This document shows, one piece after another, positions 1 to 64,000 of a stretch of 64,000 nt of DNA. This stretch comes from Sedimentisphaerales bacterium. GTDB lineage: Bacteria > Planctomycetota > Phycisphaerae > Sedimentisphaerales > Anaerobacaceae. The notes beneath the pieces are model-generated. The model was not told the origin of the DNA. It saw nothing but the letters and a program-made list of their open reading frames with translations, and made no database searches. The stretch lies in the NCBI GenBank assembly GCA_963708075.1, contig OY970194.1, forward strand, positions 2,592,001-2,656,000. The letters run 5' to 3'. Numbering within the stretch: position 1 is the stretch's first letter; each line of letters starts with the position of its first letter. The position numbers and the translations under genes were made by a program.

Positions 1-18
1 CCGGCTCCGCATGGAGAG

Positions 19-138
19 TCACCGAACCCACGGCATCGCCGCGGCCTGAATGCCATGGCGCGCGAAACGAGAGGGACGCGGACAGCCGATCCGCGTTCCC
101 CGCAAGGTGTCAACGTCAGTCCACAAGCCCGCTCTCAT
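19..138 (-). pseudogene. arnD: Truncated ArnD (Und-P-L-Ara4FN deformylase) N-terminal remnant
   Basis: The ATG overlaps the arnA stop (ATGA). Translation [32 protein letters not shown] resembles the ArnD start (GLRIDVDTxRGTRxGVP...H.IQA), then diverges and stops at 19-21 after 39 codons. Confidence 0.65.
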
Positions 139-2246
139 GGCACATTCAGTTGCGTGGGCTTTCGGCTGTGCGCAGACGGAAGCGAAACGATGAGCGTCGG
201 CTTCGGTGATCTGCCCGCAGCGGGTATGTTCAGGACCTCCGCGCGGTCATCATCAATCGTGATCTCTCCGGTGCGCACGGCTTCCCGGAGAAAGAAGTCG
301 AGCGTCTGCTCGACCGACTGCTCCAACCCCACAGTGGGGGTCCATCCAAGAAGCTTTTGGGCGTTCTTGATACTCGGTCGCCGATGCTCCACGTCCTGGT
401 AGCCGGCGCCATAGTAGGAACCGCTTTCGATTTCGCGGAACCCTGCAAACGGTGGGAACTTGGGCCGCAACGGATGCTCATCGAACTTCCTCAGAAGCAT
501 CTCGGCCAAGTCCCGAATGCTGGCCTCGTTCTCCGGGTTGCCGATGTTGATGATGCGTCCATCACAGACGCCATCCTGGTTCCGGATGATTCTGAACAGG
601 CACTCCACGCCTTCCGAGATATCCGTGAAGCAGCGTTTCTGGAGTCCACCGTCGACGAGCAGGATGGGCGCGCCTTCAACCAGGTTGAGAATCAACTGCG
701 TGATGGCGCGAGAGCTGCCGATTCTCGCCGAAGTCAGACTGTCGAGCCTCGGTCCGATCCAGTTGAACGGGCGGAACAGGGTGAACTTGAATCCTTCTTT
801 CTGCCCATAGGCCCAGATGACCCGATCCAGAAGCTGCTTGCAGCATGAATAGATCCATCGCTGCATCCGGATCGGCCCGAGGATGAGTCGCGAATTGTCC
901 TCGTCGAACTCTCCATCATCGCACATTCCGTACACTTCAGATGTGGACGGAAAGATGATGCGTTTGTGGTACTTGACGCAATAGCGGACGATGCGGAGAT
1001 TCTCTTCGAAGTCCAGTTCGAAGACGCCCAATGGGTTTCGCGTGTACTCTATGGGAGTCGCGATGGCCACCAGGGGCAGGACGATGTCGCACTTGCGGAT
1101 GTGGTACTCGATCCATTCGCGATGGATGCGGATATCCCCCTCGTCAAAATGGAATCCGGGTCGGCCGAGGAGGTGCTCGACGTAGTTGGATCGGAGGTCC
1201 ATGCCATGAACTTCATACTCTCCGCCGGCCAGCAGTCGTTCGCTCAGGGCACTGCCGATGAAGCCATTGGCGCCCAGGATCAGGACACTCTTCTTTCTCG
1301 CGGACCGGACGCGTGTGCTTGCATGGGGTCCGAATCTCATGCCTTGCACGAGGTTCAACTCCCTGGCAAGTTGCACGCCGGTCACGTACACCCCATCGGC
1401 GACTTGGCCGGAGTCAACGCGAACCGCTCCACCGCTACAGGCGATCACCAGCGGTTCGGTGGAGACAATGGTCCCGGGTGGCGACTTGCCGGGGTCGTAA
1501 GGTACGGCGGACACAGTCCAGAAGAGGCATTTCCTATCCCCCACGTAGCTGAACGCACCGGGGTACGGCCGCGTCACGGCCCTGACCAGGTTGCGGATTT
1601 GATGGGGCTCTTTTGTCCAATCGATTTCGCCGTCGGCCGGACGCCGCCCGCCGTAGTATGTAGCCCGGGCTGCATCTTGCGGCACACGGGGGGCTGTGCC
1701 ATCCTTGATCTGGGGAAGAGTCTCGGCGAGCAACTCGCGAGATGCTCGGGCCAGCTTCTCGTGCAGGCTTCGGGCCGTGTCATCATCCGAGATAGCTACC
1801 TGTCTCTGAGATACGATGTCGCCGGCATCAGGTCTGGCCGTCATGTAGTGCAGGGTGACCCCCGTTTCGGTCTCCCCATGGATCAGGGCCCAGTTCGCCG
1901 GGCATCGTCCACGGTACTTCGGCAGCAGAGATCCATGCAGATTGAGACAGCCGGCCGGCGGGATGTCAAGAATCGCAGGCTTGACCATGTGCCGATAGTA
2001 AAACGAAAAGAGGATATCCGGGGCCATGTCCTGGATTCTGTGGACCCACAAGGGATGGTTGATATCCTCCGGGGCAAACACGGGAATGTTGTGGCTTGCT
2101 GCCAGTTCCGCTACCGAATGGAACCAGAGATTTTCCTGAGGGTCATCCGCATGCGTGAAGACGGCCGCAATCTCAATACCATTCCTCAGCAGTTCCTCGA
2201 TGCCCATGCATCCGATATCGTGATAAGCTAGGACTACTGCTCTCAT
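135..2246 (-). CDS. arnA: Bifunctional UDP-L-Ara4N formyltransferase / UDP-glucuronate decarboxylase ArnA
   Basis: N-terminal formyltransferase ([19 protein letters not shown]) fused to an SDR domain ([37 protein letters not shown]). Confidence 0.96.
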
Positions 2247-3412
2247 TTGAGAACCTCCAGTTGTGACTGAGCAGGCATGTTCCGTTCCCTGATTTCCTGC
2301 CGGCCAATAACCTGATGAACAAAATAGCGAGGCCTCGCCCGCACATCATGATAGATGCGACCAATGTATTCCCCGAGCAACCCCATCGCGACAAATTGGG
2401 CGCCGATGAGGACGAAAAGAACGGCAAAGAGGGTGAAGACGCCCTCGGCTGCCCATCCCGGCCCATGGACCACTCGCATGATTAGCAGGAAGACGCCAAA
2501 TCCCATGCCCACGACCGATGTGATGCCGCCAAGGATACTGAGCAGACGCAGCGGGAAGGTCGTCATACTCGTCAACAGATCGAACTGGAGATTCACCAGT
2601 TTCCACAGGCTGTACTTCGAATCCCCACTGGATCGCTCGGCGTGGTGGACCTCGATTTCCGTTGCCTTTCGCGCGAAGCTGTTGGCCAAAACGGGAATGA
2701 ACGTACTTCGCTCGGGACACTGCAGCATGGCGCTAATGACGTGGCGTCGATAGGCGCGGAGCATGCAGCCGTAATCATGCATTGTCACGCCGGTGGCCCG
2801 CCGGGCCGCATGGTTGACGATCCGCGAGGCGACACGTCGAAACAACGGGTCCTGCCGAGGCGTGCGGATCGTGCCGATCACATCGTACCCTTCCGCCATC
2901 TTCCGAACGAGCTTCGGAATCTCCTCGGGCGGGTTCTGCAAGTCGGCATCGAGGGTCACGACGATCTCGCCTCGGGATTCGCCAAAGCCGGCCATCACGG
3001 CGGCATGCTGGCCATAGTTGCGGTTCAATAAGACCCCCACGACCCTTCCGGCGTTCTGTTCCGCCGCCTCGGCGATGATCTTCGATGAGCTATCCGAGCT
3101 GCCGTCATCCACGAGAATAATCTCGAATGACCCCTCCGTGCCTTCACAGCTATCCAGACAACGTCGGATGAGCTCCGGCAGACACCTCTCTTCGTTAAAT
3201 ACGGGGATCACCAGGGACACAGCCGGTCTGGTCTGCGGCGATGGCGAGACTGTGCGATGAAGGTCAGGTTGACAGATGCCTTCCTCCAATGTGTCGTCGT
3301 TAACGGTACGAAGCGGCGTCGCGTCGTGAGCGGCCGGTTGGGAATGCACCAAAACGGTCTTCGCATGTCCTGAGCTATGCAGACCTCGTACTTCGTCGGA
3401 CGTCTTGGCCAT
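2243..3412 (-). CDS. arnC: Undecaprenyl-phosphate L-Ara4FN transferase ArnC (GT2) with ~60-aa N-terminal extension
   Basis: [45 protein letters not shown] motifs and two C-terminal TM helices; lies between arnB and arnA. Confidence 0.92.
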
Positions 3413-3415
3413 CGG

Positions 3416-4612
3416 TTAGCACCTTTCTTCAAGGATCGTCTTGCCTGCGGCAGAGGATGGCTGCTTGTGCAAGACGTCTTTGATTGTCTCGATAACGTCG
3501 TTGACGTCGCGTTCCATCATATCCGGGAAGAGGGGGAGCGAACAGATTCGGTCGGAGTTCCATTCCGTGTTCGGCAATGCGCCTCGGCGCATCCCCATGC
3601 ACTCCCTGTAGTACTTTTGCAGGTGCACGGCCCGGAAATGCAGGCCGGTCCCGATGTTTCTCTGCTTCAGTCGCAGCATGAACTCATCACGGGTCAGGCC
3701 TGCTTTGTCGATGTCCAGCCGGACAATGAATAGATGCCAGGCATGCTTCATCGGGTACGGGGGATCGGACAGGGGGATGATCTCCTCGATCTCCGCTAAC
3801 CGCTCGCGGTATTCCATGGCCAGTTCGGTTCGCCTGGCGTTGAGCTGATCCACGCGGGCCAACTGCCGCAATCCCAGGACGGCGGATATGTCCGTCATGT
3901 TGTACTTGTACCCGGGCTCCATGACCTCTGCCTGGGGCGAGCGTCCCTGCGTGTGGCGATCGTAGGCGTCCACTCCCAACCCATGAAATTTCAATCGCTT
4001 CACGCAGTCGAGGAGGGCCTCATCGTCCGAGCAGAACATACCCCCCTCGCCCGTCGTGATGTTCTTGATGGGGTGAAATGAGAAGATCGAGGTGCCGCTG
4101 TGGCCCACGTGCAGGCCGTGGTACTGCGTCCCCAGAGCGTGTGCCGCGTCCTCGATGAGGGGAATGTGCCTGGCGGCCGCCAATTGACGAATGGGTCCGA
4201 TGTCGGCCGGGGCTCCTGCAAAATGGACGGGGATGATCGCCCGCGTTCTGTCCGTCAGGCACGCTTCAATGGACTGGCAGGAAACCATCAACGTGTCACG
4301 ATTCACGTCGGCGAAGACTGGTGTGGCGCCGGCAAGAACAGTCAGATTCACGGTGGAAACCCACGTCATCGAAGGGGTGATTACCTCGTCGCCGGGACCG
4401 ACCCCGAGAGCCTTGAGGGCCAGGTGCATACCTGCCGTCGCCGAGGACAATGCCACGGCCCCGGGACAGCCGACGTACTCCTGGAATCTCTGCTCGAACT
4501 CTGTGGTTCTTGGGCCGGTCGTGATCCAGCCGCATCGCAGCACCTCCGCCACGGCGGCGATATCCTCCTCCGTGATCGATGGCCGCGAGAATGGTAGAAA
4601 ATCAGTTCGCAC
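3416..4612 (-). CDS. arnB: UDP-4-amino-4-deoxy-L-arabinose aminotransferase ArnB (DegT family)
   Basis: FLPFSRP, GWITTGP, IEDAAHA, PLP lysine motif [25 protein letters not shown]. Confidence 0.94.
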
Positions 4613-6389
4613 GACTCATACCCTCCGCAACCCCTGCCGCTTTCGAAGCATTCATGGGACACCCCCAGAACCAGGCTATCCATTTCTCCTTCTTGGAAGA
4701 CTTGGATTCCCACGGGTATAGTTGCTCACGAAGGCTCTGCTGCCTCCACAGCTCGCTGACGATTTCTTCGGGAAGCCCGGCCACATACCTGTTCTGGGTA
4801 ATGACCACGCCAGGAAGACTCGATTCCAGAAAATGGCGGAATTGGTCGGCGTCTTTGATGATCTGTATCGGCTCATCGGCATGGAGATAGAAAAGCAGGT
4901 TCGCGTTCGCCTTGGGGAACACAGCGATCCTCTCCGGCGGGAGCTCGGCTGACCTCGCCCGCAATTCACCGGCGAATGGGCGCTCCGTTCGATTCATGTC
5001 GAGGATGTTCTGTTGCCAGCAGAAGTAGCCTCCCAGCAACACAGCTGCGACTCCGATCCATGGCTGGATGACTCTGCGCTCGCTTGGGGAGAGCTTTGAC
5101 CATTGTATGAATTTGTCAAGGCTCACACCCAGGAGAATTGCGGCCGCCCCAATGCCAAGACTGACCAAATAGAATCTCAGAGGGGCTTGGAAGTGCAATA
5201 CTCTCCCGGCAATCGTCAAAATCAGGGGAATTGCCAGGTCGAATGCAACCGCCCCGATCAGCAGGGCTCTCTGGGCCGCCAGCCCCCATTGCCGAAGGTC
5301 ATCCATTCCAGGCTCACGGATCCAGGCGACGAAGACAGCCATCAGTAGAGCACAAAGCGGCAGGATCGGCAGGATGTAATAGCCGCGTCGCGAGCCGGAG
5401 AGGCTGAAGAACAGGAACACCAGCACAATGGCCCAGATCAGCCATCGTGTATGACTGTCGAGCCCCTTCCTGTACTTGGCCATGCCAACCGCCGCCAGCA
5501 CAAACAAGGGGGTCCAAGGCAGCAAGAGACGCGGCAGCTCATAAAGGTACAGGTAGATCGGACCTTTGTGGTCGAGGGGTTGGAAATAGCGAAGAATATT
5601 CTCCTGAAAGACCAGCGCCAGGCCGCTCGACTGATAATCGGCGGGCTGAGTCAGAGAGGCATACACAAACGGAGCCAGGTAGACAAGCGACGCAAGCCCG
5701 AAGGCCCCTATGTGCTTGATACTAAAGAGGATGCGCCAGCGTCTTTCCGTCAGCATATCCGGCAATACAATGAGAATGGGAACGACCACCGCCGCCAAAC
5801 CTTTGGTTAAGGCGCCGATAAAGGCGATCAGGTAGAAAACGAGCATGGTGGGAAAACCTGGACGATCACGTCTTGACCAATACCAGACGACCGCCAGCAT
5901 GATGGCCGCGAGATTCTCGGCATCGGCCGTGCCGGTCCGGGCCCAAAAGATGAAGGAATACGTTGTCAGGAGCAGCCAGCCGGCGATTCTTCCCGTCTGG
6001 GCCGACCACAACCGGGCCCCGACCTTCATCGTCGCCCAGACGGCCGCCACGCCGGCAACGGCGCTCGGAAGCCGTAAGACCAGTTCATTCAGCGTGCCGG
6101 TCATCGCAACGATGGCTGCACGGAGCCAGTACGTCAGCAGCGGTTTGTCAAAGTAGGGCTCTCCGCCAATCGTGGGATGAAAGAAATCGCCCGTCAGAAA
6201 CATCTCACGTGTGACCTGGGCCCAGCGCCCCTCCGCCGTCCACAGACTGCAAGTACCCAATCCCCACAATAGCAGGAACGCTCCAGTCGACAGCAGTGCG
6301 ATATCTGCCCACTGCACGTGCCCGCCAACTGTGGCATCCGACTCAATCTGCCGGACATTGTCCTTAACGCAACCGGAGTATATATCCAT
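4602..6389 (-). CDS. arnT: ArnT-like glycosyltransferase family 39 (L-Ara4N transferase)
   Basis: Polytopic membrane protein with [36 protein letters not shown] motifs. Start uncertain (the ORF extends to 6488). Confidence 0.85.
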
Positions 6390-6688
6390 GTTTAGATTCC
6401 GCTCGAAGACCGGCCTCCGTAGTCTCCAAGCTGAACGCATTACATCGGGGGCAATGACTGATGCCTGACGAAGCATCGTCCCGACCAACCGGTAGACTCC
6501 GACAGTCCTAGCCCGGAGGGTACAGATCGAACCTTAATGGAAGATGAAGAAATCGGGGGCCATAGTAAGGAAATTACTGATTCCCCGGGAATAAGTCCGC
6601 CACTGTCGTATTGGGGGGCCTTTTTTGCTCGCGCCATGCTGCCTCCCGAACAGGACACGGGTGGGGCCTGCGATGGCGAGAGTCACGG

Positions 6689-6716
6689 TTGCACATCTCT
6701 GCCGGGCAGGTACAAT
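6689..6716 (+). promoter_or_regulatory. Putative sigma70 promoter of the two-component operon
   Basis: TTGCAC-N16-TACAAT about 80 nt upstream of the regulator ATG. Confidence 0.45.
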
Positions 6717-6795
6717 GGGCAGGTCTTGGCACTGAGGTCAAGGAACATAGGTTAGAGAACGTGGCCTGGGGGCCCATGGAATTGGTGGCCGGACA

Positions 6796-7474
6796 ATGAG
6801 AGTGTTGATTATCGAAGATGAGATCAGACTTGCGCAATATCGCCAAGGCGCTCAAGGAGACAGCGTCGTACGCAGTGGATATTTCCACCGATGGCGAGGA
6901 TGGCTGGCATCAAGCTCTCTCAAATCCCTACGACCTGATCCTGCTCGATCTGATGCTGCCGAAGGTGGGTGGGTTGGAGATCCTCGCAGAATTGCGCCGC
7001 CAAGGCAATCGGGTCCCCGTGCTCATACTTACCGCGAGGGACACCACCCGGGACATTATCCGGGGTCTGAACTCAGGCGGTGATGACTACATCACGAAAC
7101 CCTTCGACATGGGCGAGCTCCTGGCTCGCTGCAAGGCGATGGTGCGTCGAACCTATGATCGTCCCGACCCGGTTGTGCGTATCGGTGAGTTGTCGGTAGA
7201 TACATCCAGCCGGCTGGTGACCCTTCGAGGCCGGCGCGTGACGCTATCCGCGATGGAGTATCGGCTCCTGGAGTATCTCGTGTGGCGGGCCGGTCAGATC
7301 GTCAGCAAGGCGGAGATCATCGAACACCTGTATGATTTCAATGCCGAAACCTTCTCAAATGTTGTCGAGGTGTACATATCCACCCTTCGCAGAAAACTGG
7401 ATGTCGATCCCGAACGCTCCCTGATTCACACCGTCCGGGGTTTGGGATACGTCCTGGGAGAGGTATCCACGTGA
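6796..7474 (+). CDS. OmpR/PhoB-family response regulator (PmrA/QseB-like); apparent frameshift near 6833
   Basis: MRVLIIEDE in one frame joins NIAKALKE...YDLILLDLMLP...GGDDYITKPF...IHTVRGLGY in another. Restoring GC in TGCGCA gives a ~226-aa protein. Confidence 0.9.
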
Positions 7475-8895
7475 AGCCTCTATCCATCCAGTTGCGGTTG
7501 TCTCTGATGGTGTTGATTCTCACTCTGGCCATCATTGCGGTCTTGTCTGTTGCGGCTTATGTTGAGTTTGAGGAGTCATTGCTGGGGAACACTGACGACA
7601 CTCTGAGAGCCATGGCCGAAGGGATACAGGCCGAACTCGATGAACGGGACAGCAGAGAGCACCAGGAAGCCGAACTGCGGGCCATCACGGGGTACGGCAC
7701 CTCCGAACGCTCCAGCCAGTATCGTATCTGGTTGGATGGAAGTGAAAGAGACATGTTTGCCAGCGAATCATCCAGTGATCCACTACCCCAAGCACTCCTT
7801 CGCCTGCCCCTCGGCGAACAACCTGACGTGAACGATTTCAGCCTGTTCAATATTACCGGCGATCCAGAATCGGGCACGGAATATACGCTCCGCGCCATAT
7901 GGATGCGCCATGTCTTGCATGAGGAGGTTGCCAATATCCTTGTGGCACGCTCGTGTGGATATGTGTATCACGAGGTGGCTGAGTTCCTTGGGCTCCTGTT
8001 CATGGCGGGAGGTTCCGTCACATTGCTGACTGTGCTGCTGGTGCCGATCATCATCTCGCATGGGCTGCACGCAATCACAGACCTCGGAGCGAAGTTGGGA
8101 CAAATCACGCACAGTAGTTTGAAGAATGACAGTGACATCATGCCGGACGTCCCTATTGAGCTGAAGCCATTCAAGGCGGCGTTGCAGGAGATGTTGTCGC
8201 GTCTGCATAAGACGATGCAGCAGCAGGAGCGGCTTACTGCAGATGTCGCGCACGAGCTGCGCACGCCTCTGGCGATCATCAAGAGCACGCTCCAGACGCT
8301 GCGAATACAAGCCCGACCGGCGATCGAATATGAGGAGGGCATCGACGATACGCTCAAAGACGTCGATCGCATGGAGCATCTCGTAAGCCAGCTTCTCTCT
8401 TTGGCACGACTGGACGCCGCCGACGCCGTCCACAATCCGGCGGAAATCCGCTTGGACACCCTGCTGAGATCGCTGACGGATGTATTCCACGACCGGGCCG
8501 GCCAGCAAGGAGGACGAGTGGTCTTCACGAACAGCGCCCCAGTCTCGATCCGGGGCGATGAAACCGAATTGTGGCAACTCTTCAGCAATCTGCTCGACAA
8601 CGCCATTCGACATGGACCGCGGGGAGGACTCATTCGCGTGGACCTCCAGAACGAGCCGGACACATGGGCAATGGTCTGTGTCCATGACGAAGGCGGCGCC
8701 ATTCCGGCCGAAAGCCTCCCTCACTTATTCGATCGTTTCTATCGGGTGGATTCCTCCCGGTCTCAGACCTCCGGCGGCAGCGGCCTGGGGTTGGCCATTG
8801 CCTGCGGAATCGTTCAGCGGCACCATGGAGATATCGCAATCACGTCAGACCCGAAAGCCGGGACCTCGGCCATCGTCCATCTGCCACGGCTATAA
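7471..8895 (+). CDS. Sensor histidine kinase (HAMP-HisKA-HATPase)
   Basis: Two TM segments, H-box AHELRTPL, N-box NLLDNAIRH, DEGG, FDRFYR, GSGLGLAI; overlaps the regulator stop. Confidence 0.93.
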   Translation: MKPLSIQLRLSLMVLILTLAIIAVLSVAAYVEFEESLLGNTDDTLRAMAEGIQAELDERDSREHQEAELRAITGYGTSERSSQYRIWLDGSERDMFASESSSDPLPQALLRLPLGEQPDVNDFSLFNITGDPESGTEYTLRAIWMRHVLHEEVANILVARSCGYVYHEVAEFLGLLFMAGGSVTLLTVLLVPIIISHGLHAITDLGAKLGQITHSSLKNDSDIMPDVPIELKPFKAALQEMLSRLHKTMQQQERLTADVAHELRTPLAIIKSTLQTLRIQARPAIEYEEGIDDTLKDVDRMEHLVSQLLSLARLDAADAVHNPAEIRLDTLLRSLTDVFHDRAGQQGGRVVFTNSAPVSIRGDETELWQLFSNLLDNAIRHGPRGGLIRVDLQNEPDTWAMVCVHDEGGAIPAESLPHLFDRFYRVDSSRSQTSGGSGLGLAIACGIVQRHHGDIAITSDPKAGTSAIVHLPRL

Positions 8896-9249
8896 GCCCC
8901 GGAACCTGCATTCCCTCCTGTGCAACCACGCAATCCCCTCAGGTTGCCTTAAGGCGGCGGTGGTAAGCTGCATTCGAACCAGATCAATACGATCTCGTCT
9001 GCGGTGATGGGGTGGTTCGATGAAGTCGGGGCACGTATGAGAATAAGAGAGTGTCTACGGCGGGCGGGGCTGGCGTGCGATTTGGCGATTTCGCTGGGAT
9101 GAGATGCCGGCAATCGACTCCCATAAGTGGGAGAGCAAAATGGAGATGCGACGGCGGCTTGCAGGCCCACACCATGAGTGTACTACGGAATAGGGTGCCG
9201 GCCAACGGAACGGCCGGTGCGAGTCAACTGATGAAAAGCCAGAGGAGCA

Positions 9250-9290
9250 CGCTTCTGAGGTCAAAAGTGCAGACTTTGACTCAGAAAGCG
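9250..9290 (-). terminator. Hairpin downstream of tRNA-Ser
   Basis: Imperfect inverted repeat cgcttctgaggtcaaaagt / actttgactcagaaagcg just 3' of the tRNA; no clear U-tract. Confidence 0.4.
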
Positions 9291-9298
9291 GTGGAGAC

Positions 9299-9388
9299 CG
9301 GAGAGGCCGGGATTCGAACCCGGGGTAGGGGTTAACCCCCTACGACGGTTTAGCAAACCGTTGCCTTAAGCCACTCGGCCACCTCTCC
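9299..9388 (-). tRNA. tRNA-Ser (GCT), CCA not encoded
   Basis: Minus strand reads GGAGAGGTGGCCGAGTGGCTTAAGGCAACGGTTTGCTAAACCG...GGGTTCGAATCCCGGCCTCTCCG: 7-bp acceptor stem, GCT anticodon, long variable arm, TTCGAAT T-loop. Confidence 0.97.
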
Positions 9389-9443
9389 AAACCGTCTATC
9401 TACAATGACTTACGTCAAATCCTCGTCTTCCGCTCAGCAGGCT

Positions 9444-9505
9444 ACTACAACTCTCACTGCAACCGCGATTATCAGTCGCGTTGGTTGTAGTTACTCGGTT
9501 GTAGC
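9444..9505. repeat. Four 9-bp RCTRCAACY motifs (two direct, two inverted); candidate integrase arm-type sites
   Basis: ACTACAACT 9444, ACTGCAACC 9456, GGTTGTAGT 9483, GGTTGTAGC 9497, between the tRNA and the integrase relic. Confidence 0.5.
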
Positions 9506-9540
9506 CCATGTCCAGAACCTGGTGTCTGGAGGCACCTGTC

Positions 9541-9654
9541 ATGACAGAACCCAAAGAACAACATAAGCCCACACCGGCAAGGCGAAGCCGATACCCTCTA
9601 AGTCTACACCGAACCGGGCAGCGGTACAAGAAAATTCATGGCAAGTTCCATTAC
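9541..9654 (+). pseudogene. N-terminal fragment of a tyrosine recombinase/integrase
   Basis: GGAGG RBS. MTEPKEQHKPTPARRSRYPLSLHRTGQRYKKIHGKFHY resembles, from memory, the PLxxHxTGxxxKKIxGKxxYFG start of planctomycete integrases. The frame runs into an inverted repeat and stops at 9702. Confidence 0.6.
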
Positions 9655-9658
9655 TGTG

Positions 9659-9726
9659 TGTGCGACTACATTTCGTGGGGGCAGGCTGGTATTTTTCGCT
9701 GACCCCCTGCAGAATGTAGTCGCACA
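9659..9726. mobile_element. 68-bp miniature element with TGT...ACA terminal inverted repeats
   Basis: Perfect 14-bp IR TGTGCGACTACATT (9659-9672) / AATGTAGTCGCACA (9713-9726), extending imperfectly inward. Confidence 0.5.
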
Positions 9727-10177
9727 TGTTTTCGGTCACTCGGCCTTTACAGATTGTGGGGTGGCGGGTACATTCAACTGATGGCCCGATCTGCCATCCA
9801 CTTCGGCTTGGAGAGCCTGCAGCAGCGGCGCAGGTTGGCCTTGTACCCGGGCGGCAGTGTTGCGTTGGTCTATCGCTGAAGGAAGCGACAATGACAGCGG
9901 ATGTGGAGAAGGATTTGCTTGTCCTTGATCCGTGTGTGATATTTGCGCTGTTACGCACGACATGGGTTTCAGTCTGCGCAGCCTTACGGCTGATGGCGCA
10001 AAGGTTGCACGGGCACCGTGCCGTCGGCTCAGTATCGCTGAGACCCGCAAGGCGGCCACCGCCGGGCAACTTCTTCAGATGCCGGCCAGCGGCGGCGTGG
10101 CGATATTCTGCGACAATGTCCCCCTGCGCCTATTCCCGTGGCGATCGTCGACTGGGGAGAACATGGCTGGGTGTACC

Positions 10178-11500
10178 ATGACTGAGAAAGCAACCCTGTT
10201 CATCAGCCATTCGACGCATGGACTTCCCAAGACCGACGCTTGTGTGCAGGTCCGGGACGCGCTGGCATCGACCTTCCGAGCAAAGAACTGGGACTTCTTC
10301 CTGGACATGAAGGCTATCGCTCCCGGGAACTCCTGGAGAGCGGACATCCTTCACAGCCTGGCCACGGCTCGCGCGGGGATCATCCTGTTCAATCAGAACG
10401 CCTGTGCTTCCACCTGGGTCACAGCGGAGGCTCTCATCCTGTGCTTCCGAAAATCGATCGATCCGGACTTTCCCGTCGTCCCTGTGCTCTTTCCAGGAGT
10501 CAGCCTGGACACCACCTGCATGAAGGCATACGAGCCGTTTCAACTCAATGAGATACAGGCGGATAGATATGACCCCGCTTCCGCTTTGTCCCCGGATGAG
10601 TTTGCGCAAGGGTTGGCGAAGAACGATCGTCTCAAAAGAGCCATGGAACGTCCGGGGAACGGCAGCGCCTGGGTGAAAGCCGTCACGGATTTGCTGAGCA
10701 GGTTGGATATTGATGTCTTGCGCCGCGCGGCCGAGCAACTGTCACTGGACTGCGGATCCCCCCTGCCCCCCGATGAGATGGCCCGCTGTCTGGCATGCTC
10801 CATCGCCAGCGTCATGCACGAGAGGCAGCCGCAGGATTGTGTACCAGCGTTTGGCGAGTTGATACCACCATTACTATCTGAAAAGGCGGCCTCATTGAGA
10901 CGCTATTTGGAGGCCAAATGGGTCGAGAACGAAAGCGTCGAGATTCTCCTCCACGCTTCGCACACGCCGGAAGCCCGAGGTCTTCTGGCGTTGAACACCT
11001 CACACGTACAGGTCACAAATCGCTATATAGATCGGGTGAACTACGAGCTTCCGGCGGGACGCACCCCCTTGCAGCGGATTTCGGTGCCCGAACCGAAAGG
11101 CGATTTCGAGGAACACGGTCTGATTCATGAAGTCGAGTCTGCCATCCGGGCCGTCCTCGTGAAGGATCCTCTCTACGATTCGGAAGGCAACGAACTCCCG
11201 TTAGAAGGGGCGGTGCGAGAGCTGTTATCGTCGGCGAAGAGATTTGCGATCTGTATCTTGCCCCCCCAATACACCTCCAAAGACGTCCTGCTGGAGTTGC
11301 GCAGACGTTTTTCCCGCATCATCTTCATTGTGGAGGCGGGCGACAAGAGCGAGCACATGACGAACTGCTTCGCCGCCGGTGCCAGGCAGCTCAATCCGCT
11401 GCTGAAACCGGCGAAATTGAACGAGTTTGCAGTTCTTCGTCGAGATCTGGACGCTACGTTCGATCAATACAATATCCTCAATTCTGGTGCGCACGTATGA
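10178..11500 (+). CDS. TIR-domain protein with C-terminal inactive-STAND/VMAP-like region
   Basis: TLFISHS...FFLDMKAIAPGNSWRADI...STWVTAE (TIR_2 with catalytic-position Glu). The C-terminal alpha/beta region lacks a Walker A. Alternative start 10163; stop overlaps the MoxR ATG. Confidence 0.8.
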   Translation: MTEKATLFISHSTHGLPKTDACVQVRDALASTFRAKNWDFFLDMKAIAPGNSWRADILHSLATARAGIILFNQNACASTWVTAEALILCFRKSIDPDFPVVPVLFPGVSLDTTCMKAYEPFQLNEIQADRYDPASALSPDEFAQGLAKNDRLKRAMERPGNGSAWVKAVTDLLSRLDIDVLRRAAEQLSLDCGSPLPPDEMARCLACSIASVMHERQPQDCVPAFGELIPPLLSEKAASLRRYLEAKWVENESVEILLHASHTPEARGLLALNTSHVQVTNRYIDRVNYELPAGRTPLQRISVPEPKGDFEEHGLIHEVESAIRAVLVKDPLYDSEGNELPLEGAVRELLSSAKRFAICILPPQYTSKDVLLELRRRFSRIIFIVEAGDKSEHMTNCFAAGARQLNPLLKPAKLNEFAVLRRDLDATFDQYNILNSGAHV

Positions 11501-12528
11501 AAACGACCCCACAATACGAACCGTTCCTCCCCTGGGCCAACCTGCCGCGGTACGGAATTCAGGGTGTATCGCCGGATGACCGATCCGGAGACATTTACCT
11601 TGAAGACGAGAGACTTCGGCTTGTGACCGAAGTGGCGATCGTCGCCAGGAGGCCATTGCTGATTCGCGGCGAGCCCGGCTCCGGCAAGTCCTCGTATGCG
11701 CCGTTTGCGGCCCGAAACCTCAACTGGCGTTACTACGAGTACACTGTAACGGGCCGGACGGAGGCAAAGGATCTGCTCTGGCGATTTGACGCGCTTGCTC
11801 GCTTGCGCGACGCTCAAGCGCAAGTGAAGCGAGAGCAAATGAAGCCTGCGCGTTATGTGACGCCGGGGGTCCTGTGGTGGGCTTTCAATCGGCAGGACGC
11901 GATAGCATTCTCCGCAACCGTGCACTCGAGGCGAACCGCGACCGCGACCCAGAGCCGGATCACGGAGCCTTTCGCCGAGGTGAACCGCAACCGCAATCCC
12001 GCGGGGGTGGTGGTCCTGATCGACGAAATCGACAAAGCGGATCCAGACGTGCCGAACGATCTCCTGGAAGTCATGGGGATGAATCGCTTTCGAGTGGAAG
12101 AAGCGGATCACGAGGTGGAGAGCCAACTGGCTGCCTCGCCGGGAGATTTCGACCCGGCGAATCGGTATGGTAGACTGCTGATTGTCATTACCACCAACGA
12201 GGAGCGCGACTTGCCGGCGGCTTTCCTGCGCCGATGCATCGTCCACACCTTGGAGGAACCGAAAGACAAGGAGTCAAGGATGCAACGACTGGGCAGCATC
12301 GCCCGCCTGCACATGGCGTCCCTGATCGAGAACCAACCCCAGGGTGTGGATTTTGTCAAACAGATCGCCGGGAAATGCGAGGATTTGCGTGAAGAGGCCC
12401 GACACAAGCAGCGGCGCGGGCCGAGCATAGCCGAATTTCTGGATGCCGTCCGGGTCTGTCTGACCCTCGGCGTTCCGCCTACCGATGCACGGTGGCAAAC
12501 GATTCAGCAAAATGTTCTGCTCAAGTAG
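11497..12528 (+). CDS. MoxR-family AAA+ ATPase
   Basis: PLLIRGEPGSGKS (Walker A), DLLWRFDALARLRD, VLIDEIDKAD (Walker B), ITTNEERDLPAAFLRRC. Confidence 0.93.
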   Translation: MKTTPQYEPFLPWANLPRYGIQGVSPDDRSGDIYLEDERLRLVTEVAIVARRPLLIRGEPGSGKSSYAPFAARNLNWRYYEYTVTGRTEAKDLLWRFDALARLRDAQAQVKREQMKPARYVTPGVLWWAFNRQDAIAFSATVHSRRTATATQSRITEPFAEVNRNRNPAGVVVLIDEIDKADPDVPNDLLEVMGMNRFRVEEADHEVESQLAASPGDFDPANRYGRLLIVITTNEERDLPAAFLRRCIVHTLEEPKDKESRMQRLGSIARLHMASLIENQPQGVDFVKQIAGKCEDLREEARHKQRRGPSIAEFLDAVRVCLTLGVPPTDARWQTIQQNVLLK

Positions 12529-12579
12529 ATCACGATCCCTTTCAATAACGAGGACGTTTCCCCAACAGGAGAGGCCAGG

Positions 12580-13551
12580 ATGAACATGTGGCAAGGACAT
12601 CCGCGGAGCGAAGTGGGTCTTGCCGAGATGGTGCAAGCCTGCTATGTCCTCAATTTGTGCGAGGAAACCCATCTGCAGTGGCTGGCTCAGTCTCTGGGCC
12701 TGTTTTGGGCCAAAGTACCCGACCGCGAGGGCGATTCCACAGCCGCCGGAGCTGCGCCGAGCCCAGCGTCCTCTCCGCCCCCCGCCACCCCACCGAAACC
12801 CGAGCCACCCCGAAAGCTCCAATTGCTCGATCCGGTGGCTCAGAAGCCCATGGCCTTTGACGTGTTGCTCGCCGGGGATGCAGAGAGGGTCCGATCTGCG
12901 GCTCAACTCCGAGTTCCGGCCGCACCCACCAGCCGGGAATCCTCCTCGCACCAACCGTTGTTCGGGGATCGGTGGTTCCTCGGCATCATAAGTGCCATTC
13001 TCGCCACCCAAATGACCTCCCACGAAATCGACCTCCAGCTTCTGTGGCGGAGTATCATCCATGGTGAGGTCTTCAAGAAGCTTCCGCTGCGAAAGCATTC
13101 GAGTTTGATCAAGGGCGTGCATCTGCTCCTGGATCGCTCGGAATCGATGCAGCCGTTCTGGCGTGACCAGACCCAATTGGTGAGCCGACTGCGTCGCCTC
13201 CTCGGCAGACCCAAAGTTCAGACCACATGGTTCGAGTTTGATCCGCTCAGGCCCCGTGAGACACGTCTGATCTGGCCCGCGCGCATGCCGAATCGCTTTC
13301 GGGAGACAACCCCCGTTCTCCTCGTCACGGATTTTGGAATCGGAATGGACCCCCTGGCGGCTTACTACATGGAGTGGGAGCCTTGGCTTCCCGTTTTCCA
13401 GCTTGCCCGGAGTTGCCGCTGTCGAGTGCTTGCCCTGGTTGCGGCTCCGAGCAACCTGTGGCCCGCGGGCTTGGAACAGTTCGTCGATGGGGCTGTCGTT
13501 TGGGATCGTGAAACATCTCCACAGGTGGCCACACGCCTATGCCGAACGTAG
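12580..13551 (+). CDS. vWA-domain protein (MoxR partner)
   Basis: MIDAS-like LLLDRSESMQPF and VLLVTDFG; Pro-rich N-terminal linker; directly follows MoxR. Confidence 0.8.
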   Translation: MNMWQGHPRSEVGLAEMVQACYVLNLCEETHLQWLAQSLGLFWAKVPDREGDSTAAGAAPSPASSPPPATPPKPEPPRKLQLLDPVAQKPMAFDVLLAGDAERVRSAAQLRVPAAPTSRESSSHQPLFGDRWFLGIISAILATQMTSHEIDLQLLWRSIIHGEVFKKLPLRKHSSLIKGVHLLLDRSESMQPFWRDQTQLVSRLRRLLGRPKVQTTWFEFDPLRPRETRLIWPARMPNRFRETTPVLLVTDFGIGMDPLAAYYMEWEPWLPVFQLARSCRCRVLALVAAPSNLWPAGLEQFVDGAVVWDRETSPQVATRLCRT

Positions 13552-16500
13552 AGACAATCGCTCACGATGAATCGGGTGCCATCGAGGAGGCACGCTCTGA
13601 AGTGGCGGCTTGCGAAAGGAGGCGGCCTGACGTCGTGGCGTTGGCGGAACTCGCCTCCCTGGCTCGGTTCATCGAACCGGAGTTGCTTCGCGCGATCCGA
13701 CTGGAACTGGGCGAGCGAGCCGCCGGATCGACACGAATGACGGTGGCCAGCGAGTCGGCTGTCTGGTTCAGCCCATTTGTCGCAAGTCGGGGCGCGGACG
13801 GTATTACCTTCCTGCCGGAGTATTGCCACGTGCTTCGACCGCGACTGGCCGCCCATCGCCTCCTTCTGGAGGACACCAGGCGCGTCGTTGAGGAGTGCCA
13901 CAAATCGGCCCCCGACGTGCTTCAGTGGGAAGAGAGAATCGTATATCTCGCATTAACCGGACGGTTGGACGAACTGGAGAATGAAATCGTACGGGGCATC
14001 AAAAGCATCTCTCAAGGAACCAGGCCGCCGCTGGTCAATTGGATCCTCGAAATGGGGCCCCGTCTGCCGCAAGAGGTGTCCAACAACGCACTGTTGAACA
14101 AGCTCCACAGCCTGGCCGCCGGTTTGTCGCTGCGACGAACTCCCACCGGCGCCGGCAGCAAGGGACTGATTCTCGATTTCTCCTCCTTGCCGACGCGCGA
14201 ATTGGGGGTAGCGCTTCGAGAGAACAACTTCGTGATCGGGGACGTACCGCAAGCCACTGTCGGAATTCGAGTGCCCGACTGGGAGCCGGTGGAAATCGAT
14301 ATTCTGACACCCAAGGAATTGATTACCGGCCAACCCCTTGTTGTATCCCGCGACGGATTTGCGGAAGTCAGCGCCTCCAGGGGAGTCGTGCGGATTCAGA
14401 CGGTGGCTGGCCACGTCTACGAACTCGATCCGGCCTCTTTCCGGCCCCTCCAGTCTCATACGATCTTCATCAGCTATAGTCACGAGGATGAAGCGTGGAA
14501 AGACAAGCTGCTGCCGCATCTCAAGGTGCTGGAACCGGCCGGCATGAACATCAGAATCCGGAGTGATATGGAAATTGACGGCGAGGCAAACCGGCATTCT
14601 CAAATCCAGGACGCCCTCGCCGAAGCCGACGTCGCCGTGCTGTTGATCTCGCCTGACTACCTGGCCTCTCGTTCCATAATGGATAAAGAGGTCCCCGTTT
14701 TGCTGGAGCGTCAGAAGAGGGACAACATCCTCTTGATTCCTCTGCTCGTTCGCCCATGCAGGTGGGAGACACACCAATGGTTGAGGGACCGACCGATGCT
14801 GCCCCGAGACGGCAGATCGATGGCGACCGATTATCCGGGAGAGAAGGCCGACACCGTTTTGAGCGAGATAGCTCGTTACATTCACGAGCATCTCACCCGT
14901 CTCGGAGACCCTTCGCAACGTGAGGCGATGCCGCGGGGCAGTGACGAGTGGCCCCAGTTATCACCGAACGATGTCTCCATTGCCAGGCTCCCTACTTCCA
15001 GCGAGCACTTCCTGGGTCGCGACGACGAACTGGCCTTCCTCGACGCAGCATGGGCAGGAGAACTCGGCTCGAAGTTCGTGTTGCACGATTCCCGCTTCAC
15101 GTATCCCAAACCTCGGCCCACTGTTCTCACTATCGTCGCTTGGGGCGGCGTCGGCAAATCCGCCCTCATCAACGAGTGGCTTGCGCGCATGGCGCGCGAT
15201 CACTGGCGTGGAGCGGAGCGGGTCTTTGCGTGGAGCTTCTACAGCCAGGGCACGCGGGACCGCGTCGCTTCCGGCGACTCGTTCATTGCCGAAGCGCTCA
15301 AGTGGTTCGGCGACCCGGACCCCGTCGCCGGGTCCCCATGGGACAGAGGCGAGCGGCTCGCCCGGCTCATCCGCCGGCAGCGCACGCTGCTTCTTCTGGA
15401 CGGCTTGGAGACGCTTCAGCAGCCGCCGAACGCCCCGGAGCCGGGCCAGATCACCGACCCCGCGCTGGCCGCGCTCGTCCGCGAGTTGGCCATGGAGAAC
15501 CCGGGCCTGTGCGTCATCACCACCCGTGAGCCAGTGACCGACCTCGCCGGCACACACCGGGCCACCACCGCCCAACTCGACCTCGCACACCTGTCCCCCG
15601 AAGCCGGCGCTATGCTCCTGCGTGAGTTGGGCGTGCAAGGCGCTGACAGCGAGTTACGGCAGCTCGTGCAGGAGGTGCGCGGCCATGCCCTGACTCTCAG
15701 CCTGACCGGCAGATATCTGGTAATGGCCTACGCCGGCGACATCCGTAAACGTGGGGAATTGAAGCTCCTCAAGGCCGACGCCGCAGTGCAAGGCGGCCAC
15801 GCCTTCCACATCATGGAAACGTATGACAGGTGGTTCCTCCGCGAGGGCGAGCAGGGCCGGCCGCTGATCGCCATCCTGCATCTGCTTGGCCTCTTCGATG
15901 GACCGGCGGACTCAGGATGTCTCGCCGCATTGCGGAGGAAGCCACCCATCGCCGATCTCACGGAGCCGCTTATGGGTCTTACCGACGCCCAATGGAGACT
16001 CGCTATCTCGCAGTTGGCCTCCTGCGGTCTCGTGTCAGTCCAATCTGACGAATCCGCAATCGATTCTCATGCCTTGGTCCGCGAGTATTATGCCGAGCAG
16101 GTGCGAACGCGATTTCCTGCGGCATGGAGGGAAGGTCAGAACCGATGCTATGAACACTTCCAACAGATTGCACCCGAACGGCCCGACACGCTGGAAGAGA
16201 TGATGCCGCTCTTTGCCGCCGTGACCCATGGCTGCCAGGCTGACCAGCATCAACGTGCGTTTGACGACGTGTACTACCGACGGATTTGCCGCGAGAGTGA
16301 GTTGTATCAACTCCGCAGGCTTGGCGTCTTCGGTGCTGATCTTGGGGCTATTTCCGGCTTCTTCCTCCGGCCTTGGGATGAGCCGGTCCCGACTTTGCGC
16401 GATTCCAGCCAAGCATGGTTGTTGAACGCGGCGAGTTTCGACCTGCGAGCTCTGGGCCGTCCGGCGGAGGCGATGCAGCCGGCGCGAACCAAACTGGACG

Positions 16501-17471
16501 CACACGCGGCCAAGGAGGACTGGGAGCAGGTCGCACGCGCTGCTGGCCACCTCAGTGAGTCGAGCCTGACACTGGGAGCACTGACGGAGGCCGCGCAGTA
16601 TGCCAGGCAGAGTATGAACCTCGCTGATCGCAGCGAGAATATGTTGTGCCAAATCACCAGCCGCACGGCGCTGGCCGATGTCCTGCACCAAGCCGGCCAG
16701 TTGGAGGAAGCCGAAAAGCTGTTCCACGAGGCCGAAATCATGCAGACGAAGACGCAGCCGGAGTACCCGCTGCTCTGTTCATTGCAGGGCTACCGGTATT
16801 GCGACCTGTTGTTGACCCTGGGCGGTTGCGGGCCGTTGCTGTCGGATTCAGTCAGCCGATCTCAGAAAGCTCCTGTCGAATCGCCGACGCGTTCTGCCTT
16901 CACCCCGGGCTCTGCCTGCGAGCCCCAGTCCGCGATCCAAGCGTGCCACGCGGTGCAGCAACGCGCCACTCAAACGATCAGGATTGCCGAGCAGGGCCAA
17001 TGGCCTCTCGACATTGCGCTCGATCATCTGAGTCTGGGTCGAGCCATCCTGCTGGAGCATGTCCTGGGGCCCGATGATCAACCGCTGGACCCTGCATCCA
17101 AACACCTGAATGCCGCCGTGGACGGCCTTCGGCGAGCCGGAAGACAGGATTGCCTGCCTCTCGGCCTGCTGGCACGAGCCGCGCTGTGGCGGGTCGGCGG
17201 CGACCCGGTCGGCGCGGCGCGTGATTTGGGCGAAGCGAAGGGACTGGCCGACCGGAGCGGTATGAAGCTCTTCCTGATCGACGGTCTGATCGAGCAAGCG
17301 TGTCAATTGATTCAGGAGCCGGGGAGCAGGACTCAGAAGTCGACGGGCGAGCGGCTGGAGTCGGCCCTGGAGTGTGTGGCAAGAGCTAGGACGCTCATCG
17401 AATCCACCGGCTATCACCGCCGTGACAGAGAGATCCGTTACCTCGAACAGAGCATAGAAAGACAATCGTAA
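13539..17471 (+). CDS. NLR-like protein: vWA-associated N-terminal region + TIR + STAND NTPase + TPR repeats
   Basis: IFISYSHEDEAW...LLISPDYLAS...DKE (TIR), IVAWGGVGKSAL (Walker A), LLLLDGLE (Walker B), VITTR, GHALTL, then helical TPR-like repeats. Overlaps the vWA gene by 13 nt. Confidence 0.88.
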   Translation: MPNVETIAHDESGAIEEARSEVAACERRRPDVVALAELASLARFIEPELLRAIRLELGERAAGSTRMTVASESAVWFSPFVASRGADGITFLPEYCHVLRPRLAAHRLLLEDTRRVVEECHKSAPDVLQWEERIVYLALTGRLDELENEIVRGIKSISQGTRPPLVNWILEMGPRLPQEVSNNALLNKLHSLAAGLSLRRTPTGAGSKGLILDFSSLPTRELGVALRENNFVIGDVPQATVGIRVPDWEPVEIDILTPKELITGQPLVVSRDGFAEVSASRGVVRIQTVAGHVYELDPASFRPLQSHTIFISYSHEDEAWKDKLLPHLKVLEPAGMNIRIRSDMEIDGEANRHSQIQDALAEADVAVLLISPDYLASRSIMDKEVPVLLERQKRDNILLIPLLVRPCRWETHQWLRDRPMLPRDGRSMATDYPGEKADTVLSEIARYIHEHLTRLGDPSQREAMPRGSDEWPQLSPNDVSIARLPTSSEHFLGRDDELAFLDAAWAGELGSKFVLHDSRFTYPKPRPTVLTIVAWGGVGKSALINEWLARMARDHWRGAERVFAWSFYSQGTRDRVASGDSFIAEALKWFGDPDPVAGSPWDRGERLARLIRRQRTLLLLDGLETLQQPPNAPEPGQITDPALAALVRELAMENPGLCVITTREPVTDLAGTHRATTAQLDLAHLSPEAGAMLLRELGVQGADSELRQLVQEVRGHALTLSLTGRYLVMAYAGDIRKRGELKLLKADAAVQGGHAFHIMETYDRWFLREGEQGRPLIAILHLLGLFDGPADSGCLAALRRKPPIADLTEPLMGLTDAQWRLAISQLASCGLVSVQSDESAIDSHALVREYYAEQVRTRFPAAWREGQNRCYEHFQQIAPERPDTLEEMMPLFAAVTHGCQADQHQRAFDDVYYRRICRESELYQLRRLGVFGADLGAISGFFLRPWDEPVPTLRDSSQAWLLNAASFDLRALGRPAEAMQPARTKLDAHAAKEDWEQVARAAGHLSESSLTLGALTEAAQYARQSMNLADRSENMLCQITSRTALADVLHQAGQLEEAEKLFHEAEIMQTKTQPEYPLLCSLQGYRYCDLLLTLGGCGPLLSDSVSRSQKAPVESPTRSAFTPGSACEPQSAIQACHAVQQRATQTIRIAEQGQWPLDIALDHLSLGRAILLEHVLGPDDQPLDPASKHLNAAVDGLRRAGRQDCLPLGLLARAALWRVGGDPVGAARDLGEAKGLADRSGMKLFLIDGLIEQACQLIQEPGSRTQKSTGERLESALECVARARTLIESTGYHRRDREIRYLEQSIERQS

Positions 17472-17775
17472 GCAGAGCCTGGGCGTCGTTCACAGATGCT
17501 TATGCATCGGGCAGGTTCAATCGCAGCCCGCACCGGTCCATGCGGGAGCGCGTTCACTGTCCCAATGTCAACAATGTATAGACGCTGTAGCCCGTTCCGC
17601 CGGCAGTGGCACCATCCAGCGGGTGGCGTTGGAGGACTTTGGGCTGTTGGTTTAGCATCCGTCGTCCCGGCTGGAGCATCCGCCCCGCAGGTCAGACTCG
17701 ACTCGACCGATCCGCCGGACTTCGCAGCGCGACCAACGGATGAGCTGCACGAGCTGCTCAAGCCGACCTTGGGGC

Positions 17776-17804
17776 TTGAGAATCAGTTCCGGCTATGTCA
17801 TAAT
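17776..17804 (+). promoter_or_regulatory. Putative sigma70 promoter of the SLATT gene
   Basis: TTGAGA-N17-CATAAT with an extended -10 TG. Confidence 0.5.
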
Positions 17805-17949
17805 CATGATCGGGCCTTCGCTCCATTTGCGCGGTTCAATGAGGAGACCGTATCGTTGACACACATACCGCAAACGATCTTTGTTCGCGTGGGAACGCCC
17901 AAAGGCATGTATCCCGAGGACTTCGCATGGCTGTTGAAAGGATACCGAG

Positions 17950-18993
17950 ATGGACACGAAAATCAGCGAGGACGCGGCGAACGTAGAAGCGTTGATTCGA
18001 AGGGCAGAGAAAGACATCGGCTCGGATGATCTTGAGGATTACCGCATCCGGCCGACGATCTTCCCTCAAACCACCCAGCGCCCGGCGCCGGAACTTGCCG
18101 ACGTATTGCGCGACAGTCTGCTGACTGAGACGGCGATGCGCTATGAAACGAAAGACGCCAAGGCGCAGGCGGCTCAGAGGTCACTCAAGCGGTTGGCGAA
18201 CTGTAGTACCTGGTCAGTTTTCGTCGTGACGGTAACGGGTGCCCTGCTTGCCAGCCTGAGTATTTTCTCTGCCGCCGACACGAGTTCACGTTGGAGGCCA
18301 GTGGTTATATTGCTGAGCTGTTGCGCCTTATTGGGCGGGGCGTTGGCAAGCTGGTGCCTTTGCCGCATCGACAAACAACATCTCCTTCGAGACTGGATGA
18401 GCGCGCGCGCTGGTGCGGAGTCAGAGAGGCTGGCCTACTTCGAACGGCTCGTTCAGCGCATCACGGAGAATCACGCGGAGGACCCGCGTGTGATGTTGCT
18501 CTGCCTGGAATTCTTTCGCCGCTATCAACTTGCCGTACAGCAGGTGTACTATAGGACGCGTACCCAGGATCATGGTAGCTCGCGAAGGAAAACGGTCGCC
18601 ATCGGGGCTGTTGCGGTAGCCATCCTTTCCGTCGGTTCCGGCGGTTTCGGCATATGGGCATCCATCCGACCTGAGGTGCTTCCGCTGGCAGCACTTGGGG
18701 CTATCGGAAGCGCCTTAGCCATCGTGGCCACTCGTCGTGAGGAACTCAACCAGGACGAACGTAACGCTGAACGATTTGAACGCACCTCAGATGCGTTGAG
18801 CCATGTCAGGGAGCGCCACTCCGCCGTCCAGAATGCTGTTGCACGCGGCAACTCGCGGGTCCTCTCACAATATGTCGCTGCTGTTCATGAGCAGGTTTCA
18901 CTTGAACATCGGCAGTGGCTTGCAGACGCTGAGACCATAGGCGTACAAATCAAGGAGTTGAACGCATCTCTCAAAGACCTTGGGGAGAAGTGA
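17950..18993 (+). CDS. Tandem SLATT/DUF4231-like 2x2TM membrane effector
   Basis: Two TM hairpins, each followed by a charged helix (WMSARAGAESER; NAERFERTSDAL); Q..YY before the second hairpin; C-terminal EQVSLEHRQW. Confidence 0.72.
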   Translation: MDTKISEDAANVEALIRRAEKDIGSDDLEDYRIRPTIFPQTTQRPAPELADVLRDSLLTETAMRYETKDAKAQAAQRSLKRLANCSTWSVFVVTVTGALLASLSIFSAADTSSRWRPVVILLSCCALLGGALASWCLCRIDKQHLLRDWMSARAGAESERLAYFERLVQRITENHAEDPRVMLLCLEFFRRYQLAVQQVYYRTRTQDHGSSRRKTVAIGAVAVAILSVGSGGFGIWASIRPEVLPLAALGAIGSALAIVATRREELNQDERNAERFERTSDALSHVRERHSAVQNAVARGNSRVLSQYVAAVHEQVSLEHRQWLADAETIGVQIKELNASLKDLGEK

Positions 18994-19226
18994 GGTTGTC
19001 GACCACCTCTTCTGTCCATGGCGTGCAGCGATGGTTCCGTCGCTTCGTCCTCCAGCTCCAGAAGGTGTTCCCCGGGCTCCAGCCGGATCATCCGGTTCGT
19101 GTCACCTGGAATCGTCTCGCTGATTCTGCCCCCCGCCTCACATGGGAATTGTATTACAGGCCGCGCCGCGTCCGTTCTCTTGCCACGCACTTTCTGGGTG
19201 CACGACAAAAAAGTGGCACTCGATCC

Positions 19227-19315
19227 GGGTGGCAGCGTCAAGGCCGAAGGCCTTGGCGATGGTTATGCTGCGTCCGAGGCAGGCCATCGCCAAGCTGCGC
19301 TTGACGCTGCCACCC
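19227..19315. repeat. ~90-bp palindromic REP/MITE-like element, copy 1
   Basis: GGGTGGCAGCGTCAAG...CTTGACGCTGCCACCC outer IR and TTGGCGATGG/CCATCGCCAA inner IR; homologous copy at 46672. Confidence 0.75.
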
Positions 19316-19383
19316 AAGAGTCTCATCCTCGCTCTGCCACAATCTTGTCGTACACCCCACTTTCTCAGGCCCGGAATAAATGC

Positions 19384-19413
19384 TTGCTCTCTCACGAGAA
19401 GAGGTAATATAAT
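19384..19413 (+). promoter_or_regulatory. Putative sigma70 promoter of the metallophosphoesterase-CHAT unit
   Basis: TTGCTC-N18-TATAAT, ~170 nt before an AGGAGG RBS and ATG. Confidence 0.5.
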
Positions 19414-19584
19414 CATGTCTTACTCGGTGCCCAAGAACTGTGGGGCCTCTGCAAGAGGACAGAACAGCAGTTATTTGGATTGAGGCGGGAAACAAAAATT
19501 TCGCAATTCGCCCACGTAGAAACAAGCGGCGTGTCTTGTCACTGAACAAGTACGGAGAGAACAAGGCCTTGAAAGGAGGTTCAG

Positions 19585-21139
19585 ATGACGACATGTATTC
19601 CGAACTACGACGCGCTCTATGTTGTCTCTGACATTCATATGGGGGGCGGTAAGCCGCGCTTTCAGATCCTGAACCAGGGGTCCCGCCTCGGGAAGCTGAT
19701 CCAAAGGCTGGCCGGAGAGCGCCCCGATGACGAGGTCGCACTCGTGTTGAATGGCGACGTCATCGACTCCCTCGCGGAAGATTCCATCGGGTATATTGCG
19801 ATAGACAATGCCGACCAGATGATGCGTCATATCTATCGAGATCCAGCCTTCGAGCCGGTGTGGCGCGGCTTGGCCGAATTTGTGAAGCAGGATCATCGCC
19901 ACTTGATCTTCGTCCTGGGCAATCACGACCTCGAAATGGCGCTCCCGCACGTCGAGTACTCGATACGCCAGCAGATCACACAAGGAGACACGCTGCGGCA
20001 GGGTCGCATCACGTTCGCTACGCGCGGTGGCGGCTATGCATGCAAGGTCGGCCACTCTCATGTGTTCTGCACGCATGGGAACGAAGTCGACGATTGGAAC
20101 GTCGTCGATTATGGCGCCCTTGGCAGGCTCGCACGAAGCATCAATGTTGGACTGAGCCTCAAACAGTCCGAGTGGACTCCCAATGCCGGGACGCGGCTTG
20201 TCATCGATGTCATGAACGGCATCAAACAGGACTACGCCTTCGTCGATCTGCTGAAACCCGAGAACCGAGACCGTCGTCCCCATCTTACTCGCTCTCGAGC
20301 CGTTGACAATAAAGGATGTCCTTGCGTTTCTGCCCGGCATTATGGCCGGCAAGTTCTGGGGCGGGCTTAGAAGGCGGGGAATCCTCTCCGGCGACGTGGA
20401 CAGCATGGAGGCGATCACAGATGCGAGGGCGGCGGGCGATGCCGTCCTCGATAGCTTGCTCGGCCCTCACTTCAAACAGGCCATCAAGCCCGGCGGCTCA
20501 TGCATGCCACAAGACACCGGCACCTTACTCCTTGACGTCGAGACATCCCTTGCCTCGGGCCCTGACAACCCAGACAGTGACGGGACGGAGCAGGGAGAGA
20601 CACTCGGAGTGATTCAGTGCGCCCAGTACGTTGCAGACCGCCTCAGGGGCGTCGATAAGGTAGAAGCGCTGCGTCGAGCCCTACAAGACTGGTTGTCGGA
20701 GGATGAGACATTCAAGCTCGACACTAAAGACAAGACCTACAAACGGGTGACTGACAAAGTCGGCTCCGCCGTGGATTTCGTCATCACTGGTCACACCCAC
20801 CTGGAGCGGGCCATTGCCGACGAGTCCAAGCGGCGTTTCTATTACAACTGCGGGACATGGGCTCGCTTGCTCCGTCTCGGGCCCAAGACTCTGTCTGACC
20901 CCGAGACGTTCCAAACAATCTGGGATGTCATACGCGCCGGAGAGATGCAGAAACTCGATGAGACAACTGTCAAGGCTGACGACGGATCGGAGGTGCCTCT
21001 GATTCTACTCAAGTCGACTGTGGTGAGAATCTCTTCCGAGAATGGCAAGGTCGAGGGCAGACTTTTTCATGTGAGAGACACCGGCGCCGAGGATGTGGAT
21101 CTGGACCCGGTGCCTGACTCAACGTTCGAGAGGAGGTAA
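19585..21139 (+). CDS. Calcineurin-like metallophosphoesterase; apparent +1 frameshift at ~20263
   Basis: SDIHMG, NGDVID, GNHD and THGN in the first ORF; GHTH and YYNCGTW in the second. Removing one A from GAGAACC joins them (LKPETETVVPILLAL), ~517 aa. Confidence 0.87.
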
Positions 21140-21142
21140 GGG

Positions 21143-22969
21143 ATGGCTGCGGTACACGAAATCACGCTTGAGTTGTTACGTGAGGGCCGGGCGCACAACC
21201 AACTGCTATCGGAGTTTACCCGATACCTTGCCATCTGTGGCGACGCATCCCCGGCGACGGTCAGCTTCGAGAACCGAGCACCGAGCGCTTCTCGATCGTC
21301 TCGATCACCTTCGATATCTGGACGTTCGCGAGGCGTCGCGTCAATCGGCGGTGCGCGAGCTCGGTGAGATCAGCGGTCGCTTTCTAAGCAGTATCCCGGA
21401 GCTCAACGCGGAGCTATCGAGCCGGGAAAGTGCCGACTCCGACATCGTCCACTTGAGATTGGTTCTGTTCGGTTCCGAGCTTGGATTGATACCATTCGAG
21501 TTAGCCACCCTCCCCGAGGGCTCCGTGGGCGAGGGCCTGCCGCTTCTTCTCCAGTCGGAAACGCCCGTCACCCTGACCCGCGAGGTACGCCGCTGCCGCC
21601 CAGTCCCCGTAAACTGGGACCGCAAGCCTCGGATTCTTTTTGTTTCTGCCGAGCCCGGGGACTCGAGGTGCCTGTCAGGGCGCACCTGGGGGCCTTGCGA
21701 CGCGCCCTGGAGCCATGGATCACGTGGGAGAAGACGCCGGAAGAGCGTCTGCGGCACGTGAACGAGTCGCTGACCGTTCTGACGGGAGCCAGCCTCGAAG
21801 CTATCCGGGACGCCTGTCGTTCCAAGCCTTTCACCCACGTTCATATCCTTGCCCATGGGATCCCCACCGAGGAGGCGGGCGAGAAGCGCTACGGCCTGGC
21901 GTTGAGCTCCAAGCGAGACCCTTCTTCACTCGATCGGATCACCGGACGGCAGATCGCCGTCGCACTCCGAGAGGGGCGACTGGGCCCTTCCGTGGTGACG
22001 CTCATGACGTGCGACAGTGGCAATCAGGCTTCGGTGCTGATCCCGGGCGGGAGCATCGCCCACGAGCTGCATGCGTTCGGCATTCCGTGGGTCATTGCAT
22101 CTCAGTTTCCTCTCACGAAGACAGGTTCCGTCACCGTCGTGCAGTCTCTCTACGAGGGTCTGCTCCGGGGTGACGATCCCAGGTTCGTGTTGCAGTCGGT
22201 GCGGCGGTCTCTTTACACACGAGCACACACCGACCACGATTGGGCCAGCCTCGTCGCCTATGCAACCTTGCCGCTCGATTTCGACCGGCAAGTTGCCGCA
22301 CTACGCGATCGACAACTGCGAACGGCCCTGGATGTCGCCCTCGACAAGGCAACGAAGACTCCGAGCGGCGATGAGGCCCTGGCGAACAGCCTGCAGCAGC
22401 TCGAACATCGACTTCTCGGCCTGTCGGAAAGCGACGAACTGGGGGCTCGTGCTGAGCGCTCCGAGTGGCTCGGTAAGAAAGCGGCGATTTCGAAGCTGCG
22501 AGCCGACATCCTGTACAAGCGAAAGCTGCCGACGGAAGCACGGGAACTGCTGCGCTCCTCTCGATCCTTGTATGGAAGGGCTCGGGAAGCGGATTTGAAC
22601 AACCATTGGGTCGCGACGCAGTTCCTCTCTTTGAGCGTCATTCTCGGCGAGAAGGTGGAGGACTTCTGGTGGGGCCTCGCTCGCTACAGTGCAGAGCAGA
22701 CGTTGCAGCGGGCTTCGAGCCTCGACCGGGCCTGGGCGCATGGGACGCTGGCGGAACTCGAAATGCTCAGCATCGTGAACGCCACGGATGGTATCCAGGA
22801 AATCCAGAAGAGGGTCAAGGAGCACTGTCGCGCGATCGTGCAGCTCGTCGGGAAAGATTCTTTCGTAGTCTTTTCGACGCGGCGGCAATTCACGCGGTAC
22901 ATAGAGTGGTGGGATTGCGATCAGTGGCGTCCGATCGCGCAAACGGCGGTCGAAGTCTTGAATGCCTGA
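21143..22969 (+). CDS. CHAT (caspase-like) protease with C-terminal TPR-like region; two compensating frameshifts (~21272, ~21660)
   Basis: ELGLIPFEL, ILFVSAEP, catalytic His (HVHILAHG) and Cys (LMTCDSG), VIASQFP, DWASLVAY. Three ORF pieces join into ~608 aa. Confidence 0.85.
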
Positions 22970-23086
22970 CTCACCCAATTACGCAATGATTCTTTGACGT
23001 ATTGTTTCTCTGATGGCCGTGACCGGGTGGACGCTCTTTCGGGCCACTTCCCCGCACAGACGGGAGAATAACCAGACATGGACGAG

Positions 23087-24922
23087 TCAATCTCCTTTCT
23101 CCGGGCCACCGGTCCAGTAGCGTGCGAAGACCGAGAAATCCCGCAGGTTCACGATGTCGTCGCCCGGCGGGCCCGAAAGGTCGGCCGCTGACGCCTCCGA
23201 GCGTTCCAGCCATCTCCCGCACAGGGTCCTGAGGTCCCGGAACCGCACGGCGGAGTCCCCGTCGAAGTCGGCCTTTACGGGGCAGGTCAGCTCGATGCCT
23301 TTGCCGGCGCCGAGATTACGCGAGTACTTCTTGTCGAGGGGATTGCTCCAGTGCTCGTGGACGCCGAGGCTCTCAAGCCGAACGCCATCACCATCAGGAT
23401 CATAGAATGTGCCTGAGGGCGGCCCGTCTGCCTTGGCCGCCTCTGTCAGGTAGTCGTCGGCCCCGCTCATGCGCGGGTAGTTCGACCACTCAGTCCACAG
23501 AAAGTCACAGCAAACGGAATCGATCGCCACCGGGTCCTGCGAGACGAAAACGCTCGACGGCCAGTCACCGCCGAATGGAAGAATGCTCCATGTCACAGGA
23601 TCGGACGACCAGTTCCGGCCGGCGAACAGGCCGTCCACAATGTACAGCAGTGTCTTGCCGCCGAGTTGGGGATGGCCCATGAGGTCCACGAGGGCCCGGT
23701 ATTTCCCTGTGCCGGAGGTATTCCTCGGCAGGCTGGTGTGCATGTCATAGTAGTTGTACCTCGTGCCCCGGAGCGTCCGATCGGGATTGCGGATCAGGGC
23801 GCCGTAAAGGTTCTTGCCGCAGACGGTGATTCCGCCCTGATCGTGACTCTTGAGAATGGCGAAATTGATGAAGTAGTCCGCCTCGGCGAACGACTTGGGC
23901 AGGAAATCCTGCTTCGTGCCGGCCGCCGCCTTCGTGCTCCAATAGAACGGGACATCGGAGAATTCCACCGCCGTCCGGCCATGCCCGCTGATGTTGGAGA
24001 GGTACTGGACTTCGGGAAACTCCGGATGAACCCTGTCGTAGATGAAACCGGGCATGATGCGGCCCGGATCGCCGATGCTGATGTCCTTCTGCGCGGCGCC
24101 GACCACGTTCACCAGTTGCCGAAGCAGTGCGGCGATCATCTGCGGCGAGTTGTCGATCCGATTCCTGTTCTCGGAGCGTTTCTCGAACGTGGTTGTGCTC
24201 GCGTTGTAGCAAAGCGTGTTGTTGATCTTGATAGCGATCTTCTCGCCCGGTGCAAAGCCGACGTCGCCCTTGCCGCGGGTTTGATTGAAGTGTCGAAGGA
24301 GTCTGTCCCAAGCCTCCTTGTCGGTGCTTTCGCCTGCCAGGCCGCGGATCGCTCGTGACACCATGCTCTGCACGACGTTGGGGTCCGTGTGCACATCATC
24401 ATACCAGGGCTCCAGCGAGCTGTATCCATCCCAGTCGGTGGCGTTCGGGTCGTGAATCCAGACAACCCGCCCCGGCTGCACGCCCCTGGCAACGCCCAGC
24501 GGCAGATTCGGCACAGGAGGGTTCGCAGCAGCAGGCTGCTCCACAGGATTCACAAGCAGCCATACGAAACCAACGCCAAGTCCCAGGCACATGACACCTG
24601 CAAGCAGTCTCGCACGAGTGAAATGTTGTCTCGCCCTGCGGAATGCGATGGCCGAGCCCGCCAGCCCCAGCAGCCACAGGACAAAGCTCGAAGCGAGCGG
24701 GAATGCCACCCTCTGGCATGGATACGCGGCCCGCGACGGTTTCGGGATCACCCGCAATAAGAACCATGCGACAGAGAACAGACCAATGATGGGAAAGAGA
24801 CATCGGATGAAGAGCCAATGAAGCCATCGAAGCCGGCAATAACGCCCCGCTTGCTCCCGGATGCCGTGTGCGCACACATTCGCATCCACGTGCCCTTTGC
24901 GTGCATCTGTCCGATGAGACAT
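23087..24922 (-). CDS. DUF362-domain protein with C-terminal dockerin-like tail
   Basis: RVIPKPSRAAYPCQR N-terminus, GRVVWIHDP, GEKIAIKIN, INFAILKSH, SQDPVAIDSV, GVHEHW; tail ADFDGDSAV...DDIVNLRDFSVFARYW. Confidence 0.8.
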   Translation of the reverse strand: MSHRTDARKGHVDANVCAHGIREQAGRYCRLRWLHWLFIRCLFPIIGLFSVAWFLLRVIPKPSRAAYPCQRVAFPLASSFVLWLLGLAGSAIAFRRARQHFTRARLLAGVMCLGLGVGFVWLLVNPVEQPAAANPPVPNLPLGVARGVQPGRVVWIHDPNATDWDGYSSLEPWYDDVHTDPNVVQSMVSRAIRGLAGESTDKEAWDRLLRHFNQTRGKGDVGFAPGEKIAIKINNTLCYNASTTTFEKRSENRNRIDNSPQMIAALLRQLVNVVGAAQKDISIGDPGRIMPGFIYDRVHPEFPEVQYLSNISGHGRTAVEFSDVPFYWSTKAAAGTKQDFLPKSFAEADYFINFAILKSHDQGGITVCGKNLYGALIRNPDRTLRGTRYNYYDMHTSLPRNTSGTGKYRALVDLMGHPQLGGKTLLYIVDGLFAGRNWSSDPVTWSILPFGGDWPSSVFVSQDPVAIDSVCCDFLWTEWSNYPRMSGADDYLTEAAKADGPPSGTFYDPDGDGVRLESLGVHEHWSNPLDKKYSRNLGAGKGIELTCPVKADFDGDSAVRFRDLRTLCGRWLERSEASAADLSGPPGDDIVNLRDFSVFARYWTGGPEKGD

Positions 24923-24988
24923 AGTTGCGCCCTCCAATATGGGTCGAGTGCTGCGCACTCGCCCGCCGCCTCGCTGCATCTGCAGTGA

Positions 24989-25510
24989 TTATCCGCCCAG
25001 AGGTTTGCTCGGCCGGCTGCACAGCCGCTGGATGTCCCGGGCGACAATCTCCGCCACCACGAGCTGCAATTCGCGCAAACCCTGTGGCGGCGACTCGATG
25101 ACGTGGGTCACTACGGCCGGACGCTCCGGTCGTATCTCGGGCTCCGTCTGTGCCTGGCCCGGCGCCTTCCTGCGTCTGGCCGCCATCTGCCGGTGCTCAG
25201 CCAAGACGTTCTCTGCCAAGTCAAACGTCGGGACCTCCACGGCGGCAGCCGGCGGCTCCACAGGGCTCGTATCTCCGGTGTCTGCCCCTGCCTTCTGCGA
25301 ACGGCGGCCCTTGCGTTCGCATCTTGGTGGCTGCACCTGCGATTGATCAAGCACCGGCTCCTTGGACGCATTCTCCGGCTGGTCCGCCTGTGCCGCATCC
25401 TGATTAAATGGGGGAATGACATCCGCCGCCCGGAGCACCCGTGGGCGTTTCGACCTCCTGTTGTCGTTTGTCTCTGCCACAGTCGCAGAACCTCCTCTGA
25501 AAGCATGCAA
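24989..25510 (-). CDS. Hypothetical protein
   Basis: Fills the gap in a co-oriented run of genes; low-complexity linker with protein-like blocks (VPTFDLAENVLAEHR, VAEIVARDIQRLC). Confidence 0.55.
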   Translation of the reverse strand: MHAFRGGSATVAETNDNRRSKRPRVLRAADVIPPFNQDAAQADQPENASKEPVLDQSQVQPPRCERKGRRSQKAGADTGDTSPVEPPAAAVEVPTFDLAENVLAEHRQMAARRRKAPGQAQTEPEIRPERPAVVTHVIESPPQGLRELQLVVAEIVARDIQRLCSRPSKPLGG

Positions 25511-25732
25511 CCGTATCGCGAGCGAGCCGTGCCGCCCCTCGCGTCACGGGATCATGACTCATGTCCTATAATCTTGCCGGAAATCGCTGGTCTTGTCGAG
25601 CTTTTTCTTCCAGGGCACGGACAGATTTCGCAGGTTCTACAACGGTTGATATCGGCCATCTGCCGCGAGATTCTGCAATCCCCGCAGATCGTTTCTTCGG
25701 GTCGGACTACTGGCGTGCGGGCAAAGCCACGC

Positions 25733-27536
25733 TCAATCGATCCGGCGGAGTTGGACGGCCTTGATGTCACAGGCCTGTTTGCCGGGGATATCCAGGGCCT
25801 TGAGGACCAGGCGGGTTTCGCCTGTGTCCAGGTCCACTGTGCCCAGGGTCAGCGGGGCCCACACCTTTTCGTAGACCTCGCCGCGGGGCACACGGTCGGG
25901 GCTGGGAATTGGGTCGGGATCGTGCGCCTTGTCAACCACCGCCTCCACCATCCGACCACCAACCTCGACGCGGAGCTTCGTGCCGAGGTTCTCCTGCGGA
26001 CAGACGTACATAAGCGTGACCTCGAACCGGCCGCGCTTGACCACTTTCAGCGGCCACCACGCATAGGCGCCGGTATCCGTCCAATTCGTGATCCAGTCGT
26101 TGGCCCAGCCGTTGGCGCCCTTGTAGCTGATGCCCTGTTTCGGGGCCGGATCGAGAAACGCCTCATGTCCCGGCAGCACGACCACGGGCCAGTCCGGATA
26201 GCCGACGTGGGTGGGGATCGGATCGAAGCCCGCCTTGGCTACGTCCCGGACCATGGCCTCGAATGCGTCACTCAGTCGCGTCACAACTTGTGGATGTCTC
26301 TCCGCGACATTGGCCTTTTGGCCAGGATCATCGATCATGTCATACAATTCCCACCGCTTGGGGCTCTTGATCGCCCGCCACCGCTGCGTGCGGACAGAGC
26401 CGCGGATATCCTCGCTATTGCCGGCGGGGGAATGGAACGTAAACAGCATGCGGTCGGGCCAGTCCTTATCATCGCCCCTGAGCAGTGGCACGAGACTCAG
26501 TCCATCCTGCGGCAGCGTCTCGGGCATCGGCAATCCGCACAGTTCCATGATCGTGGGGAACAGGTCGATGTTGGCCGCAATCTGCTTGACTTCCGTGTTC
26601 GGCTTGATGCCTGCCGAGCTGCGGATGAACAGCGGCACTCGAACGCCACCCTCGTCGATGCTGCCCTTGCGGCCCTTCATGTCGCCGTCGTAGCGGTCGG
26701 AATTGGCTCCGTTGTCGGTGAGGAAGAGTACGATCGTGCGATCCCTCAGATCGAGAGCGTCGAGGCGCCGCAGCAGTCTGCCGACGTTGTCGTCGATGTT
26801 CTCGCACATGCCGTAGATGCAGGCAAGCTGATCGTCCAGGGCGCGGGCCTTGTACTTGTCGAAATACTTGTCCGGGACCTGAAGCGGAGCATGCGGGGCA
26901 TTGTACGCTACATAGCAGAGGAACGGCCTATCTTTGTTCTTCTCGATGAACTCGATCCCCGCGTCGGTGAGCACGTCACTGATGTAGCCGCGGGTCTTGA
27001 CGGGCTTGCCATTGCGCTCCAGAGTCGTGTCGAAGTAATTGTTCCAGTGGCCTGCGCAGAAGCCCAGAAACTCATCGAATCCCTGGCCATTGGGATTGTG
27101 CGGGTAGTGCGCTCCATTGTGCCACTTGCCGAAGCAGCCGGTGACATAGCCGGCCTTCTTCATCGCCTCGGCCAGGGTTACTTCCTCCTCGCGCATCGTC
27201 TCGTAGGTGCGTGTGACGCCATGCACACCGGTCCGCAGGTGATAGCGGCCCGTCAGCAGACCCGCCCGGGTCGGCGCAGACCGGGCTGACAAAGAACCGG
27301 TCGAACCTGGCGCCTTCGGAGGCCAGTCTGTCCAACACCGGGGTGTCGATCCTGTCGTTGCCGTGCGAGTGGAAGTCGCCCCAGCCCTGGTCGTCGGTTA
27401 CGATCAGCAGGACGTTCGGCCGGGTGTTCTTCTCGGAGCGAGCCATTCCCAGACACCCCTGGAGGCTGCCGGCGACCGTCCCGCAGGCGACTGCGCCGGT
27501 GACTTGGAGGAACTGCCTTCTGCTTGGATGACTCAT
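25733..27536 (-). CDS. Tat-exported arylsulfatase (S1); apparent frameshift at ~27275
   Basis: SRRQFL, PNVLLIVTDDQGWGD, GKWHNG, KGSIDEGGVRVP. Restoring GC recreates the formylglycine motif CAPTR. Confidence 0.9.
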
Positions 27537-29287
27537 GAAATCCGCCTCACATATATGAAGTACGCGCCGCGCGACGTGCCATCGTCGGCAGTCAGCCATG
27601 TTTGCAGTTTCATTCTACCCGGTTCCAGCCGAACACGGAATGTCACCAGCCTGGCATCGTCAGCAACCGACAGGCTCAGGTCAAGGGAGCCAATTGTCAG
27701 TCGAGCCGTATTCGTCCGAATAGCCCGGCCGCCGGGGATCGGAGCGTTAATCGGCGCATCCACCTCTGTCGGCCAGCGACGCAGCGAGAATTCGTATTCG
27801 CCTGTCCGCGCCACTTCCACGGCCCAGAAGCCATTGGCTTCGGTCCCTTTGAGGATGTGCGTCTGGTCCCACGGGGGCAGATCACCGCCGTGCCAGTCGT
27901 GGCAAGTGAGCCGGCTGGGATTCTCTTTGTCGGAGCCGATGACGAGTTCGCAATACTCATCGAATCGCGGCGAGATGTCCCCCCACCACTTCTCATACAC
28001 CTCGCGCAAAGCCTTCACCGCATCGGGGTGCTCACCACCAACATCATTCTTCTGACCTCGGTCGGCATGGATATCGTACAGTTCTCTGCCGTTGACGAGC
28101 CGCCAGCGGTCGGTCATGACGGCAGAGTGACGCCATTTCTCCGGATGCTCGATGCGCTGTGAGTCAGCAATGAGGGTGCGGTCCGGCCAACTGCTATCAC
28201 GCCCTTGCAGCAGCAGCAAGAGACTCGTCCCGTCGAATTTCACGCCCTTTGGCATTGTCAGCCCGCATGCCGCGATCAGCGTCGGCAGTAGATCGATGTG
28301 GGCTGTAAGGCGAGCCACGTCCTTGCCGCCAGTGAGACCGCCCGCGGGCCAGTGGATAAAGCACGGGACTCGATGGCCGCCGTCGTACTCGCTGCCCTTG
28401 GCCCCGCGCATGGCGGCGTTGAACCCCCTGCCGGCCTGAAAGCCCGCGGCGGTGCCGTTGTCCGTCATAAAAATGAGGATCGTGTTCTCTTCGAGGCCGA
28501 GGGCTTTGAGCCTGCCGAGGAGCCGGCCCATGTTCTCGTCGATATTCGTGATCATGCCGTAGAAATTGGCGTTCGGGACATCCTTGCCCGCGTAGAGGCT
28601 GCTGTATCGCTCAGGGACATTGTACGGGGCGTGCGGCGCGTTCGTGGCCAGGTACGCGAAGAATGGCCGATCGCGATTGGCTTCGATGAATTGCGTCGCC
28701 GCGTCGAACCAGACGTCCGTACAGTAGCCGGCGTGCTTCTCCGGCGTGCCGTTATGCCAGTACGTGTCGTCGAAGTAGTCGTTGCCCCAATAGTCCGGCG
28801 TCTGACCGACCCCGCCGCCGCCGTGAACCAGGACTTCCTGGAAGCCGCGATCCTGCGGCCGGAATGGATAGTTGTCCCCCAGGTGCCATTTGCCGAAGAT
28901 GCCCGTGCGGTAGCCGCCGGCCGCAAAGATGTCGGCCATGGTCACTTCATCCCTGCGAAGCAGCGAGCGGCCCATGACCGTGTGCCACACGCCGGTCCGG
29001 TTACAGTAGCGCCCCGTCATCAGGGACGCCCGCGTCGGTGAACATGTGGGGCTCGCGTGAAAATCGGTGAGGCGGATACTCTGCCGATACAGCGCGTCGA
29101 TATTCGGCGTTCGGAGGACCAAGTTGCCGTGACAGACGAGATCACCGTAGCCTTGGTCATCCGTGAGAACCAGAACCACGTTTGGCGGCCTGGCCTCTCT
29201 CGTGGATGAGTCTGGCCGGACGCTGCCAATCAGGGCACCGCAAGCGGCCGCGCCGACAGTCCACAGGAATTGCCTTCTGCTTTCCAC
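27533..29287 (-). CDS. Tat-exported arylsulfatase (S1)
   Basis: SRRQFL, PNVVLVLTDDQGYGD, CSPTRASLMTGR, GKWHLG, KGSEYDGGHRVP. Confidence 0.93.
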   Translation of the reverse strand: MESRRQFLWTVGAAACGALIGSVRPDSSTREARPPNVVLVLTDDQGYGDLVCHGNLVLRTPNIDALYRQSIRLTDFHASPTCSPTRASLMTGRYCNRTGVWHTVMGRSLLRRDEVTMADIFAAGGYRTGIFGKWHLGDNYPFRPQDRGFQEVLVHGGGGVGQTPDYWGNDYFDDTYWHNGTPEKHAGYCTDVWFDAATQFIEANRDRPFFAYLATNAPHAPYNVPERYSSLYAGKDVPNANFYGMITNIDENMGRLLGRLKALGLEENTILIFMTDNGTAAGFQAGRGFNAAMRGAKGSEYDGGHRVPCFIHWPAGGLTGGKDVARLTAHIDLLPTLIAACGLTMPKGVKFDGTSLLLLLQGRDSSWPDRTLIADSQRIEHPEKWRHSAVMTDRWRLVNGRELYDIHADRGQKNDVGGEHPDAVKALREVYEKWWGDISPRFDEYCELVIGSDKENPSRLTCHDWHGGDLPPWDQTHILKGTEANGFWAVEVARTGEYEFSLRRWPTEVDAPINAPIPGGRAIRTNTARLTIGSLDLSLSVADDARLVTFRVRLEPGRMKLQTWLTADDGTSRGAYFIYVRRIS

Positions 29288-29324
29288 AGCGTCCCCTACC
29301 GACTAACACCGCGACCAGTACCAA

Positions 29325-30551
29325 TCAGGGGGTGGTCGCCGGGCCGAGGATGTACTGCGTGTAACTGTTCAGATCGATTTGACGAATGAACGAGTTGACC
29401 TGGCCTGCCTCCACCGCCTTGACCGCCTCCACATCCCGCTCGATGGAGCGATACTCGCCCAGGTACATCCAGTGAAAGCCCAGATCGACCAGGCGGCCCA
29501 TCGGCACTTCGTTCTTGATTACCAGCGCGCTGAGAACCTTGTTCTTCGCCTTGGCCAATTCCTCGTCAGCGATTCCTTTCTCGGTCAGGTCGCGGAAGAT
29601 GCCGTTGACGATGTCCATCACCCTGCCGGCATTTTCCGTGCCGGAGCAGAGATAAGTGTAGAACAGGCCGGTCCCGTCCATCGGACCGAAGTGCATCGCC
29701 GCCTCCTCGACGAGGGCCTTGTCCACCAGCTCCCAGTAGAATCGCGAGCCATAGTCATCGCCGATAATGAGGCTCAGCATCGCTGCGGCGAACCGCCGCG
29801 GGTCCTGGGCGGAGACGCCCGTGTGGATCAAGCAGATGTGCTCGCGTTTCAGGTTCGCCTTGTCGGCCCGCGCCTTCTGCTTCGTGCCCGGGAAATCGGA
29901 CAGCGGCCGCTCCACCGCCTGCGCCGGCCATCGGCCTGCCGTCGCCTCCAATGTCGCGACAAACCGGTCCCAATCAAAATTCCCCGTGCACGCGACGACC
30001 ATGTTGTTCGGGGCGTAGCGATTCGAGAAGTACTCGCGCATCTGTGCCGCCGTCAGAGCATCGATCGTTTCCGCGGTCCCGAGGACACTGCGTCCACATG
30101 GGTGCGTTCCGAAATGCAGGCTGCGGCACCGGTCCACTACGTCGAACGTCGGCGCATCCTGGTACATCGCGATCTCTTCCTTGATGACGTTCTTCTCGAT
30201 GTTGAAGTCTTCATCGCGCAGCGCCGGCCGCATCAGCTCCGCCCACAACTCCGTGACATCGATCAGGTACTCCGGCAGCACGGCGGCGTAGAAGACCGTC
30301 TGCTCTTCGCTGGTGAAAGCGTTGAACTGCGCGCCGCGGCTGTCGAATGCCTCGTTGACCTCAAGAGAGTTGAGCCGCTCCGTGCCCTTGAACAGCATGT
30401 GCTCCAGGAAGTGCGACACACCGTTGATCTGCAGGCTTTCGTCCCTCGCCCCGGCCCGGACGAAGAACCCGATGGCCGCGGATTTTGCCGCCGGATTGAT
30501 CTCCCCGATCACGACAAGACCGTTGGGCAGTGTTTTCTGCTGAAACTGCAT
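29325..30551 (-). CDS. M16 family zinc peptidase, catalytic subunit
   Basis: Inverted zinc motif GVSHFLEHMLFKG, NAFTS, EKNVIKEEI. Confidence 0.92.
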   Translation of the reverse strand: MQFQQKTLPNGLVVIGEINPAAKSAAIGFFVRAGARDESLQINGVSHFLEHMLFKGTERLNSLEVNEAFDSRGAQFNAFTSEEQTVFYAAVLPEYLIDVTELWAELMRPALRDEDFNIEKNVIKEEIAMYQDAPTFDVVDRCRSLHFGTHPCGRSVLGTAETIDALTAAQMREYFSNRYAPNNMVVACTGNFDWDRFVATLEATAGRWPAQAVERPLSDFPGTKQKARADKANLKREHICLIHTGVSAQDPRRFAAAMLSLIIGDDYGSRFYWELVDKALVEEAAMHFGPMDGTGLFYTYLCSGTENAGRVMDIVNGIFRDLTEKGIADEELAKAKNKVLSALVIKNEVPMGRLVDLGFHWMYLGEYRSIERDVEAVKAVEAGQVNSFIRQIDLNSYTQYILGPATTP

Positions 30552-30555
30552 CGCT

Positions 30556-31788
30556 TTATCCAAAACGGAGCTCCCTGGGCCCGATGGTGACCACCGTAAA
30601 GTCCTTGAACGGATTGCTTCTGAGAAAGCCGAGCACAGACCCGACACTGCGGGCCTCAATCTTTTCCTTGACTTCGTCCAGCGTCCGCACCCTGCCAAGC
30701 ATGTAGTAGTCGCTGCCGATGGAGCCGGACCGGCTGCTGGACGACTCGCTCTGCATGATCAGCGCAGATTTGAGGCCGATCTTGGCCCGCTCCAGCTCCG
30801 GCTCGCTGATCCCCTCCGCCAGCCGGTTGAACTCGCTCAGGATGACGTCGAGTGTTTCCTGGGCCTTGTCCGGCGTGGTTCCGGCATAGCACGAGATCCC
30901 CGCCGCCTCCTTGAGCGAGTGGTACCTGGCGCCGATGGCGTAACACAGGCCTCGCTTCTCGCGGACCTCCGTGAACAGGCGCGAGCTCATGCCACCCGAC
31001 AATACGGAGACCGCCGCCCTGGTGTCATAGTACCCCTCGTCCACGAACCTGGCGGTAGGAGTCATCAGCCCGATATGCACCTGCGCACCGTCGTGGGGGA
31101 TATGCGTGTACCTTGGCCCACGCGGCCCGACCACAATCGGGCTCAGCGGCTCGCCCTGCTGCGGCCCGAACACGCTCTCGACCTGCCGGCAGACGGCGTC
31201 AAAATCGTACTTGCCTGCCACGGAGAAGATCACCCGTGGAATGTTGAGGTAATTTTTGGCGAGTTCCCGGGTTCTTGCAGCGGTCAGCGTCTGCAGGTCG
31301 CCAAGCTCGCCCGCCGTGCTGCGACCCAGGGGGTCGGGATAAAACCGCTTACGCAGCTCCAGCATCACTTTCTGCCGGGGCTCATCGTCCAGCCCATGCA
31401 GTTCCTCGATCACGAGCTGTCTGGCCGGCTCGAACTGTTCGTCACTCAAGTGAGGATTGAGAATAATGTCGGAGTACAAGGCCAGCGCCTGTGCGAGGTT
31501 GCTCGACTCCAGGGCGGCCCCGATGTACATGTGCGAGCTGCCGACGGAACTTGATCGGTGCAGCCCCAGACCATCCAGGGCATCGCCGAGCTTACGGCTA
31601 TCCCAGGGCCCCGCCCCGCGGAAGATCCAGTCGGAAATGATGTTCGCCGCCCCGCAACAGCCTGGTGGCATCCATGCCACCCCCGCCGGGAGCATGAAGT
31701 CGAACGCCACAGACTCCACCCCTGCCATCGGCTCGCCCAACAGCACCATGCCGTTCGCCAGCACGTACGTATCTATCCGCTGCTCCAT
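30556..31788 (-). CDS. M16 family peptidase, non-catalytic partner subunit
   Basis: M16 fold without HxxEH; LSGGMSSRLFTEVREKRGLCY; adjacent to the catalytic subunit. Confidence 0.88.
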   Translation of the reverse strand: MEQRIDTYVLANGMVLLGEPMAGVESVAFDFMLPAGVAWMPPGCCGAANIISDWIFRGAGPWDSRKLGDALDGLGLHRSSSVGSSHMYIGAALESSNLAQALALYSDIILNPHLSDEQFEPARQLVIEELHGLDDEPRQKVMLELRKRFYPDPLGRSTAGELGDLQTLTAARTRELAKNYLNIPRVIFSVAGKYDFDAVCRQVESVFGPQQGEPLSPIVVGPRGPRYTHIPHDGAQVHIGLMTPTARFVDEGYYDTRAAVSVLSGGMSSRLFTEVREKRGLCYAIGARYHSLKEAAGISCYAGTTPDKAQETLDVILSEFNRLAEGISEPELERAKIGLKSALIMQSESSSSRSGSIGSDYYMLGRVRTLDEVKEKIEARSVGSVLGFLRSNPFKDFTVVTIGPRELRFG

Positions 31789-32035
31789 GCTCACCCGCAA
31801 AAGTTGTCCCTATGTCCACCCTGCGAACCGCCACGGATCCACTAGAGGCACTGCATTCTAACAACACCCATGCCCCCCTACAATCAGGATTTCCCCAACG
31901 GGCCATGGTGGATCTGTCTCCCCTGATTATACAAGTACGGCGTATCCACACGGCAACGAGGGTGAGCATCCCAGCGCTTCCCGCTTTCGCGGGAATGATA
32001 TGAGAAAGCCTCGGGCCTCGTTGTGTCAGCGGCTC

Positions 32036-35000
32036 TTATGCCGCGGCGGTTTCGCTGCTGTATTCGTCGAAGCGGACGGCGATCTTCTTGCTGACACCCT
32101 GCTGCTGCATCGTGATGCCGAACAGCACCTGGGCAATGCTCATCGTCCGCTTGGAGTGCGTGATCACGACGAACTGGCTGTCGATCCCGAAATTGCGCAG
32201 GAGCATGTCGAATCGCTCATTATTCGCCTCATCCAGTGCGGCGTCCACCTCGTCGAGGAAACAGAACGGCGAGGGCTTTGTGCGGAAGACCGCGAACAGC
32301 AGCGCCAGGGCGGTCATGGATTTCTCGCCGCCGCTGAGCAGTGAGATGCTCCGCGTCTCCTTGCCGGGCGGGCGGGCGATGACCTCGATGCCCGCTTCGA
32401 GCACGTCGTCAGACTGCTCAAGCACGATGTCGGCCTTGCCACCACCGAAGAGCTTGCGGAAAATCTGCTGGAAATTCACGCGGATCTGCTCGAACGTCTC
32501 GACGAATTTGTCCCGGCTCTGCTTGTTGAGCTTGGTGATGAGCTGCTGGAGCTGATTCTTGCTCTGCGTGAGGTCTTCCACCTGGGTGGCCAGGAAGTTG
32601 TGCCGTTCTTCCAGCGTCTCCTGCTCAGCGATGGCATCGAGGTTCACGTTGCCGAGCCGCTCGATCCTGCCCCGCAGATCCATGATCTCGGCCTTCACCT
32701 GCTCCCAGTCCACGTCGCCGGTCGTGCGGTTGGCGAACGCCTCCGCCAGATCGATCTGCAACTCGTCGCGCACCCGCGCGACCAGGTCCTGCTGGCGGAC
32801 ATCCAACTGGCCGAGCTCGACTCGCAACTCGCCGATCTTGTGCTCGACCTCGGCTTTCTGGGATCGCTTCGAACGGACAAGCTCATCGTTGTGCTTCTGT
32901 TCGGCGACGAGCTGCTCCAGCTCCTCCTGCAACGTCCGGCTGCCTTGCTGGGCGGTTTCCTTCTCGACGTACAACTCAGAGACGTGGGACTCGCACTGAA
33001 GGATGTCCCTCTGGGCCTCGACGAGTTGCCCGCCGCACACCTGCACGTCGTCCTCCGCGGCGGCCAGCGTCTGCAGGCTCGCCTGGATCTGGCCATGCAG
33101 CCGCTCGATGATCTGCCGCAAGCCCTTCTGTTGTTCGATGACCTGGCCCAACTGGACCTTCAAGTCGGTCAAGTCCTGCATCCGGCCCTGCTGCATCTCC
33201 TTGAGCCCATGGTAGCGAATCTCGATCTCCTCGATGCGCGCCTTGCGCTCGCGGTTCACGGTCTCCAGTTCGTTCAGGCGCTGCTTGGACTCATATTCCT
33301 TCTGCACAGACTGGGCGATTTCCGCCTCCAGCGAGCCGATCTCGCCGGCGATCAGCGGTTCCTCCTCTTTCAGCCGCTTGACGTCGCGCTCGTAGACTGC
33401 CAGCTTGGACGTTGCCTGCATCTTCTCCGTATTCGCCTCGTAGATCGCGGTGCGCAGGTCCTTGCACAGCTTTTCCAGGTGGGCCTTCGTCTGGGTGTTT
33501 CGCTGGATATGACTCTCCAGTTGCGCGATCTCGGCATTGATACCCGCGATCGTCTCCTCCAACTGATTCATGCGGCTTCGGCGGGAGATCAGGCCAGTCG
33601 CCTTGCCCAGCGGCCCGAGACGAACCAGGCCTTCCCGGCTGAGGCACTCGCCGTTGAGCGTGACGAATGTGTAACCCGCCCGTGTGTAGTCGCTCAGTTG
33701 CAGTGCCGCATCGAGCGAATCTACGACGATGGTCTTACCGAGCAGGCACCAAGCCAGCGGGGCGTACTTGCTCTTGAACCGGACGAACTCGACAAGCCGC
33801 CCCTTCACGAAGGGGTACGCCGAGAAATCCGCGTCATCGACGAACGGCTCCGGGCAATCCAGGCCGCGGAACTGCACGCGCCCCTCCAGGTTCGACAGGG
33901 TCTGCCCATCCTGCAGGAGCACAGCCACATCCCTGACCAGCAGCACGTCGGTCAATCCCTCCAGGGCCGCTTCCACCGCCCCGGCGTATGCGACATCCGT
34001 AACGATCTTTTCCGCGAGAATGCCGTCGATGTAGTCGCGCCGGCGGCTCTCGTCGTTCTGCGTTTTGACGATGCTCTTGACGGCGTTGCCGAGCCCTTCG
34101 TACCGGCGTTCCATGTCCGTCAGGACCGCCAGCTCGCTGCTCAGAGCGCTGCGGGCCTCCTTGCTGTGAGCCAGCCGCTTGCCGTCCTCAGCGATCAGGG
34201 TCTCCGCCTCCTCGATTTTCTGCCGCTTGGACTCCAGATTCTGTTCGAGCTCTTCGAGCACGCGGGCGATGTCCCCCATCCGCGCGTTGTATTGGGCCTT
34301 TTCCGTCAGGACCCGTTCGAGTTCCGCCTTGGCCAACTCAGCGCGGCTGGCCAGCCGATCCCGCTGATTCGACAGGCTCGTGCGATAGTTGGAGATGCTC
34401 TGAATTTCGTTGTGGAGTTGGGCCGTGCGACGGACGATATCGATGATCCCCGATTTCTCGTCCTCGAGTTCCGCCTCCAGAGAGACCAGTTGCGCATCGG
34501 CCTCACGGGTAATCTTCTGGACTTCCTCGATCGCCTCGGTCTTCTCAGCGACGACACGGTCGCAATCACCCAGTTCGTCGCGATGACGCCCCAGGTCCGC
34601 CTTGAGCGCATCACCCTGCCCTCGCAGCCGTTCAATCTCCTGCACTGCCGCCGCCCTTCGCTGCTCCAGCTCGGCGATGCGGGAGCGGAGGAAATCGATT
34701 CGCTGGATCTTCTGGTCGATCTTGCTCTGAATGGAGACGAGGGCATTTCCGGTCTCGCTGAGCTTATGCTCCTTATCGATGATCTCGTTTCCGAGCCGGC
34801 TGACGGCGGCTTCGGCCCCCGCTTCCTCCGCGGCGGCGGCCGAGAAGAGATCCTCCGCATGGCGAAGCGCCTCGCCCCGGGAATCGAGTTGTTCCTTGTT
34901 CCGCGAGTACTCGACGAGCGAGTAATTGACCTGAAGCTCCTTGAGCTTCTGTGTGTATTCGAGGTAGTTGCGGGCCTTGCCGGCCTGGAGTTTGACGCTG

Positions 35001-35620
35001 CGCAGCCGCTTGGCCACTTCCGCCAAGATGTCGGCCAGGCGAAGCAGATTCTGCTCGGTATGTTCGAGCTTACGCAGGGCCTCTTTCTTGTGGGCCTTGT
35101 ACTTACTGATGCCGGCGGCCTCTTCGAACACAATCCGCCGATCCTCCTTCGAGGCACTGACGAGTTTCTCCACCTGGCCCTGCTCGATGATGGAGTAGGC
35201 CCTGGTGGCGACGCCGGTGTCCATGAACAGCTCGCGGATGTCTTTCAGGCGACAGACTTTGTTGTTGATTCGGTACTCGTTCTCGCCGCTGCGGTAGATG
35301 CGCCGGGAGATCTGGACTTGCTCGGTGTCGATAGGCAACCGGCCGCTGGCGCTGCCCTGCGGATTGGAAAGGATCAGTGTCACTTCCGCCGAGCCAAGCG
35401 GTTTGCGGCTGCCGCTGCCGCCGAAGATCACGTCGGCCATCTGGTCGCTGCGAAGGCTCTTTACCTTCTGCTCGCCCAGGACCCACTTGACCGCGTCCAC
35501 CACGTTGCTCTTGCCGCACCCGTTAGGTCCGACAATCCCCGTGATGGCAGCATCAAAATTGAATTCCGTTCTATCCGCAAAGCTCTTGAAGCCGTCAAGT
35601 ACGATTTTCTCCAGTCGCAT
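32036..35620 (-). CDS. smc: Chromosome segregation protein SMC
   Basis: GFKSF, Walker A GPNGCGKSN, long coiled coils with hinge, LLSGGE, Walker B FLDEVDAALD, ITH. Confidence 0.97.
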   Translation of the reverse strand: MRLEKIVLDGFKSFADRTEFNFDAAITGIVGPNGCGKSNVVDAVKWVLGEQKVKSLRSDQMADVIFGGSGSRKPLGSAEVTLILSNPQGSASGRLPIDTEQVQISRRIYRSGENEYRINNKVCRLKDIRELFMDTGVATRAYSIIEQGQVEKLVSASKEDRRIVFEEAAGISKYKAHKKEALRKLEHTEQNLLRLADILAEVAKRLRSVKLQAGKARNYLEYTQKLKELQVNYSLVEYSRNKEQLDSRGEALRHAEDLFSAAAAEEAGAEAAVSRLGNEIIDKEHKLSETGNALVSIQSKIDQKIQRIDFLRSRIAELEQRRAAAVQEIERLRGQGDALKADLGRHRDELGDCDRVVAEKTEAIEEVQKITREADAQLVSLEAELEDEKSGIIDIVRRTAQLHNEIQSISNYRTSLSNQRDRLASRAELAKAELERVLTEKAQYNARMGDIARVLEELEQNLESKRQKIEEAETLIAEDGKRLAHSKEARSALSSELAVLTDMERRYEGLGNAVKSIVKTQNDESRRRDYIDGILAEKIVTDVAYAGAVEAALEGLTDVLLVRDVAVLLQDGQTLSNLEGRVQFRGLDCPEPFVDDADFSAYPFVKGRLVEFVRFKSKYAPLAWCLLGKTIVVDSLDAALQLSDYTRAGYTFVTLNGECLSREGLVRLGPLGKATGLISRRSRMNQLEETIAGINAEIAQLESHIQRNTQTKAHLEKLCKDLRTAIYEANTEKMQATSKLAVYERDVKRLKEEEPLIAGEIGSLEAEIAQSVQKEYESKQRLNELETVNRERKARIEEIEIRYHGLKEMQQGRMQDLTDLKVQLGQVIEQQKGLRQIIERLHGQIQASLQTLAAAEDDVQVCGGQLVEAQRDILQCESHVSELYVEKETAQQGSRTLQEELEQLVAEQKHNDELVRSKRSQKAEVEHKIGELRVELGQLDVRQQDLVARVRDELQIDLAEAFANRTTGDVDWEQVKAEIMDLRGRIERLGNVNLDAIAEQETLEERHNFLATQVEDLTQSKNQLQQLITKLNKQSRDKFVETFEQIRVNFQQIFRKLFGGGKADIVLEQSDDVLEAGIEVIARPPGKETRSISLLSGGEKSMTALALLFAVFRTKPSPFCFLDEVDAALDEANNERFDMLLRNFGIDSQFVVITHSKRTMSIAQVLFGITMQQQGVSKKIAVRFDEYSSETAAA

Positions 35621-35714
35621 CGTCTATCCAAAAACTCACAGGTTCAAAAAAGACACCGCTCCTTCGGGTGCGGCTTGGGAACACCACGTTACTATATTAT
35701 CGGCCTACCGCCAC

Positions 35715-37338
35715 TCATTTCTTGATTATTAGACCCGGTTTCGGGAGAGGACCGGCCCAGAACTCCGCGGTCACCATATCTTTGGCCGTCAACTGCTGCA
35801 GCAGGACAATCACGTCCGAATAGGACACGTCGAGGCCGGGGGGCCCTCCGTCCCTCGCCTTCGCCGATTCTGCTCCGAGAGTCCGGATGATCTCCGCCAA
35901 ATCGAAGCCGGTATGCAGCGGCTCGATGGGCCCGGGTCGTGTGGAATGTCTGCGGATGAGCGAGACATACTCCTGACCGGGCTGCGAATTCACCATCACC
36001 ATGCCGTCCGACGACTCCACAAACAGCTCCTTCCGACACCTCAGTGGTGGGCCGAACAGGACGATCCGGGGATCGCCGCTGCGTGCAACATAGATCGCCT
36101 GGCGATCGGTCTGGACCACGTGCTCGATATAGAAGCTGCGCCCGACACGTTCCTGCATGATGGCCGGGTCATTCATGTCCCGCAGGCGTTCATAGGCGCC
36201 GATCACAATCGCAGTGTCACGATCGCCCAGCAGCCGCTGGGCCAGCGCCGCCGCATCGTTTCGCGATGCGCCGAGCACCAGAGCATCGAGCGCCTCCAGA
36301 CGGCGCTGCGACTTCGGGTCCAGGGCGATCTCCTGCAGCATCCCGAAACCACGGTCATCGTCGAGGTTCAGCATGCACCGGGCCGCTCGCAGACGGACCT
36401 CCTCGTCCGAGGCGTTGAGCAGGCCGGCCAGTTTGCTCAGACTCTCACGTCCCAACGCCTCCAGCGCGATCTCGCTTTCGTCCTTCCTGTCGGACACCGC
36501 TAACCGGTGGACCAGCGTATTGACCCGGGCGTCGATCAACTCGCGTGTCTGATCCAGGTACGTGGCACCGATCATCGAGATGAACCACAGCTTTCGCTGG
36601 CGGTATTTGGCGGGGATGCGGAACCCAATTATGTTCGGCGATAGGGCTTCGGCGGTGCCCGGGCCATAGCGCTCGTTCAGGCGGTTGCGAATCCCGCTGG
36701 TCAGCAGGTAATTGGTCTTGCGCAAAGACATGCCGCCCTGGTAGTCCCTGACCGCCCGGCCGCCGCCGAGGATGTACCCTTCCCTCAGGTCGGGCTTGCT
36801 CACGCCGATCATGTTAGTAAATACGGGGCCCTCGACAGTCGCCAGGGTCCTGGCCGCGGTGCCCACCTTGCCTGCCGGCATCAACTCGGCTTTGTACAGC
36901 CATCCGCCGTGGAGAGAGGTCGCCTCCGATCCGGCTAGGCAGAGAGACCCGCACGTCGAAAGGCTCTTTTTGGTGTGCAGCAGCGGGAAGAGCCGCTTCC
37001 AGCCGCACCACGGCTGTATCCTTGCTGTCTATTAGTTTATCGAAGTCATACCCGCCCGCAGGCAGTTGCATCCGGATGTATCGCTTGAGATACTCCCGGA
37101 TCGCCGCGGGGCAATCCGCCGAGCCTGTGCCGGGCAGCCCTCCCACCAGGCCGAACCCCTCCACGGCCACGGGTTCGGACGCCGCCACCTTCGCTACAGA
37201 ACTGATCCGTGTACCCAGCTTGCTCTCCGGCACCACCCCGATGGAGTCGGCGGCACTCTCCTCATGCCGGCAACCGGCAAGCAGGCACGCGAACAGCACG
37301 CCCACCAGATAGAACAGTTTCCCGTAATGATTGCTCAT
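35715..37338 (-). CDS. FlgI (P-ring)-like lipoprotein with HEAT repeats; apparent +1 frameshift at ~36938
   Basis: Lipobox LLAGC; FlgI-like VEGFGLVGGLPGTGS, TAVVRLEA, FDVRVS, ATSLHGGWL (after correction), GYILGGG; HEAT-like repeats. Confidence 0.75.
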
Positions 37339-37467
37339 ACCACCGGATATCGCCCAAATAGCCGCTTTCGAATGAGACAAACTTGGACGGATGGTACCGC
37401 ATTATAGGACGTGCGTCAAGAGCGGTTGCAGGGCTGGAGGCCGCATGGACCGCCCGCCTCGCAGATT

Positions 37468-37526
37468 GGTCCCATTCGTCCTATAGGTCCAAATGGACAG
37501 AGTGGACCTATAGGACGAATAGGACC
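37468..37526. repeat. Inverted repeat built of 9-nt units (GGACCTATA/GGACGAATA)
   Basis: Perfect 18-bp arms 37474-37491 / 37503-37520, extendable by 6 bp with one mismatch. Confidence 0.8.
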
Positions 37527-37548
37527 TATAAGTGCCGAAGCCTGCGCC

Positions 37549-37701
37549 CTACTCCCCCATGATCTGACAGATGACCGTGCGATTGCGGGATCGGGTGTCG
37601 AAGTCTACCAGAATAATCTGCTGCCACGTACCCAGGGTCAGCCGGCCATCGACAAACGGCACACTCAGCGATGGGCCAAGCAGCGAGGCACGCACATGGG
37701 A
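37549..37701 (-). pseudogene. yjbQ: 3' fragment of a YjbQ/UPF0047-family gene
   Basis: SHVRASLLGPSLSVPFVDGRLTLGTWQQIILVDFDTRSRNRTVICQIMGE*; the 5' part is missing and there is an in-frame stop at 37735. Confidence 0.8.
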
Positions 37702-37734
37702 GCTATCGGCCGGCACCTGTTGCCGGTGCGACTT

Positions 37735-38295
37735 TCAGGCTGGTTTCATGTGCAGCCAATAGGCGGGGAAGGTCGTCAGGACCCAGATGCCGGCGGCAGC
37801 CAGTACAACCAGAATACCAATGATGCGGAGACCGCGAACGTCGGGCCACCGCAGTACTGCAACCGCTCCCGCGCCGCTCAGACCGGTAAGGATGAAGCCG
37901 AGCCCGGGCATGATGGGGCCCGGAGTTAAGGACAAGTGGATGATTCGGATGCCCAGCAGGATAGCTGCCAAGCCAGGCAAGAAGGCGTAATACCCCAGGG
38001 GCAGGAGCCTCCATCCGGCCGCCAGGGCCCAAGCCGCTCCAAGAAACAGCACGCCCAACAGGACCGACATCTCGCCATACGCCATGCTGAACGGCGCGGG
38101 GAGCGGCCACGTGAACGCCATCGCAAAGCCGGCGATTGTAGCCACCAGGCCGGAGATTCCGAATGCCGGCGCCCAGCTTCGGTTGTCGGGTCGATTCAGC
38201 CCCCACCAGAGAAAAGAGGCCAGTACAACCAGGGCGGCGGTCATGTTGATCAGGAGCAGCGTTACATAGTCGATCATCGGTCTGCCGCCATTCAT
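37735..38295 (-). CDS. DUF981-like membrane protein
   Basis: About six TM helices, IDYVTLLL start, FTWPLPAPFSMAYGE motif. Confidence 0.7.
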   Translation of the reverse strand: MNGGRPMIDYVTLLLINMTAALVVLASFLWWGLNRPDNRSWAPAFGISGLVATIAGFAMAFTWPLPAPFSMAYGEMSVLLGVLFLGAAWALAAGWRLLPLGYYAFLPGLAAILLGIRIIHLSLTPGPIMPGLGFILTGLSGAGAVAVLRWPDVRGLRIIGILVVLAAAGIWVLTTFPAYWLHMKPA

Positions 38296-38564
38296 ATTAC
38301 ACCCCTTTCAGGTCCCCCTGCTCAGTCTCCTGTACGGCCGTGACGGCAAGCGGTCTATAGGGGAATTACTGCAGCCTCCATTGCCCCGGCCCGAACGCAA
38401 TCGCCACTTATCAACTCATGCAGCATCGCCCTATGACAGATTAGGGGTATTGCCTATGTTGCAGCGTGTCCGAGTACACTACTATGCACTCTCAGTTCGG
38501 CATCAGACCCAGACTGAGCCACGGATGGCAACCGAACCGCAAAGGGGAGTTGGAGAGCAGAGAT

Positions 38565-38763
38565 ATGCATACGACTCACAAAGAGAACACTGCCGTCAGG
38601 CCTCAACGGAGGGGGCAAGACGTGTCGTGCCCGAGATGCTCCTCGGCCATGGTGGAGAACCGATCGCATCGTCGAGAACGGCTTTGCATATATCTGGTAC
38701 GAGTGCAGTGAGGTGGATTGCACGGAGCAGTGGCTGGCGAAGCGGCCGGCGATGGCGGGATAG
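38565..38763 (+). CDS. Small Zn-ribbon protein (65 aa after removing one A at ~38658)
   Basis: Corrected translation MHTTHKENTAVRPQRRGQDVSCPRCSSAMVETDRIVENGFAYIWYECSEVDCTEQWLAKRPAMAG (CxxC...CxxxxC); GGAG upstream. Confidence 0.6.
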
Positions 38764-39199
38764 ATCGCCGGCGTCGCTTCCCGGGCCGAAGTTCCAGCCG
38801 CATAAGGCTCGTCAGGGCGCATACGATAGAGTGCAGGAATGGAGTGAAACAGAGGCTACGCTACCCACGCGTGTTTCACGTGGCTGTCACAGCCGGGGTA
38901 TCCATGGAGGGCGGGGAGGGATCCCGGCTGATGCGCGAGGAGGGTGATGAGAGACCCAGCCTTCCCACGATCTTCACCTCGCGGGGAAGGCTTGCGCCAC
39001 TGCAGCACAATCAGGTTCCATCAAATTCCACACGGTTGGGCGGCGCTGCCAGACTCGTTGGATCGCACTCATTCGACGGAGCCTGATCATGTGAGACTCC
39101 ACGGGCAAACGAGTTGGCCCGAGCAGTGAGCGAGCCTGCAATGAGGTAGCACTCTGGAAACTCCGTCCTCGGTTGCTGAACTTGTCGTTGCAGGGTGTG

Positions 39200-40651
39200 T
39201 CAGCCGAGCCTGGCGAGCAGATCGTCGACGCGGACCGTGGCGAAACCCGTCGCCGCGTCGCTGATGCCGTAAGGGATAACCAGGGTCTTGTTGTGAACGA
39301 GACCGCCGCAGGAGTACACGACGTTCGGTACGTAGCCCGTGCGTTCGTCCGGCGCCGGAGCGAGCAGAGGCTGATCGAGCCGGCCGATCACCTTCGTCGG
39401 GTCCTTGAGGTCCAGCAGCATGGCGCCGATGCAGTAGCGGCGCATGGGTCCAACGCCATGCGTCAACAGAAGCCAGCCTGCCTCCGTCTCGATCGGCGAG
39501 CCGCAATTGCCGACCTGCACGAACTCCCACGAGTACCTGGGCCCCTCGATGGGCACCGCCTCGTTCCAGAGAAGCACGTCGTCCGATTTGAGCAGATAAA
39601 GGTTCTCGCCGTCGATTCGCGCGCTCATCATATACCGGCCGTCGATCTTGCGGGGAAACAGCGCCAGCCCTTTGTTGCGAGCGAAGTAGCCTCGCAGGGC
39701 GCGAATCCTCGCCAGGCTGGGCCGGGCCAGTTCGAACATCTGCGGGCGTATCCGCGCACCGTCGTAGGCGGTGTAGGTGCCGTAGTATCGCACTGAGCCG
39801 TCGTCATCGGTGAATCGCACGAGGCGCATGTCCTCCATGCCGCGGGATTCCGCCTGGCAAATGGGAAACAGGACGAGTTGCGTGATGTCCCCGCCGGGAA
39901 CCGTCTCGATGTCGTAGTCGCAGGAGGCGATCCATTCCGGGCTGTCGTACGCGTCTTCCTCGCCGGTCAAGCCTTCGAGCCTGTGCACCCTGTAGAGGTA
40001 GCGTCGCAACTGGTCCATGGTGAATGCATCGCCGCTCGGCCCGAGCACGGTCTCGGTAAACGTTTCGGGTACCCCCTTCTCCGTTACCCGGGGATGAGGT
40101 TTGACCTGGCTAAGCCGCAGTGGCTCCATCTTCCTGGCATGTTGATGGTACGGCCCGGCAGGCCTCATGCTGACATTGCCTGCTGCATCGATAATGCCCC
40201 GGCGGAAGATGATGGAGGAGATATGGCCTTCGCCGACGGTCCGCAGACTCATCGCAAACCGCAACGCCCCCGACGGCACGTCGGTCTGATCGATGTCCGG
40301 CGTCATGGACGGATTGAAGATGGCCGCCGAGGCAAAGGAGTACTCCAGTGTAAAATATGCCCCGATCAGCAGCTTCTTGTCATCGGACAGCCTGTCCGGC
40401 ACATTGATGCGCCGTGCTACCTGCTCGAAGTGGCCCCGGAAGATGTCCAGCAGGCCGTCGTGGAGGGGGCCGAAATCGGTCATTGTCGACGCCAGCAGAT
40501 GCGATGCCTGGGTGTCATCCAAGGCTAGAATGCGATCGACCAATCGCTTTGCACGCTCTGTACCGGCCCAGAATAGACGCGTGATTGTCAACTTGGGATC
40601 AGGGATCAGGCGAACAGGCAATCGCCTTACGACTAACGGTTCTTTGTCCAT
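39200..40651 (-). CDS. Glycoside hydrolase family 130 (mannoside phosphorylase/glycosidase)
   Basis: AAIFNPS, GEGHISSI, GMEDMRLV, YTAYDG, NKGLALFP, GNCGSP, GYVPNVVYSCG. Confidence 0.88.
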   Translation of the reverse strand: MDKEPLVVRRLPVRLIPDPKLTITRLFWAGTERAKRLVDRILALDDTQASHLLASTMTDFGPLHDGLLDIFRGHFEQVARRINVPDRLSDDKKLLIGAYFTLEYSFASAAIFNPSMTPDIDQTDVPSGALRFAMSLRTVGEGHISSIIFRRGIIDAAGNVSMRPAGPYHQHARKMEPLRLSQVKPHPRVTEKGVPETFTETVLGPSGDAFTMDQLRRYLYRVHRLEGLTGEEDAYDSPEWIASCDYDIETVPGGDITQLVLFPICQAESRGMEDMRLVRFTDDDGSVRYYGTYTAYDGARIRPQMFELARPSLARIRALRGYFARNKGLALFPRKIDGRYMMSARIDGENLYLLKSDDVLLWNEAVPIEGPRYSWEFVQVGNCGSPIETEAGWLLLTHGVGPMRRYCIGAMLLDLKDPTKVIGRLDQPLLAPAPDERTGYVPNVVYSCGGLVHNKTLVIPYGISDAATGFATVRVDDLLARLG

Positions 40652-40710
40652 GGCGTCAGACCTCACAATTCGAGCTACGCCAACCCCACTTTCCATGTTC
40701 GCCCATAGGA

Positions 40711-40739
40711 TTGAAATCCTTGCCATGCGCGTGTAGAAT
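40711..40739 (+). promoter_or_regulatory. sigma70 promoter, likely giving a leaderless mRNA
   Basis: TTGAAA-N17-TAGAAT; the ATG starts 7 nt after the -10. Confidence 0.6.
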
Positions 40740-40745
40740 GTGCAA

Positions 40746-41459
40746 ATGCCTCACAGGACTATGACCATTCAGGATGTGGCGAAACTGCTTGGCAGCGACG
40801 TGCACCGGGTCGAGCGGATGGCCAAGCGGGGAGAGATCCCTTGCCAGAAGATCGGCGGCCAGTTCCGCTTCAACCGCGCCGCAATCACCGAGTGGCTCCA
40901 GCAAAAGATGGGTGGCATGAGTCACGACCACCTGGCCGAGGTCGATGCGGGCATCACCACCCAGCGTCAGACACCGGAGGACGAGGCCATCATCACCCCC
41001 CTACTGCGGATTGAGGCAGTCAGCACGAACTTGGGCTCGCGGACGAAGAACAGTACCCTGCGCGAGCTGGTAGCCCTGGCGGAGAAGACCGGCCTGGTGC
41101 TCGACCTCCAGGCACTGCGGGAGGCGGTCATTCACCGCGAGGAGCTGTGCAGCACGGCCATCGAGCGAGGCGTCGCCATTCCGCACCCTCGCCGCCCGTT
41201 ACCCGAAGCGATCGCCGAGCCAATCCTCGTCGTCGCCAGAACAAGCCAGGGCATCGCCTTCGGCGCCCCTGACGGCCGCATGACCACGCTGTTCTTTCTG
41301 ACGGCCTCGCAGGATGACCGCCACCACCTGCACATCCTCGCCCGACTCTGCCGCATGCTCCGAGACGAGAAGTTCGTCGCCCGGTTGGAGGCGGCGGAAA
41401 CGCCCGGCGAAATGATCGACCTGATGAAACAGCGAGAGCTCGAGGTCATCTCCGAGTAA
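40746..41459 (+). CDS. HTH_17 + PTS EIIA (PtsN-like) regulatory protein
   Basis: Excisionase-like HTH (MTIQDVAKLL...GEIPCQKIGGQFRF) fused to EIIA (REELCSTAIERGVAIPHPR, FGAPDG, HLHILARL). Confidence 0.88.
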   Translation: MPHRTMTIQDVAKLLGSDVHRVERMAKRGEIPCQKIGGQFRFNRAAITEWLQQKMGGMSHDHLAEVDAGITTQRQTPEDEAIITPLLRIEAVSTNLGSRTKNSTLRELVALAEKTGLVLDLQALREAVIHREELCSTAIERGVAIPHPRRPLPEAIAEPILVVARTSQGIAFGAPDGRMTTLFFLTASQDDRHHLHILARLCRMLRDEKFVARLEAAETPGEMIDLMKQRELEVISE

Positions 41460-41524
41460 TCGCCACAGACGCGTGGAGGCTAACAGGCCGGACCAGCTTC
41501 AGAAAAGAAGATGAGTGGAGAGAT

Positions 41525-42604
41525 ATGCGTATCGGATACACGCTGGTTCCGGCTTTGGTCTATCTCGCGGCAATGGCGGCCTTCACGGTGGCGTTTCTCG
41601 TCGATTGGATTCGCAGCTTCGAGCAGATTCGCAGGTACTGGAGGCATGCTGTCACCGCCGGAGCGATCCTGGTCAGCCTCAACTTTCTAATGATCGCCGG
41701 CGCGCCCGGCGGTTGGAACTTCCTGCGAATCATCAGTTTCGTGTCGTTGCCTCTGCTGTTCGTGAGGACCGTCGGCTTCGCCATGCTGGGAATGCACTAC
41801 TGCGCCAGGCTCGGGTATCCGGGTTTCCGCCTGCTGTCATCAGAACCCGCCACGGAAGAACCAGCGATAACCGACGCTCCGCTGCCGACTGTCGAGGGTA
41901 CAGGTTCGCAAATGGACGCCATCGCAGCCGAGCAATGCCTGTCCCCCGCTGAAATTCCGCCAGAACCGATGCCGCCGATTGATGTCCCTGTCCTGCAAGC
42001 AGACGCTCCCATTCTGCAGGTGGATGTGCCCATGCCACAGGACGCAAGTCCCCTTCCGGAGGTGGATATTCCTGTGCTGCAGGCGGATGTTCCCGCCGGA
42101 CAAGGCGTTGTGAGCAGCCCTTCTGTCGTATTGAACTTGCGGGATTACGCGTGGGACATCCTGCTGGTTGTGGCCGGCTCCGTGGTCTATTCCGCCCTGT
42201 TATTCCTCTTTACGAGGCCGCACATCACGGAGATGGTTCAGCGGGCCTTTGCCGTCAGAGAGAGTTCCGATGCCGGCAGGTACACTCCGCTCGCCATTCT
42301 GCTGGTCCTGGCCTTTGCATTCGGCGAGGAGATATTCTTCCGTCTCGGCATCCAGAATTTTCTCGCGCTGTATCTGAAATGGCAGGGAAACCGGTACTGG
42401 GCGGCCATCGCCGCGACCTCGCTTCTCTGGACGATTGGTCATGCGGGCGTGCTGGACCCCGACTGGGTGAAATTCGCCCAGATTTTTCCGGCGGGACTGA
42501 TGCTTGGCTGGCTGTTCCGCAGGCACGGCGTGGAGGCCTGCATACTCGCCCACGGCCTCTTCAACATCGTCATGATCGGCCTGTCTTCCATCCTGCTGAC
42601 GTGA
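41525..42604 (+). CDS. CPBP family intramembrane metalloprotease (CAAX/Abi)
   Basis: FGEEIFFR, WTIGH, AHGLFN motifs; several TM helices; acidic Pro-rich insert. Confidence 0.85.
   Translation: MRIGYTLVPALVYLAAMAAFTVAFLVDWIRSFEQIRRYWRHAVTAGAILVSLNFLMIAGAPGGWNFLRIISFVSLPLLFVRTVGFAMLGMHYCARLGYPGFRLLSSEPATEEPAITDAPLPTVEGTGSQMDAIAAEQCLSPAEIPPEPMPPIDVPVLQADAPILQVDVPMPQDASPLPEVDIPVLQADVPAGQGVVSSPSVVLNLRDYAWDILLVVAGSVVYSALLFLFTRPHITEMVQRAFAVRESSDAGRYTPLAILLVLAFAFGEEIFFRLGIQNFLALYLKWQGNRYWAAIAATSLLWTIGHAGVLDPDWVKFAQIFPAGLMLGWLFRRHGVEACILAHGLFNIVMIGLSSILLT
41981..42094 (+). repeat. In-frame 21-bp degenerate tandem repeat (~5.5 copies)
   Basis: DVPVLQA DAPILQV DVPMPQD ASPLPEV DIPVLQA DVP. Confidence 0.7.
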
Positions 42605-42758
42605 ACGCGCGAGGGATTTTACACATCTTTTACCGTTCTTCGCCTTGATTCACACGGACGCCCCTGCCACAATATCTGATGTCTCGAGTTTGCCGCGCGA
42701 TTCGTTGAATCGCCCGCAACGACATCAGAATACCTGCTATCAAAGAAGGGAGAACACA

Positions 42759-44276
42759 ATGAATCTGAAAAGGTGCTGCGAGATCGCCATCATGACCGTG
42801 CTTGCCTTGAATCTGGCCGTGACGGCGCAACCGTCTCTGACGATTTACAACCAGGACTTCGCCGTGGTGCGCCAGCCGCTGTCGCTCGACCTGCAGCGGG
42901 GAACCAACGAGCTGCGCGTGACGGATATCACGGCGCACATGGAAGCGGACTCCGTGATCCTGCGCGACCCGACAGGAAAACGGGCGCTCCAGATTCTCGA
43001 ACAGAACTACCGGGCCGATCCTGTCTCCCAGGGCCTGCTGCTGTCGCTCTACGAAGGCAAGGAGATCCAGTTCCTCGTCAGAAGACAGGACAAGGACGAG
43101 ATCATTCGCGGCCGGATCATCCGCAGCGGCTATCAGCCCCATCAGTCCGGCATGCAGCGCTACGGCCAGCAGTACGTCATGCAGCAGCAAGCCTTCGCAT
43201 ACGGGCCGGCCGGCCAGCCGATCATCGAGGTGGAAGGCACGCTGCGTTTCAACTTGCCGGGCGAGCCGCTGTTCCCCGCCCTGGCCGACGACACCATTCT
43301 CAAGCCGACGCTCCACTGGGTGCTCGAAACAGACAAGGCCGGCAAGCTTGACGCCGAGCTCAGCTACGTCACCGGCGGCATGAGCTGGGAGGCCGACTAC
43401 AGCATGCTCGCCCAGACCCAGGGCGACGCCATCGACGTCATCGGCTGGGTCACGATGGACAACCAGAGCGGCAGGACCTTCGAGAATGCCCGCATCAAGC
43501 TCATGGCCGGCGACGTCAGCAAGATCCAGCCGGAAGAGCGCCGGGAGGCGTATGCCTACAATCAGTCGGAGTTGCGAGGCAGGGGTGGACCGCTTCCCGT
43601 GTCCGAGAAGGCCTTCGAGGAGTACCATCTCTACACGCTGGCCCGCTCGACGACACTCCACGACCGCGAGACCAAGCAGGTCGAGTTCCTGCGGGCCGAC
43701 GGCGTCCAGGCCCAGCGGCTCTACGTCTATGACGGCGTGAAGATCGACATCAACCGCTATCGCGGCTATCCCTCGGAGAGCCTCCGCAATGAGCGCGACT
43801 ACGGCACGCAGTCCAATCCCAAAGTCTGGGTGATGAAGGAATTCAAGAACTCCAAGGAGAATCACCTCGGGATTCCGCTGCCTCGCGGCCGCGTGCGATT
43901 CTATCGTCGGGATGACGACGGACAACTGGAATTCACCGGCGAGAACCTCATCGATCACACGCCTCGGGATGAGACTGTCCGCGTCTACACCGGTGACGCC
44001 TTCGACCTCGTCGGAGAGCGGCGCAGGACCGATTATCGCATCGACACGGAGCATGACTGGCTCGATGAATCCTTCGAGATCAAGTTGCGTAATCGCAAGG
44101 AGGAAGGTGCCGTGGAGATCCGCGTCGTCGAACATCTCTACCGCTGGATCAACTGGGAGATCATCCAGAAATCCGACCCGTTCGCCAAGACAGACAGCCA
44201 GACCATCGAGTTCCGCGTCCAGGTCCCCGCCGGCGAGGAGAAGGTCGTCACATACAAAGTCCATTACACGTGGTAA
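42759..44276 (+). CDS. DUF4139-domain secreted protein
   Basis: Signal peptide, LTIYNQDFAVVR, LKPTLHW, LSYVTGGMSWEADY, NHLGIPLPRGRVRFY, IDHTP. Confidence 0.87.
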   Translation: MNLKRCCEIAIMTVLALNLAVTAQPSLTIYNQDFAVVRQPLSLDLQRGTNELRVTDITAHMEADSVILRDPTGKRALQILEQNYRADPVSQGLLLSLYEGKEIQFLVRRQDKDEIIRGRIIRSGYQPHQSGMQRYGQQYVMQQQAFAYGPAGQPIIEVEGTLRFNLPGEPLFPALADDTILKPTLHWVLETDKAGKLDAELSYVTGGMSWEADYSMLAQTQGDAIDVIGWVTMDNQSGRTFENARIKLMAGDVSKIQPEERREAYAYNQSELRGRGGPLPVSEKAFEEYHLYTLARSTTLHDRETKQVEFLRADGVQAQRLYVYDGVKIDINRYRGYPSESLRNERDYGTQSNPKVWVMKEFKNSKENHLGIPLPRGRVRFYRRDDDGQLEFTGENLIDHTPRDETVRVYTGDAFDLVGERRRTDYRIDTEHDWLDESFEIKLRNRKEEGAVEIRVVEHLYRWINWEIIQKSDPFAKTDSQTIEFRVQVPAGEEKVVTYKVHYTW

Positions 44277-44411
44277 GCCCGCACACGGTCACTGCCTGAG
44301 GCGGGAGTCGCAGAACTGCAACAGGACCTTGCAGGTTGACACCCGAAGTGTATACTACCGGGCAGACGAAGGCACATGCGCGTGGATTCTCGAGATGAAG
44401 GAGTTATCACA

Positions 44412-45207
44412 ATGTCTCAACAGCATCGTGTTCCCAAATGGATTCTCTGTCTTTCGGTCGTGATGGTCGGCGCCGGTCTATGCGGATGCAGCAGCTACAC
44501 TGTCCCCGGTCGCGGCGCCAGCATCGACCTGATGTCGGCGAGCGGCTCGGCAACATCGAGCCTGACGCCCGGCAATGATCCTTCTGCCCAGAGTAGCGGC
44601 GGGGACATCGAGATCACGCGTAGAAGAGCTACGGCCTCTTTCCCTGCGCATATTGTCGTTGTACGAATCCAGGAGCCTGGGTACAAGTCCATGACGAACG
44701 AGGGCGTTGGTGGCGGCAGATACAGTGTGATTGCGGTGCGCGACATCGAGAACCGACGAGGACTTCGAGCGTTTGAACCGGTTGCCCTCCGTAGCGGAAA
44801 TTGCGCCGCTGAGCCGTCTGCTTCTGCCGAGCGTATTCGAATCCGACAAGGAACTCCGCCAGGCGGCGGCACGAGTCCAGGCGGACATGCTGTTAGTGTA
44901 TACAGTGGACACGTCATTCCTCGATACGGACAAGTCCTCCGTGCTTGGCGTGGTTACCCTTGGTTTCGGCCCCACAATAGACGTGCGCGTGGTCACAACA
45001 GTCTCGGCTCTCCTGCTTGACACACAGACTGGTTACGTGTACGGGACCATCGAGGAAACCGCACGAGAGCAGACAACGACAGCAGCACTGAGCACCAAGA
45101 ACACATGTGATATGCTCAGACTGAAAACCGAGCGCCGGGCGTTTGAGAGCTTTCTTTCCGAGATGGAGACGGTCTGGCCGAGAATCGTCGAGAGCCAGAA
45201 GAAGTGA
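44412..45207 (+). CDS. Hypothetical lipoprotein; apparent +1 frameshift at ~44751
   Basis: Lipobox LCGC. The two ORFs join as RDIETDEDFERL after removing one A from GAGAACC (~264 aa). Confidence 0.7.
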
Positions 45208-45309
45208 CGGGCGACGCTGCCGTGGTCGGCCGGACGTGTGGGTGACAGATCCTTGCAGAAGATTCCGAATCTGCATAAGTGCCGGATAGGCAGTAGGAGA
45301 TATCGCCCG

Positions 45310-46590
45310 ATGCAAAAGATTTCAAGACGACAAGTACTCGGGTTTACGACGGCAGCGGTTGCGATGCCTCACATTATCCCCTCGACGATCATGGCAGGCA
45401 GCGGGACCACGCCGAGCACGCGAATCACGATGGGGGCGATCGGGCAGGGGAACCAGGGACTGCATAATCTCAAGAGCTTCCTCACGTTCGACGATGTGCG
45501 GGTGCTGGCCGTTTGCGACGTGGATCGCGGTCATCTGCAACGAGCGAAGGAGTTAGTGGACGCCGCGTATGGCAACAAGGATTGTGCTACGCATAGTGAT
45601 TTTCGCGATGTCCTTGCGCAGGGACATCGATACAGTCCTGATCGCCACGCCGGACCATTGGCACGCAATCCTTTCTATCGAGGCAGCCAAAGCCGGCAAG
45701 GACATCTACTGCGAAAAGCCGATCTCGCTGACCGTCGCAGAGGGCCGGGCTGTCGCCGACACGATGAAACGATACGGCACGGTCTACCAGAGCGGCACGC
45801 AGCGCCGGAGCATCGCCTGTTTTCGCTTCGGCGTGGACATCGCCCGCAGCGGCATGCTCGGCAAGTTGCATACGTTGCACTGCTATTATCATAACGGTCC
45901 AACGTGTCCGCCGCAGCCTGTGCAGCCCATACCCGATGGATTCGACTATGATATGTGGCTCGGCCCCGCGCCGTTCGAGCCCTACACGGTCCGGCGATGT
46001 CACGGCAGCTTTCGGTGGATCTACGACTACTCCGGCGGGCAACTGACCGACCTTGGGCGCATTTCGCGGACCTGGCCCAGTGGGCGCACGGCATCGAGGA
46101 CACGAGCCCGACACATTATGAGGGCTGGGCCGAGTTCCCCAAAGATGGGCTGTGGAACACGCCCGTGCGGTTCGAAGTCACCGCCACGTATGCCGACGGC
46201 GTGAAGATGATCATGCACGACGAGACGGAGCCCGGCCGCGGACCGCGAGGCAACAAGTACGTGGGCAGCGACGGCTGGGTCAGCGTTGACGATACCGGCA
46301 AGGTCACCGCCTCCGACCCCGCCATTCTGCGAAAGCTCAGCGCCGCCCAGCAGGGCTACGAGTACATGGAAGGCCACCACCGCGACTTCCTGACCGCTGT
46401 ACGAACGCGGGGCCGTACCATCGCCTCGCCCGAGGTCGCTCACCGCTCGACCACGACCTGTCACATCGCCAACATCTGCCTGCGTCTGGGTCGAAAGCTC
46501 CAGTGGGACCCCGCCGCCGAGCGATTCGTCAACGACCCCGAAGCCGACCGTATGCTCGCCCGCGCCGCGCGAAGCCCCTGGCGACTGTAG
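45310..46590 (+). CDS. Tat-exported Gfo/Idh/MocA oxidoreductase; two apparent frameshifts (~45617, ~46056)
   Basis: ISRRQVL, IGQGNQG, VCDVD, IATPDHWH, YCEKP, YDMWLGPAP, GQLTDLGAH (after correction). Confidence 0.88.
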
Positions 46591-46671
46591 CAGCCCTCGC
46601 GGGTACACTGGTACGTCGAGTCCCTACGACTCTCTCATCCCGTGGACCGCGCTCAGCACGGATGCCCCGCC

Positions 46672-46765
46672 GGGTGGCAGCGGCGAGCGGAGCCTGCGGA
46701 GCTTGCCGATGGTGCTGGGCTGCATCCAAGATGCCATCGGCAAACTGCGCTTGCCGCTGCCACCC
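46672..46765. repeat. ~90-bp palindromic REP/MITE-like element, copy 2
   Basis: GGGTGGCAGCGGCGAGCG...CGCTTGCCGCTGCCACCC with inner TTGCCGATGG/CCATCGGCAA. Confidence 0.75.
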
Positions 46766-46862
46766 AACTGCATGACGATTTTCAGAATCCAAGGGTGTGG
46801 AAAAGCATGGGGCTTGTGCGTCATAATGGGTGTCCGGACCGCTTAAGCGTACGAGTGGATAG

Positions 46863-47426
46863 ATGGAAATACCGTCAGATAGAGTACTTGTCAGGAAGTT
46901 CAAAGGGGGCGACCCCGAGGCGCTGCTGGCCATTTATCAGCGATACAGGGACTACCTCCTGAGCGTCGCCATGGCGATGGTCTGCGACATGGGCCGGGCC
47001 GAGGACGCCGTGCATGATGTCTTCGTGTCCCTGGCCCAGAAGCGACAGGAATTCCGATTCCGCGGCAACCTCAAGGCCTGCCTGGCGGTTTCCGTGGTGA
47101 ATCGGACGCGGGACCTGCTCCGGCGGCAGAGCGTTCGGGCCGCGGCGCCGCTCGATCCTGAGGCCCATATCGTCTCGGAATCGCCCGCCCCGGAACAGAT
47201 CGCCATGCTCAACGAGCAGTGCCGCCGACTGGCCGTAGCACTGGGACAGCTTCCAGAGGCACAGCGGGAGGTGCTCGTCCTTCGCCACAAGTGCGGCCTG
47301 CCGTTGCGAGAGATCGCCAGAGTGCAGCAGACCGGCATAAGCACGGTCCACGCCCGCTATCGTTACGGTTTGAACACCCTACGGGCACTGATGAACGGAG
47401 AACTCGACGATGAAACCGGTCGATAA
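46863..47426 (+). CDS. ECF RNA polymerase sigma factor
   Basis: Region 2 AEDAVHDVF; region 4 LPEAQREVLVLR...LREIA...STVHARYRYG. Confidence 0.92.
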   Translation: MEIPSDRVLVRKFKGGDPEALLAIYQRYRDYLLSVAMAMVCDMGRAEDAVHDVFVSLAQKRQEFRFRGNLKACLAVSVVNRTRDLLRRQSVRAAAPLDPEAHIVSESPAPEQIAMLNEQCRRLAVALGQLPEAQREVLVLRHKCGLPLREIARVQQTGISTVHARYRYGLNTLRALMNGELDDETGR

Positions 47427-49197
47427 GATAGCCAGAGCCATCTCGCAATTCGAGGTGCAGGCGCTGCCCCGCCTCGACGAGCGTGTCCGCGAGCACGTAT
47501 ATGAGGCATTCGCCGATTCCACCGCGGCACCTGCAGCACAAGTGAGAACACGTCGATGGCGGCTCGTGGTGCGCAATCGAATCGCGCAGCTTGCCGCCGC
47601 GGCTGTGATCGTCGTGGGGATGCTGCTGGGTCTGCACCTGTGGAATCCCCTGAGAGCGGAAGTGTACGCCGTCGGGCAGACTGTGGAGGCGTTGCGCAAG
47701 ATCGAGACCGTACATGCCTTCTGCACCGACTGGGAGGGCCACAAATTCGAGATGTGGATGCGGCCCGACCCCGCCACGGGCGCCAACGACTTCATCTGCC
47801 TGACTGAGGCGGAGCGGGACTACGTTGTGATTTCCACGCCGCGCGTGTCGTACTACTATTATCCGGGGCGCAACATGGTCCGCATCGTCCGGGGCCAGCT
47901 CATCACCAGCGACCTGGACCTGGCCAAGACGATTGAGTCGCTGACGAAGGAGGCCAACAACGAGGGGGACTCGGTCGAGATCGGCCGGAAGGTCACCGAC
48001 CGCTACGGCAGTGTCATCACGATCCATCGGGCAGGTCCTTCCGCGGAGTATGAGGCGTGGATCGATCCTGAGACCAAACTGCTGCTGGGTCTGGAGTACA
48101 CGCGGTCCGGCAACCCGGGAGAGATTACCAAGAGCATGGACGAGATCCGCTACAACGAGCCGGTCCCGGACCAGTGGCTTAACTTTCAGTGCCCCGACAA
48201 TGCGGTGATCCGGCCGGAGAAATGGGGTGATCTCGATGACCCGAAGTACGGCATCGACGTGACGGGCCTGAGCGATGAAGAGGCCTGCCGGGAGATCCTG
48301 ACGCAGTTGTTCGAGGCCATCAACGCCCCGAACCTGGATCAAATACGCAAGCTCGTTCCGGTCGCCAATCAATGGGACGATCAGGCTCTTATTGCAGGTT
48401 TCCAGGGGGTCACCGGGAGCGTGTGGGATGATCCCAAGCCCGGGGTGGCGGCGTACGAGATCGGAGCGCCTTACGAGGACAGGGCCTGCCCGCTGGGTCT
48501 GCTCGTGCCGTGTACGCTCACGGACCATAACGCGCAGCGATTCGTAATCGATTTGATCGTTCGATTCCGCCAGACAGAGGGGCAACGCACGTGCGTCGTC
48601 GTGTTCGCCTGGAGCGGCATCAAGCCTCGCCTGGGAGCGATGCACCAGCGGCGACCATGGAGAGCACCCGACTCCCCGTTCGAGGGGCCGATGGATGCCG
48701 TGCTGCCCACGTCGCAATCGGTCCTCCTGATCCTCCCGACCAATGAGGTGGATGAGATCGCCGAGCGGAAGATTCATGCCAGCGTGCGTGACATGCAGAA
48801 ACTGATGACAGAGAAATTGCCCCAATGCGAAGTGAAGATCCTGACGGACGTTGAGGCCCTGCAGGCGGACCTGTCGGGCAGCTCCTTGAGGGTGTACGGC
48901 ACTCTGCAAGGCAACCTCTGGCTGGCGAAGCATGTTGCCCTGCCGGTCGTGATCGAACCCAACAGCATCACGGCCGACCGCATCTATGAGGGCTCGGACC
49001 TGCGGTTCATCAGCGCCTGGCCCAACCCGCAGAACCCGAACAGAGGCATGATCATCTACACCGCCCAACGGGCTGAGGACGTCGCCTACATCAACAGCAT
49101 CATGCACGGACCGACCGATTACCTCGTGGCCCAGGGCCGGAACATCGTTCACTCTGCAAACTACGTCAAGAAAAAGGGCCAATGGACACTCCAGTGA
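47410..49197 (+). CDS. Putative anti-sigma factor: single TM, LolA-like periplasmic region, C-terminal duplicated domain
   Basis: Overlaps the sigma gene; short cytoplasmic N-terminus, TM AQLAAAAVIVVGMLL, WIDPETKLL beta-rich region. Confidence 0.72.
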   Translation: MKPVDKIARAISQFEVQALPRLDERVREHVYEAFADSTAAPAAQVRTRRWRLVVRNRIAQLAAAAVIVVGMLLGLHLWNPLRAEVYAVGQTVEALRKIETVHAFCTDWEGHKFEMWMRPDPATGANDFICLTEAERDYVVISTPRVSYYYYPGRNMVRIVRGQLITSDLDLAKTIESLTKEANNEGDSVEIGRKVTDRYGSVITIHRAGPSAEYEAWIDPETKLLLGLEYTRSGNPGEITKSMDEIRYNEPVPDQWLNFQCPDNAVIRPEKWGDLDDPKYGIDVTGLSDEEACREILTQLFEAINAPNLDQIRKLVPVANQWDDQALIAGFQGVTGSVWDDPKPGVAAYEIGAPYEDRACPLGLLVPCTLTDHNAQRFVIDLIVRFRQTEGQRTCVVVFAWSGIKPRLGAMHQRRPWRAPDSPFEGPMDAVLPTSQSVLLILPTNEVDEIAERKIHASVRDMQKLMTEKLPQCEVKILTDVEALQADLSGSSLRVYGTLQGNLWLAKHVALPVVIEPNSITADRIYEGSDLRFISAWPNPQNPNRGMIIYTAQRAEDVAYINSIMHGPTDYLVAQGRNIVHSANYVKKKGQWTLQ

Positions 49198-49259
49198 CTG
49201 CAACTGGGCGTTGAATTGCGGATATTGGGGGAATCTAATCGATGGTTGAGGACATGGAC

Positions 49260-51222
49260 ATGAGGAAGAATGGCATCGCATGTATCACCCTGCTGGGCCT
49301 TTGTTTAGCGAGCTCGTGCCACCCACAACCGTCGAAAGTGTCCGACCCGCTGTTCCAAGGACCGATCAACGGCGCGGGGGCCACGTCACAGTCGACCGTG
49401 CTGATCATCCCGACAAACGAGACAGACAAGGCCGCCGAGCAGAAGATCCATGATTATGTTCGCGGTGTACAGAAGTTCATCGCGGGGAAATCTCCCGGCC
49501 GTGAGGTGAAGGTCTTGACGGACGCCGAAGCCTTGCAGATGGACCTCTCACAAAGCGAGGTGAGCGTGTACGGGACGCCGCGGGGAAACCTCTGGCTCGC
49601 GAAATACATCACCGCCCTTCCGGTCGTGATTGAACCCAATGGCATCACCGCCGAACGCCTGTACGAAGGCTCGAACCTGCGATTCATCAGCGCGTGGCCC
49701 CATCCCAAGAACGGCAAGCTGGGCATGGTCATCTATACCGCTCAGCGGGCCGAGGATGTGGTCGGCGTGAACAGCATCTTGCACGGGCCGACCGACTACC
49801 TCGTGGCCCAGGGCCAGACCATCGTGCGCGCCGCGAATTACGTCAATAAAGAAGGCCAATGGGCTTTCCCGTCTTTCCAACTGGGGTTGGCTCAGGCGAC
49901 GGATGACCTGGACTTCCTGTTCAAGACTATCGAGCAGGTTCACCCGGACTGCCGGGCCAACATGTCGAAGGCCGACTACAAGGCACTCAAGGAACGTTCT
50001 CATGCGGCGTTGGGGCAGGCCAGCGATGACAAGGGCCGAGTCCCGATCCGCGTGTTGGCCCTGACCGCTGCCGAGGCCGCAGCAGCCATCGGCGACGGGC
50101 ACACCGCCTGTCATCTTCCCCCGGACTTGGCCGATGCCGGCGATCCATCGCCCTGCATGCCCCCCTTCCGGCTTCGCTGGGATGCGGGGTACGTCGTGAT
50201 CGATAAGACCGTCGGCGGGCTTGAACATCTTGCAGGCGCCCAGTTGCTCCAGATCAACGACCAGCCGTTCGAGCAGGCCATCGCGCCAATTCTGGCCCGG
50301 GTTTCCGGCGAACGGCAGGAATTCCGGATGATTTGTTTCCTTAATCAGCAGGAGGACTATTGGGCATTGGTGCGGCCCGTGCAAGGCGAGGGGATGACCA
50401 CCACAATCCGCCGGGGCACGGACGAGCCGCAGACCATCAAAGTGCCCTTGATCTCCCAAGCGCGGTACAGGCAGGAGCTGCCCATGGTCCGCCACGTCTA
50501 TCCCACGGGCTCTCACGAGTTTCATCACGACGGCCGGACCTGCTACTGGCGGTATGACAGCTTCCAGCTCTCCGATGCGGCAAAGAAAGAGATCGACGCC
50601 GTGTTCAAGGATATCCGCGAGCACAACGCTCGCAACCTCATCATCGACCTGCGCTTCAATGGCGGCGGCAACTCGCAAGTGGGCGAGTACATCCTGGACT
50701 ATCTTACGAGCAAGCCCTACCGCTTCTTTTCTCGCGGCAGCGTGAAGGTTCTCAAAGCAACTCCCCCAAAGGGAGCAACTCGGCATTCTCAGCCCTATTG
50801 CGAGACTTTTCCAGGGGCACGTCGTCACCATGAAGATATCCCCGCGACAGCCTCGGGACATGGAATACAAATTCGACGGCTCCATCTACGCAATCATCGG
50901 ACCGGGTACCTTCTCCACGGCTTCCGGGTTCGCCCACGTCCTCAAGGATTACCACATCGGCACGCTCGTGGGCGAAGAGACGGGCGGCCTGCGCCTGTGC
51001 TTCGGCAACTGCCCCACCTTCCACATGCCGCACAGCAATCTCCCCTTCAACGTCTCCACCGCGCGGTACTACGCTCCCATCCCTAAGCCCGACGACGCCA
51101 CCCACGGCTCCCTTCCCGACATCCCCATCACCGACGACCAGCTCGTCCGCTTTACAGATGACAAGGACCCGCAAATCGCCTTTCTTCTCGACCTGATCGA
51201 AAAGCAATCGGCGGCAAAATAA
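49260..51222 (+). CDS. S41-family peptidase lipoprotein; apparent +1 frameshift at ~50750
   Basis: Lipobox LASSC, PDZ-like LLQIND, NLIIDLRFNGGGNS, TFSTAS, LVGEETGG. Changing GGTTCTC to GGTCTC joins the ORFs (~653 aa). Confidence 0.85.
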
Positions 51223-51371
51223 GACTTGGTGCGTGCCGCAGCCTTGGCCCGCTATGGACTCTCAGGGCTCCGAACTCCGGGTGCCATGCACGCGCACGCG
51301 TGACTACGCCCTAACCACCCTGCCAGATATGTCTATGCAGACGCACGTCCGGTGGGCGCGCGACCTGTGCG

Positions 51372-52133
51372 TCATTTTGTCTCGGGCTTCTTGCCGGCGG
51401 GTTTCGGTTGGGCGTCCTGGGGCTTGTCGAGAACTTTGATGCGAGCGTTGCGGATCTGGACATGCTCGGCACCGGTGCTGAGCTCCTGGAAGCCGATGTG
51501 TCCCTTTCGCGGCCGGTCCTTGACTTTCGGGCAGGGCTGACCATTATGCCGCAGCACCAGCTGGTTCTGCTCGTCCAGGTTCAAGTCGTGGATCACCACG
51601 GCGTTCAGCGTGACATGCAGCTTGTTCCCGTTGAGCGTCACCACGTAGCTGTTCCACTCCGTCGGCTTGTACACCTGCTTGAGCGGCGCGATCGCCCGGT
51701 AGATACCGCCGGCCAACTCGGAGTCCTTGGCCTGCGGGTTATAGCGGTAGTCCGCCATCTGCAGCTCCATCCCGTCGAAGGCGGGATCGCCGAACAGCGG
51801 CGCCCGTAGCGCACAGCCGCTGTTGCCGGTCGGGCCAAGCTTGAAGTCGAACTTCAGGATGAAATCGCCATATTCCTGCTTGCTGAGCAGCCAGGTCCCT
51901 CGCGGCTCGCCGCCCTGGAGAATCCCGTCCTTTACGACCCACTTCACTGCCGGATCGGCCGGCTTGTTCACATCGTCCCACGCCCGCACCAGCCAGCCCT
52001 GGGGCGTGCCATCCTGTGGGAACAGCCGCACGAAACCTTCCTCCTTCTCCTTTACCTCGGCCGCCGACACAATCGCCCCCGCCACAAGCACCACCGCTGC
52101 TGCCACACACCACAATCGAACGTTCGTTCTCAT
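51372..52133 (-). CDS. DUF1080 (3-keto-disaccharide hydrolase) family protein
   Basis: Signal peptide, WVVKDG, YGDFILKFDF, GNSG, ELQMAD, EWNSY, GHIGFQ, IRNARIK. Confidence 0.88.
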   Translation of the reverse strand: MRTNVRLWCVAAAVVLVAGAIVSAAEVKEKEEGFVRLFPQDGTPQGWLVRAWDDVNKPADPAVKWVVKDGILQGGEPRGTWLLSKQEYGDFILKFDFKLGPTGNSGCALRAPLFGDPAFDGMELQMADYRYNPQAKDSELAGGIYRAIAPLKQVYKPTEWNSYVVTLNGNKLHVTLNAVVIHDLNLDEQNQLVLRHNGQPCPKVKDRPRKGHIGFQELSTGAEHVQIRNARIKVLDKPQDAQPKPAGKKPETK

Positions 52134-52297
52134 CGTTCAACCTCCACAATCTCATTTTCCATGTACGAATCCATCAACAGCCAATCCCTGGCACAATGAT
52201 GGGCAATATTCTACAGCCGAACAGATGTGCACGCAATTGCCGCTTGACAGCCATCGTAAGATGGGCTTCAGCCCATGCTGCTCTCCCAGAAGGCGAA

Positions 52298-52849
52298 TCA
52301 TTCGGGGTCGGATGCTGCCGCTGCTTGCATGGGAAGCTTGCCATGCTCCTTCAGGATCGCGTCGACTTCCCTGTCATAGTTTGGATCAATTCGGTACTCA
52401 TCATCGTAGTACCACAGGCCTTCCAGCAGCTTGCGGTCACCGCCGCGGAACTCGGAGAAGCGTTTCTCATAGCCATCGGGATACGCAAATAGACCGAACG
52501 ACCACCATTTCGTGTTCATCTCAACTCTCACCACCCCGTGGTCCGTAATCGTCACAAATCGCGGGCGAAGCGCGCGGATCGCTTGCGGGAACTGCGATAC
52601 CTCCGAGTGCGGCCGGAAGCGCACACGATAATAGTTGGCCTCCAGTTTTCCGCTGGTAACCCGGGCGGAAAGCTCCCGGCATGCGTCGAGCAGAGCCTGG
52701 TGGTCGGCCTGGCCCAGCAGCTTCGGACGCAGGTCCCTCAGCTCGACACTCATCAACAGACCCAGTCCGACCTGATAGCCGGAGTAGACCAGCATGGCCA
52801 CTACGGCAATAGTGACAACTATGACGATTGCTCTTCCGGTTCTGCTCAT
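52298..52849 (-). CDS. Hypothetical membrane-anchored protein
   Basis: GAGG RBS, N-terminal TM helix, C-terminal RKLLEGLWYYDD. Confidence 0.6.
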   Translation of the reverse strand: MSRTGRAIVIVVTIAVVAMLVYSGYQVGLGLLMSVELRDLRPKLLGQADHQALLDACRELSARVTSGKLEANYYRVRFRPHSEVSQFPQAIRALRPRFVTITDHGVVRVEMNTKWWSFGLFAYPDGYEKRFSEFRGGDRKLLEGLWYYDDEYRIDPNYDREVDAILKEHGKLPMQAAAASDPE

Positions 52850-53160
52850 CTCGGTCCTCGATGGGATCGCGCCATTTCCGCCTATCAGCTTACCACTCGT
52901 GTGGAGCGAAGGCAATCCCTCTGTTCAGCGGGCGATCCATTGGGGCATGCCCGGTATGCGGCTATCCGCCCTCGCAGGACGAAAGCAGCAATTGGCACGC
53001 GTCGTTGCGGGTTTTCCCTTCGGGCCGGCGGACCGCACGAGCGTAATAACACGAGCGTAGTAAAGGATGAGGCGTTGAGGAAGCGGCCGCAGCCGCTTGG
53101 ACGCCCAAGGTGATCCAGCGATCACCCGTACTGTAACGACAGCAAGGAAAGGATACTGCC

Positions 53161-53589
53161 ATGGCACAGGCAAGAACTGGCGACCATGTGAAAGTCCGTC
53201 TCACGGGAAGGCTGGATGACGGCACCGTCTTCGCGACCGTCGGCGAGGCGGATCCGATCGAGTTCACCCTCGGCACCAGCGATGTGCTGCCGGCGCTCGA
53301 GGATGCATTGGAAGGCATGGAGCCCGGCGAGACGAAAACTGTATTTATCCCGTCCACGGATGCCTTCGGGCCCTGGCGGGAGGAGTTGGTCGAGGAGATT
53401 CCCCGCGAGAGTCTGCCGGTCGAGCTCGACGTCGAGGTCGGCCAGCAACTGCAGGTGAGCCAGCCGGGCATGGACCCGCTCATCGTCTCGGTGATCGATG
53501 CCTCCGACTACTCGGTCACGATCGACGCGAACCACCCCCTGGCCGGCGAAGACCTCGTCTTCGACCTGGAGTTGGTGGACGTCTCCTGA
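53161..53589 (+). CDS. FKBP-type peptidyl-prolyl isomerase (SlyD/SlpA-like)
   Basis: GDHVKV..TGRLDDGTVF, LEGMEPGE, IDANHPLAGEDLVFDLEL. Confidence 0.92.
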   Translation: MAQARTGDHVKVRLTGRLDDGTVFATVGEADPIEFTLGTSDVLPALEDALEGMEPGETKTVFIPSTDAFGPWREELVEEIPRESLPVELDVEVGQQLQVSQPGMDPLIVSVIDASDYSVTIDANHPLAGEDLVFDLELVDVS

Positions 53590-53828
53590 TACCGTTTTCA
53601 CACCACGCACGTTCAGGGAGGGCATGAATCCACGTGCCCTCCCTGACGCGAATACCGCCGCCCGTGTCGCAATCGATTTTGACCCTCCGCCAGAACTATG
53701 CGGGTGATTTCTTGCGATACGGCCTTGCGCCCACGAACACGAGATTCCGTGCCGTAGAAATGCAGGATTTTGCGTCTGAACTGCGAGAGCTTCTCGCACA
53801 GGCAACCGCCGATTGCGGTGGTGATGGA

Positions 53829-53864
53829 TAAAGAAAAGGCCCCATGACAAGCACGGGGCCTTCT
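53829..53864 (-). terminator. Rho-independent terminator of the cold-shock gene
   Basis: AAGGCCCC/GGGGCCTT stem running into a T-rich tract on the minus strand. Confidence 0.75.
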
Positions 53865-53885
53865 GTTGAACAAGCGGATCGTGCC

Positions 53886-54089
53886 TTAGCAGGGCACGAC
53901 GTTGGTCGCGCACGGGCCTTTGCGGCCCTGGCCGACCGTGAATTCGACCTTCTGGCCCTCGTCCAGCGAAGCAAACCCGTTGGTCTTTATCTCCGAGTGG
54001 TGGACGAACAAATCCTCGCCGCCGCCGTCCGGGGAGATAAATCCAAATCCCTTGTCCGCGTTAAACCATTTCACCGTTCCTTTTGCCAT
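53886..54089 (-). CDS. cspA: Cold-shock protein (CspA family)
   Basis: [18 protein letters not shown]...LFVHHSEI (RNP1/RNP2), 67 aa. Confidence 0.95.
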
Positions 54090-54200
54090 TTCTTGTACTC
54101 CCTGGACCCGACGGGTCCACAAATAGATTCTCCCTCTGTCACTGTCAAAGGGGTATACTCCGAGGGAGGAAAGCGTACTCCTTACTATAGACTGCAAGGG

Positions 54201-54250
54201 AGTATACGCCCTCGCCGCCCCGCCGTCCAGGAAATTATAAAAAAATATTT
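54201..54250 (-). promoter_or_regulatory. cspA promoter with AT-rich UP element
   Basis: TGGACG-N17-TATACT (54229-54201), preceded by AAATATTTTTTTATAATTT. Confidence 0.65.
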
Positions 54251-54482
54251 CCGACCCCCCCGGTGAGGATAGAGGGTAAGAAGGCAGGAAAGGTGTGATT
54301 CTACAGCCAACGTTTGTCGCGACAATAGGGCGTTCTCGGGCGATGACTCCTTCAGCGTGCGCAAAGGGACACTTATGCTTGCCTCCGGCGACATTGGAAA
54401 GGGCCGAGAGCAAGACCCACAGCCCTTGCGTGTGGGAACCCACGCGGTCCGCACGGAGTACGCATCTCGCTAAGCCGGCAGG

Positions 54483-54677
54483 CTATTCGAGGAGGTAGGT
54501 CTGGTGTGGCCGCGGTTGCGGGGAAGGAACATGAACGACTCGGATGGCGCCTTGAGAAGGCGCGCAAATGGCACAGACCCGTCTCGTTCGCCCGGACTCC
54601 TCAAACGAGATCACCACACATCCGCTCAGCAGGACTGCCGCCGCCAGGATCACGAGAACCAATAGTGCCCTTTTCAT
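54483..54677 (-). CDS. Small lipoprotein
   Basis: AGGAGG RBS; MKRALLVLVILAAAVLLSGC lipobox. Confidence 0.65.
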   Translation of the reverse strand: MKRALLVLVILAAAVLLSGCVVISFEESGRTRRVCAICAPSQGAIRVVHVPSPQPRPHQTYLLE

Positions 54678-54854
54678 GGCTTACCTCCTATACATCAGAG
54701 CCGTTTTTCAGCATTTGCTCTACATAGATAAGGCAGCGGACAGCCATCTGGTAACGGTGACAAAACTCGGGTAGACTGGGGGCCGCTCCATTGGAGCGTG
54801 TTGGAACAGGAAATGCACGGCATCCTGCGAACTTGTTGAGAAAGGAACTGGGAT

Positions 54855-57800
54855 ATGGCTTCCATGGGACGCGTTTTTGTGCTTGCGGTTTGTCTGATAG
54901 CGGTCACTGCATCCGCTCAGTCCGGGCCTACGCCCGTGCGGATGGACGTACGGGTCTGGGAGGAGCCGCTCGTATTGCCCTCCTATCGCGTGGACCCGCC
55001 CGACCCGAGCCCCATGTTCTATACGGGCGCCTCCTACCAGGGAGCCCAGAAGCGGATCTATCCGTATCCGTTGATCGACAGGATCACCGGGATTCGCGAG
55101 GAAGGGACGTGGAAGTCGCTGAACCTGGAGAACGAGTACATCCGGCTGTCGGTCCTGCCGGAGATCGGCGGCAGGCTGTTCTCAGCCGTGGACAAGACGA
55201 ACGGCTACGACGTCTTTTACCATCAGCACGTCATCAAGCCCGCCCTGATCGGCATGCTGGGCGCGTGGATCTCCGGCGGCGTCGAGTGGTGCGTCTTCCA
55301 CCATCACAGGAACACGACCCACATGCCGGTGGATTACACGCTGGCGGAGAACCCCGATGGCAGCAAGACGATCTGGTTCGGCGAAACGGAACGGCGGCAT
55401 CGCATGCGCTGGATCATCGGCATCACGCTGTACCCGGACAAGTCGTACATCGAAGCGACCGTCAAGATGTTCAACCGCACCGCCTTGCCGAACTCGATTC
55501 TCTACTGGGCCAACGTGGCCGTGCACGTCAACGATGATTACCAGGTGATCTTCCCGCCGAGCGTCCAGGTGGCAACCTACCACTCCAAGAACGACTTCTC
55601 CTACTGGCCGATCGGGCAGGGCCGATATCGCGGTACAGACTACAAGGGCGTGGACCTGAGTTGGTGGAAGAACCACCCGAACGCCGTGTCGTTCTTCGCC
55701 TGGGACCGGCAGGAAGACTTCATGGGCGGCTACGATCACGGCCGCGAGGCCGGAGTTGCGAGTATCGGCGACCACCACGTCGTCACCGGCGCCAAGCTTT
55801 GGGAATGGGGACCGAACAACATCTGGGACACGAAGGTGCTGACCGACTCCGATGGCCCGTACGCGGAGTTGATGGTCGGGGCGTTCTCAGATAACCAGCC
55901 CGACTATAGCTGGATCAAGCCGTACGAGGTCAAGACCTTCAAGCAATACTGGTACCCGATCCGCGAGATCGGAGGAATGAAGAACGCCAATCTCGATGCG
56001 GCCGTGAATCTGGAACTCGATCCCAACGGCGTGGCCACATTCGGATTCAACACGACCTCGCCATTCAAAGGGGCGAGAGTTGTGCTGACCGCCGGTGACA
56101 AGACCATCGTCAAGCAGACGATCAACATCAGTCCTGACAAGCCGTACGTGAAGAGCGTCAAAGTCCCCGATGGCGCGGAGGAGACCGAACTGAAAGCGTC
56201 GCTCCTGACCTCAAGCGGCCGCACGCTCGTGTCGTACCAGCCGCAGAAAAGGCCGCAACCTGAGAAGTTGCCCGATACCGTCAAGGCCCCGCCGGCCCCG
56301 AAGGATATCGAAAAGATCGAGGACCTGTACCTCACGGGCCTGCGCCTTGAGCAGATCTGCAACCCCAGCGTGGATCCGTTCGACTACTACAACGAGGCGT
56401 TGAAGCGCGACCCGGACGACTCCCGCACGAACACGGTCGTCGGCGCCAGCTACAACAAGCGCGGCATGTACCAGCAGGCAGAGGAACATCTGCGCCGGGC
56501 GATCCGCAAGGTCTCGGCGGAATACACCCGACCCGTGAATACGGAGGCTTACTACCACCTCGGCCTGTCACTGAAGGGACAGGGCCGACTGGAGGAGGCG
56601 TACGACGCCTTCTACCGCTCGACATGGGACTACGCGTTCCACAGTGCCGGATACTTCCAGTTAGCAGCCCTCTCCAGTCGAAAGGGCGATTTCACCAAGG
56701 CCCTGGAACAGATTGACCAATCTCTCTCGACGAACACACTCAACACCAAGGCCGCCGGTTTCCGGGCGGCGATGCTGCGCAAGCTCGGCCGGCCCGCGGA
56801 GGCGACGGCTCCGATTCACAGCGTGCTCACCGCCGACCCGCTCGACTTCCTGGCGATGAATGAGACGTATCTGTCGCGATCGAAGTCCGCCGCCAAGCAG
56901 GTGCTGGCCCGGATGAAGGCCGTCATGCGTGACGATGTGCAATCCTACCTGGAGCTGGCCGCCGACTACATGGACTGGGGTCTCTGGGACGAGGCCATCG
57001 ACATCCTGCAACGGCCCGTGAAGTCGAAGATGGGCTCCGCAAGCACCTACCCGATGGTGTACTACTATCTCGGATATCTGTACGAGCAGAAGGGCCAGAC
57101 GGAAAAGGCCACAGAGCAATATCGGCTGGCCGTGAAGATGCCCGCTGACTACTGCTTCCCGTTCCGGTTCGAATCGGCGGATGTCCTCAAGGCCACAATC
57201 AAGGCTAATCCATCCGACGCACGGGCATACTATTACCTCGGGAACCTCCTCTACGACAATCAGCCGGAGAAGGCCATCGAGGCTTGGGAAAAGTCCGCGT
57301 CGCTCGACACGACGCTCGCCGTTGTCCACCGCAATCTTGGCTGGGGCTATTACCGGCACGACAGCAACACGGTAAAAGCCATCACCAGCTACGAGAAGGC
57401 AATCGCCTGCACCGACCGCGACGCCGGGTATTACCTTGAGTTGGATGATCTGTACGAGCGGGCGAATGCGTCGCCTGAGAAACGGCTGAGACTGCTGGAG
57501 GACAATCACGAGCTGATCGCCCAGCACAAGCCCCTGCTGATCCGGGAGATCGCCCTGCTCATACCCATGGGTAAGTACGACCGGGCCATCGACCTGCTGA
57601 CAAACAACCAGTTCTACACCAGTGAAGGCGGCGGCCGTGAGCTTCACGATACATACGTCGATGCGCATCTGCTGCGCGGCCTGGCGTATATGAGCGAGAA
57701 GCAATACGAGAAGGCCCTCAAGCACTTCCAGCAGGCATCGGAGTACCCTGACAACCTGGCCATCGAGCGGCCGGAAAATGACAGGCGCGGCCCGCAAGTG

Positions 57801-58214
57801 GCCTACCTGACCGCCACCGCCTACACCGCACTGGGCCAGGCGGAACAGGCGAATAAACTCTATACGCAGGCGGCCGGCCAGGAGATTCGTTTCGGCGGGT
57901 CGGAGGCTCGCTTCTATCAGGCCATGGCGATGCAGGAGCTGGGCCAGAAGGAAAAGGCCGACGGCATACTCAAGGACTTGGTCGCCTCGGGCACGAAGAG
58001 GATCTCGGGCGAGGGCGACGTCGATTTCTTCGCCAAGTTCGGCGAGCAGCAGACCCGCCAGGGCCAGCGGGCAACCGCCCACTACGAGCTTGGCCTGGGG
58101 TTGCTGGGTCAGGGCCGCCTCGAAGAAGCCAGGAACCAATTCGAGCAGGCGCTCAATTTCAACGCCGGCCACACATGGGCTAAGTATCACATAGCTTCAT
58201 TGAAAGGCAAATAG
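54855..58214 (+). CDS. DUF5107-domain protein with TPR repeats
   Basis: Signal peptide, IYPYP, LENEYIRLSVLPEIGGR, IKPALIGMLGAWISGGVEW, then many TPRs. Confidence 0.88.
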   Translation: MASMGRVFVLAVCLIAVTASAQSGPTPVRMDVRVWEEPLVLPSYRVDPPDPSPMFYTGASYQGAQKRIYPYPLIDRITGIREEGTWKSLNLENEYIRLSVLPEIGGRLFSAVDKTNGYDVFYHQHVIKPALIGMLGAWISGGVEWCVFHHHRNTTHMPVDYTLAENPDGSKTIWFGETERRHRMRWIIGITLYPDKSYIEATVKMFNRTALPNSILYWANVAVHVNDDYQVIFPPSVQVATYHSKNDFSYWPIGQGRYRGTDYKGVDLSWWKNHPNAVSFFAWDRQEDFMGGYDHGREAGVASIGDHHVVTGAKLWEWGPNNIWDTKVLTDSDGPYAELMVGAFSDNQPDYSWIKPYEVKTFKQYWYPIREIGGMKNANLDAAVNLELDPNGVATFGFNTTSPFKGARVVLTAGDKTIVKQTINISPDKPYVKSVKVPDGAEETELKASLLTSSGRTLVSYQPQKRPQPEKLPDTVKAPPAPKDIEKIEDLYLTGLRLEQICNPSVDPFDYYNEALKRDPDDSRTNTVVGASYNKRGMYQQAEEHLRRAIRKVSAEYTRPVNTEAYYHLGLSLKGQGRLEEAYDAFYRSTWDYAFHSAGYFQLAALSSRKGDFTKALEQIDQSLSTNTLNTKAAGFRAAMLRKLGRPAEATAPIHSVLTADPLDFLAMNETYLSRSKSAAKQVLARMKAVMRDDVQSYLELAADYMDWGLWDEAIDILQRPVKSKMGSASTYPMVYYYLGYLYEQKGQTEKATEQYRLAVKMPADYCFPFRFESADVLKATIKANPSDARAYYYLGNLLYDNQPEKAIEAWEKSASLDTTLAVVHRNLGWGYYRHDSNTVKAITSYEKAIACTDRDAGYYLELDDLYERANASPEKRLRLLEDNHELIAQHKPLLIREIALLIPMGKYDRAIDLLTNNQFYTSEGGGRELHDTYVDAHLLRGLAYMSEKQYEKALKHFQQASEYPDNLAIERPENDRRGPQVAYLTATAYTALGQAEQANKLYTQAAGQEIRFGGSEARFYQAMAMQELGQKEKADGILKDLVASGTKRISGEGDVDFFAKFGEQQTRQGQRATAHYELGLGLLGQGRLEEARNQFEQALNFNAGHTWAKYHIASLKGK

Positions 58215-58380
58215 CTTGACCTGTCCGGCGCGATTTGGCGCCGGTGAGGATATTCCTCAGAGCAACTGAGCACACCGCGCATTGCGGGTGGGTCGATCCC
58301 CATTTACCCTCAGGGCAGCGTGTGGCGCAGCCGTCATGGAGGCGGCAATCGAGCGCAACTGAACCACGCGTCCTGAGGTG

Positions 58381-59544
58381 ATGATGGAGTTGCTGCGAAC
58401 CGAGAACCTGAGAGCGTTGGTTGAACACAAGCAATGGCCCAGTATTTCGATATACCTCCCAACACATCGCACCGGCAGGAAGGAGATACGGGAAGACCCG
58501 ATCCGGCTCAAGAACGCCATCGCCGAGGCGAAAGAGCGACTCAGCGAAGCAGGCTATCCGAGGGACCAGGCATCTGACCTCCTGGAGCAGGCCAGTAATC
58601 TGGTCGTGAGTCAAAGCTTCTGGCTGTACCAGTCAGATGGCCTCGCCTTGTTCGCCTCGCGGGAACTGTTCCAATTCTACCGACTGCCGCTGCGATTCCA
58701 GGATGAGGTGGTCGTTTCAGATCATTTTTCGATCAGGCAGTTGGTGCCCATGTTCTCCGAGGATGGTCGATTCTACGTCCTGGCGCTAAGCCAGAAGCAG
58801 ATTCGCTTCTTCGAGGCGACCCGACTCGGCATTCAGGAAATCGCGGTGCCCGAGATGTTGAAGAGCATCGGCGACCTCAGGCAATACGATCAGGCCGAGG
58901 AGCATATTCAGGGTCATACCATGGCCCTCACGCAGACTGCCAGGACGAATGTCGTCCTTCACGGCCAGGGCACCATCGCTGACAAGGCGACTTACAAAGA
59001 CGACGTGACGAGGTACATACAGGCGGTGGCCAGGAAGCTGGAGAAGTACCTGAGTACGGAGACGGCTCCCCTTGTTCTGGCCGGGGTAGAGTATGAACAA
59101 GCGTTCTACAGGCAGGAGAACGCCTATCACAACCTTCTGAACGAGGGCATCCCTGGAAACCCGCAGGAGCTTGACCAAAACCAGATTCACGACGCGGCGT
59201 GGGAGATCGTCGAGCCATATTTCGCCCAGGCAAGGCAAACCATGCTCGGCCATTACGCCGACTTCTCGAATACGGATAAGACCTCGGACAAACTCGAGAC
59301 GATTCTGCCGGCCGCTTATCATGGGCGGGTCCGCGCCCTGTTCATCGAGCCGAATGCCAAGGCCTGGGGCCAGTTCGATCCTGAGACACTGCTGACGACA
59401 GTCCACGACAGTCCTGGAGAAGGAGATGTGGACCTCATCGACCTCGCGACCGTGTACGTGCTGGAACATCAGGGCACGATCTACGCTCTAAGGAGAGAGG
59501 AGATGCCCACCGGGAGTCCCCACGCGGCCATCTTCCGGTATTAA
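58381..59544 (+). CDS. Bacterial archaeo-eukaryotic release factor (baeRF3/7-like) protein
   Basis: PSISIYLPTHR, DPIRLKN, DGLALF, FYVLALSQ, PLVLAGVE, GRVRALF, AAIFRY. Confidence 0.82.
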   Translation: MMELLRTENLRALVEHKQWPSISIYLPTHRTGRKEIREDPIRLKNAIAEAKERLSEAGYPRDQASDLLEQASNLVVSQSFWLYQSDGLALFASRELFQFYRLPLRFQDEVVVSDHFSIRQLVPMFSEDGRFYVLALSQKQIRFFEATRLGIQEIAVPEMLKSIGDLRQYDQAEEHIQGHTMALTQTARTNVVLHGQGTIADKATYKDDVTRYIQAVARKLEKYLSTETAPLVLAGVEYEQAFYRQENAYHNLLNEGIPGNPQELDQNQIHDAAWEIVEPYFAQARQTMLGHYADFSNTDKTSDKLETILPAAYHGRVRALFIEPNAKAWGQFDPETLLTTVHDSPGEGDVDLIDLATVYVLEHQGTIYALRREEMPTGSPHAAIFRY

Positions 59545-59607
59545 CGTGATGGGCTTGGCGCCGATGTACTTCGCAGGCGAGTGCATTCATACCGGTGGCC
59601 GCTCGCT

Positions 59608-60918
59608 CTACCATTTCCAGAAGCCCGCCTTGCCGAGCACGTCTTGCACGTGGGTATCCATCTCGCGTTGATCGGTGATGAAGCTGTTGAGGCCGGCCAG
59701 ATTCATGAGACTATCCAGCCCGATGGACCGGTGTGCCAATTGATCCGCCCAGTTGTCAAGCTTGGGAATCTTGCCCTCCTCGGCACTCGTGGCGATCTCG
59801 CTGTTGCTCCATCGAACTAGAAAGTCGCTGCACCCATGTGCCTCGAAGAAACTGATGAGCCTGTCAGCATTGAGCAGATCGATATCCTCCCGGCCGAGGG
59901 CATCGATGCAGGCAACCAATTTGTCGTCCACATCCCAAAGGGTGTCAAGTCCGATGCGATGCGGATCGACATCGTCATTGAGGCCAAGGGCATAGTTCTG
60001 ACCAAGCCGGCTCTCGATGGGCGGCAGCTCATCGGCCCTTCGCCGGAGCTCGCCCGCGATCTTGGGCGGCGACGTGATCACGTCAATCCCCGCCAGATTC
60101 ACGTACTGCTCCCAGGACCGGAAACTCGCTCCAATCTGGTACGTCTGGATTCCGGCTTCTACTCTCAGGGAGCGAACCGCCTCCTGGGATGCCAGGGTGG
60201 CCTTCTCACCGACGTACTCACCGCTGCCCAGATCATTCTCGGCGATGAAGCCGTTCAGCCGCCCCAGAAAGACATTGACGAAGTTCGGCCAGGCGACCCG
60301 CGTGATGACGTAGTTCTGGCGTGCGGAGAAGCCGAGGGTGTGATTGATCGGGATACCCTCCTGCCGTGCCTGGCGGGTGGCAAGCAATCCCGCCGGGGTG
60401 AATGGGATCTTCACATAGAACCGCTCGGGACAGACCGCATAGTACCGCCGCGCGTACTCCACGGATCGCTCGACGTCATGAGCCAGATCGGTGTGCTCTT
60501 CCACGGAGACGTGGGCGTCGAATCGCTCGACCAGACGCAGCCCGTGGGTCGCGTTCAGGATGAAGGCCATCTCCAGCATAAATTCCCGCTCGGTAAGATC
60601 CGGGAAGTCGGAGAGAAGGTCGGCCGCCTCCGCGATCAGCCCATCATAGGTCCCCGTTTGCACTTCCTTGTTAAGGAGCGTGTTGTTCGTCGTCAGGGCG
60701 GTGAATTCCCGCGTCCATACGCGCCCCACATCTTCAAAATTGCCTGAATCCAGCCACAGTTGAGTGCCCAGATTCAGAAACTGTCCCCAGAACGGATCAG
60801 ACTGGGACTCCACTTCCGGCTGCCCGTAGTGCGGGGAGAAATCCTTTCGCACGAAATCGTGCACCTGTTGGCTCAACTCCGAGCCCGCTTTGATTGTCGC
60901 TGTTGTCATAGCTGCCAT
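59608..60918 (-). CDS. Transaldolase family protein
   Basis: LWLDSG, LTTNNTL, Schiff-base FYVKIP, INHTLGFSARQ, VFLGRL. Confidence 0.88.
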   Translation of the reverse strand: MAAMTTATIKAGSELSQQVHDFVRKDFSPHYGQPEVESQSDPFWGQFLNLGTQLWLDSGNFEDVGRVWTREFTALTTNNTLLNKEVQTGTYDGLIAEAADLLSDFPDLTEREFMLEMAFILNATHGLRLVERFDAHVSVEEHTDLAHDVERSVEYARRYYAVCPERFYVKIPFTPAGLLATRQARQEGIPINHTLGFSARQNYVITRVAWPNFVNVFLGRLNGFIAENDLGSGEYVGEKATLASQEAVRSLRVEAGIQTYQIGASFRSWEQYVNLAGIDVITSPPKIAGELRRRADELPPIESRLGQNYALGLNDDVDPHRIGLDTLWDVDDKLVACIDALGREDIDLLNADRLISFFEAHGCSDFLVRWSNSEIATSAEEGKIPKLDNWADQLAHRSIGLDSLMNLAGLNSFITDQREMDTHVQDVLGKAGFWKW

Positions 60919-60946
60919 TCCTCATCCTCGAAAGGACTGTCTATGC

Positions 60947-61969
60947 TCATTCTTCTTCCTGTCTCAATACCTTGGCATCCTGCTCCGGCCACGAGGCGTT
61001 GATCTGCATCCCGGAGCCGATCTCGAATCCCGATGGCATCGTCAGCCGGGGCCGGATTTGCAGGTACCAGTGCAGATAGGGAACGATGGAATTCTGCCGG
61101 GAGTAGCTGTGAATGACGTAGTTGTAGTCCGGGTCATTGAGCTGGTCATGAAGCCGCTGGAGCACCTCCTGCAGAGCGATGGCAAAATGCTCCTTCTCCT
61201 GCCTTGCGATGAGGCCGAAATCGGGACTGTGCCTCTTCGGCGTAATCCACACTTCGAACGGTACTTCGGCGGCGAAAGGAACAAACGACAGAAACGAGCT
61301 ATTCTCATACACGAGCCTCGCCCTGTCGGACTCTTCGAAATCCACAATGTCACACAGAACGCATCGCCGGTTTTGCTGGAAGTAGTTCTCCGCGATATGC
61401 TCGCGGCGTGAGACGAACTCCGGCACGATGCTGGTCGCCAACACCTGCGAATGCGGATGGAGGATGGCAGCGCCCGCCTGCTCGCCATGGTTGCGGAAAA
61501 TGATGACCGACTCGATGCTCTCATCCGTGTTGTACAGCTCGCTATGCCGTGTCACGTAGGTCTCCACGACCGCCTCAGCTTCCTCGTGCGTCATCAGGGG
61601 AAGGTCGCGGTTGTGAAACCGGCTCTCGATGATGACCTCCTGACGGCCGTAATTGGAGGTGACCAGGTAGATCCCGCGATTTACGCCCGCCACATCTGTC
61701 TCAGCGGTGAGGACGGGATACTTGTCCGGCACGACCCGCGTCTGCCACAAGCCGTTCTCTTTCGAGGGCATCTCAAAGATGATCGATGGGAGCATCCGCT
61801 CATTGCCCAGGCAGAACGGACACTGCGGGTCCCGCTCGGCCAGATGTGCCGCGGGGTGTTTCGTCCTTGCCCGGCGAGGTCCCCCGGCCCGTTCGGGCGC
61901 ATAAATGACCCATCGATCTGTTACCAGGTTCTGTCGTATCTCGCCCATCATTGTGCTCTGTATATTCAT
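60947..61969 (-). CDS. galT: Galactose-1-phosphate uridylyltransferase (GalT/HIT family)
   Basis: WVIYAPER, CPFCLGNE, EVIIES, FRNHGEQAG...HPHSQ, GFEIGSG. Confidence 0.88.
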   Translation of the reverse strand: MNIQSTMMGEIRQNLVTDRWVIYAPERAGGPRRARTKHPAAHLAERDPQCPFCLGNERMLPSIIFEMPSKENGLWQTRVVPDKYPVLTAETDVAGVNRGIYLVTSNYGRQEVIIESRFHNRDLPLMTHEEAEAVVETYVTRHSELYNTDESIESVIIFRNHGEQAGAAILHPHSQVLATSIVPEFVSRREHIAENYFQQNRRCVLCDIVDFEESDRARLVYENSSFLSFVPFAAEVPFEVWITPKRHSPDFGLIARQEKEHFAIALQEVLQRLHDQLNDPDYNYVIHSYSRQNSIVPYLHWYLQIRPRLTMPSGFEIGSGMQINASWPEQDAKVLRQEEE

Positions 61970-61998
61970 GGGAGTTCCCGATCAAGACCCAGTTGATT

Positions 61999-62733
61999 TC
62001 AAGTCCAGTACTTTGGGCGTCCGTAGAAATCGTACATCTGCACTTCGTACTCCCGATTCACCGGAGCAGATGGATCATACGGCGGGCTGTCTTCGATCAT
62101 CTGTTTGGGGACATCCACCCACACTTCCCGTCCTTCCCAGCTTATATTCCTGACCCACTCAGATGAGACAAGCACACTCCGTCCGGGGAGCCAGTGGCGT
62201 GTATCCACGACCAGGTAGCGGATGACCCAATCCTCATCGCTGATGATGAAATCTTCGACGTGGCCGATCTGACCGTCGGTCGCGTGGATCCGATATCCAA
62301 TGACCTCTCTCGTGCTCCTCAGGTTTGAGGTTCCTCCGGTACCCTCCTCGGACGACTCCTGTTCCTCCTGCCCAGGCGGAACCGTGAACACGGCGGCGCC
62401 ATAGCCGGTCCCCCAGTATGGGACCCAGTTATAGTATCTGTGCAGTTCAGCCTCTCGCTGTCGTGAGATGGGCTCGTTCTCATCAATGTCAGGCGAGTCT
62501 CTGACCTGTTGTTTGGTCAGTTCGACGGGAAAGGATTGAGTGTGCCAGTCCGGCCGGCCCAGGGCGGTTGCGGCGATCAGCACCTTGCGCCCGCGAAGCC
62601 ATCCGCCCGTGTCCACGACCAGATACCGGATGGCCCAACTGAGATCGTCAAAGAGGAACGTGTGCACCTTGCCGATCTCGCCATCTTTGGCGCCGATGCT
62701 GAATCCCCTGAGACTAATGACGCTGCGAAGCAC
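61999..62733 (-). CDS. Tandem PRC-barrel domain protein
   Basis: Two copies of IxAxDGxIGxV...WxIRYLVVDT; GTG start with an AAGGAG RBS. Confidence 0.88.
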   Translation of the reverse strand: MLRSVISLRGFSIGAKDGEIGKVHTFLFDDLSWAIRYLVVDTGGWLRGRKVLIAATALGRPDWHTQSFPVELTKQQVRDSPDIDENEPISRQREAELHRYYNWVPYWGTGYGAAVFTVPPGQEEQESSEEGTGGTSNLRSTREVIGYRIHATDGQIGHVEDFIISDEDWVIRYLVVDTRHWLPGRSVLVSSEWVRNISWEGREVWVDVPKQMIEDSPPYDPSAPVNREYEVQMYDFYGRPKYWT

Positions 62734-63021
62734 GCTGCTCTCCTTACATGCACGGCGGAACCTCCGCGGCACACCCTGCGATTCTTCTCATGTAACCATA
62801 CCTACGGACCGCTTGTGCGAGGGTGCGTTTTGTCCTGATTCGAGAACTCGCCATTGCTGATGCAGACTCACGTTGCCTTATGCTTGTGCATTAGCCGCTC
62901 GTACGACGCAGATTAAGCAAATTCCTACTATGATTCCTCTAACGATGCCTATAATTAAGGACATGGTACAATCTGGGTTGGGGAAACAGGAGTCGTACTG
63001 GACTGGCGCAAGGAGAATCGG

Positions 63022-63207
63022 ATGAAAGCGCATGTTACCGAAGATTGCATTGCCTGCGGTCGTTGTGTCGAGATCTGCCCGGAAGTATTCGAGATGGGTG
63101 AGGATATCGCCCATGTAAAAGTGGACACGGTACCCAAGGAATATGAGGATGCGACGCAGGAGGCAGCGGATGAATGTCCGACTTCTGCCATTGTCGTGGA
63201 ACGATGA
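63022..63207 (+). CDS. Single-cluster ferredoxin
   Basis: CIACGRCVEICP...ECPTSAI; AAGGAG RBS. Confidence 0.9.
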   Translation: MKAHVTEDCIACGRCVEICPEVFEMGEDIAHVKVDTVPKEYEDATQEAADECPTSAIVVER

Positions 63208-63272
63208 CTTCTGCCGACTCTGACGGAGTGTATGCAACGCGGCCGGAACAACGCGTGAAGGGAGAAAAGAAT

Positions 63273-63716
63273 ATGGCGCAGCGCAAAGCGACGATCGTCT
63301 GGCGAGGGGGACTGAAGAGCGGCAATGGCACCATGGAACTGGGCAGCGGCCTTTTCAAGGCCCCGTATTCCTTCCAGTCCCGGTTCGAGTCGGGCCCCGG
63401 CACCAATCCGGAGGAGTTGATTGGCGCCGCACTGGCCGGATGCTTTTCCATGGCCCTGGCCGGCGATCTGGAACGGGCGGGCTATTCGCCTCAGGAAATC
63501 GACACCTCCGCCAGCGTCTCCATCGAGAAGACGCCGGACGGTTTTGCCATCACGACAGTTGAGCTGGACACAGAAGGCCGAGTGCCGGACATCGATGACG
63601 AGGAATTCCTCAGCCTGGCGGAAAACGCCAAGAACACTTGTCCCGTCTCACAAGTGCTCACGGGAGCGGAGATCAGCCTCAAGGCCAGGCTGGCACCGGC
63701 GTATTCCCCAGTGTGA
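63273..63716 (+). CDS. osmC: OsmC family peroxiredoxin
   Basis: GTNPEELIGAALAGCFSMAL and AKNTCPVS. Confidence 0.9.
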   Translation: MAQRKATIVWRGGLKSGNGTMELGSGLFKAPYSFQSRFESGPGTNPEELIGAALAGCFSMALAGDLERAGYSPQEIDTSASVSIEKTPDGFAITTVELDTEGRVPDIDDEEFLSLAENAKNTCPVSQVLTGAEISLKARLAPAYSPV

Positions 63717-63739
63717 TGCAAAATGGGAAGCCTCAATAG

Positions 63740-64000
63740 TCACTGCTTCACTCGCAGCTCGGCGAACAGCGGACGATGATCGGAGGCCAGACGCGCCAGG
63801 TAATCGTCGCCAACGTCCACCCTCACCACCTCCACCTGTGAGTTCACGAAAATGTGATCGATGCGCGCAATCGGGTAATGGCCGAACCACGTCCGACGCG
63901 GGGACCGGTGCAGCACGTCCACCTGGACATCGCGAAGCTTCTGCGAGCATAACCTCCACACGCTCGACAGTGGTGATGCATTGAAATCGCCGCAAAGAAC
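63740..64000 (-). CDS. Endonuclease/exonuclease/phosphatase family protein (3' part; runs off the window)
   Basis: GDFN, RIDHIF, ASDHRPL motifs. Confidence 0.85.
   Translation of the reverse strand, partial: VLCGDFNASPLSSVWRLCSQKLRDVQVDVLHRSPRRTWFGHYPIARIDHIFVNSQVEVVRVDVGDDYLARLASDHRPLFAELRVKQ

Follow-up and report, generated by a model that had tools for sequence, protein, structure and literature searches.

What kind of machine is encoded by four consecutive genes that combine a MoxR ATPase, a vWA protein, two TIR domains and an NLR-like receptor? The operon in question occupies positions 10178-17471 of the window (the whole 64,000-nucleotide stretch of DNA analysed), and was described in the original prediction as tightly coupled. 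This was confirmed: four intact ORFs make up the operon (Table 1), joined by an ATGA overlap (genes 1 and 2), a 51-nt gap (genes 2 and 3) and a 13-nt overlap (genes 3 and 4). Gene 1 may start at 10163, where an in-frame ATG has a better ribosome-binding site than the ATG at 10178. No indels within 10178-17471 were listed in short-read contigs of three public runs, these contigs being short and of low depth. One of them covers 12891-13571 with no differences, and since this independent contig crosses the junction of genes 3 and 4 unchanged, their split is no assembly artefact. A single vWA-effector gene broken by a frameshift was ruled out on the basis of this contig and of the split being found in 107 of 115 related loci.

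Table 1. Coordinates in the window of the operon, its domains and motifs, and a downstream neighbour.
Feature	Position	Strand	Remarks
Gene 1: TIR + TERNS3-N + TERNS3 third component	10178..11500	+	440 aa
Constant TIR domain, gene 1	10199..10501	+	Pfam TIR_2 at aa 8-108, E 1e-8
Catalytic-position Glu84 (WVTAE) of gene 1 TIR	10427-10429	+	motif
TERNS3-N, five-helix linker domain	10667..10915	+	aa about 164-246; secondary structure of model
TERNS3, alpha/beta domain of degenerate AAA+/STAND-like type, Walker A and B absent	10916..11497	+	
Gene 2: MoxR AAA+ ATPase	11497..12528	+	343 aa
Gene 3: stand-alone vWA co-chaperone	12580..13551	+	323 aa
Gene 3 DxSxS motif	13132-13146	+	second Asp = D251
Gene 4: vWA-L + beta-rich domain + TIR-STAND-TPR cargo	13539..17471	+	1310 aa
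vWA-L helical linker domain	13614..14084	+	aa 26-182
Unnamed conserved beta-rich domain, second constant part of adaptor	14136..14453	+	aa about 200-305
Cargo TIR domain	14463..14918	+	Pfam TIR_2 aa 309-415, E 2e-13
Cargo TIR Glu384 (MDKE)	14688-14690	+	motif
Cargo STAND NTPase	14961..16148	+	Pfam NACHT aa 537-696, E 7e-7; Walker B D621/E624
STAND Walker A GGVGKS	15144-15161	+	motif
Cargo TPR array, presumed sensor	16149..17468	+	Pfam TPR_MalT/TPR_10/TPR_12, below cut-off
Possible accessory effector, SLATT+SLATT-like four-TM protein	17950..18993	+	478 nt downstream of operon

A single-sequence search for related loci gave no match; the loci used here come from an alignment-based search, and counts of loci are among the matches listed. 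The gene linkage, whose absence was named in the original prediction as refuting it, is kept in at least about 110 related loci. Among the matches listed, gene 1 is in place in 109/119 loci and the vWA gene in 122/123, and the vWA-L domain adjoins the vWA in 108/115, all but one of them with vWA-L in a separate gene and one fused. The system was present in 6 of 400 sampled genomes of the host's phylum and was not found in 150 sampled genomes of its own family.

The published classification used for comparison is an eLife article of 2021 by Kaur, Iyer, Burroughs and Aravind. This article (Kaur 2021, PMC8195603) predicted the TERNS3 class of MoxR-vWA systems computationally, and its source data, from which the name TERNS3-N is taken, list the exact architecture of the window operon. 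In the TERNS3 rows of these data, a TIR is fused to TERNS3-N plus TERNS3 in 76/79 cases, vWA-L+TIR+STAND+TPRs occurs in 4/79 and a SLATT+SLATT neighbour in 14/79. The window operon has the same order of third component, MoxR, separate vWA, and vWA-L with variable domains, and shares with the rows of PMC8195603 a stand-alone vWA and a separate gene for vWA-L and cargo; its TIR is fused directly N-terminal to TERNS3. The TERNS3 module of gene 1 was tested through loci matching published rows. Five loci agree with such rows in species and in exact protein length from an in-frame start codon, and a profile of the gene 1 post-TIR core matched those five (E 9e-21 to 3e-34; L068, 2.5e-6), while the vWA-L profile matched gene 4 of all five. 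With reverse profiles, gene 1, whose 5' position and TERNS3-N+TERNS3 module are those of the class, was the only significant match among the genome's 43,862 frames, at E 2.6e-6 (five loci), 5e-4 (four) and 3e-16 (50 actinobacterial loci), three loci giving no significance.

We therefore regard the operon as almost certainly a MoxR-vWA conflict system of the TERNS3 class whose variable cargo is a TIR-STAND-TPR module; by this membership it is not undescribed. At class level no difference was found from the systems as given in the source data of PMC8195603; the STAND-TPR part belongs to another family than the Streptomyces TERNS3 ones. The proposal of an experimentally undescribed system thus survives in one half: the class was already published in Kaur 2021, but no experimental test of TERNS3 systems was found in print in the open-access literature searched, most subscription journals lying outside it. 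There, the terms TERNS3 or vWA-L appeared only in Kaur 2021 and in one unrelated paper. The counter-invader activity and NAD-derived signal of these systems are presented as predictions in the text of PMC8195603, which also describes an enrichment in multicellular organisms.

The MoxR and vWA components that had been proposed were both recovered. Gene 2 matched Pfam AAA_5/bpMoxR, and its motifs (Walker A G58-S65, Walker B D176, E177, plus R245/R246) are intact and unchanged in 84/84 close homologues; it sits in a close-knit subgroup of about 87 proteins (48-62% identity, full length). Gene 3, which itself had no Pfam match, is called a vWA from its LDRSESM motif, from VWA_CoxE matches in 7/103 aligned relatives (best E 5e-5) and from its position in the published TERNS3 rows. 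The full DxSxS occurs in only 11/103 relatives; D185 is kept in 100/103 and D251 in 88/103, so that at sequence level the MoxR motifs and both vWA aspartates are present and conserved. A PDB sequence search returned midasin/Clp fragments with MoxR and no match with the vWA. A complex prediction for MoxR, vWA and TERNS3 scored 0.00, which counts neither way.

As for gene 1, both TIRs of the operon had been said to keep the catalytic-position glutamate, and they do (Table 1), that of gene 1 being invariant (107/107). A structure model and two fold searches gave an AAA+/STAND core topology with the Walker motifs lost for TERNS3, in support of the degenerate NTPase-like C-terminus originally proposed. 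TERNS3 hence models as a dead AAA+/STAND-like domain, though PMC8195603, in its available text, gives it as a novel alpha+beta domain. Its top structural matches were DNA-binding ORC/Cdc6 proteins, the BrxC-BrxB-PglZ complex was among the entry titles of its fold search, and a PDB sequence search returned a de novo designed ATPase (E 0.001).

The VMAP/iSTAND type suggested in the original prediction gave way to the TERNS3 class: gene 1 had no VMAP-C match, and iSTAND PF19995 at E 0.1 matched none of 101 sequences (gene 1 and 100 relatives), nor anything in the own genome. Of the search that had been proposed with the gene 1 C-terminus, the AAA+/STAND-like fold was found and a family match was not. 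Profile-profile comparisons of TERNS3 with iSTAND (3, then 5 sequences) and with active STAND were not significant and resembled reversed controls; hhalign probability against iSTAND was 0.2-1.3%, with just 3-5 sequences on the iSTAND side, from five loci collected from about 800 genomes. An Atlas feature search gave iSTAND clusters at 0.78-0.83 (under 0.9), a lead only. According to the accessible text of PMC7159879 and PMC8195603, the iSTAND/iSTAND2 third component is likewise inactive and STAND-like and bears a signalling domain at its N-terminus; in iSTAND2, vWA-L is a separate gene too, but EADs and trypsin are used where the window has a fused TIR (PMC8195603). The reassignment of TERNS3 suggests, from the model, that three of six MoxR-vWA classes have a dead STAND-like third component. 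VMAP systems, as described in parts of PMC7159879, share the order of third component, MoxR and vWA, and behind their vWA come a helical extension, in which S, E and R are conserved, and variable domains, resembling the window. They differ in having the vWA fused to effectors, whereas here vWA and extension are separate genes, and in a MoxR N-terminus of WxhapG/PsWRxa rather than YxxFLPWxN...PDDRSG.

Gene 4 begins with two domains (aa 1-305) that had been overlooked, and an Atlas search with this region returned unnamed clusters only. The first, vWA-L, presumably docks on gene 3. The second, beta-rich in our own reading of its residues, is a new observation here: it occurs in 93/94 complete fourth genes, where it starts between aa 174 and 275 (worst E 1.6e-10), and its profile had a single significant match in the own genome. 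Neither vWA-L nor the beta-rich domain was found in 119 stand-alone NLR-like proteins, the closest relatives of the cargo.

The TIR-STAND-TPR reading of the remainder held, with TPR Pfams on most homologues. A PDB sequence search with gene 4 returned designer repeats. In 86 aligned rows (stand-alone relatives and the window), the cargo TIR glutamate is kept in 78 and the STAND motifs in all. The vWA-L is 62% identical to that of L081, the closest system listed, whereas the STAND domain is 44% identical to L081 and 70% to stand-alone TIR-STAND-TPR proteins; GC3 is 0.87-0.88 at aa 551-700 against 0.72 over the whole gene. Judged by such comparisons, gene 4 is a chimera of adaptor and NLR-like module. 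Behind vWA-L, the cargo is hypervariable, with 49 clusters among 93 sequences. A Pfam census of 94 fourth genes found TPR and WD40 arrays, FGE, peptidoglycan-binding, DnaA, RelA, VipA/B, amylase, Roc, CHAT, subtilase, patatin, SIR2 and PNP domains. Of the 94 fourth genes, 15 have TIR plus STAND and 25 any TIR. By these counts, the NLR is an interchangeable cargo module. Avs/bNACHT proteins have the effector-STAND-TPR layout and intact Walker A/B of gene 4 aa 305-1310, but gene 4 carries the vWA-L/beta adaptor and lies in a MoxR operon. PADLOC 2.0 gave TIR-domain matches only and no Avs or NACHT model, newer families being outside that library.

These data bear on the chaperone-gated NLR originally envisaged, in which a STAND oligomer is licensed by MoxR/vWA and a single NADase is assembled from both TIRs. 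The window locus would suit it, both glutamates and all ATPase motifs being intact, and TIR-STAND-TPR was recruited more than once (the Streptomyces clade, L081, L136 and the window). However, 69/94 fourth genes have no TIR; in the Streptomyces clade, the largest with this module, the catalytic position is Glu in 5 of 12 members, Asp in 2 and neither in 5; in L081 the same STAND-TPR family carries another TIR, a SEFIR-like one; and the window's two TIRs show no significant mutual similarity. Since many other modules can take the place of the NLR, whose closest relatives stand alone, a chaperone-gated NLR does not capture the essence of the system, and we consider that explanation improbable. 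Obligate co-assembly of the two TIRs is likewise unlikely, because only 25/94 fourth genes have a TIR and the second TIR often lacks the glutamate.

The explanation that we favour, TERNS3 identity together with a sensing gene 4, has a probability of roughly 0.55. For its mechanism taken separately, in which the gene 4 module senses, MoxR remodels and the gene 1 TIR acts, we infer every step and see even odds. The constant machine would comprise TIR-TERNS3, MoxR, vWA and the vWA-L/beta adaptor at the gene 4 N-terminus, with the adaptor docking on the vWA and presenting any module fused behind it as sensor or bait. In the window, binding of an invader protein would fall to the TPRs, and ATP-dependent switching to the STAND domain. 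The MoxR ring, using ATP, would then remodel the vWA-adaptor-TERNS3 assembly, whereupon the dead scaffold TERNS3 may oligomerise or be released and so cluster its own TIR. This TIR would cleave NAD+, leading to cell arrest or to an ADP-ribose signal, perhaps to a SLATT membrane effector. The NLR module would have brought in the second TIR, as an accessory. The same signal direction was proposed for VMAP systems in the accessible part of Dore 2024 (PMC10907252), and the Esr preprint (PMC13622651), in the portion available, has a model of variable sensors signalling through MoxR-vWA in Actinobacteria.

The opposite direction, stated in parts of Kaur 2020 (PMC7159879) and Kaur 2021 (PMC8195603), has TERNS3, a dead STAND that may bind nucleic acid, sensing the invader, the TIR making an ADP-ribose signal, and MoxR-vWA unleashing a gene 4 effector. 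It would fit TERNS3 being the fastest-diverging part, its ORC/Cdc6 likeness, and the many cargoes that are proteases, lipases or nucleotide-cleaving enzymes. Yet fast divergence is also possible for a dead scaffold, the TERNS3 architecture is constant with wholesale domain swapping in gene 4, and the cargoes include many repeat arrays, lectin-like folds and copies of host proteins without toxic activity of their own; we hold this direction to be rather doubtful.

The surroundings of the operon include SLATT-like, phosphoesterase and CHAT/TPR-S genes alongside a tRNA. The SLATT-like gene, with a promoter-like site at 17776-17804, matched NCBIfam SLATT_1 (E 3e-6) and SLATT_3 (E 0.006), each below cut-off; NCBIfam MadB and ThcB4 matches were far below cut-off. 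When 80 TM-rich neighbours were scanned with Pfam, SLATT pairs appeared in 8/74 long loci; a profile found them in 19/160 related loci. This profile does not match the window gene, so that the link of this gene to the operon is uncertain. In Thoeris type VII, as far as the available text of 10.64898/2025.12.03.692087 goes, a TIR makes cADPR for a SLATT effector, and a TIR enzyme likewise lies near a SLATT-like protein in the window. However, these are two-gene systems in a text with no occurrence of MoxR/vWA, SLATT pairs are sparse in the related loci, and the window SLATT-like gene is of another family.

The same machine could also answer a threat other than phage (epibiont, predator, competitor or plasmid) or serve multicellular-development signalling, an alternative compatible with either signalling direction. 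Esr, the one MoxR-vWA threat pathway found with experiments, answers Saccharibacteria epibionts according to the accessible part of PMC13622651; peptidoglycan-binding, LysM and T6SS-sheath cargoes exist; and PADLOC has no model for a TERNS3-type system. By contrast, the bacterial STAND-TPR proteins characterised in the available parts of PMC13581612 and PMC10907252 sense phage proteins, and the neighbours named above lie next to a tRNA, so that we give this alternative only a slight chance. The main text of the 2026 STAND survey (PMC13581612), as far as accessible, does not include MoxR or vWA. Esr resembles the window in a variable sensor signalling via MoxR-vWA, and BREX, in the available preprint text, in the inactive STAND BrxB next to an active ATPase and effector. 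Neither shares a common gene set with the window, and their outputs are kinase/FHA signalling and secretion (Esr, PMC13622651) and DNA modification and nuclease action (BREX).

Returning to the favoured reading, the operon would be a fixed ATP-driven core with a predicted NAD-cleaving enzyme and, coupled to this core, an exchangeable fourth protein that in this locus is an NLR-like receptor, in a class predicted yet apparently without experimental test in print, as far as our searches reach. Tentatively, TERNS3 systems may be a plug-in immune platform in which a constant ATP-driven amplifier reads any sensor or bait on the vWA-L/beta plug. If so, the amplifier would consist of MoxR, of vWA and of the NADase TIR on its dead-STAND scaffold, and the modules plugged in would range from whole NLRs, as in the window, to host-protein copies (DnaA, RelA, T6SS sheath, amylase). 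Such a platform would be the bacterial analogue of the sensor-helper NLR pairs of plants, with their integrated decoys. The published sensor/effector assignment would then be reversed, and TERNS3 would be a third recruitment of a dead STAND. Two models in print differ as to the sensing and the acting end, and the window locus, in which no motif is lost and the two TIRs can be separated, is suited to settling the direction of the signal. Should specificity follow gene 4, the vWA-L/beta plug would offer a reusable means of connecting new sensors to an NADase.

All four open reading frames of the original prediction were found (see table), and their spacing (an ATGA overlap, a 51-nt gap and a 13-nt overlap) was exactly as claimed there. 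Pfam assigned a TIR domain to gene 1, an AAA domain of the MoxR type to gene 2, and TIR, NACHT and weak TPR matches to gene 4, and gave no match for gene 3, which carries the full DxSxS motif present in only 11 of 103 relatives. Contigs from three public runs showed no indel within 10178–17471, one of them crossing the gene 3/4 junction unchanged, and a MoxR of the gene-2 kind occurs once in the genome.

Features of the window around and beyond the operon
Feature	Position	Strand	Remarks
Cluster flanking the island	135–8895		Formyltransferase/epimerase, GT2, DegT aminotransferase and PMT_2 genes with a two-component pair; presumably Arn-like, for lipid A modification
tRNA-Ser(GCT)	9298–9389	minus	Directly upstream of the operon, opposite strand; 3′ end directed away from the island, hence no obvious attachment site
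Gene 1	10178–11500		TIR, TERNS3-N, TERNS3
Gene 2	11497–12528		MoxR
Gene 3	12580–13551		vWA
Gene 4	13539–17471		Adaptor (vWA-L, presumably beta-rich domain), cargo (TIR-STAND-TPR)
SLATT-like gene	17950–18993		Downstream of the operon
Non-coding repeat	19188–19357		170 bp
Metallophosphoesterase gene	19585–21139		Downstream; split over two frames
CHAT (caspase-like) + TPR-S gene	21093–22969		Downstream; in pieces, further change of frame near 21660–21760
SMC gene	32036–35620		
Release-factor-like gene	58378–59544		baeRF family 3/7

With regard to class, the original prediction referred to the VMAP and iSTAND types, neither of whose profiles matched; we assign the operon to the TERNS3 class of MoxR-vWA systems, with a probability of about 0.93. 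As set out in the portion of Kaur 2021 (PMC8195603) used here, such systems encode a third component with a fused TIR together with MoxR and with vWA as a protein of its own, while a further gene joins the linker vWA-L to variable domains. Among the 79 TERNS3 rows that we counted in its source data parts 3–5, 76 carry TIR, 14 SLATT+SLATT and four vWA-L+TIR+STAND+TPRs; the exact architecture of the operon was already tabulated. Published rows exist for five of the loci fetched from other genomes (Streptomyces Act143, cf386, Asanoa ishikariensis, Actinocrispum wychmicini and another strain of S. olindensis). Each of the five has an in-frame start codon at the point where the published protein length begins; for the cf386 cargo, the Pfam scan disagreed with the published annotation. 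A profile of the post-TIR core of gene 1 strongly matched these five loci. In reverse, gene 1 was the only significant match in 43,862 frames (E 2.6e-6 from the five loci, 3e-16 from 50 actinobacterial loci), the signal weakening to 5e-4 with four loci and losing significance with three. In the open-access literature searched, which excludes most subscription journals, we found neither an experimental test of TERNS3 systems nor another paper using the name.

Gene linkage, whose absence would have counted against the original prediction, proved to be conserved in other genomes. Two scans with the aligned sequences of 84 close homologues of MoxR confirmed 552 and 513 matches, and the best 80 from each gave 160 loci, the named ones including actinobacteria, acidobacteria, myxobacteria, chloroflexi and proteobacteria. 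Where the locus extended far enough, a gene resembling gene 1 ended at MoxR (109/119); vWA lay 3′ of MoxR in 122/123 and the gene-4 N-terminal domain came next in 108/115 (107 separate, one fused), counts that are not independent because many of the loci are Streptomyces. In five of the other seven, vWA-L was upstream on the opposite strand, as in the rearranged loci L012, L013, L015, L021 and L039 (frames of 1600–1900 aa). The system was not found in 150 sampled genomes of its own family and was present in 6 of 400 across the phylum, a patchy spread that would be typical of conflict genes.

The fourth genes (94 complete ones, after removal of a 91-aa fragment from 95) carry behind vWA-L another constant domain, roughly 100 aa long (93/94, controls clean), which is probably the "??" of some published TERNS3 rows. 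TIR was found in 25, a STAND-like domain in 22 and both in 15, 12 of these forming one Streptomyces clade. Cargo is diverse (49 clusters in 93 sequences), its domains including CHAT, subtilase, trypsin, patatin, SIR2, PNP, WD40, ankyrin, FGE, LysM, FHA, Roc, DnaA, RelA, amylase and VipA/VipB. Copies of housekeeping proteins, namely DnaA with an intact Walker A (L139), RelA/SpoT (L043), T6SS VipA+VipB (L142) and CBM48+amylase (L011, L076, L159), are candidate baits.

Judged from its sequence, gene 4 is a chimera of adaptor and captured NLR-like gene, because its cargo belongs to a large stand-alone TIR-STAND-TPR family (2071 matches in 8000 scored), the best 119 non-self matches contain vWA-L in none and TIR in 87, STAND identity is 70% in the best two stand-alone matches versus 44% in the nearest TERNS3 relative (L081, vWA-L 62% identical), and GC3 reaches 0.88 in the STAND part. 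The same genome holds a stand-alone paralogue of the cargo (G000:C1:1049264-1052242; several frames, 40–48% identical over STAND-TPR). Directly upstream, L081 (639–7335) has two genes rich in WD40, of which the first matches TIR weakly, and in L084 gene 1 is immediately preceded by a TIR-STAND gene belonging to the family of the window's cargo.

Downstream, one public run's contig lacks a base at 20263, and the metallophosphoesterase break is therefore probably due to an extra base in the assembly; two runs lack one at 21272/21273, in the CHAT + TPR-S gene. Both genes together may form a separate conflict module. The repeat (129 genomic matches of at least 80 bp, 14 of at least 150 bp) is exactly skipped by a related strain's contig, eight letters fitting both sides, and is a MITE-like insertion polymorphism.

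Beyond the anatomy, conserved motifs, constant core and swappable cargo observed, we propose that the cargo of gene 4 would act as sensor. MoxR rings drive ATP-dependent remodelling of a client held by the vWA partner, according to the part of Kaur 2020 (PMC7159879) drawn on. vWA-L would dock on vWA, since both are fused in the locus L144 and in VMAP/iSTAND systems; MoxR would relay the signal, and the dead-STAND scaffold (TERNS3) would cluster the constant TIR, which would then cleave NAD+. In the sections considered, Dore 2024 (PMC10907252) proposes the same direction for VMAP systems, and the Esr preprint (PMC13622651) models it in another MoxR-vWA pathway, against epibionts. Kaur's opposite direction seems less likely, and is kept in play because TERNS3 is the fastest-diverging component (21% mean identity) and because there are enzymes among the cargoes, several in number. 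For a SLATT effector step, type VII Thoeris (10.64898/2025.12.03.692087) offers a precedent, but the window's SLATT-like gene lies 478 nt off and outside the family linked to related loci.

What this analysis adds is the reassignment of the TERNS3 fold, a second domain in the adaptor, and the contrast between constant and optional TIR. The window's two TIRs showed no significant similarity to each other. Glu84 of gene 1 is invariant (116/116 aligned homologues, 107/107 loci); at the aligned position, the second TIR of the 12-member Streptomyces clade has Glu in five, Asp in two and neither in five. The constant gene-1 TIR would thus be the essential enzyme of the system, and the second TIR, in gene 4, is optional.
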